DNA from: Phyllobates terribilis
Taxonomy: Eukaryota
Assembly (NCBI RefSeq): GCF_046119375.1
Contig: NW_027362770.1
Coordinates: 194,680,001-194,744,000 of the forward strand
Length of the DNA: 64,000 nucleotides
Reading direction: 5' to 3'
Below the pieces are notes generated by a model. It was not told where the DNA came from, made no database searches, and saw only the letters and a list, made by a program, of their open reading frames with translations. Both the position numbers and the translations under genes were made by a program. Positions 1 to 64,000 of this stretch are shown here, piece after piece; position 1 is the first letter of the stretch; each line of letters begins with the position of its first letter.

Positions 1-797
1 TTATCCGCTATCCAACCAATAACCTTTTCACACTGCTCTGTGGTCAGTAGTGGTGTTCTGCAATCCCCTAGTAATTGGGACAGGAAGTTTGAGCGAGAAG
101 ATGTGGGTATTTTTTGCGGCACAATTTCAGCTAGCCCACCGCCTCTGCATGCACCATCACAATCACATCTCCCTTCCTCGTCCCTTGCTACGTGCCTTGC
201 CCATTTTAGATGGAGGACAATATTTTCCACGTTCACTACAAAAGACTGGATATGAACTGCAGTTGTATGTAATACGTCTGACGGACAACCACGTTTTGAA
301 ATAGCTGGCTTTTAGGTTACTATTCTTCACAGGGAGCACATGTGAATAGCTTGACCGACACACTGCAACAAACTGCAAATGGAGGCCAATATTTTCCACG
401 TTCAATACAAATTTCTGGATTTTTATCGCTGTAATATGGAAAGGACCTCGCTGTATTCTGCAGTGCCAACAAGCAAATGAAGTTGAAAAATGGTGTTCTC
501 TGGATTGCTTTTTAAGCAAATAATCAGGATTAAGATAAAAAAAAATTGCCCTGGCCCCTGATACATGGGGCTATGTCTACAAATATCTATAACAGCAGCA
601 GCAGACAGAACGTGCAATGGACTTTCTATTGCTGTGTACAATGCACTCTGCCACATACCCTGCCTCCCTGCCTAACTCCTGCTATCACTACTGAATATAT
701 GCAGCTGGATTAGTCCTCAAAATACTCGCCGAGCTTGTCGAGCACACTGATGCTCGGGCGAGTACTGAGTAGTGGCGAGCATGTTCGCTCATCACTA
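1..797 (-). mobile_element. hAT DNA transposon, 5' terminal fragment (continues beyond window start)
   Basis: Homologous to the hAT 5' region at about 32130-33288 and to 45157-45945; ends in the TIR-like CGCTCATCACTA (786-797) after subterminal CTCGGG/CCGAG repeats. Confidence 0.75.
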
Positions 798-799
798 GT

Positions 800-2520
800 A
801 GAGACCCATAACTTGTTATACAAAATACTTTTTCAAAAACCTTGGTTCAGTGTTGGCTCCAGCACGGAGTCTGCACTAAACCGGGCACATGTCAGCTGAT
901 CTATACAGCTGAAATGTGCCCGCAACAGCCGCGGGTGGAATCGCGATCCACCCACGACTGCTAACTAGTTAGAGATTGACAGCGGCATTTAACTTGCGTA
1001 AACCTGATGCACATCAATTACCCTGTCCATCGGTCACCCCATCACATGATCGCGGGTCACCGATGGGTTGGTATGACAACCCGGGGTCTGCAGGAGACCC
1101 CTGTGGTTATCATGGCCAAATTGCTATGAGCGCTGACCAGTGATTGGCGCTCATAGTAAGTGAGCATTTCTGCTACAGAGAGGAGATCTGCTCATCGCTT
1201 CATTAACTCCCATGGAGATGATCAAAACAAGCAGAAAGTGTAAAAAAATGTTTTCAAAAATATTAAAAAAATAAAAAATATATAAAAGTTTAAATCACCC
1301 CCCTTTCGCCCCATTCAAAATAAAACAAGAATCACACATACACATATTTGGTATCGCCGCCTTCAGAATCGCCCGATCTATCAATATAAAAAAAAATTAA
1401 TCTGATCGGTAAAAGGTGTAACAAGAAAAAATTCTAAACGCCAGAATTACGTTTCTGGTCACTGAAACCTTGCAATAAAATACATTAACGGGCGATCAAA
1501 ACATCTACACCAAAATCTATATATATATAATCGTCTTATCCCGTCTGTCTGTCCAGGAAATCCCGCGTCGCTCATTGGTCCGGCAGCGGCCAATCAGCGA
1601 TGCGGCATTTCTGAAAAAAGATGGCGGCCGTTAGCGGCTCATCTGCGGGACGGAGCTCAGTGGCGATGCAGCCGGGAGATGACCGGCGCGAGGCGCTCAT
1701 CTCCCGACCACCGGCGCCGCTGACCTCCATGCAGCTAGGGTGTCAAGGGAGGACCGAGGAGCGGCGCTGTGGGTCGGGATACTTCTGCTGCGAGCAGTCG
1801 CTCATGTCCCGGGTTCTCGCAGCGGAAGTAGCTGCACAGGCAGCGGCGCTCCCCGATCCTCACCAATACGATTCGCTGATTGGTCGCGGTCTCCGCACCC
1901 GACCAATCAGTGATCTTGGCGCAAAAGTTAAACACCGCTGTGCTGATTGGTCGCGGCCGCTGCCCTCGACCAATTACCAATTTGGGCGCCACATTTAAAT
2001 AGCGGCCGCGACCAATCACCGATCTTGGCGCCACATTTAAACACTGCTGTGCTGATTGGTCGTGGACGCTGCTCTGCTGATTGCGCCCGGTCGGCCGCAT
2101 ACATATTCTAGAATACCTGATGCGTTAGAATCGGGCCACCATCTAGTAGTATCAAGAAAAACGTCAGCTCGACACGCAAAAAAAAAAGCCCTCACCCGAC
2201 CCCAGATCCTGAAAAATAGAGACTTTTTTTAAGCAAACTTTGGATCTTTTTTCACCACTTAGATAAAAATATAACCTAGACATGTTTGGTGCCTACGAAC
2301 TCGTAATGACCTGGAGAATAATAATGGCAGCTCAGTGTCAGCAATCAATGAACATGGTAAAAAAAAAAAAAAAAACTGTGTTTTTGCACTTTTTTTTGCA
2401 ATTTCACCACACTTGAAATATTTTCCCCGTTCTCCAGTACACGATATGGTAAAACCAGTGATGTTTACAACTTGTCCCGCAGAAAATAATCCCTCACACG
2501 GCCATATTCCAGTCCGGACG
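800..2520 (+). mobile_element. Fragment of TTAA (piggyBac-like) non-autonomous element, interrupted by a Helitron
   Basis: A-rich blocks similar to the element at 18621-22111 (e.g. CATATTTGGTATC). Sequence is continuous across the Helitron (CCAAAA|TAGTATC). The paralogous copy at 40011-40345 retains the end GGTCATGAAGGGG-TTAA. Confidence 0.5.
1516..2146 (+). mobile_element. Non-autonomous Helitron (H1)
   Basis: 5' TCTATATATA, (GTCT)n, 3' hairpin (CCTGAT...ATCGGG) then CCACCAT-CTAG; inserted between A and T with no TSD; same 3' end as the RepHel-bearing copy at 53166-61690. Confidence 0.88.
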
Positions 2521-2670
2521 GCAGAGGCAGCCGAAGGGCTGAAATATTGGCACATGGGCCCCTCCATGACGTACCCCACCCCCTGCCACCGATATCTGCA
2601 TCCATCCAAACAGCTGCGAATACATTGGTGGAGAGCCGGGCCGTATTGTGAGACAGCAGACGTGGTGACA

Positions 2671-2950
2671 TGTGGGGGGCTCATACTGTATATATGGAGG
2701 CTATGTGGGGGGCTCATACTGTATATATGGAGGCTATATGGGGGGCTCATACTGTATATATGGAGGCTATGTGGGGGGCTCACACTGTATATATGGAGGT
2801 TATGTGGGGGGCTCACTGTATATATGGAGGCTATATGGGGGGATCATACTGTATATATGGAGGCTATGTGGGGGGCTCATACTGTATATATGGAGGTTGT
2901 GTGGGGGGCTCATACTGTATATATGGAGGCTATGTGGGGGGCTCACACTG
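2671..2950. repeat. 33-bp minisatellite, about 8.5 copies
   Basis: Unit TGTGGGGGGCTCATACTGTATATATGGAGGCTA, starts at 2671, 2704, 2737 and so on. Confidence 0.92.
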
Positions 2951-3296
2951 TACATCCTCCCGATACTCCAGAATCCATTACATCAGTCTCCACAGGGAGA
3001 ATTAGGAGCCGGAGTATCAGACACTAATGAGGGACATTTCCCGTGAACATTCGCCGACTCCTCTCCCCCCACACGGATGTGAGGATTTATGTGACCAAGC
3101 ATTAACCCATTCATCTCCTCGCACTAGTATCCCGTGGTTTGTGGCGTTACAATGTGTCGGTGCAGGTTTTCCTGTTTATCTCCTCATACAATCCCCCGTG
3201 GACATGTGTGCCCCTATACACTGTGGGGTAACATCAGCCCCATGTGAGGACATCCCCGAGATCAGCGGCGCCGGCTCTTGTGGTGACGGTGTGGGT

Positions 3297-3312
3297 GGCT
3301 CTTAGAAGAGCC
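3297..3312 (-). terminator. Histone mRNA 3' stem-loop (H2A copy 1)
   Basis: Minus strand CCAAA-GGCTCTTCTAAGAGCC-ACCCA followed by AAGAGC (HDE core). Confidence 0.95.
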
Positions 3313-3349
3313 TTTGGTTGTGTGGATGATACAGGATCGGCTGCAGCGC

Positions 3350-3970
<621 letters not shown>

Positions 3971-5010
3971 ACGTGATAATAATTGTATTAATAATCTTAC
4001 TAATAATTCTATTCCGCTGTGGATTTTCTGGATGATTTTGTATATGAGACACTTTCTCTCTTCTCGGGGATGGAGCTGCCCGGGGACTTGTTACATCCAT
4101 CGCTCCCGATCTGCACCAGTGACTCCATGAAGGGGGACAGGATCTGGACTGGGAGCAGAAGAAAATGCTGAATATTCTGCTCTGTGTCAGGTTGTAGTTT
4201 GCACAGGATGAAGCAGCGAGACGTCGTTATAAGCGGAGAACTTCACTGGCCGGAATCTTATCCCCAGGAATCCGCCTGCAGACAGTGAGGAGGCGCCGCC
4301 ACCGATCACCTACAGCGTCCCCTATTGGTGGCCGGCTGCTCCTCACTACTACCCCCATCATCCGCCGCCTCCCCGGAGTCCTCGTCCTCTATAATCCACA
4401 TGTGAAGGTGGATGAAGCCGATCACATCCCGCTCCTCCCCGCAGCCGGTATTATAGGAGCGGATACTGCGCCACTAATCCGGGGATCAGACCCCTGGGGG
4501 GGAGAAGAGCGGCCGCCGATCAATGAACACGAGCGGATCGTCCGAGAGCCGCCCGACCGGACACCGCGCGATGTACAGACGATACAAAGAGCGGAGAAGC
4601 CATCAGCCAAAGAGCGGGAGATTCAAATTCAGCGATCAGCCAATCAGCACTAAGAAGAACCCCGGCTCCGCCCACAGGAGAACCCGTATCTGTTACCATT
4701 AATGACAATGAGATCCAGACCTGGAAATACATCAATCTGGGAGATTAACATCGATCAGAAGCATCAACCGATCTGGAGAGCAAAGGGTGCGCCCTGAAAG
4801 GGTTAACAGCTGAATAATGGAGAAAGCGGCTCTAGGACCCAGCGCTCCGGGAGAGGACGGGAGTCTATTTGTGGAGAGCGAGAACATCTGTCTCTATATA
4901 CAGCTCCCCTGTATCCCCGATATACCGCGCACTATGAGCCGCTGAGTGCAGCCACATGTCCCCTGATGAGAGGTACAGGACACGGAGCCACACGAGGCAG
5001 TTATACATGT

Positions 5011-5730
5011 GGTGGCACTGATCATACAGCTCTGCAAGGACAAGGTGGTGGCACTGATCATACAGCTCTGCAGGGACAAGGTGGTGGCACTGATCATACA
5101 GCTCTGCGGGGACAAGGTGGTGGATCTGATCATACAGCTCTGCAGGGACAAGGTGGTGGATCTGATCATACAGCTCTGCAGGGACAAGGTGGTGGCACTG
5201 ATCATACAGCTCTGCGGGGACAAAGTAGTGCCACTGATCATACAGCTCTGCGGGGACAAGGTGGTGGATATGACCATACAGCTCTGCGGGGACAAGGTGG
5301 TGGCACTGATCATACAGCTCTACAGGGACAAGTTGGTGGCACTGATCATACAGCTCTGCGGGGACCAGGTGGTGGCACTGATCATACATCTCTGCAGGGA
5401 CAGGTTGGTGGCACTGATCATACACCTCTGCAGGGACAAAGTGGTGCCACTGATCATACAGCTCTGCGGGGACAAGGTGGTGGATCTGATCATACAGCTC
5501 TGCGGGGACAAGGTGGTTGATCTGATCTTACAGCTCTGCGGGGACAAGGTGGTGGCACTGATCATACATCTCTGCAGCGACAAGGGGGTGGCAATTATAC
5601 AGCTCTGCAGGCACAAGGTGATGGTACTGATCATACAGTTCTGCGGTGATAAGGTGGTGGTACTGATCATACAGCACTGCGGGGACAAGGTGGTGGCACT
5701 GATCATACAGCTCTGCGGGGACAAGGTGGT
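5011..5730. repeat. 36-bp minisatellite, 20 copies, abutting the H1 stem-loop
   Basis: Unit GGTGGCACTGATCATACAGCTCTGCAGGGACAAGGT; 720 bp / 36 = 20 copies. Confidence 0.95.
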
Positions 5731-5746
5731 GGCTCTGATAAGAGCC
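5731..5746 (-). terminator. Histone mRNA 3' stem-loop (H1)
   Basis: Minus strand CACAAA-GGCTCTTATCAGAGCC-ACCAC. Confidence 0.93.
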
Positions 5747-5772
5747 TTTGTGGTAGGACAGAGCGGCTCCGC

Positions 5773-6417
5773 TTATTTCTTGGCCGCGAGCTTCTTGGCT
5801 TTAGTCGCCTTCTTAGCCGGACTCTTGGCAGCCTTGGGTTTGGCCGCCTTCTCAGCCGGGCTCTTCGTCACCTTCTTGGGCTTCGGAGCGGCCTTTGGCT
5901 TCTTGGGGCTCTTTGCTGCTTTCTTAGCCGCGGCTGCTGGCTTCTTGGCCTTTTTCGGGTTTTTCTTGGCCGCGGTCGGAGCCTTCTTTGGGGATTTGGC
6001 CGCTTTCTTGGCTGTAGGTCTCTTGGGTTTGGTTGCAGCCGCCGGCTTCTTCTTGGCCGGCTTGTCCTTCGTCTCCTGCTTCTTGTTCAGCTTGAAGGAT
6101 CCGGAGGCGCCGCTGCCCTTCACCTGGAGCAGGGATCCCTTGGTGACCAGAGACCTGACGGCCAGCTTCAGGCGGCTGTTATTCTTCTCCACATCGTACC
6201 CGCCGGCAGCCAGAGCCTTCTTCAAGGCGGCCAGAGACACCCCGCTGCGCTCCTTAGAGGCGGACACGGCTTTGACGATCAGCTCGGACACGCTGGGACC
6301 GGAGGGTTTCTTGCTCTTCTTGGCGGCCCCTGCGGAGGATTTCTTCGGCTGCTTCTTGGCTTTGGTGGCCGGTCCGGCGGGAGGAGGAGGAGCGGCGGCT
6401 GGCGCGGTTTCTGCCAT
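5773..6417 (-). CDS. H1: Replication-dependent linker histone H1, 214 aa
   Basis: [12 protein letters not shown]..., globular domain [45 protein letters not shown]...[10 protein letters not shown], Lys/Ala tail with SPKK motifs, stem-loop downstream; start ATG at 6417. Confidence 0.96.
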
Positions 6418-6484
6418 CGTGTGATGAGGAACTGACACAAGAATCTCCTGGAAGGAAAACACTGAGGAGGGAGCTGGAGGCGCC

Positions 6485-6610
6485 TCTTATATGTACAGTC
6501 ACACTGCGCACTGATTGGCTGCCTCCTCCTGAGCTTCTATTGGCTGACACTTGACACACCCCGCCCCCTCATGTCTGAGCCGAGTGAAGCTCCGCTCTCC
6601 CTTGTGCTTC
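6485..6610 (-). promoter_or_regulatory. H1 promoter: TATA-like, two CCAAT boxes, GC box, possible variant AC box
   Basis: ATATAA at about 6487-6492, GCCAAT at about 6514 and 6539, GGGGCGGGG at about 6559-6567, AAGCACA (one mismatch to the H1 AC box AAACACA) near 6603. Confidence 0.65.
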
Positions 6611-7246
6611 CCTGCCCGGGATAAGAGCCCATTACCGGCCAGGTCCGGGCAGCAGAGCGCGCTTCCTCCGAGTCCTCCTCCTCCCTGACATCTCCCCTAC
6701 ATGTCTACAGCCGTCACTGGCGGAGGAGGAGGCAGGAAGGAGCCGAGATCTCCCCATAGTCCTCCCGGGCTGCACCTCACTGTGTATCTGCGGAGATAAA
6801 ACTGCTGCGGGAGCTCGTTCCTTCTATTCCCGGCACCGGTCACCATCACCGGGATCTGTACCCCGATCTGTGTCGTGCAGGAAGCTGATTGTACGATGTG
6901 AGGACGACCTGGATCTGCTGAGAGGCTGTTAACCCTTACACTGCTCTGCTGCATTTCTGCATGCAGTAGTTATCACATTAACTCTTTGCTGCACAGCCCG
7001 GTGACGGCTTCCTCTCCGTGTATCTATCTCTATTGTGATTTGTTGTCGGGTTTTTGATGATCGACACTATAGGTGACCCGGAGCTTGTGTCATAAAGCGG
7101 ATAGTGCTCCGGGGAATCAGACAGGTGTGGGGGAAGTGAAGCGGCTGCCGATCACTGAACAGGAGCAGATCGCCCGATCTGAGAACTCCTTGCAGCTAAT
7201 CTCCCATTACCAGCACAGAGGCCGGGTCATGCTCCCTGCAGGTGTC

Positions 7247-7910
7247 CTCCATGTTGTATAATGCACTCCCCATAGTCCTCCATCTAGTATAATGCACTCC
7301 CCATAGTCCTCCATCTAGTATAATGCACTCCCCATAGTCCTCCATCTAGTATAATGCACTCCCCATAGTCCTCCATCTAGTTAGTATAATGCACTTCCCA
7401 TAGTCCTCCATCTAGTATAATGCACTCCCCATAGTCCTCCTTATAGTATAATGCACTCCCCATAGTCCTCCATATTGTATAATGCACTCCCCATAGTCCT
7501 CCATCTAGTATAATGCACTCCCCATAGTCCTCCATCTAGTATAATGCACTCCCCATAGTCCTCCATCTAGTATAATGCACTCCCCATAGTCCTCCATCTA
7601 GTATAATGCACTCCCCATAGTCCTCCATCTAGTATAATGCACTCCCCATAGTCCTCCATCTAGTATAATGCACTCCCCATAGTCCTCCATCTAGTATAAT
7701 GCACTCCCCATAGTCCTCCATCTAGTATAATGCACTCCCCATAGTCCTCCATCTAGTATAATGCACTCCCCATAGTCCTCCATCTAGTATAATGCACTCC
7801 CCATAGTCCTCCATCTAGTATAATGCACTCCCCATAGTCCTCCATCTAGTATAATGCACTCCCCATAGTCCTCCATCTAGTATAATGCACTCCCCATAGT
7901 CCTCCATCTA
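7247..7910. repeat. 31-bp minisatellite, about 21 copies (CTAG variant)
   Basis: Unit TAGTATAATGCACTCCCCATAGTCCTCCATC. Confidence 0.95.
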
Positions 7911-8065
7911 CACTGCTCAAAAAAATAAAGAGAACACTGAAATCCCCCCTCCTAGATGTGAATGAATGAAATCTTCTCATTGAATACTTTGCTCTGTATG
8001 AAACTGAATGTGCTGACGACAAAATCACGCAAAAACCATCAATGGAAATCACATTTATTAACCAA

Positions 8066-11000
8066 CTAGATGGTGGCCAAATTCTAACGCATCGGGTGTT
8101 CTAGAACAGGGGTCCCCAACCACCGGTCCGCGGACCAGGACCGGGCCATTGGGGGTTTTTTGCCGGTCCTCGCCACTGCCGTAGACAATCACTAAATATT
8201 GATAGTGCGGCGGCTCGGAGCACATTGTGTGGGGTGGATGCTGCCTGCTGTTCTAGACTCCCGCAGGGAACACCGGTAGAGGACCTGTGATGACATCAAG
8301 GTCACATGACTGTGATGTAACCACAGGTCCTGAAGCAGGATTAAGTGAATGCAGCTGAATAGCAGCTGTCAGGACACAGCTGCCCCATCTTGCTGCAGGG
8401 CATGATGGGGCCTCAGTGACACGGCTCCCGGCACAGCACACTATGTGGGGCTCCTGGCATGGCTCCACACCCCGCCCTGCCGGGCCATGAAAAAATGGTC
8501 TTGCTTGAAGCCGGTCCCTGGTGCAAATAAAGTTGGGGACCACTGTTCTAGAATATGTATGCGGCCGACCGGGCGCAATCAGCAGAGCGGTGTTAAAATT
8601 TGGCGCCTATATCGCAGATTGGTCACAGCCAGCGAACGCGACCAATCAGCAGAGCGGGGATTAAATTTGGCGCCAATAATGCTGATTGGTTGCGGCCGGC
8701 AGTCGCGACCAATCAGCAGAGCGTTGTTTACATTTGGCGCCAATCTGGCTGATTGGTTGCGGCTGGGAACCGCGAACAATCAGCAGAGCGCTGTTTAAAT
8801 TTGGCGCCAATCTCGCTGATTAGTCGCGGCTGGAGTCCGCGACCAATCAGCAGAGCGTTGTTTAAATTTGGCGCCAATCTCGCTGATTGGTCGCGTCTGG
8901 CGTCCGCGACCAATCAGCACAGCAGTGTTTAAATGTGGCGCACAAATCGGTGATTGGTCGCGGGCAGCGGCCGCGACCAATCAGCACAGCAATGTTTAAA
9001 TTTTGTGCCAAGATCACTGATTGGTCGGGTGCGGAGAACGCGACCAATCAGCGAATCGTATTGGTTAGGACCGGGGAGCGCCGCTGCCTGTGCAGCTACT
9101 TCCGCTGCGATAAGCCGGGAGATGAGCGACTGCTCGCAGCATAAGTATCCCGACCCGCAGCGCCGCTCCCCGGTCCTCCCTTCCGCATGGATGTCAGCGG
9201 CGCTGCCTGTGCGTCTACTTCCGCTGCGAGCAGCTGGGAGATGAGCGGCCGATCGCAGCAGAAGTATCCCGACCCGCAGCGCCGCTCCCCGGTCCTCCCT
9301 TGACACCCTAGCCGCTGATCTCCCGACAGTATCCTCATGGTGTTACTAAGCTCCATACATTTGTGTTCAAAATCGCTGATTGGTCGCGGGCGCTGGCCGC
9401 GACCAATCACCAATTTGGGCGCCACATTTAAACACCGCTGTGCTGATTGGTCGCCGACGCTGGGCGCGACCAATCACCGATCTTGGTGCCACATTTAAAC
9501 ACCGCTGTGCTGATTGGTCGTCGATGCTGGGCGCGACCAATCACCGATCTTGGCGCCACATTTAAACACCGCTGTGCTGATTGGTCGTCGACGCTGGGCA
9601 CGACCAATCACCAATCTTGGCGCCACATTTAAACACCGTTGTGCTGATTGGTCGCCGACGCTGCCCGCGACCAATCTCCGATCTTGGCGCCACATTTAAA
9701 CACCGCTGTGCTGATTGGTCGCGGCCGATATTTAAATGTGGCAGCCAAATCGGTGATTGGTCGCGGGCAGTGGCAGCGACCACTCAGCGATTTTTAACAC
9801 AAATGTCCGGACCTTTGTAACACCATGCGGATACTGTGGGGACATCAGCGGCTAGGGTGTGAAGGGAGGACCGGGGAGCGGCGCTGCGGGTCCGGATACT
9901 TCTGCTGCGAGCAGTCGCTCATGTCCCGGGTTCTCGCAGCGGAAGTATCCGCACAGGCAGCGCCGCTGAGATCCATGCGGCTAGGGTGTGAAGGGAGGAC
10001 CGGGGAGCGGCGCTGACATCCAATTGGTCGCGGCCGCTATTTAAATGAGCCGCACAAATCGGTGATGGGTCGCGGTCTTGGCCCGCGACCAATCACTGAT
10101 CTTGCCGAAAAAGTTAAACACTACTGTGCTGATTGGTCGCGGACGCTGCCCGCGACCAATCACCGATTTGGGCGCCGCATTTAAATATCGGCCGCGACCA
10201 ATCACCGATCTTGGCTCCACATTTAAACACCGCTGTGCTGATTGGTCGCGGACGCTATTTAAATGTGGCGCCAAAATCGGTGATTGGACGTGGCCAGTGT
10301 CGACGACCAATCAGCACAGCGGTGATTAAATGTGGAGCCAAGATCGGTGATTGGTCGCGGCCGATATTTAAATGCGGCGCCCAAATCGGTGATTGGTCGC
10401 GGGCAGCGTCCGCGACCAATCAGCACAGCGGTGTTTAACTTTTGCGGTAAGATCAGTGATTGGTCGGTTCCGAAGACCGCGACCAATCATCGAATCGTCT
10501 TGGTGAGGACCGGGGAGCAGCGCTGCCTGTGCAGCTACTTCCGCAGCGAGAACCCGGGACATGAGCGGGCGCTCGCAGCAGAAGTATCCCGACCCGCAGC
10601 GCCGCTCCCCGGTTCTCTCTTCACACACTAGCCGCTGATGTCCCCACAGTATCTGCATGGTGTTACAAAGGTCCGGACATTTGTGTTAAAAATCGCTGAT
10701 TGGTCGCTGGCGCTGCCCGCGACCAATCACCGATTTGGGCGCCACATTTAAATATCGGCCGCGACCAATCACCGATCTTGGCTCCACATTTAAACACCGC
10801 TGTGCTGATTGGTCGCCGACGCTGGCCGCGACCAATCACCGATTTTGGCGCCACATTTAAATATCGGCCGCGACCAATCACCGATCTTGGCTCCACATTT
10901 AAACACCGCTGTGCTGATTGGTCGCGGCCGATATTTAAATGTGGCGCCCAAATCGTTGATTGGTCGCTGGCAGCGTCCGCGACCAATCAGCACAGTGGTG

Positions 11001-11543
11001 TTTAACTTTTGCGCTAAGATCAGTGATTGATCGGGTCCGAAGACCGCGACCAATCATCGAATCGTCTTGGTGAGCACCGGGGAGCGGCGCTGCCTGTGCG
11101 GGTACTTCCGCTGCGAGAACCCGAGACATGAGCAGGCGCTCGCAGCAGAAGTATCCATACCCGCAGCGGCGCTCCCCGGTCCTCTCTTCCGCATGGAGGT
11201 CAGCGACGCCGGCGGTCCTTCCGCTGCTACCGGCCGGGAGATGAGCGCCTCGCGCCGGTCATCTCCCGGCTGCATCTCCGGCCCGCAGATGGGTCCGGAG
11301 GTCGAGGTCCTTCTGTTGGTACCGGCCGGGAGATGAGCGCCTCGCGGCGCTCATCTCCCGGCTGCATCGCTGCTGAGATCCGTCCCGCAGATGAGCCGCT
11401 AACGGCCGCCATCTTTTTTCAGAAGTACCGCGGCGCTGATTGGCCGCTGCCGGACCAATGAGCGACGCGGGATTTCCTGGACAGACAGACAGACAGACAG
11501 AAAGACAGACAGACAGACGGGATAAGACGATTATATATATAGA
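8066..11543 (-). mobile_element. Non-autonomous Helitron (H2) nested in Tc1
   Basis: 3' CTAG at 8066-8069 with hairpin; 5' TCTATATATA at 11543. The empty site AACCAA|TGGAGG is seen in the Tc1 copy at about 37870. Confidence 0.9.
8107..8545. mobile_element. hAT-type MITE, 439 bp
   Basis: TIRs CAGGGGTCCCCAAC and CAGTGGTCCCCAAC; perfect 8-bp TSD TTCTAGAA at 8099-8106 and 8546-8553. Confidence 0.92.
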
Positions 11544-11641
11544 CGGAGGCCTGGATTTGGAGTCACATCCAAAATTAAAGAGGAAAAACACACTACAGGC
11601 TGATCCAACTTTGATGTAATGTCCTTAAAACAAGTCAAAAT

Positions 11642-12923
11642 AAGGCTCAGTATTGTGTGTGGCCTCCACGTGCCTGTATGACCTCCCTACAATGCCTGGG
11701 CATGCTCCTGATGAGGCTGAGTATTGTGTGTGGCCTCCACGTGCCTGTATGACTTCCCTACAACGCCTGGGCATGCTCCTGATGAGGATGAGTATTGTGT
11801 GTGGCCTCCACATGCCTGTATGACCTCCCTACAACGCCTGGGCATGCTCCTGATGAGGCTGAGTATTGTGTGGGGCCTCCACGTGCTTGTATGACCTCCC
11901 TACAATGCCTGGGCATGCTCCTGATGAGGCTGAGTATTGTGTGTGGCGTCCACGTGCCTGTATGACCTCCCTACAACGCCTGGGCATGCTCCTGATGAGT
12001 CTCAGTATTGTGTGTGGCCTACACGTGCCTGTATGACCTCCCTACAACGCCTGGGCATGCTCCTGATGAGGCTGAGTATTGTGTGTGGCCTCCACGTGCC
12101 TGTATGACCTCCCTACAACGCCTGGGCATGCTCCTGATGAGGCTGAGTATTGTGTGTGGCCTCCACGTGCCTGTATGACCTCCCTACAACGCCTGGGCAT
12201 GCTACTGATGAGGCTGAGTATTGTGTGTGGCCTCCACGTGCCTGTATGACCTCCCTACAACGCCTGGGCATGCTTCTGATGAGGCTGAGTATTGTGTGTG
12301 GCCTCCACATGCCTGTATGACCTCCCTACAACGCCTGGGCATGCTCCTAATGAGGCTGAGTATTGTGTGGGGCCTCCACGTGCTTGTATGACTTCTCTAC
12401 AATGCCTGGGCATGCTCCTGATGAGGCTGAGTTTTGTGTGTGGCCTCCACGTGCCTGTATGACCTCCCTACAACGCCTGGGCATGATCCAGATGAGGCTG
12501 AGTATTGTGTGTGGCCTCCACGTGCCTGTATGACCTCCCTACAACGCCTGGGCATGCTCCTGATGAGGCTGAGTATTGTGTGTGGCCTCCACGTGCCTGT
12601 ATGACCTCCCTACAACGCCTGGTCATGCTCCTGATGAGGCTGAGTATTGTGTGTGGCCTCCACGTGCCTGTATGACCTCCCTACAACGCCTGGGCATGCT
12701 CCTGATGAGGCTGAGCATTGTGTGTGGCCTCCACGTGCCTGTATGACCTCCCTACAACGCCTGGGCATGCTCCTGATGAGGCTGAGTATTGTGTGTGGCC
12801 TCCAAGTGCCTGTATGACCTCCCTACAACGCCTGGGCATGCTCCTGATGAGGCTGAGTATTGTGTGTGGCCTCCACGTGCCTGTATGACCTCCCTACAAT
12901 GTCTGGGCATGCTCCTGATGAGG
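11642..12923. repeat. 71-bp tandem repeat, 18 copies, derived from the Tc1 transposase 3' end
   Basis: Unit GAGGCTGAGTATTGTGTGTGGCCTCC...CATGCTCCTGAT; the minus strand encodes LIRSMPRRCREVIQARGGHTQY, the transposase C-terminus. Confidence 0.93.
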
Positions 12924-13874
12924 TTGCGAATGGTCTCCTGTGGGATCTCCTCCCAGACCTGGACTAAAGCATCCGCCAACTCCTGGATAGTCTGTGGTGC
13001 AACGTGACGTTGGTGGATGGAGCGAGACATGATGTCCCAGATGTGCTCAATCGGATTCAGGTCTGGGGAACGGGCGGTCAATAGCTTCAATGCCTTCATC
13101 TTGCAGGAACTGCTGACACACTCCAGCCACATGAGGTCTGGCATTGTCCTGCATTAGGAGGAACCCAGGGCCAACCGCACCAGCATATGGTCTCACAAGG
13201 GGTCTGAGGATCTCATCTCGGTACCTAATGGCAGTCAGGCTACCTTTGGCGAGCACATGGAGAGCTGTGCGCCCCTCCAAAGAAATGCCACCCCACACCA
13301 TTACTGACCCACTGCCAAACCGGTCATGCTGAAGGATGTTGCAGGCAGCAGATCGCCCTCCACGGCGTCTCCTGACTCTGTCACGTCTGTCACATGTGCA
13401 CAGTGTGAACCTGATTTCATCTGTGAAGAGCACAGGGCGCCAGTGGCCACTTTGCCAATCCTGGTGTTCTGTGGCAAATGCCAAGCGTCCTGCACAGTGT
13501 TGGGCTGTGAGCACAGCCCCCATCTGTGGATGTCGGGCCCTCATACCACCCTCATGGAGTCGGTTTCTAACCGTTTGTGCAGACACATGCACATTTGTGG
13601 CCTGCTGGAGGTCATTTTGCAGGGCTCTGTCAGTGGTCCACCTGTTCCTCCTTGAACAAAGGCAGAGGTAGCAGTCCCGCTGCTGGGTTGTTGCCCTCCT
13701 ACTGCCCCCTCCACGTCTCCTGGTGTACTGGCCTGTCTCCTGATAGCGCCTCCAGCCTCTGGACACTACGCTGACAGACACAGCAAACCTTCTTGCCACA
13801 GCTCGCATTGATGTGCCATCCTGGATGAGCTGCACTACCTGAGCAACTTCTGTGGGTTGTAGACACCGCCTCAT
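12854..13874 (-). pseudogene. Tc1 DD34E transposase, frameshifted
   Basis: HTH N-terminus, [15 protein letters not shown], then a frameshift near 13080 to [11 protein letters not shown]; the adjacent stop is altered to Ser by the repeat expansion. Confidence 0.92.
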
Positions 13875-14177
13875 GCTACTGTACCTCTAGGGGTGAGAGC
13901 AATGGCAAAATGAAAAAGTGACTAAAACAACAGCCAAAAAGGATGAGAACAGAGAAATGGTCTGTGGTCACCCTCTGCAGAACGGCTCATTTATAGAGGG
14001 TATCTTGCTAATTGCCGATCATTTCTACCAGTTGTTTGTTCCATTTGCGCAACAGCAGGAGACATTGATTCACAATCAGTGTTGCTTCATAACTGGACAG
14101 GTAGATTTCACAGAAGTGTTATTGACTTGGAGTTACATTGTGTTGTTTAAGTGTTTCCTTTATTTTTTTGAGCAGTG

Positions 14178-16230
14178 TAGTATAATGCACTCCCCATAGT
14201 CCTCCATATTGTATAATGCACTCTCCATAGTCCTCCATATTGTATAATGCACTCTCCATAGTCCTCCATATTGTATAATGCACTCTCCATAGTCCTCCAT
14301 ATTGTATAATGCACTCCCCATAGTCCTCCATATAGTATAATGCACTCCTCATAGCCCTCCATATTGTATAATGCACTCTCCATAGTCCTCCATATTGTAT
14401 AATGCACTCCTCATAGCCCTCCATATTGTATAATGCACTCTCCACAGTCCTCCATATTGTATAATGCACTCCCCACAGTCCTCCATATAGTATAATGCAC
14501 TCCTCATAGTCCTCCATACAGTATAATGCACTCCCCAAAGCCCTCCATATTGTATAATGCACTCCCCATAGTCCTCCATATTGTATAATGCACTCCTCAT
14601 AGTCCTCCATATTGTATAATGCACTCCTCATAGCCCTCCATATTGTATAATGCACTCCCAATAGTCCTCCATATTGTATAATGCACTCCCAATAGTCCTC
14701 CATATTGTATAATGCACTCCTCATAGCCCTCCATATTGTATAACGCACTCCCCATAGCCCTCCATATTGTATAATGAACTCCCCATAGTCCTCCATATTG
14801 TATAATGCACTCTCCATAGTCCTCCATATTGTATAATGCACTCCCCATAGTCCTCCATATAGTATAATGCACTCTCCATAGTCCTCCATATTGTATAATG
14901 CACTCCCCATAGTCCTCCATATTGTATAATGCACTCCTCATAGTCCTCCATATTGTATAATGCACTCCCCATAGTCCTCCATATTGTATAATGCACTCCC
15001 CATAGTCCTCCATATTGTATAATGCACTCCTCATCGTCCTCCATATTGTATAATGCACTCTGCATAGTCCTCCATATAGTATAATGCACTCTCCACAGTC
15101 CTCCATGTTGTATAATGCACTCCCCACAGTCCTCCATATTGTATAATGCACTCTCCATAGTCCTCCATATAGTATAATGCACTCCCAATAATCCTCCACA
15201 TAGTATAAATGCACTCCCCATAGTCCTCCATATTGTATAATGCACTCCTCATAGTCCTCCATATTGTATAATGCACTCTCCATAATCCTCCATATTGTAT
15301 AATGCACTCCCCATAGTCCTCCATATAGTATAATGCACTCCCCATAGCCCTCCATATTGTATAATGCACTCCTCATAGCCCTCCATATTGTATAATGCAC
15401 TCCCCATAGTCTTCCATATTGTATAATGCACTCCTCATAGCCCTCCATATTGTACAATGCACTCCCCATAGCCCTCCATATTGTATAATGCACTCCCCAT
15501 AGTCCTCCATATAGTATAATGCACTCCCCATATTCCTCCATATAGTATAATGCACTCCCCATAGTCCTCCATATTGTATAATGCACTCCCCATAGTCCTC
15601 CATATAGTATAATGCACTCCTCATAGCCCTCCATATTGTATAATGCACTCTCCATAGTCCTCCATATAGTATAATGCACTCTCCACAGTCCTCCATATTG
15701 TTTAATGCACTCCCCATAGTCCTCCATATTGTATAATGCCCTCCCAATAGTCCTCCATACAGTATAATGCACTCCTCATAGCCCTCCATATTGTATAATG
15801 CACTCTCCATAGTCCTCCATATAGTATAATGCACTCTCCACAGTCCTCCATATTGTATAATGCACTCCCCACAGTCCTCCATATTGTATAATGCACTCTC
15901 CATAGTCCTCCATATAGTATAATGCACTCCCAATAGTCCTCCACATAGTATAATGCACTACCCATAGTCCTCCATATTGTATAATACACTCCCCATAGTC
16001 TTCCATGTAGCATAATGTACTCCCCATCATCCTCCATGTAGTATAATGCACTCCCCATAGTCCTTCATATTGTATAATACACTCCCCATAGTCCTCCATG
16101 TAGTATAATGCACTCCCCATCATCCTCCATGTAGTATAATGCACAGCCGATAGTCATCCATGTAGTATAATACACTCCCCATAGTCCGCCATATTGTATA
16201 ATGTGCTCCATATTCATCCATGTAGTAGTA
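14178..16230. repeat. 31-bp minisatellite, about 65 copies (mostly ATTG/ATAG variants), degenerating at the right end
   Basis: Same unit family as 7247-7910; source of the spurious MEDYGECIIQYGGLW ORFs. Confidence 0.95.
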
Positions 16231-16547
16231 TGGCCACCGTGTACTCACTGATTTAAAAATATATAAATACTCACCTCTCATCTGCTCCCCCATCGCACAT
16301 CATCGTCTTCAGAAGATGGCAGCTGACTTCAGTGTGCATGAGATGGGAGCGCAAGAAGTCACTGCCATGTGGCCCCTGATTGGCCGGCAGCGTGTATTGC
16401 CGCTCATGGACCTGACGTGTGTGCGATGCATATCTGTCTGTGCGGGCCCCTCACCTGCCAGGCCGGTCGTGGTGGTGACCGCTGTGACTGCGGTAGTTAC
16501 TCTCCTGGGTCTGGAGGAGGGGGAGGACAGAGGGGTCTGGAGGAAGG

Positions 16548-16665
16548 CCTAGCCCCAACTTTAATACAAGCCCAACCCTAATCCAACTCTAGCCTAACCC
16601 TACCCTAACCCTAGCCCTACCCTAGCCCAGCCTTAACCCTAATCCTTGCACAACCCTAACCCTAG
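16548..16665. repeat. Degenerate (CCCTAA/CCCTAG)-like low-complexity tract
   Basis: AACCCTAATCC...CCTAACCCTACCCTAACCCTAGCCCT; only a few perfect hexamers. Confidence 0.6.
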
Positions 16666-17870
16666 AGTTTATTTTTTACACCGTTCCTCGTGCGGTATAA
16701 GTGATTAGACGACTTTATTCTTCGGGTCGGTGCGATTACAGCGATACCAGATTCATATCGGGTTTTTATGATTGACAGCTGTCACACACTAAAAGACGCT
16801 TTTTCTTGCAAAGACTACTTTTTGCATCGCCATATTTTGAGAGCTATAATTTTTCCATATTTTGGCCGACAGTCATGTGACGGCTCGTTTTTTGCGGGAT
16901 TAGTTGACGTTGTTATTGGTGCCATTTTCGGGCACGTGACATTTTTTGATCGCTTTTTATTCCGATTTTTGGGAGGCAGAATAAACAATAACCAGCAATT
17001 CAGGAATTGGTTACTTGTTTTTTTTTTATGCTGTTAAGTTGATAAGGCAGATTTATTCTTCGGGTCAGTACGTTTACAGCGGTACCGCATTTATATAGTT
17101 TTTTTTAATGTTTTGGCGCTTTTACACTATAAAAACTATTTTACAGAAAAAATAATTGTTTTTGCATCGCTTTATTCTGAGAGCTATAACTTTTTGATTT
17201 TTCGGCTGATGCAGCTGTATGGAAGCTTGATTTTTTGCGGGACAAGATGACGCTTTCAGCGGTACCAGGTCGTTCCAGACGCGGTTATACCAAATATGTG
17301 TACTTTTGTTGGTTTATTTTTTTTTTTTCATAAGATTATTTATTTATGGGTACAATATATTTTTATTTTTTTATTATTATTTTTCTCATTTCTTTTATAT
17401 TTTTACAATTTTATTTATTTTTTCACTTCTTGACACTTTTTGATCCTTTACACATTGCCCACTATGGGACTTTCACTTTTTGCAGCCTGATCGTCTGTAT
17501 GGCATAGGGATGCAGCACCATCCCTGTGCTATGCAAGCTGTCAGCGCTGCACAGGGAGAAGTTACTTTGGTCGCGCACTGCACATGACCAAAGTAACTTC
17601 CTGCCTCCTGGTGACCCGGATGTTGTCATGATGACATCGGGTCACCATGACAACATCCTGGACAGTACTCAGACGCCGGCAGAGAAGGCAAGTATCGCAC
17701 TTACCTCCTCTTGCCACCAGGTGTCAGCTGTGACAATCAGCTGACACCCAGCGGCGCTCTTGCCCACACCACTTGTGTGCGGGCAAAATTGCCAAAGCGT
17801 ACTAATACGTATCTGGCCCATAAGGCTCAGGGGGCAGATAAGTATTAGTACGCCTTGGTCCGGAAAGGGG
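16666..17870 (-). mobile_element. TTAA piggyBac-like non-autonomous element, one end only
   Basis: Ends ...CGGAAAGGGG-TTAA (17871-17874); 16666-16900 is an inverted homolog of about 19860-20040. Confidence 0.65.
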
Positions 17871-17874
17871 TTAA

Positions 17875-18490
17875 ATCCAACTTGGAGAATACCTTAGCTC
17901 CCTAAACCTGGCTGAATAAATCAGGAATCAGGGGAAGAGGGTATAGATCACGGAGGGTAATTTGATTTAATACCCGAAAATCTAAACAGGGACGTAGACG
18001 GCCATCTTTTTTCTTCACAGAGAAGAACCCTGCCACCACGGGCGAAGATGAGGGTCTGATATGTCCCTTCTCCAGACTTTCTGCAATGAAATCCTTCATG
18101 GCTTGTCTCTTAGTGCCAGAAAGATTATACAGTCTGGACTTCGGTAGTTTAGCTCCGGGGGTCAGGTTAATAGGACAGTCATAAGCACGATGAGGAGGCA
18201 AATCCTGACACCACTTCTCAGAAAAAAACGTCCTCAAAACCAAACAGAGAAGCAGATACAATTTCTGTAGAGACAGTAGCAAGGGAAATATCTAAACAGC
18301 TCTCACGGCAATAATCTTACCCAACAAATAATCTCGTCGGTTTGCCAATCCACCAACGGATTATGTTTCACCAGCCAAGGTATACCCAAAACAATCGGTG
18401 TGGGAAGATTGTCCACGACATAGCAAGGGATTATTTCACAATAAATCGACCCCACTCTCAGTTTGACATAATGTACAATATGAGTAAATG
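17875..18490 (-). pseudogene. Ty3/Gypsy LTR retrotransposon pol fragment (RT N-terminus)
   Basis: ORF 17902-18282: [13 protein letters not shown]...[10 protein letters not shown]...[24 protein letters not shown]...YPLPLI. Confidence 0.88.
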
Positions 18491-18620
18491 TTTAAGAATT
18501 TTGGATAACTAGAGGAGGAAGACATGTGAAGATTCAAACTTCAAGGTTAGATTTCAGAAAGGCAGATTTTAAGCTACTCAGAAAGAGAATAGGAGGGATC
18601 CAGTGGCTGGATGTCCTTAA

Positions 18621-21600
18621 CCAGTTCCCGACCGCCCACTGTAGATAAACATCGGCGCTTGCTGGGCTCTGTGCAGCGCCGACGTTTAAAAATGGTGGGT
18701 GGTCTCGCAGCGCTCAGGACCCCCAGGGTCCTGCAAGCGCTGCGATTCCGGTGCAGAGCGTTAGCTCTGACAAGGGACATCATCGGGACCTGATTGGATC
18801 AGGTCCCAGTGATGTTAACACTTTGCTATGTTCTATATGCTGCGATCTATAGTGATCGCGGCATATAGAAGATAGACAGAGGAGAGGGGGTCGTCTTACT
18901 TACCTCTCCGACGACCCCTGATACCTTCCAGGACATGGGGTTGCTATGGCAGCTGGAGGTCACATGACCGCCTCCAGATCTGCCATATATGGTGTCCTGC
19001 CTGGCTTAGCCTGCAGCTGAAGCCTGGCAGGAGACTGACTGTGAAACAGTCAGGGAAGATCTCATGTAATGTAATACATGTCTATTACATTACATGAGAT
19101 CAGTGATCAGAAAAATAAAAATTAATGTCCCATACAGGGACTAAGTAAAAATGTAAAAAAAAAGTAAAAAAAATGTTTTTAAACTGTTAAAAAAAAAAAT
19201 CACAAAATAAATAAATAAAATATTAAACCAATAAATCCGTATATTTTTACAAAAGCAAAAAAAGTACACATATTTGGTATCACCGCGTCCGAAACAACCC
19301 GAGCTATAAAACTGTCACACTAATTAACTCCTTCTGTGCACACCGTAATAAAAATAAATAAAAAACGGAGCAAAAAAATATGCTTTTTCATCATATCGCC
19401 AAACAAAAAGTGGAAAAAAATGCGATCAAAAAGCAAAATAGAAATAAAAATGGTACCGCTGAAAACATCATCTTGTTCCGCAAAAAAAAAGCTGCCATAC
19501 AGCTCCATCAGCCGAAAAATAAAAAAGTTATAGCGCTCAGAATAAAGCAATGCAAAAAAAATATTTTTTTCTATAAAATTGTTTTATTGTGTAAAAGCGC
19601 CAAAACATAAAAAAATATACAGTAAGTGTAGTATCGCTGTGAACGTACTGACCCGAAGAATAACGCTGCCTGATTACTTTTACCACACAGAGAACGGCAT
19701 AAAAAAACCCCTCAAAAAACAATTCCTGAATTGTTGTTTTTTGTTAATTTTACCTCCCAAAAAACGGAATAGAAAGCGATTAAAAAATGTCACGTACCCC
19801 AAAATGGTACCAATAAAAACGTCAACTCATCCCGCAAAAAACAAGCCGTCACATGACTCTGTCGGCCGAAATATGGAAAAATTATAGCTCTCAAAATACG
19901 GTGATGCAAAAACTAGATTTTGCAAAAAAAAGCGTCTCTTAGTGTGTGACAGCTGTCAGTCATAAAAACCCGATATAAATCTGGTATCTCTGTAATCGCA
20001 CCGACCCGAAGAATAAAGTAACGAGGAACGGCGTAAAAAATAAATAAAACCAATTCTTCACCTGCTACTGATTTGTTTATTATGTCTCCCAAAGATCGCA
20101 GTAAGGCTCTGCTCACATTTATCCTGCGCTCTGCGCTGAGCACTTACACAAGTGTAAATCTCTGAAATAGGTGATTCAGCCGGAACCCATGACGGAAGAT
20201 TCCCTGTAATGAGGCAGATATAGGCCACTGTGAATGCCATCTAGCCTGGGATCCCACGGTGTCATTTGTTTTAGGCGTGCATAAGTGCGGTTGGCCACAG
20301 TTTTGTGCACTTCTGAAAAAAGGACACCGCTAAACAGAGGCCAGACGGAGTCCAGAGTAACTCTGCTGCCTCATTACAGTGAATGGATCCGGCAGGGGTT
20401 TCATCTGAATTACATCACTTGGAAATTTAGATGGAAACCCCGATGTAAGTGCTCAGCCTAGAGCGCCGGATAAATATTACGTAAAATGTTCCCAATAAAA
20501 GCTTCAACTCAGTCCTCAAAAAAAGCTAGTCCCCACTCAGGTCCGTCATCTGTTAAAAATATAAGGGACTTCCAAGTTACTGGTAGCAGAAAGGCTCTGG
20601 AAAAGCGAAATGGCCCTTGCCCCCCAAAAGAAATTCAGAAAATTTTCTGCTCCCAAATCCAAATGCCTAATCTACAATAATTTGTTCTCCAATTGTCAAA
20701 TAGCGCTCCGTCCCCCCCAGATCTCGCCGTATGGCTGAGCGGTACGATACAGCCACATATGGGGTATTGCCACTTTTAGAAGAAATTGTGTGACGCATTT
20801 CCGCACCATTTTTACCCATTGCCCTGTGTGAAAATGCAAAATCTGAGGGTAAAACATTTTTTTGTGGTAAAAATATAATTATGCTTTTTTCACTGCCCAA
20901 TGGTATAAATTTAAAAATTAAAAAATACTTACTACTTCCCTAGATGAATTCCTTGAGAGGTGTAGTTTACAAAATGGGGTCACTTGTGGGGGTTTCTGCT
21001 GTTTCGGCATGTCAGCGACTCTTCAAATGTGACATGGTGTCTGCCACCTATCCCAGCCAACATAGCGCTCCTTTCTCTTCCGAACCCTGCCGTGCGCCCA
21101 AACAGTGTTTTTCCTCCACATATGGGGTATCGGCGTACTCAGGAGAAATTGTACAACAAATTTCATGGTGCAATTTATCCTATTACCCTTATGATAATGC
21201 AAAATTAAGGGATGAAAAACGTTTTTGTGGGAAAAATGTGAAAATGTTATTTTTACAGCTCAATATTATAAACTTCTGTGAAGCACCTGGGGGTGCAAGG
21301 TGCTCACCACACATCTATATAAGTTCCCTAAGGGGTCTAGTTTCCAAAATGGTGTCACTTGTGGGGGGTTTCCACTGTTTAGGCACATCAGGAGCTCCCC
21401 AAATGCAACATGGTGTCCGCTAATTATTCAAACAAATTTTACATTCAAATAGTCTAATGGCGCTCCTTGCCTTCCAAACCCTGCCGTGCGCCCAAACAGT
21501 GGTTTTCCCTCACATATGGGGTATCAGCACGCTCAAGAGAAATTGCACAAAAAAATTTGGGGTCCATTTTTTCCTGTTACCCCTGTGAAAATAAAAAAAA

Positions 21601-22111
21601 TTGGGTCTAAAATAACATTTTTGTGAAAAAAGTTAAATGTTAATTTTTTTCTTCCACATTCCAAAAATTCCTGTGAAGCACCTGAAGGGTTAATAAAGTT
21701 CTTGAATGTGGTTTTGAGCACCTTGAGGGGTGCCGTTTTTAGAATGGTGTCACTTATAGCTCCCTAATAAAAAAAAAAAATTGTGCTGATGTAAAGTAGA
21801 CATGTGGGAAATGTTATTTATTAGGTATTTTGTGTGACATATCGCTCTGATTTAAGGGCATGAAAATTCAAAGTTTGAAAATTGCAGTTTTCAAAATTTT
21901 CGCCAAATTTCCGATTTTTTCACAAATAAACACAAGTGATATCGAAGAAATTTTACCACAATCATGAAGTACAATATGTCACGAAAAAACAATCTCAGAA
22001 TCAGGGGGATCCGTTGAAGCTCCAGAGTAATTACATCATAAAGTGACAGTGGTCAGAATTGAAAAAATTGGCCCGGTCACGAAGGCAAAAACAGGCTCTG
22101 GCACGAAGTGG
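18621..22111 (+). mobile_element. Complete TTAA piggyBac-like non-autonomous element, about 3.5 kb
   Basis: TTAA duplicated at 18617-18620 and 22112-22115, at a site that is single in the intact CR1 (TGTCCTTAAGGAC); imperfect TIRs CCAGTTC and CCACTTC; internal about 400-bp subrepeats; no transposase. Confidence 0.85.
20105..20478. mobile_element. Palindromic MITE (Harbinger-like), right end truncated
   Basis: TAA-GGCTCTGCTCACA start; ATTTATCCTGCGCTCTGCGCTGAGCACTTACA is inverted at about 20447-20478; inner inverted pair CTGTAATGAGGCA. Confidence 0.6.
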
Positions 22112-24518
22112 TTAAGGACAAAAATGTCCAGGAAAGATGGGAAATTTTTAAAAATGAGATTCTCAAAGCACAATCGTTAACAATCCCGAAAAGTAGGAAG
22201 AATGGGAAGCATTTAAGGAAACCAGGATGGATGAACACAGAACTTAAACACATGCTAAAAAGAAAGAAAGAAATGTTTATCAAATGGAAAGAGGGAGGCA
22301 TATCTAAAGAAGATTATAACGCAGTCTGCAGAACCTGCAGGGCACGTATCAGGTTAGCTCTCAGGTTAGTTAGACTGAGATGAGACTTAATAGCTGTCTA
22401 CAAATATGTCAAGGGCTGTCACATTGTAGAAGGATCATCTTTATTCTCATTTGCACAAGGAAAGACTAGAAGCAATGGGATGAAACTGAATGGGAGGAGA
22501 CACAGATTAGATATTAGAAAAAACTTTTTGACAGTGAGGAGATCAATGAGAGGAACAGGCGGCCACGAGAGGTGGTGAGGTCTCCTTCAATGGACGTCTT
22601 CAATCAGAGGCTGGACAGACATCTGTCTGAGATGGTTTAGTGAATCCTGCTTTGAGCAGGGGGTTGGACCAGATGACCCAGGAGGTCCCCTCCAACTCTA
22701 CCATTCTATGATTTTCTGTGCAAGTGGCGCCGAGTCAATGGCAAGGATGGGAATAGGCTCAGTTAAAGCACAAGCAACCAAAACCATGAGTTTTCACAAA
22801 CTCAGCATCAACCATGCTGACTCCAGCTCCACTGTCAACAAACACAGAAATGTTTTTGGTTTTGCTCTATAGCACCACCTCTGCTGTCAGGAAAAAGCGG
22901 GAACTGCAGTTTGGCCACAAATGCACCGCTTGTTTATCCAACTCCAGACTACCAAGAGTTAAATGGAGTCTCCTTTTGTTTAGAAATTGAAAGACAGGTC
23001 CCAACAAAGTGTCCATTTTTCCCACAAAAAAAACATACGCCTCTTTTCTTTTGAGTCTCTGGGGAGATGTATGATGTAGAGACACCCCCTAACTGCATAC
23101 CAGTACCTCCCCCAGTACTGGTTCACCCTCAGACCGCTCCCCTGCCAAAGGTACACAACCCCAACAAGAAGGCCCCGGAGAAGAAGGTCGCACCCGTCAA
23201 TCCCGAAGGCGCCTATCCAGACGTATGGCCAACGACATGGCAGCCTCCAAAGACTGAGGGGTATCATATACCGATAAGGCATCTTTCAACCTTTCCGTTA
23301 GCCCCTCACAAAATTGACTCCTAAGTAGTTAAAGGCGAGCACTAAAATGCTCGGGTGCTCGATGCTCGGGTCGAGCACATTGGAGTACTCGGGTGCTCGA
23401 CCCGAGCGACGAGCCCAATGTAAGTCTGTGGGAAACTCGAGCATTTTTCACGCGGCTCCCCCCGGTGGTCTGCAGAGGGCCTAAAAATTGCCCAAATCGA
23501 TGGGAACAGTGCTCAAATGACATGGGAACAGCATGGGGAAGACCCCTGGAAGCATCTGACTCCCAGGTCACTGCTGTCAGCAACGTGGTCAGAGTATTAA
23601 GCCACTTTTACGGACTCACAATAAAACATACTAAAACAAAAACAAAATAGATTTTCCTGGGTAATATGTTAAGGAACATCCTTTCCAGGGTAATGACTTG
23701 TATATAAGGCAAAATAAATAACCAAAACCAAAAATGCTCCTCCACAACTTGGGCTATGTTCATACGTAGCGTTTTTGATGCGTTTTGCGCTTTTACATTG
23801 CTTTCAACCAAGACAAATGCATTCAACGGGAAATGTTAAAATGACACTTTACTACCTTATCTGGCCATGTGGTGTGTGACACATCATCAGACACATCCTG
23901 TTTCATTTATGATGGAGGGACTCTGAAAGTCACAAAGCCTATTTTTATAGGGCCATCAGGAGGACCTTACTATTCTTAGAGAGCCATCAGCTGGCTATAT
24001 TTTATGGTTCCCATTACTAAAGAGTGGGTCTCCTATACTGTTATTGTGTATGCAGTGAGTGCCAGGGCAGCCCAAAATTTGGCCGCACCCCAATACCCCT
24101 TTGAAGAGACTTAGAGGCGGGCCTCCTGAAAACAATGTTCCCATTATTAGGAAGTAGGTCTCCCATACTGTTTGACTATGCAGTGAATGCAAGGGCTGCC
24201 AAAAATTGGGAGGAACTCCAATGCGCCTTGGAAGAGACGTGGAGGAGGGCCTCATAAAAAAATGTTCCCATTAGAAAGGAGCGGGTCTCCTATACTTGTA
24301 ATGCCCATGCACTAAGTGTATGGGCTGACAAATATTATACATGAATATACTGTATACATTTTTTTTTTTTTTTACGGACATCATAAACACCATTTAAAAA
24401 CAAAATTATGTGGGTGTTGCATCACGGAAATAGCCAAAATCAGGAAGCGTATGCCCATGTGTGGGTGTGAAGAGGTGCATGGGAATACACCTCCCAAGAA
24501 AAGACACTGTATTTGAGT

Positions 24519-26265
24519 TTATGTTACGCTGCTATCATTCGGTGGTGATGAGAAGTCTGGCCCAATCCAGCCCTTGTTCATTTTTATAAGAGTCAGCCTG
24601 TCAGCATTGTCAGTTGACAGGCGGATGCGCTTATCAGTTATAATTCCCCCAGCGGCACTAAAAACCCGCTCTGATAAAACGCTGGCGGCAGGGCAGGCCA
24701 GGACCTCCAAGGCGTAGAGAGCCAGTTCATTGCATGTGTCCAGCTTGGATACCCAATAATTATAAGGCACAGTGGAATCACAGAGGACGTTGGTACGGTC
24801 GGCAAGGTACTCCCTCACCATCTTCCCAAACTTTGCACTCCTTGTGAGAGTACCCCGCGACTCAGGGCCTGTGCGATGGGAGGGTCTGAGAAAACTCTCC
24901 CAGAATTTTGACAGTGTTCCCCTGCCTCAGCTGGATTGAAGTTGTGTCTCTCTCGCCTGTACTCCTTGGTTGTCCAACCAATTGTGACCTCTGCCGCCAG
25001 CATTTTCAGATGGGAATTTTTTTAATAGTTCCGCAATAAGGGCCTTCTGGTACAGCCCCATTTTTGTAGACCTGTCCGCCTCAGGAATAATAGAGATAAA
25101 GTTCTACTTGTAGCGTGGGTCTAGAAGTGTCACCAACCAGTAATGACTGTCACCCAAAATTTTGAGAACGCGAGGGTCATGGGAAAGGCAGCGTAACATA
25201 AACTCAGCCATGCGTGCCAGACTACTAACAGGCAAGACTTCCATGTCCTCACCAAGAGGACGACTGACCATGCCTGGCTGTAGGTTCAGCGGTGTGAGCC
25301 ACAGATCTGCCTGCTCTTTCAGAGCTGTCCACAACTTTTCAGCATTGTGTGGTTTGTCACCTAAGCATATTAGCTTCAGCACAGCCTGTTGCCGCTTGGC
25401 CGAGGCCGTGCTGCAGTGCTTCCCTCTTGTGACTGATGTGGTAATTTCGGAGATGTAGGCTGAAGAGAAGGAGGAGGCTGAGAAGGATGAGGTGCAGGAG
25501 CCGTAGACTGTGGGGGCAACCCTTATTGACTTAGGGCCCACAATCCTTGGCGTCGAGAGGACGCGTTCCATCCCAAGGTCCGACTGGGTCCCCGCTTCCA
25601 CTATGTTAACCTACTGTGCCGTCAGTGAGATGTACCGTCCCTGCCCACAAGCACTTGTCCACGTGTCTGTGGTAAGGTGGACTTTCCCGGTAACTGCGCT
25701 GTTGAGGGCACGGCTAATGATTTGGGACACGTGATTGTGTAATGTGGGGACGGCACACAGGGAGAAAAAGTAGAGGCTGGGGACCGAGTACCGAGGGACG
25801 GCCTCCGCCATGAGGTTGCGGAATGCTTCCGTCTCCACGACGGCGCTGGGACAAGGACGTGGACGTGCTTCCTGATGCTGCTACTTGAGAGTGTGCAACG
25901 ACAGGTGCAGGGCAGGAGGCATCTTCGCATGCACTATGGACAGGCGATTGGCTTGCATGCACAATAGCTGAAGAAGCAATGATGCCACTTGCAGGCACTG
26001 TTCCTGGACCCTGGGGTTCTGCCCACAGAGTCGGGTGCTTTGCTGCCATGTGCCTGATCATGCTGGTGGTGGTCAGGCTGGTTGTTTTGCCACCGATGCT
26101 GATGCTGGCCTGACAGGTGGTGCAAATGGACTTTTTGTGGTTATCGGCAGAGTCTTTAAAAAACAACCCGACTCGGGAAGACCTAACAGTTGTACTGGCA
26201 ACTTCCTTCGTCTTGTTGTTACGGGGAACGGTTGCCTGCCTTCTGTCTATGGCCACCACACTGCT
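24519..26265 (-). pseudogene. hAT transposase, BED finger to C-terminal dimerization domain, disrupted
   Basis: BED finger (ICTTCQASIS...MIRHMAAKHP), catalytic VHLTTDTWTS, hATC domain LACPAASVLSERVFSAAGGIITDKRIRLS; several frameshifts. Confidence 0.9.
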
Positions 26266-26266
26266 T

Positions 26267-27617
26267 TGGGGTAAGTGAAGAGTCTCCGCGAGCTCAAAGA
26301 ACACTGGATTTTGGCTGTTGGAGCTGAAAAGAGGACATCGGTAAACCAGGGGAGGAGTCCTGAGGAGATAATTTGCATATTCCCACTGCATTTTGGGGTA
26401 AGTGAAGAGTCTCCGCGAGCTCAAAGAACACTGGATTTTGGCTGTTGGAGCTGAAAAGAGGACATCGGTAAACCAGGGGAGGTGTCCTGAGGAGATAATT
26501 TGCATATTCCCACTGCATTTTGGGGTAAGTGAAGAGTCTCCGCGAGCTCAAAGAACACTGGATTTTGGCTGTTGGAGCTGAAAAGAGGACATCGGTAAAC
26601 CAGGGGAGGAGTCCTGAGGAGATAATTTGCATATTCCCACTGCATTTTGGGGTAAGTGAAGAGTCTCCGCGAGCTTAAAGAACACTGGATTTTGGCTGTT
26701 GGAGCTGAAAAGAGGACATCGGTAAACCAGGGGAGGAGTCCTGAGGAGATAATTTGCATATTCCCACTGCATTTTGGGGTAAGTGAAGAGTCTCCGCGAG
26801 CTTAAAGAACACTGGATTTTGGCTGTTGGAGCTGAAAAGAGGACATCGGTAAACCAGGGGAGGAGTCCTGAGGAGATAATTTGCATATTCCCACTGCATT
26901 TTGGGGTAAGTGAAGAGTCTCCGCGAGCTTAAAGAACACTGGATTTTGGCTGTTGGAGCTGAAAAGAGGACATCGGTAAACCAGGGGAGGAGTCCTGAGG
27001 AGATAATTTGCATATTCCCACTGCATTTTGGGGTAAGTGAAGAGTCTCCGCGAGCTTAAAGAACACTGGATTTTGGCTGTTGGAGCTGAAAAGAGGACAT
27101 CGGTAAACCAGGGGAGGAGTCCTGAGGAGATAATTTGCATATTCCCACTGCATTTTGGGGTAAGTGAAGAGTCTCCGCGAGCTTAAAGAACACTGGATTT
27201 TGGCTGTTGGAGCTGAAAAGAGGACATCGGTAAACCAGGGGAGGAGTCCTGAGGAGATAATTTGCATATTCCCACTGCATTTTGGGGTAAGTGAAGAGTC
27301 TCCGCGAGCTTAAAGAACACTGGATTTTGGCTGTTGGAGCTGAAAAGAGGACATCGGTAAACCAGGGGAGGAGTCCTGAGGAGATAATTTGCATATTCCC
27401 ACTGCATTTTGGGGTAAGTGAAGAGTCTCCGCGAGCTTAAAGAACACTGGATTTTGGCTGTTGGAGCTGAAAAGAGGACATCGGTAAACCAGGGGAGGAG
27501 TCCTGAGGAGATAATTTGCATATTCCCACTGCATTTTGGGGTAAGTGAAGAGTCTCCGCGAGCTTAAAGAACACTGGATTTTGGCTGTTGGAGCTGAAAA
27601 GAGGACATCGGTAAACC
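26267..27617 (+). repeat. 127-bp tandem monomers (10 full plus about 0.65) forming the CR1 5' UTR
   Basis: Period 127 (GGGGTAAG at 26268, 26395 ... 27538); near-identical units. Confidence 0.95.
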
Positions 27618-27696
27618 GCGCGCCTACCGGCGCGCGCATTTTGAAGCTTTTTTTTTAAGCTTTTTTCACTGTTTTCAGAACATTAACAATAAGAAC

Positions 27697-28659
27697 ATGG
27701 AAGAGTCCAGGAGCCATTTGGTGAGCTGCATATCCTGCTACATGTTCACAGACTTGCCAGTGGAAAAGCCAAACTTCACATGCCAGAAATGCAAGCTTGT
27801 GTCCCTGTTGGAGGAAAAGTTGCGAAATCTAGAAGAGAGGTTAACTACCTTGAAAATCATTAAGGAAGGTGAAGAGTTCTTAGACAGAGCAGAATTATCT
27901 CTTCATGATTCAGAAAGAGAAGAAATTCGAACTGCACCTGACGAAACAGAGGAATGGAAGCCTGTGACCCACAGAAGCAGGAGGATCGAGAGGCAGTCAG
28001 CACCCATACTGCTCAGGAACCAGTACCAGGCTCTCACGCAGGAGAACCATGAAGAAATACAGCAAAATAAGACTTTGCCAGCAATGAATAACCTTGTAAG
28101 CCCTCAGAATCCTCCTGGATGGAGAAAGAAGAATGTTGTGAAGAAAAAACGGAGAGTGGTGGTCATGGGGGATTCCCTGTTAAGAGGAACAGAGGCCGCT
28201 ATCTGCAGACCAGACATAACCTCAAGAGAAATGTGCTGTCTTCCAGGAGCAAAAATTAAAGATGTGTCTGACAGGATATCAAGACTCTTCAGACCTACAG
28301 ATCACTACCCATTCCTGCTAATACATGTGGGGACAAATGACACCGCAAGAAAGGACCTGGAAACCATCTGCAGTGACTTTGAAGACTTAGGCAAGAAAGT
28401 GAAAGAATTGGGAGCGCAGGTGGTCTTCTCATCCATCCTCCCAGTGGATGGCCATGGAACAATGAGGTGGAATAAGATTCTACAGGTGAACAACTGGCTA
28501 CGTCGATGGTGCCGTCAACAAGGATTTGGATTTCTGGATCACGGAATGAATTACCTATACGATGGACTACTTGCTAGAGATGGGGTGCACCTTACGAAGA
28601 CTGGAAAACATGTATTTGGAAGTCGCCTTGCTACACTCATCAGAAGAGCTTTAAACTAG
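27697..28659 (+). CDS. CR1 ORF1p, 320 aa: Cys-finger/coiled-coil plus SGNH esterase-like domain
   Basis: CxxC...CxxC, heptad region, GDSL, GTND and DGVH blocks all present; ends RALN-stop. Confidence 0.9.
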   Translation: MEESRSHLVSCISCYMFTDLPVEKPNFTCQKCKLVSLLEEKLRNLEERLTTLKIIKEGEEFLDRAELSLHDSEREEIRTAPDETEEWKPVTHRSRRIERQSAPILLRNQYQALTQENHEEIQQNKTLPAMNNLVSPQNPPGWRKKNVVKKKRRVVVMGDSLLRGTEAAICRPDITSREMCCLPGAKIKDVSDRISRLFRPTDHYPFLLIHVGTNDTARKDLETICSDFEDLGKKVKELGAQVVFSSILPVDGHGTMRWNKILQVNNWLRRWCRQQGFGFLDHGMNYLYDGLLARDGVHLTKTGKHVFGSRLATLIRRALN

Positions 28660-28781
28660 AACAATGTGGGAAGGGAAGCAAAAGGCCAGAAAAAGCCATA
28701 CAGCTGACAAATACTATTGAGATCTCTGCTACTGGAAGTGGAAAAGAAGAACAAAGACAAAAAAATCTAAATAATAAAAAT

Positions 28782-31571
28782 ATGGGAGGAAGAGAAACCA
28801 ATCACAAACTAAAATGTTTTTATACAAATGCACAAAGCATGGGCAACAAACAAGGAGAATTGGAACTACTAATGCAGGAAAAGGAATATGATGTCATTGG
28901 AATCACTGAAACTTGGTGGGACGATACACATGATTGGAATAAAAGGCTAAAAGGATACAACTTATTTGCAAGAAACAGACTTGATAAACGAGGAGGAGGT
29001 GTTGTATTGTATGTTAGAAAAGCGAATATCTGCACAGAGATTGAAGCTTCAGAGACTGGGAGTTCTGTGGAAACTGTTTGGGTAAGAATACAAGGAGAGA
29101 ACAACGGAAAGGACACCATTGTAGGCATTTACTACAGGCCACCTGGGCAAGCTGAAGATATGGATGAACTCTTTATGTATCAAATGACCAAGTTCTCCAA
29201 AAAATATGACGTAGTGGTCATGGGAGATTTCAACTATCCAGACATTTGTTGGGAATCTCTCTCAAGTAAAACTAACAGGTCAAGCAAATTCTTATCCTCT
29301 CTTGCTGACAACTTTATCTTCCAAAAGGTAGGGGAGAAAACAAGGGGATCTGCTACTTTGGATCTAATTCTTATAAACAGGGAGGAAATGGTTGAGGAGG
29401 TAAAGGTGGCTGGGACCCTAGGAGGCAGCGATCATGCTATTATAGAATTTTGGATAACTAGAGGAGGAAGACATGTGAAGACTCAAACTTCAAGGTTAGA
29501 TTTTAGAAAGGCAGATTTTAAGAGACTCAGAAAGAGAATAGGAGGGATCCAATGGCTGGATGTCCTTAAGGACAAAAATGTCCAGGAAGGATGGGAAATT
29601 TTTAAAAATGAGATTCTCAAAGCACAATCGTTAACAATCCCGAAAAGTAGGAAGAATGGGAAGCATTTAAGGAAACCAGGATGGATGAACACAGAACTTA
29701 AACACATGCTAAAAAGAAAGAAAGAAATGTTTATTAAATGGAAAGAGGGAGGCATATCTAAATAAGATTATAATGCAGTCTGCAGATCCTGTAGGGCACG
29801 TATCAGGTTAGCTAAAGCTGACAATGAATTAAGGCTTGCAAGAGATGTCAAAAGCAATAAAAAAGGATTTTGGGGGTATGTCAAAAGTAAAAGAAAAGTC
29901 AAAGATGCTATAGGATTTTTACAGGATGAAAATGGAGAAATGGTAAGAGAGGATGTTGAGAAGGCCAAACTTTTTAATTCCTATTTTGCATCTGTTTTCT
30001 CTCAGAAAGAAAATGTAACATCAACTGATCTTCACTGTCCTTTTAAAGGAATAGAGGAATCCAAGTTATCAGTAAACAGAAAGATTGTGAGGGTATATTT
30101 AGCTAACATAAATGAGTTCAAGTCTCCAGGTCCAGATGAATTACACCCCAGAGTACTGAAGGAGATTGTAGAAGAAATTTTAGAACCACTCTCCATAATC
30201 TTTGAAAATTCTTGGAGAACAGGAGAAGTCCCAGAAGACTGGAGAAGAGCAAATGTTGTTCCTATCTTCAAAAAGGGGAAGAAGGTGGACCCAGGGAACT
30301 ATAGGCCGGTGAGTCTGACTTCTATACCAGGAAAGATCTTTGAACAAATTATTAAACAACATGTATGTAAGTACATGGATAAGAATGAAGTGATTAACCA
30401 GAGTCAGCATGGGTTTGTAACTAACAAGTCATGTCAGACTAACTTAATTTCCTTCTATGACAGAATCACTGACTGGGTGGATCAGGGAAATGCTGTAGAT
30501 ATAGTATATCTTGACTTCAGCAAAGCATTTGACAAAGTATCTCACATCATCCTTATTGAAAAAATGACCAAGTATGCAATGGACCAGGCAACTGTTAGGT
30601 GGATTCATAACTGGCTTAGTGATCGGACTCAAAGGGTGGTTGTAAATGGCTTCACATCCAGCTGGATGAATGTCTCAAGTGGGGTACCACAGGGCTCCGT
30701 CCTGGGACCTGTATTGTTCAACATCTTTATCAATGATTTAGATGAAGGAATTGAGGGTAAACTGATTAAATTTGCTGATGACACAAAGCTAGGAGGGATA
30801 GCTAATACTAGAGAAGAGAGAGAGAGGATTCAAAAAGACCTAAATAAACTGGAGCAGTGGGCAGCAACCAACAGAATGGTTTTTAACAGGGAAAAATGCA
30901 AAGTACTACATCTGGGCAATAAAAATGAAAAAAGCATATACAGAATGGGAGGAATAGAGCTAAGCAACAGTACATGTGAAAAAGACTTAGGTATACTAAT
31001 AGATCATAGACTGAACATGAGTCAACAGTGTGATGCAGCAGCAAAAAAGGCAAATACAATTCTGGGATGTATTAACAGAAGCATACAGTCTAGATCACGT
31101 GAAGTCATTATCGGTCTTTACTCCTCTTTGGTCAGACCTCATCTGGAATACTGTGTACAGTTTTGGGCACCACATTTTAAAAAAGACATAGACAAACTGG
31201 AGCAAGTTCAGAGAAGAGCGACCAGAATGGTGACTGGTCTGCAAACCATGTCCTATGAGGAACGGTTGCAGGATTTGGGAATGTTTAGCTTGCAAAAAAG
31301 AAGACTGAGAGGAGACTTAATAGCTGTCTACAAATATGTCAAGGGCTGTCACATTGTAGAAGGATCATCTTTATTCTCATTTGCACAAGGAAAGACTAGA
31401 AGCAATGGGATGAAACTAAATGGGAGGAGACACAGATTAGATATTAGAAAAAACTTTTTGACAGTTAGGGTGATTAATGAGTGGAACAGGCTGCCACGAG
31501 AGGTGGTGAGTTCCCCTTCAATGGACGTCTTCAAACAGAGGCTGGACAGACATCTGTCTGAGATGATCTAG
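28782..31571 (+). pseudogene. CR1 ORF2 (APE endonuclease plus reverse transcriptase) with one premature stop
   Basis: YTNAQS, GITETWW, GDFN, SDH (EN); YRPVSL, LDFSKAFD, GVPQGSVLGP, FADD (RT). TAA at 29763-29765, where the paralog at about 22309 has GAA; the frame continues to 31571. Confidence 0.93.
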
Positions 31572-31660
31572 TGAATCCTGCTTTGAGCAGGGGGTTGGAC
31601 CAGATGACCCAGGAGGTCCCTTCCAACTCTACCATTCTATGATTCTATGATTCTATGATT

Positions 31661-32256
31661 CTTCCTGTCTGTTGGGGTGTTCTGCCTCCCTCCCCCTGTG
31701 TGCTGCTCTCCTCGCTCTGCATGTCCTCCTGCCAGGTTGGGTCAGTTACTATATCATCCACCACATCATCTTCCACTTGCACACCCTGGTCCTCCTCCTG
31801 ACTTTTTGGCAATTGGGTCTCATCATCGTCCACCTCTTGTGACACTTTCCCACCGTCGACTTTGTGTGACCATGGCTGCTCAAATATTTGGGCATCGCTA
31901 CACGCGATCTCCTCTTGCCCCGCTTCAAGTGGACCAGGCAAGAGGCCCGAATCTATAAATGGAAAAGTGAACAGCTCTTCAGAGTGTCCAAGTGTGGGAT
32001 CAGTTGTCTCAGGGCACTCGGCATGGTGGGAGGAAGGAGGATCAGGGTGAGGAATATGCGGTCCAGACTCACGGCTACTGAGACTTGACCGTGTGGAAGA
32101 CAGGGTGGTGGTGGTGGCTAAGTGACTGGAAGCATTATCCGCTATCCAACCAACAACCTTTTGACACTGCTCTGTGTTCAATAGTGGTGTGCTGCGGTCC
32201 CCTAGAAATTGGGATAGGAAGGTCAGGCGAGAAGATGTGGGTGTTTGTTGTGGCAT
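31661..32256 (-). pseudogene. hAT transposase N-terminal acidic region
   Basis: ORF 31645-32256 is homologous to the regions preceding the BED finger at 38724-39335 and 44500-45392. Confidence 0.75.
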
Positions 32257-33365
32257 AATTTCAGCTTGTCCTCAGCCTCTGCATGCACCATCACCATCAC
32301 ATCCAGTTCCCGTCCCTTGCCACGTGCCTTGCCCATTTTAAATGGAGGACAGTTTCTTCCACGCTCACTACAAATGACTTAATTAGGAGCAAAGTTATAT
32401 GTGATCCGTGTGACGGAGAAACCACAGTTTTAAATACCTGGCCTGTGGGTAACTGTTTTGAACAGCAAACAGGTGCCCAAAACTTTGCTGACACACTGAA
32501 AAAAAATTTGAATGGAGGCCAGAAATGGCAGAATTTTCAGCATAATTATATGTGATCTGTGTGACGGACAAACCACAGTTTTAAATAGATGGATTTTAGC
32601 TCTTTAATATGGAAAGGACCTGGCTGTATTCTGCAGTGCCAACAAGCAAATGGCGCAGAAAAACCGTGTTCTCTGGATTGCTTTTTAAGCAAATTATGAG
32701 GATTAAAATGCAAAAAAAAAATATTCCTGGCCCCTGAGACATGGGCCTATTTCTAGAAATATGTAACAGCAGCAGAAGGCAGAACTGGAATGGAGCCTCT
32801 TGTGCTATATGCACTGCAGTCTGCTATATACCCTGCCTGCCTGCCTATATACACTGCCTGCCTGATATCTCAGCAGATGGATTAGTCCTCAGAAGGACTG
32901 TTTGTTAAGATGGATATGTGTAATGTACGGTTTTTCTCCCTACACTACGTAATACACAAGAAAATCTCTCCCTGACGCAGCAGCACCTCTTCCTACACTG
33001 TCTGATCCGGAGTGACTGTGACGAGCATGGCGGCGCCAGGTCTGATATACACCTGATGACGCTGTGCGGCCAGCCAATCACTGTAATGCCACAACCAACA
33101 TGGCTACGGCATTACAGTGCATGGCAGGCAATCCCTGCATGTTCATTGACTCTCTAAAGAGCGACAAACATGCAGGGAGGGGACCCAAGTTCCTGCCCGA
33201 GCAATCCCGTAAATACTCGCCGAGCTTGTCGAGCACCATGATGCTCGGGCGAATACCGAGTAGTGGCAAGCACGTTCGCTCATCACTAGTGCCCACTTAA
33301 CATTAAGAAATGTCCTGAGTCTCCCCCATGTACAGCTCCCCTATACATAGTATGATGCTCTCCTA

Positions 33366-36226
33366 TCTATATATATAATTGTCTTATCCCATCTGTCTGT
33401 CTGTCTGTCTGTCTGTCCAGGAAATCCCCCGTCGCTCATTGGTCCGGCAGCGGCCAATCAGCGCCGCGGGATTTCTGAAAAAAGATGGCGGCCGTTAGCG
33501 GCTCATCTGCGGGACGGAGCTCAGCGGCGAAGCAGCCGGGAGATGAGCGCCGCGAGGCGCTCATCTCCCGGCCGGTACCAGCAGAAGGACCCCGACCGCC
33601 GGACCCATCTGCGGGCCGGAGATGCAGCCGGGAAATGAGCGGCGCAAGGCGCTCATCTCCCGGCCGGTAGCAGCGGAAGGACCGCCGGCGTCGCTGACCT
33701 CCATGCGGAAGGGAGGACCAGGGAGCGGCGCTGCGGGTCGGGATACTTCTGCTGCGAGCGCCCGCTCATGTCCCGGGTTCTCGCAGCGGAAGTAGCCGCA
33801 CAGTCAGCACCGCTCCCCGGTCCTCACCAAGACGATTCGATGATTGGTCGCGGTCTTCGGACCAATCACTGATCTTGCGGACAAAGTTAAACACTACTGT
33901 GCTGATTGGTCGCGGACGCTGCCCGCGACCAATCACCGATTTGGGCGCCAAATTTAAATATCGGCCGCGACCAATCAGCACAGCGGTGTTTAAATCTGAA
34001 GCCAAGATCGGTGATTGGTCGCGGCCGATATTTAAATTTGGCGCCCAAATCGGTGATTGGTCACGGGCAGCGTCCGCGACCAATCAGCACAGTAGTGTTT
34101 AACTTTGGCCGCAAGATCAGTGATTGGTCGCGGGCCAAGACCACGACCAATCACCGATTTGTGCGGCACATTTAAATAGCGGCCGCGACCAATTGGATGT
34201 CAGCGCCGCTCCCCGGTCCTCCCTTCACACCCTAGCCGCATGGATGTCAGCGCCGCTGCCTGTGCGGATAGTTCCACTGCGAGAAGCCGGGAGATGAGCG
34301 GGCGCTCGCAGCAGAAGTATCCCGACCCGCAGCGCCGCTCCCCGGTCCTCCCATCACACGCTAGCCGCATGGATGTCAGCGCCGCTCCTCGGTCCTCCCT
34401 TCACACCCTAGCCGCATGGATGTCAGCGGCGCTGCCTGTGCGGATACTTCCACTGTGAGAAGCCGGGACATGAGCGACTGCTCGCAGCAGAAGTATCCGG
34501 ACCCGCAGCGCCGCTCCCCGGTCCTCCCTTCACATCCTAGCCGCTGATGTCCCCACAGTATCTGCATGGTGTTACAAAGGTCCGGACATTTGTGTTAAAA
34601 ATCGTTGATTGGTCGCTGGCGCTGCCCGCGACCTTTCACCGATTTCGGCGCCAAATTTAAATATCGGCCGCGACCAATCACCGATCTTGGCTCCACATTT
34701 AAAAACCGCTGTACTGATTTTTCGCGGACGCTATTTAAATGTGCTGCCCAAATCGGTGATTGGTCGCGCACAGCGTCGGCGACCAATCAGCACAGCGGTG
34801 TTTAACTTTCGCGCGAAGATCACTGATTGGTCGCGTGCAGGGAACGCGACCAATCAGCGAATCGTATTGGTGAGGAGCGGGGAGCGGAATCGTATTAGTG
34901 AGGACCGGGGAGCGCCGCTGCCTGTGCGGATACTTCCACTCCGAGAAGCCGGGAGATGAGCGACTGCTCGCAGCAGAAGTATCCCGACCCGCAGAGCCGC
35001 TCCCCGTTCCTCCCTTCACACCCTAGCCGCTGATGTCCCCACAGTATCCGCATGATGTTACAAAGGTCTGGACATTTGTGCTAAAAATCGCTGATTGGTC
35101 GCCGGCGCTGCCCGCGACCAATCACCGATTTGGGCGCCAAATTTAAATATCGGCCGCGACCAATCATCACAGCGGTGTTTAAATATGGAGCCAAGATCGG
35201 TGATTGGTCGCGGCCGATATTTAAATTTGGCGCCCAAATCGGTGATTGGTCGCGGGCAGCGCCAGCGACCAATCAGCGATTTTTAACACAAATGTCCGGA
35301 CCTTTGTAACACCATGCGGATACTGTGGGGACATCAGCGGCTAGGGTGTGAAGGGAGGACCAGGGAGCGGCGCTGCGGGTCGGGATACTTCTGCTGCGAG
35401 CAGTCGCTCATCTCCCGGCTTCTCGGAGTGGAAGTATCCGCACAGGCAGCGGCGCTCCCCGGTCCTCAATAATACGATTCCGCTCCCCGCTCCTCACCAA
35501 TACGATTCGCTGATTCGTCGCGCTCTCCACACGAGACCAATCAGTGATCTTGGCGCTAAAGTTAAACACCGCTCTGCTGATTGGTCGCGGCCGCTGACCG
35601 CGACCAATCACCGATTTGGGCGCCACATTTAAATAGTGGCCGCGACCAATCACCGATCTTGCCGCGACATTTAAACACTGCTGTGCTAATTGGTCGTGTA
35701 CGCCAGCCGCGACCAATCAGCGAGATTGGCGCCAAATTTAAACAACGCTCTGCTGATTGATCGCGGTCGCTGGCCGAGATCAATCAGCAGTATTTGCGCA
35801 AAGTTTAAACACCACCGCTCTGCTGATTGGTCGCAAACACCGGCCGCGACCAATCTGCGTTTTTTGTGCCAAATTTAAACAACGCTCTGCTGATTGGTCG
35901 CAGTCGCCGGCCGTGACCAATCATCAGTATTGGGGCCAAATTTAAATCCCACTCTGCTGATTGGTCGCGGTCGCCGGCCACTACCCATCAGCATTATTGG
36001 CGCCAAATTTAAACCCCGCTCTGCTCATTGGTCGTGGCCGCCAGCCGCGAACAATCAGCGAGATTGGCGCCAAATTTAAACAATGCTCTGCTGATTGGTC
36101 GCGGCCGTCAGCCGCGACTAATCAGCGATTTTGGCGCAAAATTTAAACACCGCTCTGCTAATTGCTCCCGGTCGGCCGCATACCTATTCTAGAATACCGA
36201 TGCATTAGAATAGGGCCACCATCTAG
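33366..36226 (+). mobile_element. Non-autonomous Helitron (H3)
   Basis: A|TCTATATATA start, (GTCT)n, CCAAT arrays, hairpin plus CTAG at 36223-36226. Confidence 0.9.
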
Positions 36227-37313
36227 TCTATATATATAATCGTCTTATCCCGTCTGTCTGTCTGTCTGTCTGTCCAGGAAATCCCGCGTCGCTGATTGGT
36301 CCGGCAGCGGCCAATCAGCGACGCGGGATTTCAGAAAAAAGATGGCGGCCGTTAGCGGCTCATCTGCGGGACGGAGCTCAGCGGCGATGCAGACGGGAGA
36401 TGACCGGCGCGAGGCGCTCATCTCCCGGCCGCTAGCACAAGAAGGGTGTCAAGGGTGGACCGGGGAGCGGCGCTGCGGGTCGGTTTACTTCTGCTGCGAG
36501 CGCACCCTCATCTCCCGGCTTCTCGCAGCGGAAGTATCCGCATAGGCTGAGGCGCTGACATCCATTCGGCTAGGATGGCAAGGGAGGACCGGGGGGCAGC
36601 GCTGCGGGTCGGGATACTTATGCTGCGAGAAGCCGCTCATCTCCCGGCTTATCGCAGCGTAAGTAGCCGCACAGGCAGCGCCACTCCCCGGTCCTCACCA
36701 ATACGATTCGCTGATTGGTCGCGGTCTCCGCCCGCGACCAATCAGTGATCTTGGCGCCACATTTAATTAGCGGCCGCGACCATTCAGCGAGATTGGCGCC
36801 AAATTTAAACAACGCTCTGTTGATTGGTCGCGGCCGGTTGCCGCAACCAATCAGCGAGATTGGCGCCAAATTTAAACAACGCTCTGCTGATTGGTTGCGG
36901 CCGCCAGCCGACCGTGACCAGTCAGCGAGATTGGCGCCTAATTCAAACAACGCTCTGATCTCCCGACGGCAAGCATGAACAGAGGACCGAGGAGCGCCGC
37001 CGCCGCCGGTCGCGATGCTTCTCCTGCGAGCAGCCGCTCATCTCCTAGCTGCTCGCAGCGGAAGTACCCGCACAGGCAGCGCCGCTCCCCGGTCCTCACT
37101 AATACGACGCTGATTGGTTGCGGCTGCCGGCCGCGACCAATCAGCAATATCGGCGCCAAATTGAAACACCGCTCTGCTGATTAGTCGCAACCACGGGCCG
37201 TGACGAATCAGCGATATTGGCGCCAAATTTAAACACCGCTCTGCTAATTGCGCCCGGTCGGCCGCATACCTATTCTAGAATACCCGATGCATTAGAATCG
37301 GGCCACCATCTAG
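36227..37313 (+). mobile_element. Non-autonomous Helitron (H4), head-to-tail with H3
   Basis: Starts TCTATATATA immediately after the CTAG of H3; ends CCCGAT...ATCGGG CCACCAT CTAG at 37313. Confidence 0.9.
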
Positions 37314-37719
37314 TCTAGTATAATGCACTCCCCATAGTCCTCCATCTGGTATAATGCACTCCCATAGCCCTCCATCTAGTATAATGCACTCCCCATAGTC
37401 CTTCATCTAGTATAATGCACTCCCCATAGTCCTCCATCTAGTATAATGCACTCCCCATAGTCCTCCATCTAGTATAATGCACTCCCCATAGTCCTCCATC
37501 TAGTATAATGCACTCCCCATAGTCCTCCATCTAGTATAATGCACTCCCCATAGTCCTCCATCTAGTATAATGCACTCCCCATAGTCCTCCATCTAGTATA
37601 ATGCACTCCCCATAGTCCTCCATCTAGTATAATGCACTCCCCATAGTCCTCCATCTAGTATAACGCACTCTCCATAGTCCTCCATCTAGTATAATGCACT
37701 CCCCATAGTCCTCCATCTA
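37314..37719. repeat. 31-bp minisatellite, about 13 copies
   Basis: Same unit as 7247-7910. Confidence 0.93.
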
Positions 37720-38733
37720 CACTGCTCAAAATAAAGAGAACACTGAAATAACACATCCTAGATCTGAATGAATGAAATATTCTCATTGAATACTTTGTTA
37801 TGTACAAAGTTGAATGTGCTGACAACAAAATCACACAAAAATCATCAATGGAAATCACATTTATTAACCAATGGAGGCCTGGATTTGGGGCCACCCCCAA
37901 AATTAAAGTGGAAAAACCCACTACAGGCTGATCCAACTTTGATGTAATGTCCTTAAAACAAGTCACAATGAGGCTGAGTATTGTGTGTGGCCTCCACGTG
38001 CCTGTATGACCTCCCTACAACGCCTGGGCATGCTCCTGATGAGGCTGAGTATTGTGTGTGGCCTCCACGTGCCTGTATGACCTCCCTACAACGCCTGGGC
38101 ATGCTCCTGATGAGGCTGAGTATTGTGTGTGGCCTCCACATGCCTGTATGACCTCCTTACAACGCCTGGGCATGCTCCTAATGAGGCTCAGTATTGTGTG
38201 TGGCCTCCACGTGCCTGTATGACCTCCCTACAACGCCTGGGCATGCTCCTGATGAGGCTGAGTATTGTGTGTGGCCTCCACGTGCCTGTATGACCTCCCT
38301 ACAACGCCTGGGCATGCTCCTGATGAGGCTGAGTATTGTGTGTGGCCTCCAGGTGCCTGTATGACCTCCCTACAACGCCTGGGCATGCTCCTGATGAGGC
38401 TGAGTATTGTGTGTGGCCTCCACGTACCTGTATGACCTCCCTACAACGCCTGGGCATGCTCCTGATGAGGCTGAGTATTGTGTGTGGCCTCCACGTGCCT
38501 GTATGACCTCCCTACAACGCCTGGGCATGCTCCCGATGAGGCTGACTATTGTGTGTGGCCTCCACGTGCCTGTATGACCTCCCTACAATGCCTGGGCATG
38601 CTCCTGATGAGGCTGAGTATTGTGTGTGGCCTCCACGTGCCTGTATGACCTCCCTACAACGCCTGGGCATGCTCCTGATAAGGTTGTGGATGGTCTCCTG
38701 TGGGATCTACTCCCAGACCTGGACTAAAGCATC
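37720..38733 (-). mobile_element. Tc1 3' fragment (duplicate of the 7911 insertion) with 10 x 71-bp repeat at 37970-38680
   Basis: Identical junction CCTCCATCTA|CACTGCTC; truncated at GGACTAAAGCATC and fused through TTAT to hAT sequence. Confidence 0.9.
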
Positions 38734-38737
38734 TTAT

Positions 38738-40010
38738 TCGGGTGCTTTGCTGCCATGTGCCTGATCATGCTGGTGGTGGTCAGGCTGGTCGTTTTGCCAC
38801 CCCTACTGATGCTGGCCTGGCAGGTGGTGCAAATGGCCTTTTTGGGTTTATCCGCAGAGTCTTTAAAAAACAACCAGACTCGGGAAGACCTACCGGTTAT
38901 ACTGGCAACTTCCTTTGTGTTGGTGTTACGGGGAACGGTTGCCCGCCTCCTGTCTGCGGCCACCACACTGCTTCTTCCTGCCTGTTGGGGTGCTCTGCCT
39001 CCCTCCCCCTGTGTGGTGCTGTCTTCGCTCTGCATGTCCTCCTGCCAGGTTGGGTAAGTTACTATATCATCCACCACCTCGTCTTCCACTTCCGCACCCT
39101 GGTCCTCCTCCTGACTTTCTGGCAATTGTTTCTCATCATCGTCCACCTCTTGTGACACTTTCCCACCGTCGCCTTCGTGTGACCGTGGCTGCTCAAATAT
39201 TTTGGCATCTATACAATCTAAATGGAAAAGTGAACAGCTCTTCAGAGTGTCCAAGTGTGGGATCAGTTGTCTCCGGGCACTCGGCATGGTGAGAGGAAGG
39301 AGGATCAGGGTGAGGAATATGCGGTCCAGACTCACGGCTACTGAGACTTTACCGTGTGGAAGACACGGTGGTGGTGGTGGTGGCTAAGTGACTGGAAGCA
39401 TTATCCGCTATTCAACCAACAACCTTTTCACACTGCTCTGTGGTCAGTAGTGGTGTTCTGGAATCCCCTAGTAATTGGCTTGCCCACGGCCTCTGCATGC
39501 ACCATCACCATCTCATCTCTCTTCCTCGTCCCTTGCTACGTGCCTTGCCCATTTCAGATGGAGGACAATATTTTCCACGTTCACTACAAAAGACAGGATA
39601 TGAACCGCAATTGTATGTAATACGTCTGACGGACAACCACGGTTTTAAATAGCTGGCTTTTAGGTTACTACTCTTCACAGTGAGCACATGTGAATAGCTT
39701 GACCGACACACTGCAACAAACTGCAAAAGGAGGCCAATATTTTCCACGTTCAATACAAATTTCTGGATTTTTATCGCTGTAACATGGAAAGGACCTGGCT
39801 GTATTCTGCAGTGCCAACAAGCAAATGAAGCAGAAAAACCGTGTTCTCTGGATTGCTTTTTAAGCAAATAATCAGGATTAAGATAAAAAAAAATTGCCCT
39901 GGCCCCTGATACATGGGGCTATGTCTACAAATATCTATAACAGCAACAGCAGACAGAACGTGCAATGGACTCAATATTGCTGTGTACAATGCACTCTGCC
40001 ACATACCCTG
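38738..40010 (-). mobile_element. hAT 5' fragment (BED finger and N-terminal region), no CR1
   Basis: ORF 38724-39335 with ICTTCQASIS...RHMAAKHP; deleted at 40010 into piggyBac-like sequence. Confidence 0.85.
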
Positions 40011-40345
40011 GATCTTTTTTCACCACTTAGATAAAAAAATAACCTAGACATGTTTGGTGTCTATGAACTCGTAATGACCTGGAGAATAATAATGGCAGGT
40101 CTGTTTTAGCATCCAGTGAACATAGTTAAAAAGAAAAAACTGCGGTTTTGCACTTTTTTTTGCAAATTCACCACACTTGAAATTTTTCCCCGCTCTCCAG
40201 TACACGATATGGTTAAACCAGTGATGTTTACAACTTGTCCCGCAGAAAATAATCCCTCACACGGCCATATTGACCGAAAAAGTTACTGCTCTGGGAACAA
40301 GGGGAGCGAAAAACGAAAACGCAAATAGCTCTGGTCATGAAGGGG
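40011..40345 (+). mobile_element. piggyBac-like element right end
   Basis: Matches about 2244-2507 and ends GGTCATGAAGGGG followed by TTAA at 40346-40349. Confidence 0.7.
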
Positions 40346-40560
40346 TTAACATGGCCACCATGTTTATTATCATAGCCACATCTGGTCTTCTGGCTATTCC
40401 ACTCCGGACCGCATACCGAGGCAGCCGAAGGGCTGAAACATTGGCACATGGGCCCCTCATGCCGTACACCCTCCCCCCCGCACTATCTGTATCCATGCAA
40501 ACCGCTGCAAATACATTGGTGGAGGAAGGGGCCATATTGTGAGACAGCAGACGTGGTGAC

Positions 40561-40812
40561 ATGTGGGGGGCTCATACTGTTTATATGGAGGCAATATGGG
40601 GGGCTCACACTATATATGGAGTCTGTGTGGGGGGCACATACAGTATATAGGGAGGTTGTGTGGGGGGCTCATACTGTATATATGCAGGCTGTATACATGG
40701 AGGTTGTGTGGGGGGCTCATACTGTATATGGAGGCTATGTGCAGGGCTCACACTGTATATATGGAGGTTATGTGCGGGGGCTCAAACTGCATATATGGAG
40801 GCTGTGTGGGAG
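40561..40812. repeat. 33-bp minisatellite, about 7.5 more diverged copies
   Basis: Same family as 2671-2950. Confidence 0.85.
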
Positions 40813-40987
40813 ACTGTATCCCGTGCAGTTTGTGGCGTTACAATGTGTCAGTGCAGGTGATCCTGTGTCTGTCCTCATACAATCCCCCGTGGACATGTGT
40901 GCCCCTATACACTGTGGGGTAACATCAGCCCCATGTGAGGACATCCCCGAGATCAGCGGCGCCGGCTCTTGTGGTGACGGTGTGGGT

Positions 40988-41003
40988 GGCTCTTAGAAGA
41001 GCC
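40988..41003 (-). terminator. Histone mRNA 3' stem-loop (H2A copy 2)
   Basis: GGCTCTTCTAAGAGCC-ACCCA on minus. Confidence 0.95.
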
Positions 41004-41040
41004 TTTGGTTGTGTGGATGATACAGGATCGGCTGCAGCGC

Positions 41041-41589
<549 letters not shown>

Positions 41590-42135
41590 TCACCAATGAG
41601 CTGCAGGGGGCGGAGCTTAGTGCAGTTCCATTGGTCACATGAGTTTCTCACCCAATAGAAAACGTGATAATAATTGTATTAATAATTTTACTAATAATTC
41701 TATTCCGCTGTGGATTTTCTGGATGATTTTGTATATGAGGCACTTTCTCTCTTCTCGGGGATGGAGCTGCCCGGGGACTTGTTACATCCATCGCTCCCGA
41801 TCTGCACCAGTGACTCCATGAAGGGGGACAGGATCTGGGACTTGGAGCAGAAGAAAATGCTGAATATTCTGTTCTGTGTTCTGAATATGGTCATAAAGTT
41901 CTATTTACCCCAATATAATGCTAGAATTCATCTATATAGTGCAGTACACCCCTATATACCGCTGTGTGTGATGTGTGGAGTCCTCGTTCTCTATTATCCA
42001 CATGGACACAAGATTATCCCGGATGATTGGATCAGTATTAAATGTAGTAAATGTAATCAGTGCGGTAACTTTATTAATAATGACTGCGCTCCGGATAAGG
42101 AGAAACATTACAGGTGCTCAGTCCTGCACTAAGAT

Positions 42136-42756
42136 CCCTTCACACCCTAGCCGCTGATGTCCCCACAGTATCCGCATGATGTTACAAAGATCCGGACATT
42201 TGTGTTAAAAATCGCTAATTGGTCGCTGGCGCTGCCCGCGACCAATCACCGATTTGGGCGCCAAATTTAAATATCACCGCGACCAATCAGCACAGCGGTG
42301 TTTAAATGTGGAGCCAAGATCGGTGATTGGTCGCGTCCGATATTTAAATTTGGCGCCCAAATCGGTGATTGGTCGCGGACGATTTTGGCGCCAAATTTAA
42401 ACACCGCTCTGCTGATTGGTCGCTGCCGACGACCAATCAGCGATTTTGGTGCCAAACTTAAACCCCCTCTCTGTATCGCTCTGCTGATTGGTCGGCGGCC
42501 GCGACCAATCAGCAGTATTGGCGCCAAATTTAAACACAGCTCTGCTGATTGGTCGCGACTAGTCAGCGATTTTGGTGCCAAATTTAAACACGCTCTCCAG
42601 TCCTCACTAACACGGTTCACAGATTGGTCGCGGCCGCCGTCCGCGACCAATCACCGATATTGCCGCCAAATTTAAACACCGCTTTGCTGATTGCGCCCCG
42701 TCGGCCGCATACCTATTCTAGAATACCCGATGCGTTAGAATCGGGCCACCATCTAG
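42136..42756 (+). mobile_element. 5'-truncated Helitron (H5)
   Basis: Begins mid-element; intact hairpin plus CTAG at 42753-42756. Confidence 0.85.
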
Positions 42757-43349
42757 TATAGTATAATGCACTCCCCATAGTCCTACATCTAGTATAATGC
42801 ACTCCCCATAGTCCTCCATATAGCATAATGCACTCCCCATAGTCCTCCATATTGTATAATGCACTCCCCATAGTCCTCCATATTGTATAATGCACTCCCC
42901 ATAGTCCTCCATATTGTATAATGCACTCCCCATAGTCCTCCATATTGTATAATGCACTCCCCATAGTCCTCCATATTGTATAATGCACAGCCCATAGTCC
43001 TCCATCTAGTATAATGCACTCCCCATAGTCCTCCATATTGTATAAGGCACTCCCCATAGTCCTCTATATTGTATAATGCACTCCCCATAGTCCTCCATAT
43101 TGTATAATGCACTCCCCATAGTCCTCCATCTAGTATAATGCACTCCCCATAGTCCTCCATCTAGTATAATGCACACCCCATAGTACTCCATCTAGTATAA
43201 TGCACTCCCCATAGTCCTCCATCTAGTATAATGCACACCCCATAGTCCTCCATCTATTATAATGCACTCCCCATAGTCCTCCATACAGTATAATGCACTC
43301 CCCATAGTCCTCCATCTAGTATAATGCACTCCCCATAGTCCTCCATCTA
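42757..43349. repeat. 31-bp minisatellite, about 19 copies
   Basis: Mixed ATTG and CTAG variants. Confidence 0.93.
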
Positions 43350-44509
43350 CACTGCTCAAAAAATAAAGGGAACACTAAAATAACCCATCCTAGATCTGAA
43401 TGAATGAAATATTCTCATTGAATACTTTGTTCTGTACAAAGTTGAATGTGCTGACAACAAAATCACACAAACAAATCATCAATGGAAATCAAGTTTATTA
43501 ACCAGTGGAGGCCTGGATGTGGAGTCACCCCCAAAATTAAAGAGGAAAAACACACTACAGGCTGATCCAACTTTGATGTAATGTACTTAAAACAAGTCAA
43601 AATGAGGCTCAGTATTGTGTGTGGCCTCCACGAGCCTGTATGACCTCCCTACAACGCCTGGGCATACTCCTGTTGAGGCTGAGTATTGTGTGTGGCCTCC
43701 ACGTGCCTGTATGACCTCCCTACAACGCCTGGGCATGCTCCTGATGAGGCTGAGTATTGTGTGTGGCCTCCACGTGCCTGTATGACCTCCCTACAAAGCC
43801 TGGGCATGCTCCTGATGAGGCTGAGTATTGTGTGTGGCCTCCACGTGCCTGTATGACCTCCCAACAATGCCTGGGCATGCTACTGATGAGGCTCAGTATT
43901 GTGTGTGGCCTCCACGTGCCTGTATGACCTCTCTACAACGCCTGGGCATGCTCCTGATGAGGCTGAGTATTGTGTGTGGCCTCCACGTGCCTGTATGACC
44001 TCCCTACAATGCCTGGGCATGCTCCTGATGAGGCTGAGTATTGTGTGTGGCCTCCACGAGCCTGTATGACCTCCCTACAAAGCCTGGGCATGCTCCTGAT
44101 CAGGCTGAGTATTGTGTGTGGCCTCCACGTGCCTGTATGACCTCCCTACAACGCCTGGGCATGCTCCTGATGAGGCGGAGTATTGTGTGTGGCCTCCACG
44201 TGCCTGTATGACCTCCCTACAACGCCTGGGCATGCTCCTGATGAGGCTGAGTATTGTGTGTGGCCTCCACGTGCCTGTATGACCTCCCTACAACGCCTGG
44301 GCATGCTCCTGATGAGGCTGAGTATTGTGCGTGGCCTCCACGTGCCTGTATGACCTCAATACAACGCCTGGGCATGCTCCTGATGAGGCTGAGTATTGTG
44401 TGTGGCCTCCACGTGCCTGTATGACCTCCCTACAAAGCCTGGGCATGCTCCTGATGAGGTTGCGGATGGTCTCCTGTGGGATCTCCTCCCAGACCTGGAC
44501 TAAAGCATC
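43350..44509 (-). mobile_element. Tc1 3' fragment (third copy) with 12 x 71-bp repeat at 43604-44456
   Basis: Same TA junction and same Tc1-TTAT-hAT fusion as 37720-38737. Confidence 0.9.
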
Positions 44510-44513
44510 TTAT

Positions 44514-45945
44514 TCGGGTGCTTTGCTGCCATGTGCCTGATCAGCAGGATGGTGGTGGTCAGGCTGGTCGTTTTGCCACCCCTGCTGATGCTGGCCTGGC
44601 AGGTGGTGCAAATGGCCTTTTTGGGGTTATCTGCAGTGTCTTTAAAAAACAACCAGACTTGGGAAGACCTACCGGTTGTACTGGCAACTTTCTTCGTGTT
44701 GGTGTTACGGGGAACGGTTGCCCGCCTTCTGTCTGCGGCCACCACACTGCTTCTTCCTGCCTGTTGGGGTGTTCTGCCTCCCTCCCCCTGTGTGCTGCTG
44801 TCCTCCTGCCAGGTTGGGTCAGTTACTATATCATCCACCACCTCGTCTTCCACACCCTGGTCCTCCTCCTGACTTTCTGGCAATTGTCTCATCATCGTCC
44901 ACTTCTTGTGACACTTTCCCACCGTCGCCTTCGTGTGACCGCGGCTGCTCAAGTATTTTGGCATCTATACAATCTAAATGGAAAAGTGAACAGTTCTTCA
45001 GAGCGTCCAAGTGTGGGATCAGTTGTCTCTGGGCACTCAGCTTGGTGGGAGGAAGGAGGATCAGGGTGAGGAATATGCGGTCCAGACTCACGGCTACTGA
45101 GACTTTACCGTGTGGAAGACAGGGTGGTGGTGGTGGTGGCTAAGTGACTGGAAGCATTATCCGTTATCCAACCAATAACCTTTTCACACTGCTCTGTGGT
45201 CAGCAGTGGTGTTCTGCAATCCCCTAGTAATTGGGACAGGAAGTTTGAGTGAGAAGATGTGGGTATTTTTTGCGGCACAATTTCAGCTAGCCCACCGCCT
45301 CTGCATGCACCATCACAATCACATCTCCCTTCCTCGTCCCTTGCTACGTGCCTTGCCCATTTTAGATGGAGGACAATATTTTCCACGTTCACTACAAAAG
45401 ACTGGATATGAACTGCAGTTGTATGTAATACGTCTGACGGACAACCACGTTTTTAAATAGCTGGCTTTTAGGTTACTATTCTTCACAGGGAGCACATGTG
45501 ATTAGCTTGACCGACACACTGCAACAAACTGCAAATGGAGGCCAATATTTTCCACGTTCAATACAAATTTCTGGATTTTTATCGCTGTAATATGGAAAGG
45601 ACCTCGCTGTATTCTGCAGTGCCAACAAGCAAATGAAGTTGAAAAATGGTGTTCTCTGGATTGCTTTTTAAGCAAATAATCAGGATTAAGATAAAAAAAA
45701 ATTGCCCTGGCCCCTGATACATGGGGCTATGTCTACAAATATCTTTAACAGCAGCAGCAGACAGAACGTGCAATGGACTTTCTATTGCTGTGTACAATGC
45801 ACTCTGCCACATACCCTGCCTAACTCCTGCTATCATTACTAAATATATGCAGCTGGATTAGTCCTCAAAATACTCGCCGAGCTTGTCGAGCACACTGATG
45901 CTCGGGCGAGTACTGAGTAGTGGCAAGCATGTTCGCTCATCACTA
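44514..45945 (-). mobile_element. hAT 5' half with TIR
   Basis: BED region plus 5' end CGCTCATCACTA at 45945, same flank (GTAGAGACCC) as at 797. Confidence 0.85.
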
Positions 45946-46663
45946 GTAGAGACCCATAACTTGTTATACAAAATACTTTTTCAAAAACCTTGCTTCAGTG
46001 TTGGCTCCAGCACAGAGCCTGCACTAAACCAGGCACATGTCAGCTGATCTATACAGCTGACATGTGCCCGCAACAGCCGCGGGTGGAATCGCGATCCACC
46101 CACGACTGCTAACTAGTTAGAGATTGACAGAGGCATTTAACTTGCGTAAACCTGATGCACATCAATTACCCTGTCCATCGGTCACCCCATCAAATGATCG
46201 CGGGTCACCGATGGGTTGGTATGACAACCCGGGGTCTGCAGGAGACCCCTGTGGTTATCATGGCCAAATTGCTATGAGCGCTGACCAGTGATCGGCGCTC
46301 ATAGTAAGTGAGCATTTCTGCTACAGAGAGGAGATCTGCTCATCGCTTCATTAACTCCCATGGAGATGATCAAAACAAGCAGAAAGTGTAAAAAAATGTT
46401 TTCAAAAATATTAAAAAAATAAAAAATATATAAAAGTTTAAATCACCCCCCTTTCGCCCCATTCAAAATATAACAAGAATCACACATACACATATTTGGT
46501 ATCGCTGCCTTCAGAATCGCCCCATCTATCAATATAAAAAAAAATTAATCTGATCGGTAAAAGGTGTAACAAGAAAAAATTCTAAACGCCAGAATTACGT
46601 TTCTGGTCACTGAAACCTTGCAATAAAATACATTAACGGGCGATCAAAACATCTACACCAAAA

Positions 46664-47489
46664 TCTATATATATATAATCGTCTTATCCCGTCTGTCTGT
46701 CCAGGAAATCCCGCGTCGCTCATTGGTCCGGCAGCGGCCAATCAGCGATGCGGCATTTCTGAAAAAAGATGGCGGCCGTTAGCGGCTCATCTGCGGGACG
46801 GAGCTCAGCGGCATTTCTGAAAAAAGATGGCGGCCGTTAGCGGCTCATCTGCGGGACGGAGCTCAGCGGCAATGCAGCCGGGAGATGACCGGCGCGAGGC
46901 GCTCATCTCCCGAACGCCAGCGACGCTGACCTCCATGTGGCTAGGGTGTCAAGGGAGGAACGGAGAGCGGCGCTGCGGGTCGGAATACTGCTGCTGCGAG
47001 CGCCCGCTCATGTCCCGGCACCTCGCAGCGGAAGTAGCCGTACAGGCAGCGGCGCTCCCCGGTCCTCACCAATACGATTCCGCTCCCCGATCCTCACCAA
47101 TACGATTCGCTGATTGGTCGCGGTCTCCGCACCCGACCAATCTGTGATCTTGGCGCAAAAGTTAAACACCGCTGTGCTGATTGGTCGCGGCTGCTGCCCG
47201 CGACCAATCACCGATTTGGGCGCCACATTTAAATAGCTGCCGCGACCAATCACCGATCTTGGCGCCACATTTAAACACTGCTGTGCTGATTGGTCGCGGC
47301 CGCTGCCCTCGACCAATTACCAATTTGGGCGCCACATTTAAATAGCGGCCGCGACCAATCACCGATCTTGGCGCCACATTTAAACACTGCTGTGCTGATT
47401 GGTCGTGGACGCTGCTCTGCTGATTGCGCCCGGTCGGCCGCATACATATTCTAGAATACCTGATGCGTTAGAATCGGGCCACCATCTAG
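46664..47489 (+). mobile_element. Non-autonomous Helitron (H6), paralog of H1 insertion
   Basis: Same A|T site as H1; longer through a 58-bp duplication and additional internal units. Confidence 0.88.
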
Positions 47490-48013
47490 TAGTATCAAGA
47501 AAAACGTCAGCTCGACACGCAAAAAAAAAAGCCCTCACCCGACCCCAGATCCTGAAAAATAGAGACTTTTTTTAAGCAAACTTTGGATCTTTTTTCACCA
47601 CTTAGATAAAAATATAACCTAGACATGTTTGGTGCCTACGAACTCGTAATGACCTGGAGAATAATAATGGCAGCTCAGTGTCAGCAATCAATGAACATGG
47701 TAAAAAAAAAAAAAAAAACTGTGTTTTTGCACTTTTTTTTGCAATTTCACCACACTTGAAATTTTTTCCCCGTTCTCCAGTACACGATATGGTAAAACCA
47801 GTGATGTTTACAACTTGTCCCGCAGAAAATAATCCCTCACACGGCCATATTCCAGTCCGGACGGCAGAGGCAGCCGAAGGGCTGAAATATTGGCACATGG
47901 GCCCCTCCATGACGTACCCCACCCCCTGCCACCGATATCTGCATCCATCCAAACAGCTGCGAATACATTGGTGGAGAGCCGGGCCGTATTGTGAGACAGC
48001 AGACGTGGTGACA

Positions 48014-48360
48014 TGTGGGGGGCTCATACTGTATATATGGAGGCTATGTGGGGGGCTCATACTGTATATATGGAGGCTATATGGGGGGCTCATACTGTAT
48101 ATATGGAGGCTATATGGGGGGCTCATACTGTATATATGGAGGCTATGTGGGGGGCTCACACTGTATATATGGAGGTTATGTGGGGGGCTCACTGTATATA
48201 TGGAGGCTATATGGGGGGCTCATACTGTATATATGGAGGCTATATGGGGGGCTCATACTGTATATATGGAGGTTGTGTGGGGGGCTCATACTGTACATAT
48301 GGAGGCTATATGGGGATCATACTGTATATATGGAGGCTATGTGGGGGGCTCACACTGTAC
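48014..48360. repeat. 33-bp minisatellite, about 10.5 copies
   Basis: Paralog of 2671-2950 with higher copy number. Confidence 0.9.
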
Positions 48361-48708
48361 ATCCTCCCGATACTCCAGAATCCGTTACATCAGTCTCCAC
48401 AGCGGAGAATTAGGAGCCGGAGTATCAGACACTAATGAGGGACATTTCCCGTGAACATCCGCCGACTCCTCTCCCCCCACACGGATGTGAGGATTTATGT
48501 GACCAAGCATTAACCCATTCATCTCCTCGCACTAGTATCCCGTGCAGTTTGTGGCGTTACAATGTGTTAGTGCAGGTAATCCTGTGTCTGTCCTCATACA
48601 ATCCCCCGTGGACATGTGTTCCCCCATACACTGTGTGGGGTAACATCAGCCCCATGAGAGGACACCCCCGAGATCAGCGGCGCCGGCTCTTGTGGTGACG
48701 GTGTGGGT

Positions 48709-48724
48709 GGCTCTTAGAAGAGCC
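48709..48724 (-). terminator. Histone mRNA 3' stem-loop (H2A copy 3)
   Basis: GGCTCTTCTAAGAGCC-ACCCA on minus. Confidence 0.95.
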
Positions 48725-48761
48725 TTTGGTTGTGTGGATGATACAGGATCGGCTGCAGCGC

Positions 48762-49310
<549 letters not shown>

Positions 49311-50956
49311 TCACCAATGAGCTGCAGGGGGCGGAGCTTAGCCAGTTCCATTGGTCACATGAGTTTCTCACCCAATAGAAAACGTGATAATAATTGTATT
49401 AATAATCTTACTAATAATTCTATTCCGCTGTGGATTTTCTGGATGATTTTGTATATGAGGCACTTTCTCTCTTCTCGGGGATGGAGCTGCCCGGGGACTT
49501 GTTACATCCATCGCTCCCGATCTGCACCAGTGACTCCATGAAGGGGGACAGGATCTGGGACTTGGAGCAGAAGAAAATGCTGAATATTCTGCTCTGTGTC
49601 AGGTTGTAGTTTGCACAGGATGAAGCAGCGAGACGTCGTTATAAGCGGAGAACTTCACTGGACGGAATCTTATCCCCAGGAATCCGCCTGCAGACAGTGA
49701 GGAGGCGCCGCCACCGATCACCTACAGCGTCCCCTATTGGTGGCCGGCTGCTCCTCACTACTACCCCCATCATCCGCCGCCTCCCCGGAGTCCTCGTCCT
49801 CTATAATCCACATGTGAAGGTGGATGAAGCCGATCACATCCCGCTCCTCCCCGCAGCCGGTATTATAGGAGCGGATACTGCGCCACTAATCCGGGGATCA
49901 GACCCCTGGGGGGGAGAAGAGCGGCCGCCGATCAATGAACACGAGCGGATCGTCCGATGTAATATCGCTGTTACACAGACAGTAAACTATCAGTCTAAGC
50001 GGGAAATTCAATTTAAGAGTTCAGCCAATCAGCACTTAGCACAAATCTATAGCTCCGCCCACAGGCGGCTCCAGGTTACAGCCACCATCTTTTAACCATT
50101 TAGTGTCTGATATTCTCGCTGCTGTTCTCCATTATCAATCATTTCCTCTTTACCAGTAACCGGATCAATCAGAGGAAAGGTCTAACAGAAACAAGTCACC
50201 AATTCTGCATTTATCACCCACTCCTGAGAAAAAATACTGATAGTGGGGCCGTGGCCTCACTAAAAGTGCTGGATATCCCCATATAGCGATGAGTCCAACA
50301 TAGTGCTCTTACCTACATATATTGCTGTATACCACCATATGGTGCTGAATGCCTCGATAGAGCGCATTATACACACCATGTAGTAATATATGCCGCCATA
50401 TAGTGCTGTAAATTCTATTTAAGGCTGTATATCTCCACATGCTGCAGTATTCCCCAGTATAGCGCTGTATCCATCAATATAGTGCTGTTCACCCCATATA
50501 CGGTTGTGTACACCCCAGATATTGCTGCGAACCCGACATCTGTATATAGCTGCTGTATTTGCCATACAGTGCTGGATACTGATTGTATAGCCATATAATG
50601 CTCCAAACACCCATATTGTGCTTTCAAATAGCACTGTGTATCTCCATATACGGTAATTCTATATACCCTTCGGTGCAATTCTCTCTTTGACGTCCTCTCT
50701 GTGACAACTGATCGTAGACGCCAGCGACCTCCTCCTCTGAGACCAGGACCGATCTAAAGATCAACACTTACATGATCTTCTGTTCCTTCTGGAGCTTTTC
50801 CTGTTCCGGTGTGCTGTAACACGGAAGGGATTGTTATTTCAGTGGGTTGTTTTTACCTTCTTACCCGTAAGGTGCAGTCCACCATTCTGCATCGTGGACC
50901 CCGGGTTCGGTTGCTTTCCATTATTTAATAAAGTTGTTTGCAACCATCCCCTTAGC

Positions 50957-50995
50957 ACACATACACACACATATGCATACAGACATACATACACA

Positions 50996-51040
<45 letters not shown>
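50957..51040. repeat. (CA/TACA)-rich plus (TA)n microsatellite
   Basis: About 20 TA units ending at 51039, abutting the 3' end of H7. Confidence 0.9.
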
Positions 51041-51041
<1 letters not shown>

Positions 51042-51042
<1 letters not shown>

Positions 51043-53157
51043 TAGATGGAGGCCCGATTCTAATGCATCGGGTATTCTAGAGTATGTATGCGGCCGACCG
51101 GGCGCAATCAGCTTAGCGGTGTTTAAATTTGGCGCCAAAATCGCTGATTGGTCGAGGCCGGCAAAAGTGACCAATCACCAAAGCGGTGTTAAAATTTGGC
51201 GGCTATATCGCAGATTGGTCACGGCCGGCGGTCGCGACTAATCAGCAGAACGGGGTTTAAATTTGGCGCCAATAATGCTGATTGGTCACGGCCAGCGAAC
51301 GTGACCAATCAGCGGAGCGGGGTTTAAATTTTGTGGCAATAATGGTGATTGGTCACGGCCGCGACCATTTAGCAGAGCGGTGTTTACATTTTGCGGCAAT
51401 AATGCTGATTAGTCGCGGCCGGCAATTTGGCGTCAACAATGCTGATTAGTCGCGGCCGGCAACAGCGACCAATCAGCAGAGCGGGGTTTAAATTTGGCGC
51501 CAAAATTGCTGATTGGTGGCAGCCGGCGGTCGCGACCAATCAGCAGAGGGGGTTTAAATTTGTCGCCAATAATGCTGATTGGTCGCAATCGCCGGCCGCA
51601 ACCAATCAGCCGAGCAGGGTTTAAATTTGGCGCCAATACTGCTGATTGGTCATGACCGGCAACCGCGACCAATCAGCAGAGCGGGTTTTAAATTTGGCGC
51701 CAATAATGCTGATTAGTCGCGTCCGGCATTCGCGACCAATTAGCAGAGCGTTGTTTAAATTTGGCGCCAAGCTCGTTGATTGGTCGCGGACGCCAGCCGC
51801 GACCAATCATCACAGTAGTGTTTAAGTGTGGCGGCAAGATCGGTGATTGGTCGCGGCCGCTATTTAAATGTGGCGCCCAAATCGGTGATTGGTCGCCGGC
51901 AGTGGTCGCGACCTATCAGCAGAGCGGTGTTTAACTTTAGCGCCAAGATCACTGATTGGTCGCGTGCGGTGAGCGTGACCTATCAGCGAATCGTATTGGT
52001 GAGGAGCGGGGAGCGGAATCGTATTATTGAGGACCGGAGAGCACCGCTGCCTGTGCGGCTACTTCAGCTGCGAGAAGCCGGGAGTTGAGCGACTGCTCGC
52101 AGCAGAAGTGTCCCGACGCGCAGCGCCGCTCCCCGTTCCTCCCTTCACACCCTAGCCGCTGATGTCCCCACAGTATCCACATGGTGTTACAAAGGTCCGG
52201 ACATTTGTGTTAAAAATCGCTGATTGGTCGCCGGCGCTGCCCCCGACCAATCATCGATTTGGACGCCAAATTTAAATATCGGCCGCGACCAATCACCGAT
52301 CTTGGCTCCACATTTAAACACCGCTGTGCTGATTGGTCGCGGACGCTATTTAAATGTGGCGCCAAAATCAATGATTGGTCGCGCCCAGCGTCGGCGACCA
52401 ATCAGCACAGCGGCGTTTAAATTTGCCGCCCATCTCGCTGATTGCTCGCGGTGGCCGGCCGCGATTAATCAGCAGAGCGGCGTTTAAATTTGCCGCCCAT
52501 CTCGCTGATTGGTCACGGCCGCCCACCGTGACCAATCAGCACAGCGGCGTTTAAATTTTTCGCCCATCTCGCTGATTGGTCGCGGTCGGCCACCGCGACC
52601 AATCAGCAGAGCGGCGTTTAAATTTGCCGCCCATCTCGCTGATTGGTCGCGGCCGGCCACCGCGACCAATCAGCGTCGTATTAGTGTGGGCCCGGGAGCG
52701 GCGCTGCTTGTGCGGCTCCGTATTAGCGAGGACCGGGGAGCGGCGCTGCCTGTGCGGCTCCTTCTGCTGCGAGAAACCGGGAGATGAGCGGCTACTCGCA
52801 GCAGAAGCATCCCGACCGGCGGCGCCGCTCCCCGGTCCTCCGTTCACACTTGCTGTCGGGAGATCAGCGGGCCATGCCGCTGATCTTCCGACGTTAGCCG
52901 CATGGAGGTCAGCGGCGCCGGTCGGGGTAGTAGTGCTGCTAGCGCTGTTCATCTCCCCGCTGCATCGCCGCTGAGCTCCGTCCCGCAGATGAGCCGCTAA
53001 CGGCCGCCATCTTTTTTCAGATATCCCGCGGCGCTGATTGGCCACTGCCAGACCAATGAGCGACGCGGGATTTCCTGGACAGACAGATAGACAGAAAGAC
53101 AGACAGACAGAAAGACAGACAGACAGACAGACGGGATAAGACAATTATATATATAGA
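51042..53157 (-). mobile_element. Non-autonomous Helitron (H7)
   Basis: CTAG at 51042-51045 with hairpin; TCTATATATA 5' end at 53157. Confidence 0.9.
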
Positions 53158-53165
53158 TATATATA

Positions 53166-56100
53166 CTAGATGGTGGCCCGATTCTAATGCATCGGGTATT
53201 CTAGAATTTGCATGCGGCTGACCGGGCGCCACTAAGCAGCGAAGCAGTGTGTAAATGGGTTGTGCACTACTTTTAATTAACTTCACAATGTATCCCCTCG
53301 GGGCCCCTAATGAATTTTGTCATCACGTCATGTTGTCAATCCTGCTTGTGACAACATCGCTGACGACGCACAGCCAGCACGTAATTCTCCCGACTGCAGC
53401 AGGATCTTGCTTCCGTTTACATCACCACTATTTGCGGCTGCAGCCGGGGGTCTGCTGTTCCCCGCACCACAGTGAATGACGGGCTCTGGCCGGGGTTATC
53501 CCCCATCGTGTCACATCCAGCATCCACAGCGCGGTCTGTCAATGTGGTTTGTATGGCTGCGTCATTCCTCTAATCCTGGTTTGTATGGCTGACTTATTTT
53601 GGATTGTACGCCTTCCTCATCTTAGCTTGTATGGCCCCCTTATCCTGGTTTTGTATGACCTTCTCATTCCCCCATCTCTACAGCACAGTTCAAAAACTAA
53701 ACCCTAATCCTCCCCTTGTTTCCTTTTCTCTGCTCCAGCGCTGTCTGTCCTGTTTTCAGCAGCTCCTCGCAGGGTGTGAGGCACAGCACGCGCTCTCAGA
53801 TACTGCTGTGATTAGCTGCTGTCTGTCCTGTTTTCAGCAGCTCCTCGCAGGGTGTGAGGCACAGCACGCGCTCTCAGATACTGCTGTGATTAGCTGCTGT
53901 CTGTAGATTCGCTGCTTTCACGCCGGCACTAAGTGCAGGAGAGGCACAAATCTGCATTCACTTTAGTAGCAGATGCTGCAGATGTCGCTATGAAGATTTA
54001 ACAATAATACAATGAATACACAGAATAATACTTTATTAACTATTATTGGTTATAGAACTTAATACAACTGAACAAAATTATTAAACAGATGATCAAAATA
54101 TATAAACTATTCCATGAATATGTAACAATATTTTACAATAAATCATCGGACAAAAGAAGTACGACCCTAGAATTTATTTCTTAACAATATCAACCTAAAA
54201 TATTTTTGTACACAACATTTTTGGTGACTACTTTTGGACTATCTGTAAGCAACTTTCCTTGTAAATGGGTATCCAAAACTTGCACCTTGACATTGAATCT
54301 CATTTTAACTCTTGAAAATGCAACATAGAGTTGTCCATGTCCAAAAACGGGCTCCGGTAAATATATGCCAACACGGTGTAGAGTTTGACCTTGTGACTTG
54401 TTTATTGTCATGGCAAATGCTGGTTTTACTGGAAACTGTCGACGTCGAAGCCTAAATGGAAGACCGGTGTCTGAAGGACATAAATCAATGCGTGGAATGA
54501 ACACTTCGTCTCCTTTTGCAGATCCAGTGATCACTCTTGATTGAATTATGTGGGAATGGAGTCCAGTAACAATAAGGCGAGTTCCATTACATTGACCATT
54601 TCTTGTATTTAGATTCCGAAGCAACATTACGATTGCTCCAACTTTAAGTTGTAGTCTGTGGGATGGCATTCCTGATGGCGTAACACTATTTAAATTTCAA
54701 CTGGATAATGCTCTCGTTCATCTTCATTGTCGACATCCACTGAATCATCACTTTTGTACAATTTATACTCTCCAGGCATTCTATCCATCACACGGGAATT
54801 TAGCAGAGCTACGTCATCGTTCTTGGGACAGAGAATTGCATAGGAAGAGGCCCTCTCAACACTGCTTTGGTCGCTCACATCTATTTCAACGCGTTGTCCA
54901 AAAACATCACTTACGATGCAGTCAGTGCACAACATGTCTTCTGGTATTTCAATAATGTCTTCTCCAAGGTTATATTCATTGCTAAGTTCACCATTACCAA
55001 GTTTAAGAAGCCAGTTGCTGTACTCTGGGTCAGAAGATCGCATGTTGTTAATTAGTTGTAGTTTATTAAAATCTTTCCAAAGGTCTGACATTTTTAAGGT
55101 TGACTCGATAATATTTGTTCTTGTTCCATTCGGTACAACTGGAAGGCATTGCCTAAAATCTCCGCCAAGGACAAAAACTTTACCTCCAAAAGGAATTTCA
55201 TTTTTTTCTGCAATATTTGCAGTCATAACTTCACGCAGAAGTCTGTCAATTAAGCTCAAAGCATATTTGGGTGCCATGGTGCACTCATCAAGTATCAAAA
55301 GATTTGCACTGTTTAACTGTTTTCCTGCAAATGTGTCTTGTTTTATTCTGGAAACGGAGATTTCATTGACTGGAACCGGTATCCCAAAGAGTGAATGCAT
55401 AGTGCGACCTCCTCTTAAAAGGTTTGCTGCAATACCTGTTGTAGCCGATGGCAGTACGACTTTTCCTAACCCTCTAACGTGATGCATTAAAACTTCATAG
55501 AGGTATGTTTTACCGCTGCCTCCAGGACCGTCAATAAAGAAACATTTTGGCGTTGGATCGGCTTGGTTTTCTTCAGCGCTCACAATAGTGTCATATGCAA
55601 TCCATTTTTGTTGATTTAAGGAGTTTTTCTACTCTCTTGCCAACAATAATTCATAAGCTTCGTCATACTCTTGAATTTGTGCAACTTGACTTGCAGGTTG
55701 TGTCAAATTAAAGTCTGAAAACGTTTTTCCATCCAGTAGTAGGACATTTTGGACATCTTGCATGGCATAACATTCGCAATTGTGACAATTTCCACTTTAG
55801 TTGTGAAGACGTAAGCAGTAATCTTCAATTAAATGTTCTTTGAAATTTGTCCAAAGTTGAGCCGGATTTGTAGGCGGTCCAAAGACACAAATATAGGCAA
55901 ACAATTCACGAAGTTTCTTAGGCATACGTAGGGTAACTACATACATATGCATTGCATTTGGCTATCTGGGTTAGTACAAACTTTATTGTTATTGCACCTT
56001 CTGTCTCTGTTTACCATATTTACTTATTCATGATGTAGCACTTTTTATTTCTATTCTTTGAGTCCATCATTAGCACTATGCACTTTATTGTGGACTTCAT

Positions 56101-59100
56101 TTAAACACAGGTATCATACATATTGTTCTATTTGGTATATAGTGATTGAGTATATAATGTATCAATCATATTCCATGTATTGTCCTAGCCAGTAACCTTT
56201 TCATTGTGTTATCCTTTCCCTATTTATCCTTCCATGTATATTTTATCATATCTATTCAATAAACATTATCGATTTTAATAATGTAGTTGATGTGTCACAT
56301 ATGTAGGTTGTCTCTAATATAGACACATTTACGCCTGAGCATATTTGAATATAGTCCTTAGATATGTAGGGTATCTGCGTCTTCTAAAGTAAACGTCCAC
56401 ATAGTATCATCCAATAGAAGTCCTAATGCCAAAGCTGCAGCTTTAAATGTTTCGTGCAATCTCCATTAACTGTTTTCAAATCTTCGTAACTTCTAGCTCC
56501 TTTGACATGCAGTAGTAACAGCCGAAAGCAATATCTTTGTTGATCCTTGACACTAACAGTATACATGCATCCAATTATTCTGCTAAGTCCTCATTGTCTT
56601 GGCTTCCAAGTTTTATTCCAAACGTGATGCTCTGGAATCTCTCGATACAAATACTGCCTTGCGTTTTCGTCACGTTGGTTCAGCAAAAAACATTCCATTA
56701 ATGTTGACGTTGTGCTTAAATTTTTTGAGACATCTTCGACTTGAGCATTTTCAAAGAAATAAAGCTGCTGTTGATTTGGTAAATGAATAGCTAAACGTAT
56801 AATGGCATGGGACTGTGAATGCATTGGAAGCGCAAATATTCTCCAAGCAGCTTCTGGAGCACTGACATATCTTGAGTCAACAAACCGTGATGATTCATCG
56901 TGATTGACTGTTTTTTGTTGTATTTCGACGTTAGCTTTGTCATGCCCCTTGTAGATGTACTTGAAAAGATATTTAACACTTTTTATTGAAGCGTAGATTT
57001 CAACGTTGATGTGACAGTTGTAGCGTTTTAATAAGTACGGGTTGTATGGAACTATCCATGAGTTATTTATAATCTTTTTATTGTGTACAATATTATCAAT
57101 CAGTTGTCTCTGGTAGGATGGGTAGCCGTCCAAATCTTTAACAATGTGCTGTTTCAACTGCTTTGGAAACCCTTTTGTACACTTTCCATTTTCCATGCAT
57201 GGACTTTTTGGATTTGCTACACCGTATGGACCATGAACCATATTACAGATTACAATATTATACAGCTCAGGATACTTTTTCTTGGTTAGGAATTTCAGCC
57301 CACACTATGTTGTCAATTTCATCCTCCGTGCGAAACTTGGAATCCGCGTCTAAAATAATTAGTATATGCGCATGTGGGAGACCTCGTTTCTGAAACTCTA
57401 TGACATGTACCATTGCTATGACTGTTCCAAAATGCCCATTTTTGATGTCTTTAAAAAGGCTGCTGAGTTTTAGTCGAAATACGCGTGCAACTAAGTCCGG
57501 CCTGTGTTCAACTTGCTGCCAGGGTTGTAGATTTTCTGTAATTTCCGGCCATTTAGGATTACAGGTTATTGTTAAAAAAATGTCAGGTCTTCCATACTTT
57601 GTTACTATTGCCATTGCATCTTGATAACGCTGTTGCATGTTGCGGGGGCTACCTTCAAAGGACGACGGGAGAATTACTGTTTTTCCAATTGGAATTCCTT
57701 TTTGAATGGATTGTTTTAGCAAATGTTCTCGAAGAATGCAGTAGTCTTCAACTTTAAGTTGTTTTTGGTTCATTCGTATTAAATTGAGCCGATTAGCTTC
57801 AATTTTAACGTATGCGTCGACTAAGTACTGTTGTGTCAGTTTCCCACCGTTTAAAATAGGATTGAAGTAATTTCGCACAGACAGAAGAAAACTGAAGTAC
57901 TGTAGTTGTGTAATTCTTCTTGAATTTCCTTGCTGGTGTAGGTTTTCATGCCACCCTTGATCACTGCTTGGAAAGAATAGCGGATACAGAAGAGCATCAA
58001 GGTTGCTGTGCAAAATGCTAATACGTTGTGTTTTAGGAACGAAAGGGTTGTTTTTGTCTGGCTTAAGATGGACTAATATATCTCTTTGAAAAGGAGGCTC
58101 TCCATCATCGTTTTGAAAAACAACTGCGACCTCACTTACACGTGGTTTGTTGTAACATCGGGGATCTTGTTGACGTTCTAGAAGGCATTTCCGTTCCATT
58201 TTGTATAGCTCTCTGTTCCTCCTCAGCTTCGACGTCTTTTAGCATGCGATATGCGGCATCAAATGGGCTGATTGTTTGTAAATGTACGGCAATTATGTTC
58301 ATCAGTTCTGCATTACACTTTTCATTTTCTTTTCGGTTCATCCTTTGTTCTGTAGCCTCATTTGGATCAAAGATGTATAATTGTGCAAATGTTGGTGGTT
58401 GTCCTAGCTCTGGGTGAAGTGTTCCAGTGCGGTGGTAGATCTGGCCATGAATTTTAAAACAATACGGTCCGAATCCAGGGGGTGGTGCAATGTTGGCACC
58501 AAGTGAAGCAAACGCATGAGAACTGTTGATACTTCTGATATTTTCCATAAAATTTATACTGTGTTCATGTGTTCCTTTCATCAACTGCTCAAACAGATCT
58601 GAGTAGTGACATCTGGGTAGCATAACTTTTCCTTTTTGGCAGCACTTAGTAAACTGATTGTCGGATGTTTTTTCCTCGATGAAATTCAAAGAGTCGCATT
58701 TTGAACAAACTACATTCATCTTCCCACAGTAGTGTTGAATAATTATAGTTTCACTGTCTGTTACATAACGTGCAAGTTGTTGAATGTTCTGCTGGGTTTG
58801 CCTTAGTTGGTAGAGCATTCGTTTTTGATAAATCTGTCGATCGTGTTGTTCTCGGTTTGTCCTGGATTCTGGAGATTCATTCAGCCGACATTGTCTATGG
58901 TATTCCGCATCGTGTTCCTGTCTAGCCGCAGTGTGTTGCGGTCTTTCCCGTTCCCGACATTGTCTGTGAGATTCTGCATCCTGGGCTTGTCTGGCGACAG
59001 TGTGTTGTGGTGTCTCCTGTTCCCGACATTTTCTGTGAGATTCCGCATCCTGGGCTTGTCTGCCGGCAATGTGTTGTGGTGTCTCCTGGTCCCGAAGTTT

Positions 59101-61690
59101 TCTGTGAGCTTCCGCATCCTGGGCTTGTCTACTGGCAGTGTGTCGTGGTGTCTCCTGTTGCCGAATTTTTCTGTGAGCTTCCGCATCCTGGGCTTGTCTG
59201 GCGGCAGTGTGTGGTGTTGATTCCTGCTTCCGAAGTTTTTAGTGAGCTTCCGCATCCTGGGCTTGTCTGCCCGCAGTGTGTTGTGGTGTCTCCTGTTCCC
59301 GACGTTTTTGGTGAGATTCCGCATCCTGGGCTTGTCTGGCGGCAATGTGTTGCGGTGTCTCCTGTCCCGGTGTTTTTGGCGATATTCTGCATCCTTGGCT
59401 TGTCTGGCGGCAGTGTGTTGCGGTGTCTCCTGTTCCCGGCGTTTTTGTTGAGACTCTGCATCGTGGGCTTGTCTTGCGGCAGTGTGTTGCGGTGTCTCTT
59501 GTTCCCGGCGTTTTTTGTGAGATTCCGCATCCTGGGCTTGTCTGGCGGCAGTGTGTTGCGGTGTCTCCTGTTCTCGGCGTTTTTTGTGAGATTCCGCATC
59601 CTGGGCTTGTCTGGCGGCAGTGTGTTGTGGTGTCTCCTGTTTCCTGCGTTTTTTGTGAGATTCCGCATCCTGGGCTTGTCTTTCGGTAGTGTGTTGCGGT
59701 GTCTCCCGTTTCCGACATTGTCTGTGAGCTTCTGCATCCTGGGCTTGTCTGGCGGCAGTATGTTGTGGTGTCTGTTGCTCTCGACGTTGTCGTTTTCTTG
59801 CTGCTTCTGCTGCTTTTCTGTCTTCCTCCGTGGCGTATTTTCGCTTACGACCCATTATAAAACAGGAAGCGTAAAGAAGTATCTCTTCAGCGCGCTGTCA
59901 CTGGCAGAGCGTGTTCAGTAAACCTGACAGAAGTCCATCGCACAGTGTGACAGAAGTCCATCGCACAGTGTGACAGAAGTCCCTCGCACAGTGTAACAGA
60001 GAAAACCTGCACAGTACGTTATGAGCAGTTTGTGAGTCACATGACCACATGGGCGGAGTTAGGCCTGCCTTCTCCCGAAGGTGGCGTAGCTATTTGAAAT
60101 GTTGCGGTAATTGGCCAGAGAGCGTGTTTAAATTTGGCGTGAAAATCTGTGATTGCTCGCGGGCGGCGTCTGCGACAAATCATAGAAGCGGGTTTTAAAT
60201 CTCGCGCACCGTGTTACTAAGGAGCGGACAGCATGTTTGAATTTAGCGTTAAAATCTCTGATTGGTCGTGGCAGGAGGGCGCGACCAATCAGCAAATCGT
60301 ATTGGTGAGGACCGGGGAGCGGCTGCCTGTGCGGTTACTTCCGCTGCGAGAAGCCGGGAGATGAGCGACTGCTCGCAGCAGAAGTATCCAGATCCGCAGC
60401 GCCGCTCCCCGGTCCTCCCTTGACACGCTAGCCGCTGATCTCCCGACAGTAGTCGCATGGTGTTACTAAGGACCGGACATTTGTGTCCAAAATCGCTGAT
60501 TGGTCGCGGGCGCTGCCCGATTACCGATTTAGGCGCCACGTTTAAATAGTGGCCGCGACCAATCACCGATCTTGGCGCCACATTTAAACACTGCTGTGCT
60601 GATTGGTCGCGAACGCTGCCTGCGACCAATCACCGATTTGGGAGCCACATTTAAATAGCGGGCGCGACCAATCACCGATCTTGGCGCCACATTTAAATAC
60701 TGCTGTGCTGATTGGTAGCGGACGCTGCCCGCGACCAATCACTGATTTGGGCGCCACATTTAAATAGCGGCCGTGACCAATCACCGCTCTTGCAGACACA
60801 TTTAAACACCACTGTGCTGATTGGTCGCGGACGCTGCCCGCGACCAATCACCGATTTGGGCGCCACATTTAAATAGCGGCCGCTACCAATCACCAATCTT
60901 GCAGACACATTTAAACACCTCTGTGCTGATGGGTCGCGGACGCTGCCCGCGACCAATCACCGTTTTGTGCGCCACATTTAAATAGCGACCGCGACCAATC
61001 ACCGATCTTGCAGACACATTTAAACACCGCTGTGCTGATTGTTCGCGGACGCTGCCCTCGACCAATCACCGATTTGGGCGCCACATTTAAATAGCGTCCA
61101 CGACCAATCAGCACAGCGGTGTTTAAATGTGTCTGCAAGATCGGTGATTGGTCGTGGCCGCTATTTAAATGTGGCTCCCAAATCGGTGATTGGTCACGGG
61201 CAGCGTCCGCAACCAATCAGCACAGCGGTGTTTAACTTTTGCGGCAAGATCATTGATTGGTCGCGGCCGGAGACCACGACCAATCATCGAATCGTATTGG
61301 TGAGGACCGGTGAGGGGAATCGTATTGGTGAGGACCTGGGAGCGTCGCTGCCTGTGCGGCTACTTCCGCTGTGAGAAGCCGAGAGATGAGCGGCTGCTCG
61401 CAGCAGAAGTATCCTGACCCGCAGCGCCGCTCCCCGGTCTTCCTTGACACCCTAGCCGCATGGAGGTCAGCGGCGTCGGCGGACGGGGTCCTTCTGCTGC
61501 TACGGATCGGGAGATGAGCGCCTCGCGCCGGTCATCTCCCGGCTGCATGTCCGTCCCGCAGATGAGCCGCTAACGGCCGCCATCTTTTTTCAGAAATCCC
61601 GCGCTGCTGATTCGCCGCTGCCGGACCAATGAGCGACGCGGGATTTACTGGACAGACAGACAGATGGGATAAGACAATTATGTATATAGA
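53166..61690 (-). mobile_element. Full-length autonomous-type Helitron (H8), 8.5 kb, coding region disrupted
   Basis: 5' TCTATATACA at 61690, CCAAT-array region about 60100-61600, RepHel remnant, 3' hairpin CCCGAT...ATCGGG plus CTAG at 53166-53169; termini shared with the short copies. Confidence 0.93.
54190..59855 (-). pseudogene. Helitron RepHel (23-aa repeats, Cys region, HUH Rep, Pif1-family helicase) with multiple frameshifts, stops and an insert
   Basis: Rep motifs FLTITCNPKW, EFQKRGLPHAHIL, YLFKYIYK; helicase GPGGSGKT, LILDE, GGDFRQCLPV, LKVGAIVMLLRNL, FAMTINKSQGQT, HGQLYVAFSRV. Confidence 0.95.
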
Positions 61691-63783
61691 CTAGATGGTG
61701 GCCCGATTCTAACGCATCGGGTATTCTAGAATATGTATGCGGCCGACCGGGCGCAAGCAGCAGAGCGGTGTTTACATTTGGCGCCAAAATCGCTGATTGC
61801 TCGAGGCCAGCAACCGCGACCAATCAGCAAAGCGGTGTTAAAATTTGGCGCCTATATCGCAGATTGGTCACGGCCGGCGGTCGCGACTAATCAGCAAAGC
61901 GGGGTTTAAATTTGGCGCCAATAATGCTGATTGGTCGTGGCCAGCGAACGGGACCCATCAGCAGAGCGGGGTTTAAATTTGGCAGCAATAATGCTGATTG
62001 TTTGCGGCCGGCGTTCGCGACCAATCAGCAGAGCGGTATTTAAATTTGGCGCAAATAATGGTGATTGGTCACGGCCGCGACCAATCAGCAGAGCGGTGTT
62101 TAAATTTGTCGCCAATAATGCTGGTTATTCGTGACCGGTAACCGCGACCAATGAGCAGAGCGGTGTTTAAATATGGCGCCAATATCGCTGATTGGTTGCG
62201 GACGGCCACCGAGACCAATCAGCAGAGCGTTGTTTAAATTTGGCGCCAATCTCGCTGATTGGTCGCGGCTGGCGTCCGCGACCAATCAGCAGAGCGGTGT
62301 TTTAAATTGCCACCAAAATCGCTTATTGGTCGGGGCCGGCCACCGCGACGAATCAGCAGAGCGGGGTTTAAATTTGCCGCCGCCCATATCGATGATTGGT
62401 CGGGGCCGGCGGCCGCCACCAATCAGCGTCGTATTAGTGAGGACCGGGGAGCGGCGCTGCCTGTGCTGGTACTTCCGCTGCGAGCAGCTGGGAGATGAGC
62501 GGCTGCTCGCAGCAGAAGCATCCCGACTGGCGGCGAAGCTCCTCGGTTCTCCGTTCACACTTGCCGTCAGGAGATCATAGCGCTGTTTAAATTAGGCGCC
62601 AATCTCGCTGATTGGTCGCGGTCGGTTGGCGGCCGCGACCAATCAGCAGAGCGTTGTTTAAATTTGGCGCTAATCTTGCTGATTGGTCGCGGTCGGCTGT
62701 CATCCGCGACCAATCAGCAGAGCGTTGTTTAAATTTGGCGACAATCTCGCTGATTGGTTGCATCTGGCGTCCGCGACCAATCAGCAGAGCGTTGTTTAAA
62801 TTTGGCGCCAAGCTCGCTGATTGGTCACGGCTGGCGTCCGCGACCAATCAGCAGAGCATTGTTTAAATTTGGTGTCAAGCTCACTGATTGGTTGCGGCTG
62901 GCGTCCGCGACCAATCAGCACAGCAGTGTTTAAATGTGGCGGCAAGATCGGTGATTGGTCGCGGGCGATATTTAAATGTGGCGGCCAAATCGGTGATTGG
63001 TCGCGGGCAGCGTCAGCGACCAATCAGCGATTTTTAACACAAATGTCCGGATCTTTGTAACACCATGCGGATACTGTGGGGACATCAGCGGCTAGGGTGT
63101 GAAGGGAGGACCAGGGAGCGGCGCTGCGGGTTGGGATACTTCTGCTGCGAGCGCCCGCTCATGTCCCGGGTTCTCGCAGCGGAAGTATCCACACAGGCAG
63201 CGCTGCTGATATCCATGCGGCTAGGGTGTGAAGGGAGGACCGGGGAGCGGCGCTGACATCCAATTGGTCGCGGCCGCTATTTAAATGTGCCGCACAAATT
63301 GGTGATTGGTCGCGGTCTTGGCCCGCGACCAATCACTGATCTTGCCGCAAAAGTGGCCCGCGACCAATCACCGATTTGGGCGCCAAATTTAAATATCGTC
63401 CGCGACCAATCACCGATCTTGGCTCCACATTTAAACACAGCTGTGCTGATTGGTCGTGGACGCTATTTAAATGTGATGACAAAATCGGTGATTGGTCACG
63501 CCCAGCGTCGGCGACCAATCAGCACAGCGGTGTTTAAATGTGGAGCCAAGATCGGCAATTGGTAGCGGCCGATATTTAAATTTGCCGCCCAAATCGGTGA
63601 TTGGTCGCGGGCACCGTCCGCGACCAATCAGCAAAGTAGTGTTTAACTTTTGCGTTAAGATCAGTGATTGGTCGGGTCCGAAGACCGCGACCAATCATCG
63701 AATCGTCTTGTTGAGGACCGGGGAGCGGCGCTGCTTGGGCGGGTACTTCCGCAGCGAGAACCCGGGACATGAGCAGGCGCTCG
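61691..63783 (-). mobile_element. Helitron (H9), 3' part; 5' end interrupted or outside the window
   Basis: CTAG at 61691-61694 with hairpin, CCAAT arrays; homology stops at about 63783. Confidence 0.85.
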
Positions 63784-64000
63784 TGACGCGCCCCCCGGGC
63801 CCGTGCCGCGCGGGGGGATGCCCGGACCCGGGCCTTCTGTAAGATGCTGGGGGCTGTAGTCTCCGTGTGGCGGCGACCCGGCCCGCGCCCAGGGCGGTCA
63901 AACCAGTGGCAGTCCCGATGTATAGCAAATGTCCGACCACGCCACCCATGGATCGCGGTCAGCGGGAACCGCCGCCGCGCTGCAGACCGCCGAGGCCGAT

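Follow-up and report, generated by a model that had tools for sequence, protein, structure and literature searches.

A conserved slippery heptamer at the ORF1 stop of a CR1 element in Phyllobates terribilis points to probable -1 frameshifting into ORF2

Results

A full-length CR1 element lies in the window

The window analyzed here, 64,000 nucleotides of the 10.6 Gb Phyllobates terribilis genome (contig NW_027362770.1, positions 194,680,001 to 194,744,000), carries a full-length CR1-type LINE on the + strand. Its 5′ UTR consists of 10.7 near-identical tandem monomers of 127 bp (26265 to 27617), a layout resembling that of rodent L1 promoters. ORF1 encodes 320 aa between Met 27697 and the stop codon ending at 28659, and is made up of a Cys-rich N-terminus, a coiled-coil-like stretch, an SGNH esterase and the C-terminus R-A-L-N-stop. 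The esterase matched PF13472 at E 1e-7, slightly below the curated cut-off, and the ORF1 profile matched a solved esterase, PDB 4C1B, at E 1.5e-39. The ORF2 frame (28650 to 31571, or 973 codons counted from the heptamer described below in intact copies) encodes an APE endonuclease (EN; PF03372/PF14529) and a reverse transcriptase (RT; PF00078), with matches to L1 ORF2p structures at E 1e-48. The window copy has a premature TAA in ORF2 (29763 to 29765), and in four of six other full-length copies of the family that we fetched, all 973 codons are open. The 3′ UTR (31572 to 31662) terminates in (ATTCTATG)3.6; an octamer repeat tail at the 3′ end, with no poly(A), is a hallmark of CR1. Each CR1 feature that we tested is present: APE and RT in ORF2, an SGNH esterase in ORF1 and the octamer tail.

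Homologues of the element are amniote and amphibian, and the nearest named ORF1 homologue, at 90%, comes from a poison frog. The window family, which we call family 1, is abundant and young, and all 150 scored matches are 100% identical over 168 aa. ORF1 of the tegu lizard is 69% identical to that of the window, well above the turtle and bird ORF1s, and one CR1 ORF1 has been deposited under the name of Klebsiella, probably through contamination (P0004, P0042 for both). A decayed DNA transposon on the - strand (25104 to 26264 and 31663 to 32300) seems to host the CR1 insertion, and translations of these flanks resemble what we take to be BED finger and hAT transposase motifs. Further stop-free frames of 230 to 484 codons occur in the window at 4807 to 6486, 13047 to 15775, 47618 to 48454 and 54690 to 59921.

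ORF1 ends in a slippery heptamer and ORF2 is open in the -1 frame

A preliminary description of this DNA, made from the letters alone, placed a slippery heptamer at the ORF1 stop with ORF2 in the -1 frame, and each element of that account could be confirmed. Read directly from the sequence, ORF1 ends GCT TTA AAC TAG (28648 to 28659), and T_TTA_AAC (28650 to 28656) stands in X_XXY_YYZ register with the frame that runs from Met 27697 to the stop at 28659. U_UUA_AAC is the only canonical heptamer in register anywhere in ORF1. It adjoins the TAG stop (28657 to 28659), which becomes CTA (Leu) when read in the -1 frame, and that frame is free of stops from 28578, via TTT AAA CTA GAA, to its first Met at 28782, beyond which it continues into EN and RT. 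The junction peptide foreseen at the time, RRAL-N/K-LEQCGK, follows from the sequence.

The linker between the stop and EN (28660 to 28808) is open in -1 only, a family copy having zero stops in -1, two in frame 0 and three in +1. It contains an out-of-frame AUG that opens an 18-codon ORF in the +1 frame (28664 to 28720), a G-rich motif, GGGAAGGGA (28668 to 28676), that we consider a candidate stimulator, and the first in-frame AUG of ORF2 (28782 to 28784). The first EN strand, LKCFYTN (28809 to 28829), aligns with residues 8-14 of L1 ORF2p, of which Asn14 is presumably an active-site residue.

Four families in the host genome share the junction

In family 1, GCTTTAAACTAG and an open -1 linker were found in 30 of the 30 top copies, three of them with a linker 3 nt shorter, and all 33 distinct copies keep the -1 frame. 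Family 2 reads GCG TTA AAC TAG, that is, G_UUA_AAC, in 20/20 copies, with EN in -1. The junction of family 3 (esterase identity 41%) is TGT TTA AAC TAG, and at two of its loci, L148 and L150, the -1 frame is open for 973 codons. Family 4 reads TTT TTA AAC TAG followed by a G-run.

The frame is less uniform among the copies of families 3 and 4. In family 3 it is -1 in 24 of 38 copies; in family 4 it is -1 in 17 of 41, +1 in 13 and 0 in 11, since the length of the G-run is unstable. The -1 linker length is the mode in both families. Among the first 100 listed of 3,393 family 4 matches, 34 have the -1 length, and a hand count by frame gave 38, 28 and 34. A four-copy subclade of family 4 has no -1 member, and one copy, L189, has an intact ORF2 in frame 0. 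We read the off-frame copies as homopolymer instability around a -1 source, and regard them as the weakest point of the case.

In three copies of family 3, which lie on three chromosomes and belong to a single rare sublineage, the same small deletion joins the two ORFs in frame; one of the three has gone out of frame again at the G-run, and a fourth fused copy arose separately. The shared deletion looks as if a fused source had transposed, which would lend minor support to a functional fusion protein; mobilization in trans or recurrent deletion may instead account for it. The natural in-frame fusions of this family (L147/L170, L167-L169, L179/L200) have open frames of 1,299 and 1,214 aa. A 6-nt linker deletion in L147-L150 was considered as a propagated subfamily and rejected, as it is a single insertion duplicated with its flank.

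Family 2 looks chimeric when L159, L161, L148 and L189 are compared. Its ORF1 esterase is closest to that of family 1 (83% identity, against 38-41% for families 3 and 4), but its ORF2 is closer to those of families 3 and 4 (64-70%) than to that of family 1 (44%). From this pattern, the heptamer and the -1 frame look to have survived an ORF1 swap near the junction. Families 2-4 (L148, L159, L189) also have in common a longer 3′ UTR with a ACTATGTT-type tail and an internal G-rich/pyrimidine pair in which the letters covary, while the 3′ UTR of family 1 is bird-like. No L2-type esterase family stood out in the P. terribilis genome as a control.

Frame and codons are conserved across lineages

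We collected junctions by extending each ORF1 match to its stop first and indexing the motif afterwards. One metagenome scan gave 66 loci, of which 18 reach the junction and entered the analysis; these were called bird-type from their likeness to bird gene models. Searches of viral contigs, GTDB genomes, plasmids and phages yielded no relatives, and five prokaryote contigs that matched the junction pattern were dismissed as chance hits. Among 22 lineage representatives, EN lies in -1 in 14 and in +1 in three decayed bird-type copies, and five have no EN anchor, so that ORF2 is in -1 in 14 of the 17 informative representatives, the one for family 4 having been picked for being -1. The distances from stop to EN (89, 119, 134, 137, 146, 149, 152, 170, 257 and 263 nt) all place it in -1. 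A constant ORF2 frame, to which the preliminary description had tied its reading, thus holds for 14/17 representatives but not for every copy, as the frame varies within two families and is 0 in L189.

A codon alignment of eight lineages, which have common ancestry and ORF1 esterase identities of 31-85%, has 28 invariant residues, and a single codon is used at just four of them. Two of the four are the codons that close ORF1, TTA and AAC. At the last Leu, 8/8 lineages use TTA, codons vary in all five other invariant Leu columns, and TTA makes up 12 of 138 other Leu codons in the alignment. Free synonymous replacement of TTA and AAC, named beforehand as evidence against frameshifting, was not seen here. 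A separate alignment, A1, was made from proteins already ending in L-N, and its invariance was therefore left unused. The heptamer, the adjacent stop, the -1 register and the open linker are present and conserved. Judged by these sequence comparisons, the junction is real and deeply conserved, of putative recoding type and not a product of chance.

A conserved G-run follows the heptamer, with no folded stimulator found

The preliminary description saw no stem by eye, in agreement with our folds of five windows of this copy, which gained nothing over shuffled sequence (z -0.15 to +1.36). We found no conserved local stem or pseudoknot, with one of 44 folding windows over 15 lineages having z below -2 in ViennaRNA, which is blind to pseudoknots. 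A stem-loop or pseudoknot 5-9 nt past the heptamer was also not found, with no stem 1 visible.

The position of the G-run is conserved. G occupies +11, +12, +13, +14 and +15 past the heptamer in 19, 20, 20, 21 and 17 of 21 junctions, 17 of which are bird-type, and G at +12 to +14 includes part of the motif in the window. These G residues could be an RNA signal or reflect a constraint on Gly in the linker. In 14/14 lineages a percentile test ranks this stretch with the most G-rich parts of the element; the test is inflated, having set the best of 10 windows against single windows. Two more specific roles gained no clear support. For a G-quadruplex, the window family has two GGG tracts only, and the percentile test is inflated; for pairing of the G-run with a pyrimidine tract in the 3′ UTR, the tract was a top-3 site in the four frog families but ranked below tenth place in two bird-type elements; it already has a partner of its own within the 3′ UTR.

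Start codons are variably placed upstream of EN

Termination at the ORF1 stop followed by reinitiation, as in L1 or SART1, at a nearby AUG or at none, with TTAAAC-stop and the G-run serving as a reinitiation or RNA-binding signal, is the main rival explanation. The positions of AUG codons bear on it in both directions. An in-frame AUG lies within 7 codons of the heptamer in 7 of the 14 -1 representatives, and in the window copy one lies 9 codons upstream of EN; reinitiation is therefore possible in these elements. Several bird-type lineages read TAG-NN-ATG, and family 2 has an AUG at codon 7. The idea also draws on L1 and SART1, which have been described as reinitiating (PMC5972666), on the absence of a folded stimulator and on the off-frame copies of family 4.

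Ahead of EN, an AUG occurs at the ORF1 stop or close to it in some lineages and is absent from family 3 and the lineage B080. In family 3 the first in-frame Met falls inside the first EN strand, I-K-C-M-Y-T-N, which aligns with L1 ORF2p residues 8-14, and no AUG precedes that strand. That the first AUG of some lineages lies in or after this strand counts against reinitiation, as does the out-of-frame AUG at 28664 that a reinitiating ribosome would meet first in the window. The first AUG of family 1 (28782) reads ATT in two other organisms (depth 7970/8000 and 4536/4559) among the 40 of 84 variants listed, so that a new AUG may exist elsewhere in these two, and the next in-frame AUG in the window is downstream of the EN Asn. 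Missing AUGs are not decisive, because L1 ORF2 has itself been described as able to start without its AUG.

The linkers add a second line of evidence. In 11 of the 11 lineages tested the linker has no stop in -1 and one to nine in each other frame. Such openness is informative only in lineages without an early AUG, and for the AUG-less linkers open only in -1, shuffling gave P 0.027 in family 3 (42 codons) and P 0.074 in B080 (53 codons). The value for family 1 is P 0.027 over 49 codons, nine of which lie past its AUG. Reinitiation leaves unexplained why, at ten different linker lengths, ORF2 lies in -1 and is free of stops as far back as the heptamer, and why the variants of the motif are restricted to known slippery heptamers. 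We consider it unlikely as the sole route; it may coexist with frameshifting where an AUG comes after the stop.

The ends of ORF1 proteins vary in ways that fit the heptamer

The motif could also be a by-product of protein constraint, if ORF1p needed a C-terminal L-N and its codons were inherited by descent. L-N is strongly conserved in proteins, and the lineages are related. Of 246 ORF1 homologues, 186 reach the last helix, and 124 of these end in x-L-N; the others have L-N plus an extension (8), an early end (17) or another end (37). The residue at x is A in 81, T in 13, Y in 6, S in 5, G in 4, E, F and V in 3 each, L and H in 2 each, and N and C in 1 each. K, Q, M and W never occur at x, which fits the heptamer because their codons cannot supply the U. 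Among 48 representatives below 60% identity, L-N ends 30, G-N 4, K-N 1 and other residues 13. The distant ORF1 proteins, metagenome proteins known from protein only, end Q-G-N in six cases and S-K-N in one, ends that would fit G_GGA_AAC and A_AAA_AAC. Switching among L-N, G-N and K-N, seen here in protein ends, is what selection on the heptamer would predict. A teleost clade that includes a loach protein, probably L2-type, ends otherwise than L-N.

We regard protein constraint as very improbable. The other invariant Leu columns are saturated with codon changes, the 4C1B match stops at profile position 319 of 323, the teleost clade and the distant relatives end differently, and the fixed -1 frame is left unexplained. 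An origin of the fusion in the RNA, through splicing or through slippage of a polymerase on T/A or G runs, is the least probable of the alternatives: the G-runs past the heptamer are indeed unstable among family 3 and 4 copies, yet in family 1 no run at the junction exceeds three and 33/33 copies keep the frame, and the phase of the heptamer matters to ribosomes only.

Deposited ORF2 proteins have varied starts. The beginning of EN was recognizable in 83 of 120, and [FV]KL lies upstream in 21 of them, two being an unrelated V-K-L. In the other 19 of 83 gene models an in-frame F-K-L lies 36-100 aa upstream of EN (16 from stork and one each from ibis, godwit and lizard), which speaks for a -1 reading of the junction. 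The models of anole, softshell turtle, duck and alligator start at M-G-N-K-Q, past the EN Asn, and an earlier Met is present in many models from turtles and lizards.

Discussion

We propose that ORF2 of the window CR1 is likely expressed by programmed -1 frameshifting at the U_UUA_AAC that ends ORF1, a reading to which we give a probability of roughly 0.8. The gag-pol-like ORF1-ORF2 fusion suggested by the preliminary description gains support from the codon constraint and from the -1 frame of 14/17 representatives; frameshifting itself is what we infer from them.

We hypothesize that most ribosomes terminate at the ORF1 stop and release ORF1p. A minority would slip one base back, tRNA-Leu re-pairing on UUU and tRNA-Asn on AAA, and would then read the stop as CUA (Leu); in intact copies the product would be a fusion of ORF1, linker, EN and RT some 1,290 aa long. 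The efficiency of slippage is probably low because there is no folded stimulator, which would suit a low ratio of ORF2p to ORF1p. The pause may stem from the adjacent stop or from the candidate unstructured G-run at +11 to +15. As CR1 appears to have no protease, the fusion would stay whole. Where a lineage has an AUG close by, reinitiation may supply ORF2 in parallel.

A broader version of this proposal, which we put forward tentatively and hold to be somewhat doubtful, is that the whole esterase-type CR1 clade, together with the G_GGA_AAC/A_AAA_AAC relatives, makes RT only as an uncleaved fusion, with no folded RNA and with the G-run as stimulator. The signal would then comprise the heptamer with the stop beside it and, at fixed +11 to +15, a G-run, which would be a new kind of stimulator, acting through a bound protein or a natural G-quadruplex.

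Translation of LINE ORF2 has been called an open question (PMC3894237). If true, CR1 frameshifting would answer it, in a form that can be tested, for the LINE that dominates in most vertebrates. The N-terminus of ORF2, for which gene models now begin at varied internal Mets, would move, RT would be tethered to ORF1p, and CR1 retrotransposition assays could be designed accordingly. CR1 would also offer an old cellular -1 frameshift that seemingly works without a folded stimulator.

Canonical vertebrate CR1 (type IVB; PMC4120745, PMC13343379) is like the window element in its esterase ORF1, APE-RT ORF2 and octamer tail. The word "frameshift" does not occur in the main texts of these two papers, nor "CR1" in the text of PMC5009743 that we searched. 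In the main texts covered by our search we found no report of frameshifting in CR1; an earlier proposal may exist, for instance in the 1997 chicken and turtle CR1 papers, supplements or Repbase/Dfam notes.

Mammalian L1 and silkworm SART1 resemble CR1 in having a bicistronic LINE RNA from which ORF2 is made at a lower level, and are described as reinitiating, L1 over a 63-nt spacer and SART1 at an overlapping stop-start. In the protein-stimulated frameshifts of cardioviruses and arterivirus nsp2, a constant spacing of ~10-14 nt separates the slip site from the stimulatory motif. The spacing of the CR1 G-run resembles theirs, a likeness of position only. Rous sarcoma virus gag-pol and nidovirus ORF1a/1b are like CR1 in that the first ORF ends in the same heptamer classes and the polymerase lies in the -1 frame (PMC5009743); these frameshifts use a downstream pseudoknot, whereas we found none in CR1. 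IBV uses U_UUA_AAC and equine arteritis virus uses G_UUA_AAC, the type present in family 2, and U_UUA_AAC, G_GGA_AAC and A_AAA_AAC rank among the shiftiest heptamers (PMC5009743). Among APE-type non-LTR elements, -1 frameshifting is described as required for ORF2 of Dictyostelium TRE5-A and TRE3-A (PMC5911963), which differ from the window CR1 in clade and host and, likened to it by description, provide a precedent.

What the first reader, a model, noticed from the sequence alone, without database searches (positions are those of the whole stretch)
59990..61690. Helitron internal VNTR is an array of cell-cycle-promoter modules (NF-Y CCAAT plus CDE-N4-CHR) upstream of RepHel
Seen: the roughly 67-bp internal units of this Helitron family contain GACCAATCAG/C and its inverse, plus TGGCGC-CACA-TTTAAA or TGGCGC-CAAA-TTTAAA (e.g. 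60573-60588, 9551-9566). TTTGGCGC is frequent. Canonical TTTGAA occurs at 60093 and 60236, and a GC box at about 60051, just upstream of the RepHel ATG (59855). Known: RRCCAATSRG is the NF-Y consensus. A GC-rich CDE, a 4-nt spacer and a CHR (TTTGAA or TTTAAA), with several CCAAT boxes about 30-33 bp apart, is the DREAM/MMB-MuvB architecture of G2/M genes (CDC25C: TGGCGG-AAGG-TTTGAA), and TTTSSCGC is the E2F site. One unit checked has same-strand CCAAT spacings of 31 and 36 bp (8843, 8874, 8910). Inference: the element carries a multimerised cell-cycle or A-MYB/MuvB germline promoter that times RepHel expression, and its short copies spread dozens of such modules around histone genes. Caveat: the units descend from each other, so repetition is not independent evidence.
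Basis: partly seen in the sequence, partly recalled or inferred. Interest (0 to 1): 0.82.

Follow-up and report, generated by a model that had tools for sequence, protein, structure and literature searches.

The report
Helitron leader array of CCAAT boxes
A rolling-circle transposon (Helitron) carries, between its 5' end and its broken transposase gene, a tandem array of short units that each match NF-Y (CCAAT) binding sites very well; it may be the element's promoter or enhancer, but the proposed cell-cycle (DREAM/CHR) control is not supported by anything testable here.

Summary
Window 53166-61690 (minus strand) is one 8.5-kb autonomous-type Helitron. These units carry inverted GACCAATCA boxes, TTTAAA and GGCGCC.

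Counts in 59990-61690 against shuffles:
- CCAAT: 28 vs 4.2.
- TTTAAA: 15 vs 0.24.
- TTTSSCGC (strict E2F): 0.
- TTTGAA and the GC box: chance level.

Box spacing is 24/42/43 bp, not 31-33.

Among 47+16 aligned units, the CCAAT boxes and TTTAAA vary 3-6 times less than spacers. Private (recent) mutations hit motifs and spacers alike, so the boxes were kept while the array was built and now decay.

This RepHel copy is dead, with at least 5 frameshifts. RNA-library contigs carry unbroken variants at three of those breaks, and they extend at least 283 nt upstream of the ATG. RepHel relatives (67-71% identity) have no such array.

Best reading: a lineage-specific minisatellite grown from the element's 5' CCAAT palindrome, probably NF-Y-bound. 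The closest analogue is the LTR12 U3 repeats. DREAM/CHR timing is unproven.

This scan had already noted the family on other DNA (s1-234818, s1-209068).

The parts
53166..61690 (-). Whole autonomous-type Helitron copy (8,525 bp), 5'-TC...CTAG-3'
   Evidence: Family 5' motif at 61675-61690 and 3' hairpin+CTAG at 53166-53205 are the first termini on either side of RepHel. 72 DNA contigs diverge at the neighbouring terminus, 61690/61691.
61675..61690 (-). 5' terminus TCTATATACATAATTG, abutting the CTAG of the next copy (head-to-tail junction)
61594..61646 (-). 5' subterminal palindrome (AAATCCCGCG...CGCGGGATTT) with an inverted CCAAT/ATTGG pair. It is present in all 7 copies of the window and is the probable ancestor of the repeat unit.
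   Evidence: Alignment A1; ssDNA fold -18.8 kcal/mol, z -4.1
61576..61586 (-). AAGATGGCGGC, exact YY1-type core (named from my own knowledge of the consensus)
   Evidence: 1 match vs 0.00 expected
61291..61575 (-). GC-rich non-array segment with GCGGAAGTA (ETS-like) at 61361-61369; a second copy of the segment lies at 60295-60494
60495..61290 (.). The VNTR: 109-bp units (60495-61110) plus an inverted block (61093-61269). 60877-61269 is its own reverse complement at 83%.
60116..60294 (-). Decayed units nearest RepHel (CCAAT changed to GCAAT, TTTAAA changed to TTCAAA, which is the 'TTTGAA' at 60236)
59856..60115 (-). Leader specific to the autonomous form, with 23-bp repeats at 59925-60015. Contains the GC box (60051) and TTTGAA (60093). 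Covered by RNA-library contigs.
   Evidence: No other copy in the window; RNA contigs 59724-60138 (records 16, 24, 32)
54196..59855 (-). RepHel pseudogene: STPR-like repeats, Helitron_like_N, PIF1 helicase; at least 5 frameshifts
   Evidence: Pfam; tblastn frames -2/-1/-2/-3/-2/-1
58902..59788 (-). 69-bp tandem array encoding about 13 repeats of 23 aa (Glu1, Thr2, Arg9: STPR-type DNA-binding repeats)
   Evidence: PMC4856987
53166..53205 (-). 3' terminus: hairpin CCCGAT/ATCGGG, then CCACCATCTAG
61691..64000 (-). 3' part of the next, non-autonomous copy (67-mer arrays with TTTGGCGCC), head-to-tail with the element above

Best explanation
SHOWN. The interval is the 5' leader of an 8.5-kb autonomous-type Helitron (53166-61690, minus strand). 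The element's RepHel gene starts at 59855 and is broken in this copy. The leader is mostly a minisatellite of 109-bp (67+42) units. Each unit carries two or three full-consensus NF-Y boxes (GACCAATCA, forming inverted pairs), one or two TTTAAA and a GGCGCC core. The units resemble the CCAAT palindrome that every copy has about 50-100 bp from its 5' end. The same 1.5-kb array region, but only about 40-60 bp of the 3' end, is shared with the many non-autonomous copies.

INFERRED. The array grew by tandem duplication of the 5' palindrome in this frog-type lineage. In live copies it serves as a CpG-rich, orientation-independent NF-Y platform, acting as a promoter or enhancer or as a nucleosome-clearing site for RepHel transcription, in the way the NF-Y repeats of the ERV9/LTR12 U3 region work. 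Boxes 24-43 bp apart would let several NF-Y trimers bind at once. TTTAAA could be a CHR, but it could equally be a TATA-like box: TATTTAAA occurs on the RepHel-sense strand once per 109-bp unit, 42-43 bp downstream of a box. Cell-cycle gating through DREAM/MuvB is only a possibility (about 0.1). Genomic copies, including this one, are no longer under constraint.
For: Structure:
- Pfam Helitron_like_N, PIF1 and Pif1_2B on the minus strand.
- Termini mapped.
- The 3' terminus beside 61690 has 72 DNA contigs with unlike flanks.
- The N-terminus is homologous from Met1 to P0008.

Motifs: RRCCAATSRG 8 vs 0.07, CCAAT 28 vs 4.2, TTTAAA 15 vs 0.24. Also an exact YY1-type core, two GCGGAAGTA, and CpG o/e 1.1-1.3 over the leader vs 0.64-0.8 elsewhere.

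Constraint, variant frequency at non-CpG positions:
- 47 67-mers: spacer 0.21, NF-Y box 0.057, TTTAAA 0.032 (permutation p<5e-5). Shared variant alleles are enriched in spacers (p=0.006).
- 16 109-mers: spacer 0.062, NF-Y box 0.014, TTTAAA 0.010 (p=0.057).

Hairpin selection is not seen: real neighbouring arms are no more complementary than re-paired arms (p=0.23 and 0.39).

Expression:
- RNA-library contigs over RepHel are long and single-variant.
- They differ from the window by indels at three of the places where the window's frame breaks. Those variants make up 4% or less of DNA depth, so this is not DNA carry-over.
- Contigs at the same depth reach 60138, so any start site lies at least 283 nt upstream of the ATG, in or beyond array-derived sequence.

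Precedent:
- LTR12 U3 has 5-17 repeats of about 41 nt with conserved, validated NF-Y sites (PMC11853044).
- Double NF-Y binding needs at least 19 bp, and a 43-bp class of double CCAAT exists (PMC4889920).
Against: - No start site, strand information or protein binding could be obtained. Contigs are unstranded and one search found no clusters of read starts.
- The RNA/DNA depth ratio is flat (0.002-0.006) from RepHel through the arrays. It rises only over the 5'-terminal 350 bp (0.01-0.02).
- RNA libraries hold a smaller share of leader words than of RepHel words (0.085/0.33 vs 0.26/0.47).
- RepHel relatives at 67-71% identity have AT-rich leaders with no CCAAT array, so the array is not needed for RepHel expression in general.
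- Non-autonomous copies, which need no promoter, consist mostly of the array.
- Private mutations are not depleted in motifs (p=0.84), and CpG transitions run 3-6 times other transitions, so the copies decay as silent, methylated DNA would.
- The units nearest the ATG are the most decayed.
- The blocks occur in both orientations.
- All units descend from one another, so the motif counts amount to one observation.
Confidence: 0.42

Rival explanations
1. Neutral minisatellite. The units are only by-products of slippage or unequal exchange at a palindrome near the 5' end. They are carried along because rolling-circle transposition starts at that end. The promoter-like motifs are inherited from one ancestral palindrome (or a once-captured host promoter) and do nothing now.
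For: - Helitrons and Helentrons commonly carry internal minisatellites, e.g. the Heli2Xen 166-bp arrays (PMC12001565) and the oyster Helentron satellites.
- Copy number and period vary among copies.
- Private mutations are unbiased.
- 20-25% of the boxes in the older 67-mer arrays have lost the pentamer.
- CpG decay is present.
- Relatives lack arrays.
Against: Unit subtypes differ mainly in the spacers, while the boxes and TTTAAA stay nearly invariant (p<5e-5 and p=0.006). Pure neutrality does not predict this. TTTAAA lies outside the palindrome arms yet is the best-kept element.
Confidence: 0.28
2. Cis-acting transposition sequence. The inverted boxes form hairpins in the single-stranded rolling-circle intermediate, or they are repeated binding sites for RepHel, like the subterminal transposase-binding repeats of Ac/Ds or En/Spm. 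Either way they raise the mobilisation of copies that carry many units.
For: - Non-autonomous copies keep about 1.5 kb of the array region but only about 40-60 bp of the 3' end.
- The units fold well as ssDNA (z -3.0 to -4.8).
- 60877-61269 is a roughly 390-bp self-complementary block.
- The palindrome sits beside the 5' terminus in every copy.
- RepHel carries about 13 STPR-type DNA-binding repeats.
Against: - Adjacent arms show no excess complementarity over shuffled partners, and only one compensatory pair was seen among about 19 mutated boxes.
- STPR domains prefer AT-rich DNA at 4 bp per repeat (PMC4856987). That fits the TA-rich termini rather than the GC-rich units.
- STPR-bearing relatives have no arrays.
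- As far as I know, no Helitron is reported to need internal hairpins.
Confidence: 0.18
3. The units are CCAAT + CDE-N4-CHR modules bound by NF-Y and DREAM/MMB (or A-MYB/MuvB). They restrict RepHel expression to G2/M or to the germline.
For: - TTTAAA is a validated CHR that binds DREAM as well as TTTGAA does, and CHRs work in both orientations (PMC4176359).
- SGCGS-N4-TTTRAA occurs 6 times vs 0.01 expected.
- TTTAAA is the most conserved hexamer of the unit.
- A different frog Helitron (Heli1Xen1) has a myb ChIP peak at its 5' end (PMC12001565).
- Mouse RLTR10B combines NF-Y and A-MYB sites (PMC12065363).
Against: - CHRs act on or very close to the start site, and only 23% have a CDE (PMC4176359). 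Here the sites are multimerised over 1 kb, 270-1310 bp from the ATG.
- Box spacing is 24/42/43 bp, not about 33 (PMC3287175).
- The GC-rich element is as variable as the spacers in the 109-mers (0.091 vs 0.062) and is replaced by TGCAGAC in about half of this array's modules.
- There are no strict E2F sites in the interval.
- TTTAAA also reads as part of TATTTAAA.
Confidence: 0.1

Closest known systems
ERV9/LTR12 U3 enhancer repeats (human)
   Same: A transposable element whose regulatory region is a variable-number tandem array (5-17 units of about 41 nt). Each unit has a conserved CCAAT box. The boxes are bound by NF-Y and are active in germline and progenitor cells (PMC11853044, PMC12065363).
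   Different: LTR12 is a retroviral LTR with a mapped start site at U3/R and validated binding. Here the carrier is a DNA rolling-circle transposon, the boxes form inverted pairs, the units are 67/109 bp, and no binding or start site is known. In mammals, NF-Y-bound TEs reported so far are all LTRs (PMC12065363).
Helitron/Helentron internal minisatellites (Heli2Xen 166-bp arrays in Xenopus; oyster Helentron satellites)
   Same: Tandem arrays inside the element. They dominate the non-autonomous copies and vary in copy number (PMC12001565; PMC7492417 listed).
   Different: Those arrays are not described as transcription-factor site multimers. Here the unit derives from a 5' subterminal CCAAT palindrome, and the family has canonical Helitron1-type ends.
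CCAAT + CDE/CHR promoters of G2/M genes (CCNB2, CDC25C, CDK1)
   Same: NF-Y boxes together with TTTAAA/TTTGAA and a GC-rich element 4 nt away (PMC3287175, PMC4176359).
   Different: In those genes there is a single CHR at the start site and the CCAAT boxes are about 33 bp apart. Here there are many copies far from the ATG, the spacing is 24/42/43 bp, and the GC element is not conserved.
Tandem-monomer promoters of LINEs (mouse L1 monomers)
   Same: The 5' region of an autonomous element is built of tandem units that carry factor sites. A YY1-type core is also present here at 61576-61586. This comparison rests on my own knowledge of mouse L1.
   Different: L1 monomers each start transcription and belong to a retrotransposon. 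Nothing here shows initiation within the units.

Membership tests
Canonical Helitron (HLE1) | RepHel protein with a HUH Rep domain plus a PIF1-type helicase | tested here: met
   PF14214 2.9e-60, PF05970 2.5e-54, PF21530 1.4e-16. Collinear with a 1479-aa RepHel over residues 1-1477, but with at least 5 frameshifts.
Canonical Helitron (HLE1) | 5'-TC and 3'-CTRR ends, with a short hairpin about 10 nt before the 3' end | tested here: met
   TCTATATAC... at 61690. CCCGAT/ATCGGG hairpin, then CCACCATCTAG, at 53166-53205. The same ends occur in 8 further copies.
Canonical Helitron (HLE1) | Insertion between host A and T with unrelated flanks | tested here: inconclusive
   This copy is flanked head-to-tail by other copies. 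At the neighbouring 3' end, 72 DNA contigs diverge into unlike AT-rich flanks.
NF-Y-bound TE repeat enhancer (LTR12-like) | Tandem units each carrying a consensus CCAAT box (RRCCAATSRG) | tested here: met
   8 strict and 28 core matches in 1.7 kb vs 0.07 and 4.2 expected.
NF-Y-bound TE repeat enhancer (LTR12-like) | CCAAT conserved among unit subtypes | tested here: met
   Variant frequency 0.057 and 0.014 in boxes vs 0.21 and 0.062 in spacers. Recent private mutations are not depleted in the boxes.
NF-Y-bound TE repeat enhancer (LTR12-like) | Box spacing that allows co-occupancy (at least 19 bp) | tested here: met
   24/42/43 bp; the threshold is from PMC4889920.
NF-Y-bound TE repeat enhancer (LTR12-like) | NF-Y occupancy and CCAAT-dependent activity | not testable with these tools
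   No ChIP or reporter data are available.
CDE/CHR (DREAM/MMB) cell-cycle promoter | CHR hexamer TTTGAA/TTTAAA/TTCGAA | tested here: met
   TTTAAA 15 vs 0.24 expected. TTTGAA 2 vs 0.9 (not significant). TTCGAA 0.
CDE/CHR (DREAM/MMB) cell-cycle promoter | CHR located on or very near the transcription start site | tested here: inconclusive
   No start site is known. The sites lie 270-1310 bp upstream of the ATG, and RNA contigs reach 60138.
CDE/CHR (DREAM/MMB) cell-cycle promoter | CCAAT boxes about 33 bp apart upstream of the CHR | tested here: not met
   Spacings in 60495-61290 are 24, 42 and 43 bp. 31/36 bp occurs only in the 67-mer type of other copies, via a weak third CCAAT.
CDE/CHR (DREAM/MMB) cell-cycle promoter | Conserved GC-rich CDE 4 nt from the CHR (optional: found in 23% of CHR genes) | tested here: inconclusive
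   Present in some modules (6 matches). It is as variable as the spacers and is replaced by TGCAGAC in about half of this array.
CDE/CHR (DREAM/MMB) cell-cycle promoter | LIN54/E2F4/B-MYB binding and cell-cycle-dependent expression | not testable with these tools
   Needs wet-lab data.
E2F site | TTTSSCGC | tested here: not met
   0 matches in 59990-61690. The window's 55 matches lie mostly in 67-mer arrays of other copies.
Helitron-borne minisatellite | Tandem array between the termini, variable in copy number, dominant in non-autonomous copies | tested here: met

The most novel reading that the evidence does not exclude
A vertebrate Helitron lineage that is still transcribed has turned its 5' subterminal palindrome into a multimerised NF-Y (plus CHR/E2F-like) promoter. 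This promoter couples transposase expression to proliferating or germline cells, where replication supplies the single-stranded DNA that rolling-circle transposition needs. The family's thousands of short copies then seed the genome with NF-Y/MuvB-responsive modules.
Probability: 0.1. Interest if true: 0.8.

Novelty: new variant of a known kind. Interest (0 to 1): 0.45.

Why it matters
Very little is known about how Helitrons drive and time transposase expression. TE-borne NF-Y arrays are so far documented for retroviral LTRs only. If these units bind NF-Y, this family would be a DNA-transposon counterpart of LTR12: a mobile, high-copy source of pioneer-factor sites in a large amphibian-type genome. 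It would also give a concrete promoter to test for a Helitron that appears to be transcribed from copies whose frame is unbroken where this one breaks. If the units do not bind, this is one more Helitron minisatellite whose motif content misleads.

Tried and rejected
1. Start-site mapping by RNA reads. The single read-laying run returned unstranded Logan contigs only, with no start clusters, so no TSS could be placed.

2. Depth ratios as a proxy for expression. The ratio is flat between RepHel and the arrays, and summed word depth is a poor measure. I use only the variant-specific argument at the frame breaks.

3. Comparative test on relatives. The relatives that could be read (L001-L003, 67-71%) come from an AT-rich genome and have no arrays, so motif and spacer conservation across lineages could not be tested.

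4. Hairpin covariation. There is no signal, but there is little variation to work with.

5. STPR domain as the array binder. I consider this unlikely because STPR prefers AT-rich DNA (PMC4856987).

6. Rfam scan of the window. Nothing reached gathering score.

7. PWM scans (NFYA/LIN54/E2F4). Not run because no matrices were available offline. IUPAC consensus strings were used instead.

8. CpG preservation as a sign of hypomethylation. CpG o/e is high (1.1-1.3), but CpG transitions are still 3-6 times other transitions, so the result is ambiguous.
Full report
**1. What is there**

The interval 59990-61690 contains a 109-bp tandem array (60495-61110, 5.7 copies, 90% matches) and an inverted continuation (61093-61269). 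It is flanked by GC-rich non-array segments and, towards lower coordinates, by decayed units (60116-60294). The 109-bp unit is a 67-bp unit plus a 42-bp partial duplicate.

Motif counts in the interval, against 1000 dinucleotide shuffles:

| Motif | Observed | Expected |
|---|---|---|
| RRCCAATSRG | 8 | 0.07 |
| CCAAT | 28 | 4.2 |
| TTTAAA | 15 | 0.24 |
| GGCGCC | 6 | 1.1 |
| SGCGS-N4-TTTRAA | 6 | 0.01 |
| TTTSSCGC | 0 | 0.57 |
| TTTGAA | 2 | 0.9 |
| GGGCGG | 2 | 1.5 |

In the whole window RRCCAATSRG occurs 126 times vs 3.1 expected. TTTSSCGC occurs 55 times vs 8.5 expected, mostly in the 67-mer arrays of other copies. The excess is real, but it comes from copying one unit.

**2. The element**

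Pfam places Helitron_like_N, PIF1 and Pif1_2B on the minus strand between 54190 and 58199. The family's 5' motif and its 3' hairpin+CTAG were mapped across the window. The first 5' end upstream of RepHel is at 61690 and the first 3' end downstream is at 53166. This gives one 8,525-bp element.

It sits head-to-tail between two non-autonomous copies (51040-53157 and 61691 to beyond 64000). At 61690/61691 the CTAG of one copy directly abuts the TC of the next. In a DNA run, 72 contigs diverge into unlike flanks exactly there, so this is a genuine terminus.

About 1.5 kb of the leader (60116-61690) recurs in the other eight or so copies of the window. Of the 3' side, no stretch of 150 bp or more is shared; only the terminal hairpin motif recurs.

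The ATG at 59855 is the true start. MGRKRKYATEE... aligns from residue 1 with P0008, a 1479-aa RepHel that is 71% identical in Rep. The following 69-bp DNA array (58902-59788) encodes 23-residue repeats with the STPR hallmarks Glu1, Thr2 and Arg9 (PMC4856987). P0008's N-terminus hits Pfam STPRs at 6e-12. STPR domains in Helitron transposases are already reported (PMC11417382).

A tblastn of P0008 and P0007 shows the whole protein is present, but in frames -2/-1/-2/-3/-2/-1. This copy is a pseudogene.

**3. Is the unit constrained?**

I aligned arrays to their unit by wrap-around global alignment, without anchoring on motifs. This gave 47 67-mers from seven arrays and 16 complete 109-mers. Variant frequency at non-CpG positions:

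| Unit set | Spacers | NF-Y 10-mers | TTTAAA | GGCGCC element | Permutation p |
|---|---|---|---|---|---|
| 67-mers (n=47) | 0.21 | 0.057 | 0.032 | 0.104 | <5e-5 |
| 109-mers (n=16) | 0.062 | 0.014 | 0.010 | 0.091 | 0.057 |

Variant alleles shared by two or more units are concentrated in spacers (p=0.006). Singletons, which are the recent private mutations, are not depleted in motifs (p=0.84).

CpG transitions run 3-6 times other transitions. About a fifth of the boxes in the older arrays have lost the pentamer.

So the boxes and TTTAAA were kept while the unit types diversified and amplified, and the present genomic copies decay freely. The GC-rich 'CDE/E2F' part is not specially kept. In this very array about half of the modules read TGCAGAC instead of TGGCGCC.

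**4. Hairpin or protein site?**

Every copy has a roughly 50-nt palindrome near its 5' end, containing an ATTGG/CCAAT pair. The array unit looks like an expanded version of it. This agrees with an earlier follow-up in this scan (s1-234818).

Units fold well as single-stranded DNA (z -3.0 to -4.8). However, real neighbouring arms are no more complementary than randomly re-paired arms (p=0.23 and 0.39). Only one compensated pair was seen among about 19 mutated boxes. TTTAAA, the best-kept element, lies outside the arms. This mildly favours a sequence-specific reader over pairing, but the power of the test is low.

**5. Expression**

Three RNA libraries of the same organism hold 24-29% of the RepHel words. 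Their contigs over RepHel are 200-924 nt long and single-variant, at depth about 20. The DNA run gives contigs of only 104-162 nt for the same region.

The window's frame breaks near 58178, 57276 and 56460. At all three places the RNA contigs differ from the window by indels, at about 100% of RNA depth. In DNA those variants are 4% or less of depth (table 4).

The RNA signal therefore does not mirror the genomic copy population. It is not DNA carry-over, and it comes from a minority of copies that are unbroken at these places. Contigs at the same depth cover 59724-60138. Any start site therefore lies at least 283 nt upstream of the ATG, and the GC box (60051) and TTTGAA (60093) are inside transcribed sequence.

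Beyond 60138 the high-copy background hides the signal:
- The RNA/DNA depth ratio is 0.002-0.006 throughout and 0.01-0.02 only over 61396-61750.
- RNA libraries hold relatively fewer leader words than RepHel words.
- No strand information or start clusters were available.

**6. Comparison with what is known**

For CHR elements, Müller et al. (PMC4176359, PMC3287175) report the following:
- TTTAAA is a functional CHR.
- Either orientation works.
- Only 23% of CHR genes have a CDE.
- The CHR sits on or very near the start site.
- CCAAT boxes lie about 33 bp apart.

Here the spacing is 24/42/43 bp. The elements are multimerised far from the ATG and the GC element is not conserved. The membership test for a CDE/CHR promoter therefore fails on spacing and cannot be decided on position.

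TTTAAA also reads as TATTTAAA on the RepHel-sense strand once per 109-bp unit, 42-43 bp downstream of a box. That is a classical CCAAT/TATA geometry (my own inference).

The closest functional analogue is the U3 region of ERV9/LTR12. It has 5-17 tandem units of about 41 nt with conserved, validated NF-Y sites (PMC11853044). NF-Y-bound TEs in mammals are all LTRs (PMC12065363). Double NF-Y binding needs at least 19 bp, and a 43-bp class of double CCAAT exists (PMC4889920).

Helitron minisatellites as such are known (PMC12001565). In Xenopus Heli1Xen1, which has different termini, myb and foxn4 ChIP peaks sit at the 5' end.

RepHel relatives at 67-71% identity (L001-L003) have AT-rich leaders and no CCAAT arrays. 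The array is therefore a lineage-specific gain.

**7. Histone context**

Three H2A genes (3350-3856, 41041-41547, 48762-49268, all minus strand) are present. The block 46001-49957 is a 97-98.6% duplicate of 853-4545, and it includes both the short Helitron and H2A. These neighbourhoods are copies of one block, not repeated targeting.

**8. Verdict**

| Reading | Probability |
|---|---|
| NF-Y platform (promoter, enhancer or chromatin opener) | about 0.4 |
| Neutral minisatellite | about 0.3 |
| Cis-acting transposition element | about 0.2 |
| Full DREAM/MuvB cell-cycle model | about 0.1 |

The same family and idea were already noted several times in this scan. Two earlier follow-ups (s1-234818, s1-209068) reached compatible conclusions on non-autonomous copies.

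This window adds:
- the link to an autonomous-type copy;
- the confirmed start codon;
- the STPR N-terminus;
- the absence of arrays in relatives;
- evidence that the family is transcribed from copies unbroken at the places where this one is broken.

Noticed in passing
window 58902-59788 (minus): The RepHel N-terminus is encoded by a 69-bp DNA tandem array giving about 13 repeats of 23 aa with Glu1/Thr2/Arg9. These are STPR-type DNA-binding repeats. Relatives encode theirs by 69/138-bp arrays too (L001 6135-6965, L002 7377-7907). The window copy itself gets no Pfam hit.
   Followed up: partly
window 61690/61691 and 53157-53166: Three Helitron copies lie head-to-tail. At one junction CTAG abuts TC directly; at the other the ends are separated by 8 bp of TATATATA. 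This is either nested insertion at the A|T of a resident 5' junction or rolling-circle read-through.
   Followed up: partly
window 56300-58200 vs RNA runs X9-X11: RNA-library contigs carry indel variants at three of the places where this RepHel copy changes frame. Those variants are rare (4% or less) in the DNA run. The family seems to be transcribed from a few copies that are unbroken there.
   Followed up: partly
window 61396-61750: The RNA/DNA word-depth ratio is 4-8 times higher over the 5'-terminal 350 bp (YY1-type core, CCAAT palindrome, (GACA)n, neighbouring 3' hairpin) than over the arrays or RepHel. Cause unknown.
   Followed up: no
window 853-4545, 40395-41879, 46001-49957: A segmental repeat (97-98.6% identity) carries an H2A gene (a 168-aa ORF including an upstream extension), a 33-bp minisatellite and, in two of the three copies, a short Helitron. 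No Rfam histone stem-loop reached gathering score.
   Followed up: partly
window 7244-7910, 14180-16203, 37314-37719, 42757-43346; 11643-12923, 37968-38683, 43602-44459: 31-bp and 71-bp minisatellites recur directly beside Helitron 3' ends (e.g. 37313/37314 and 42756/42757). They may be part of a larger composite repeat.
   Followed up: no
window 60877-61269: A roughly 390-bp stretch of the array is its own reverse complement at 83% identity, i.e. a long inverted duplication inside the VNTR.
   Followed up: no
window 27697-31571: A CR1-type LINE with a GDSL/esterase-like ORF1 and an endonuclease-RT ORF2, preceded by a 127-bp tandem array (26265-27617). A Tc1-like transposase remnant lies at 13047-13874.
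   Followed up: no
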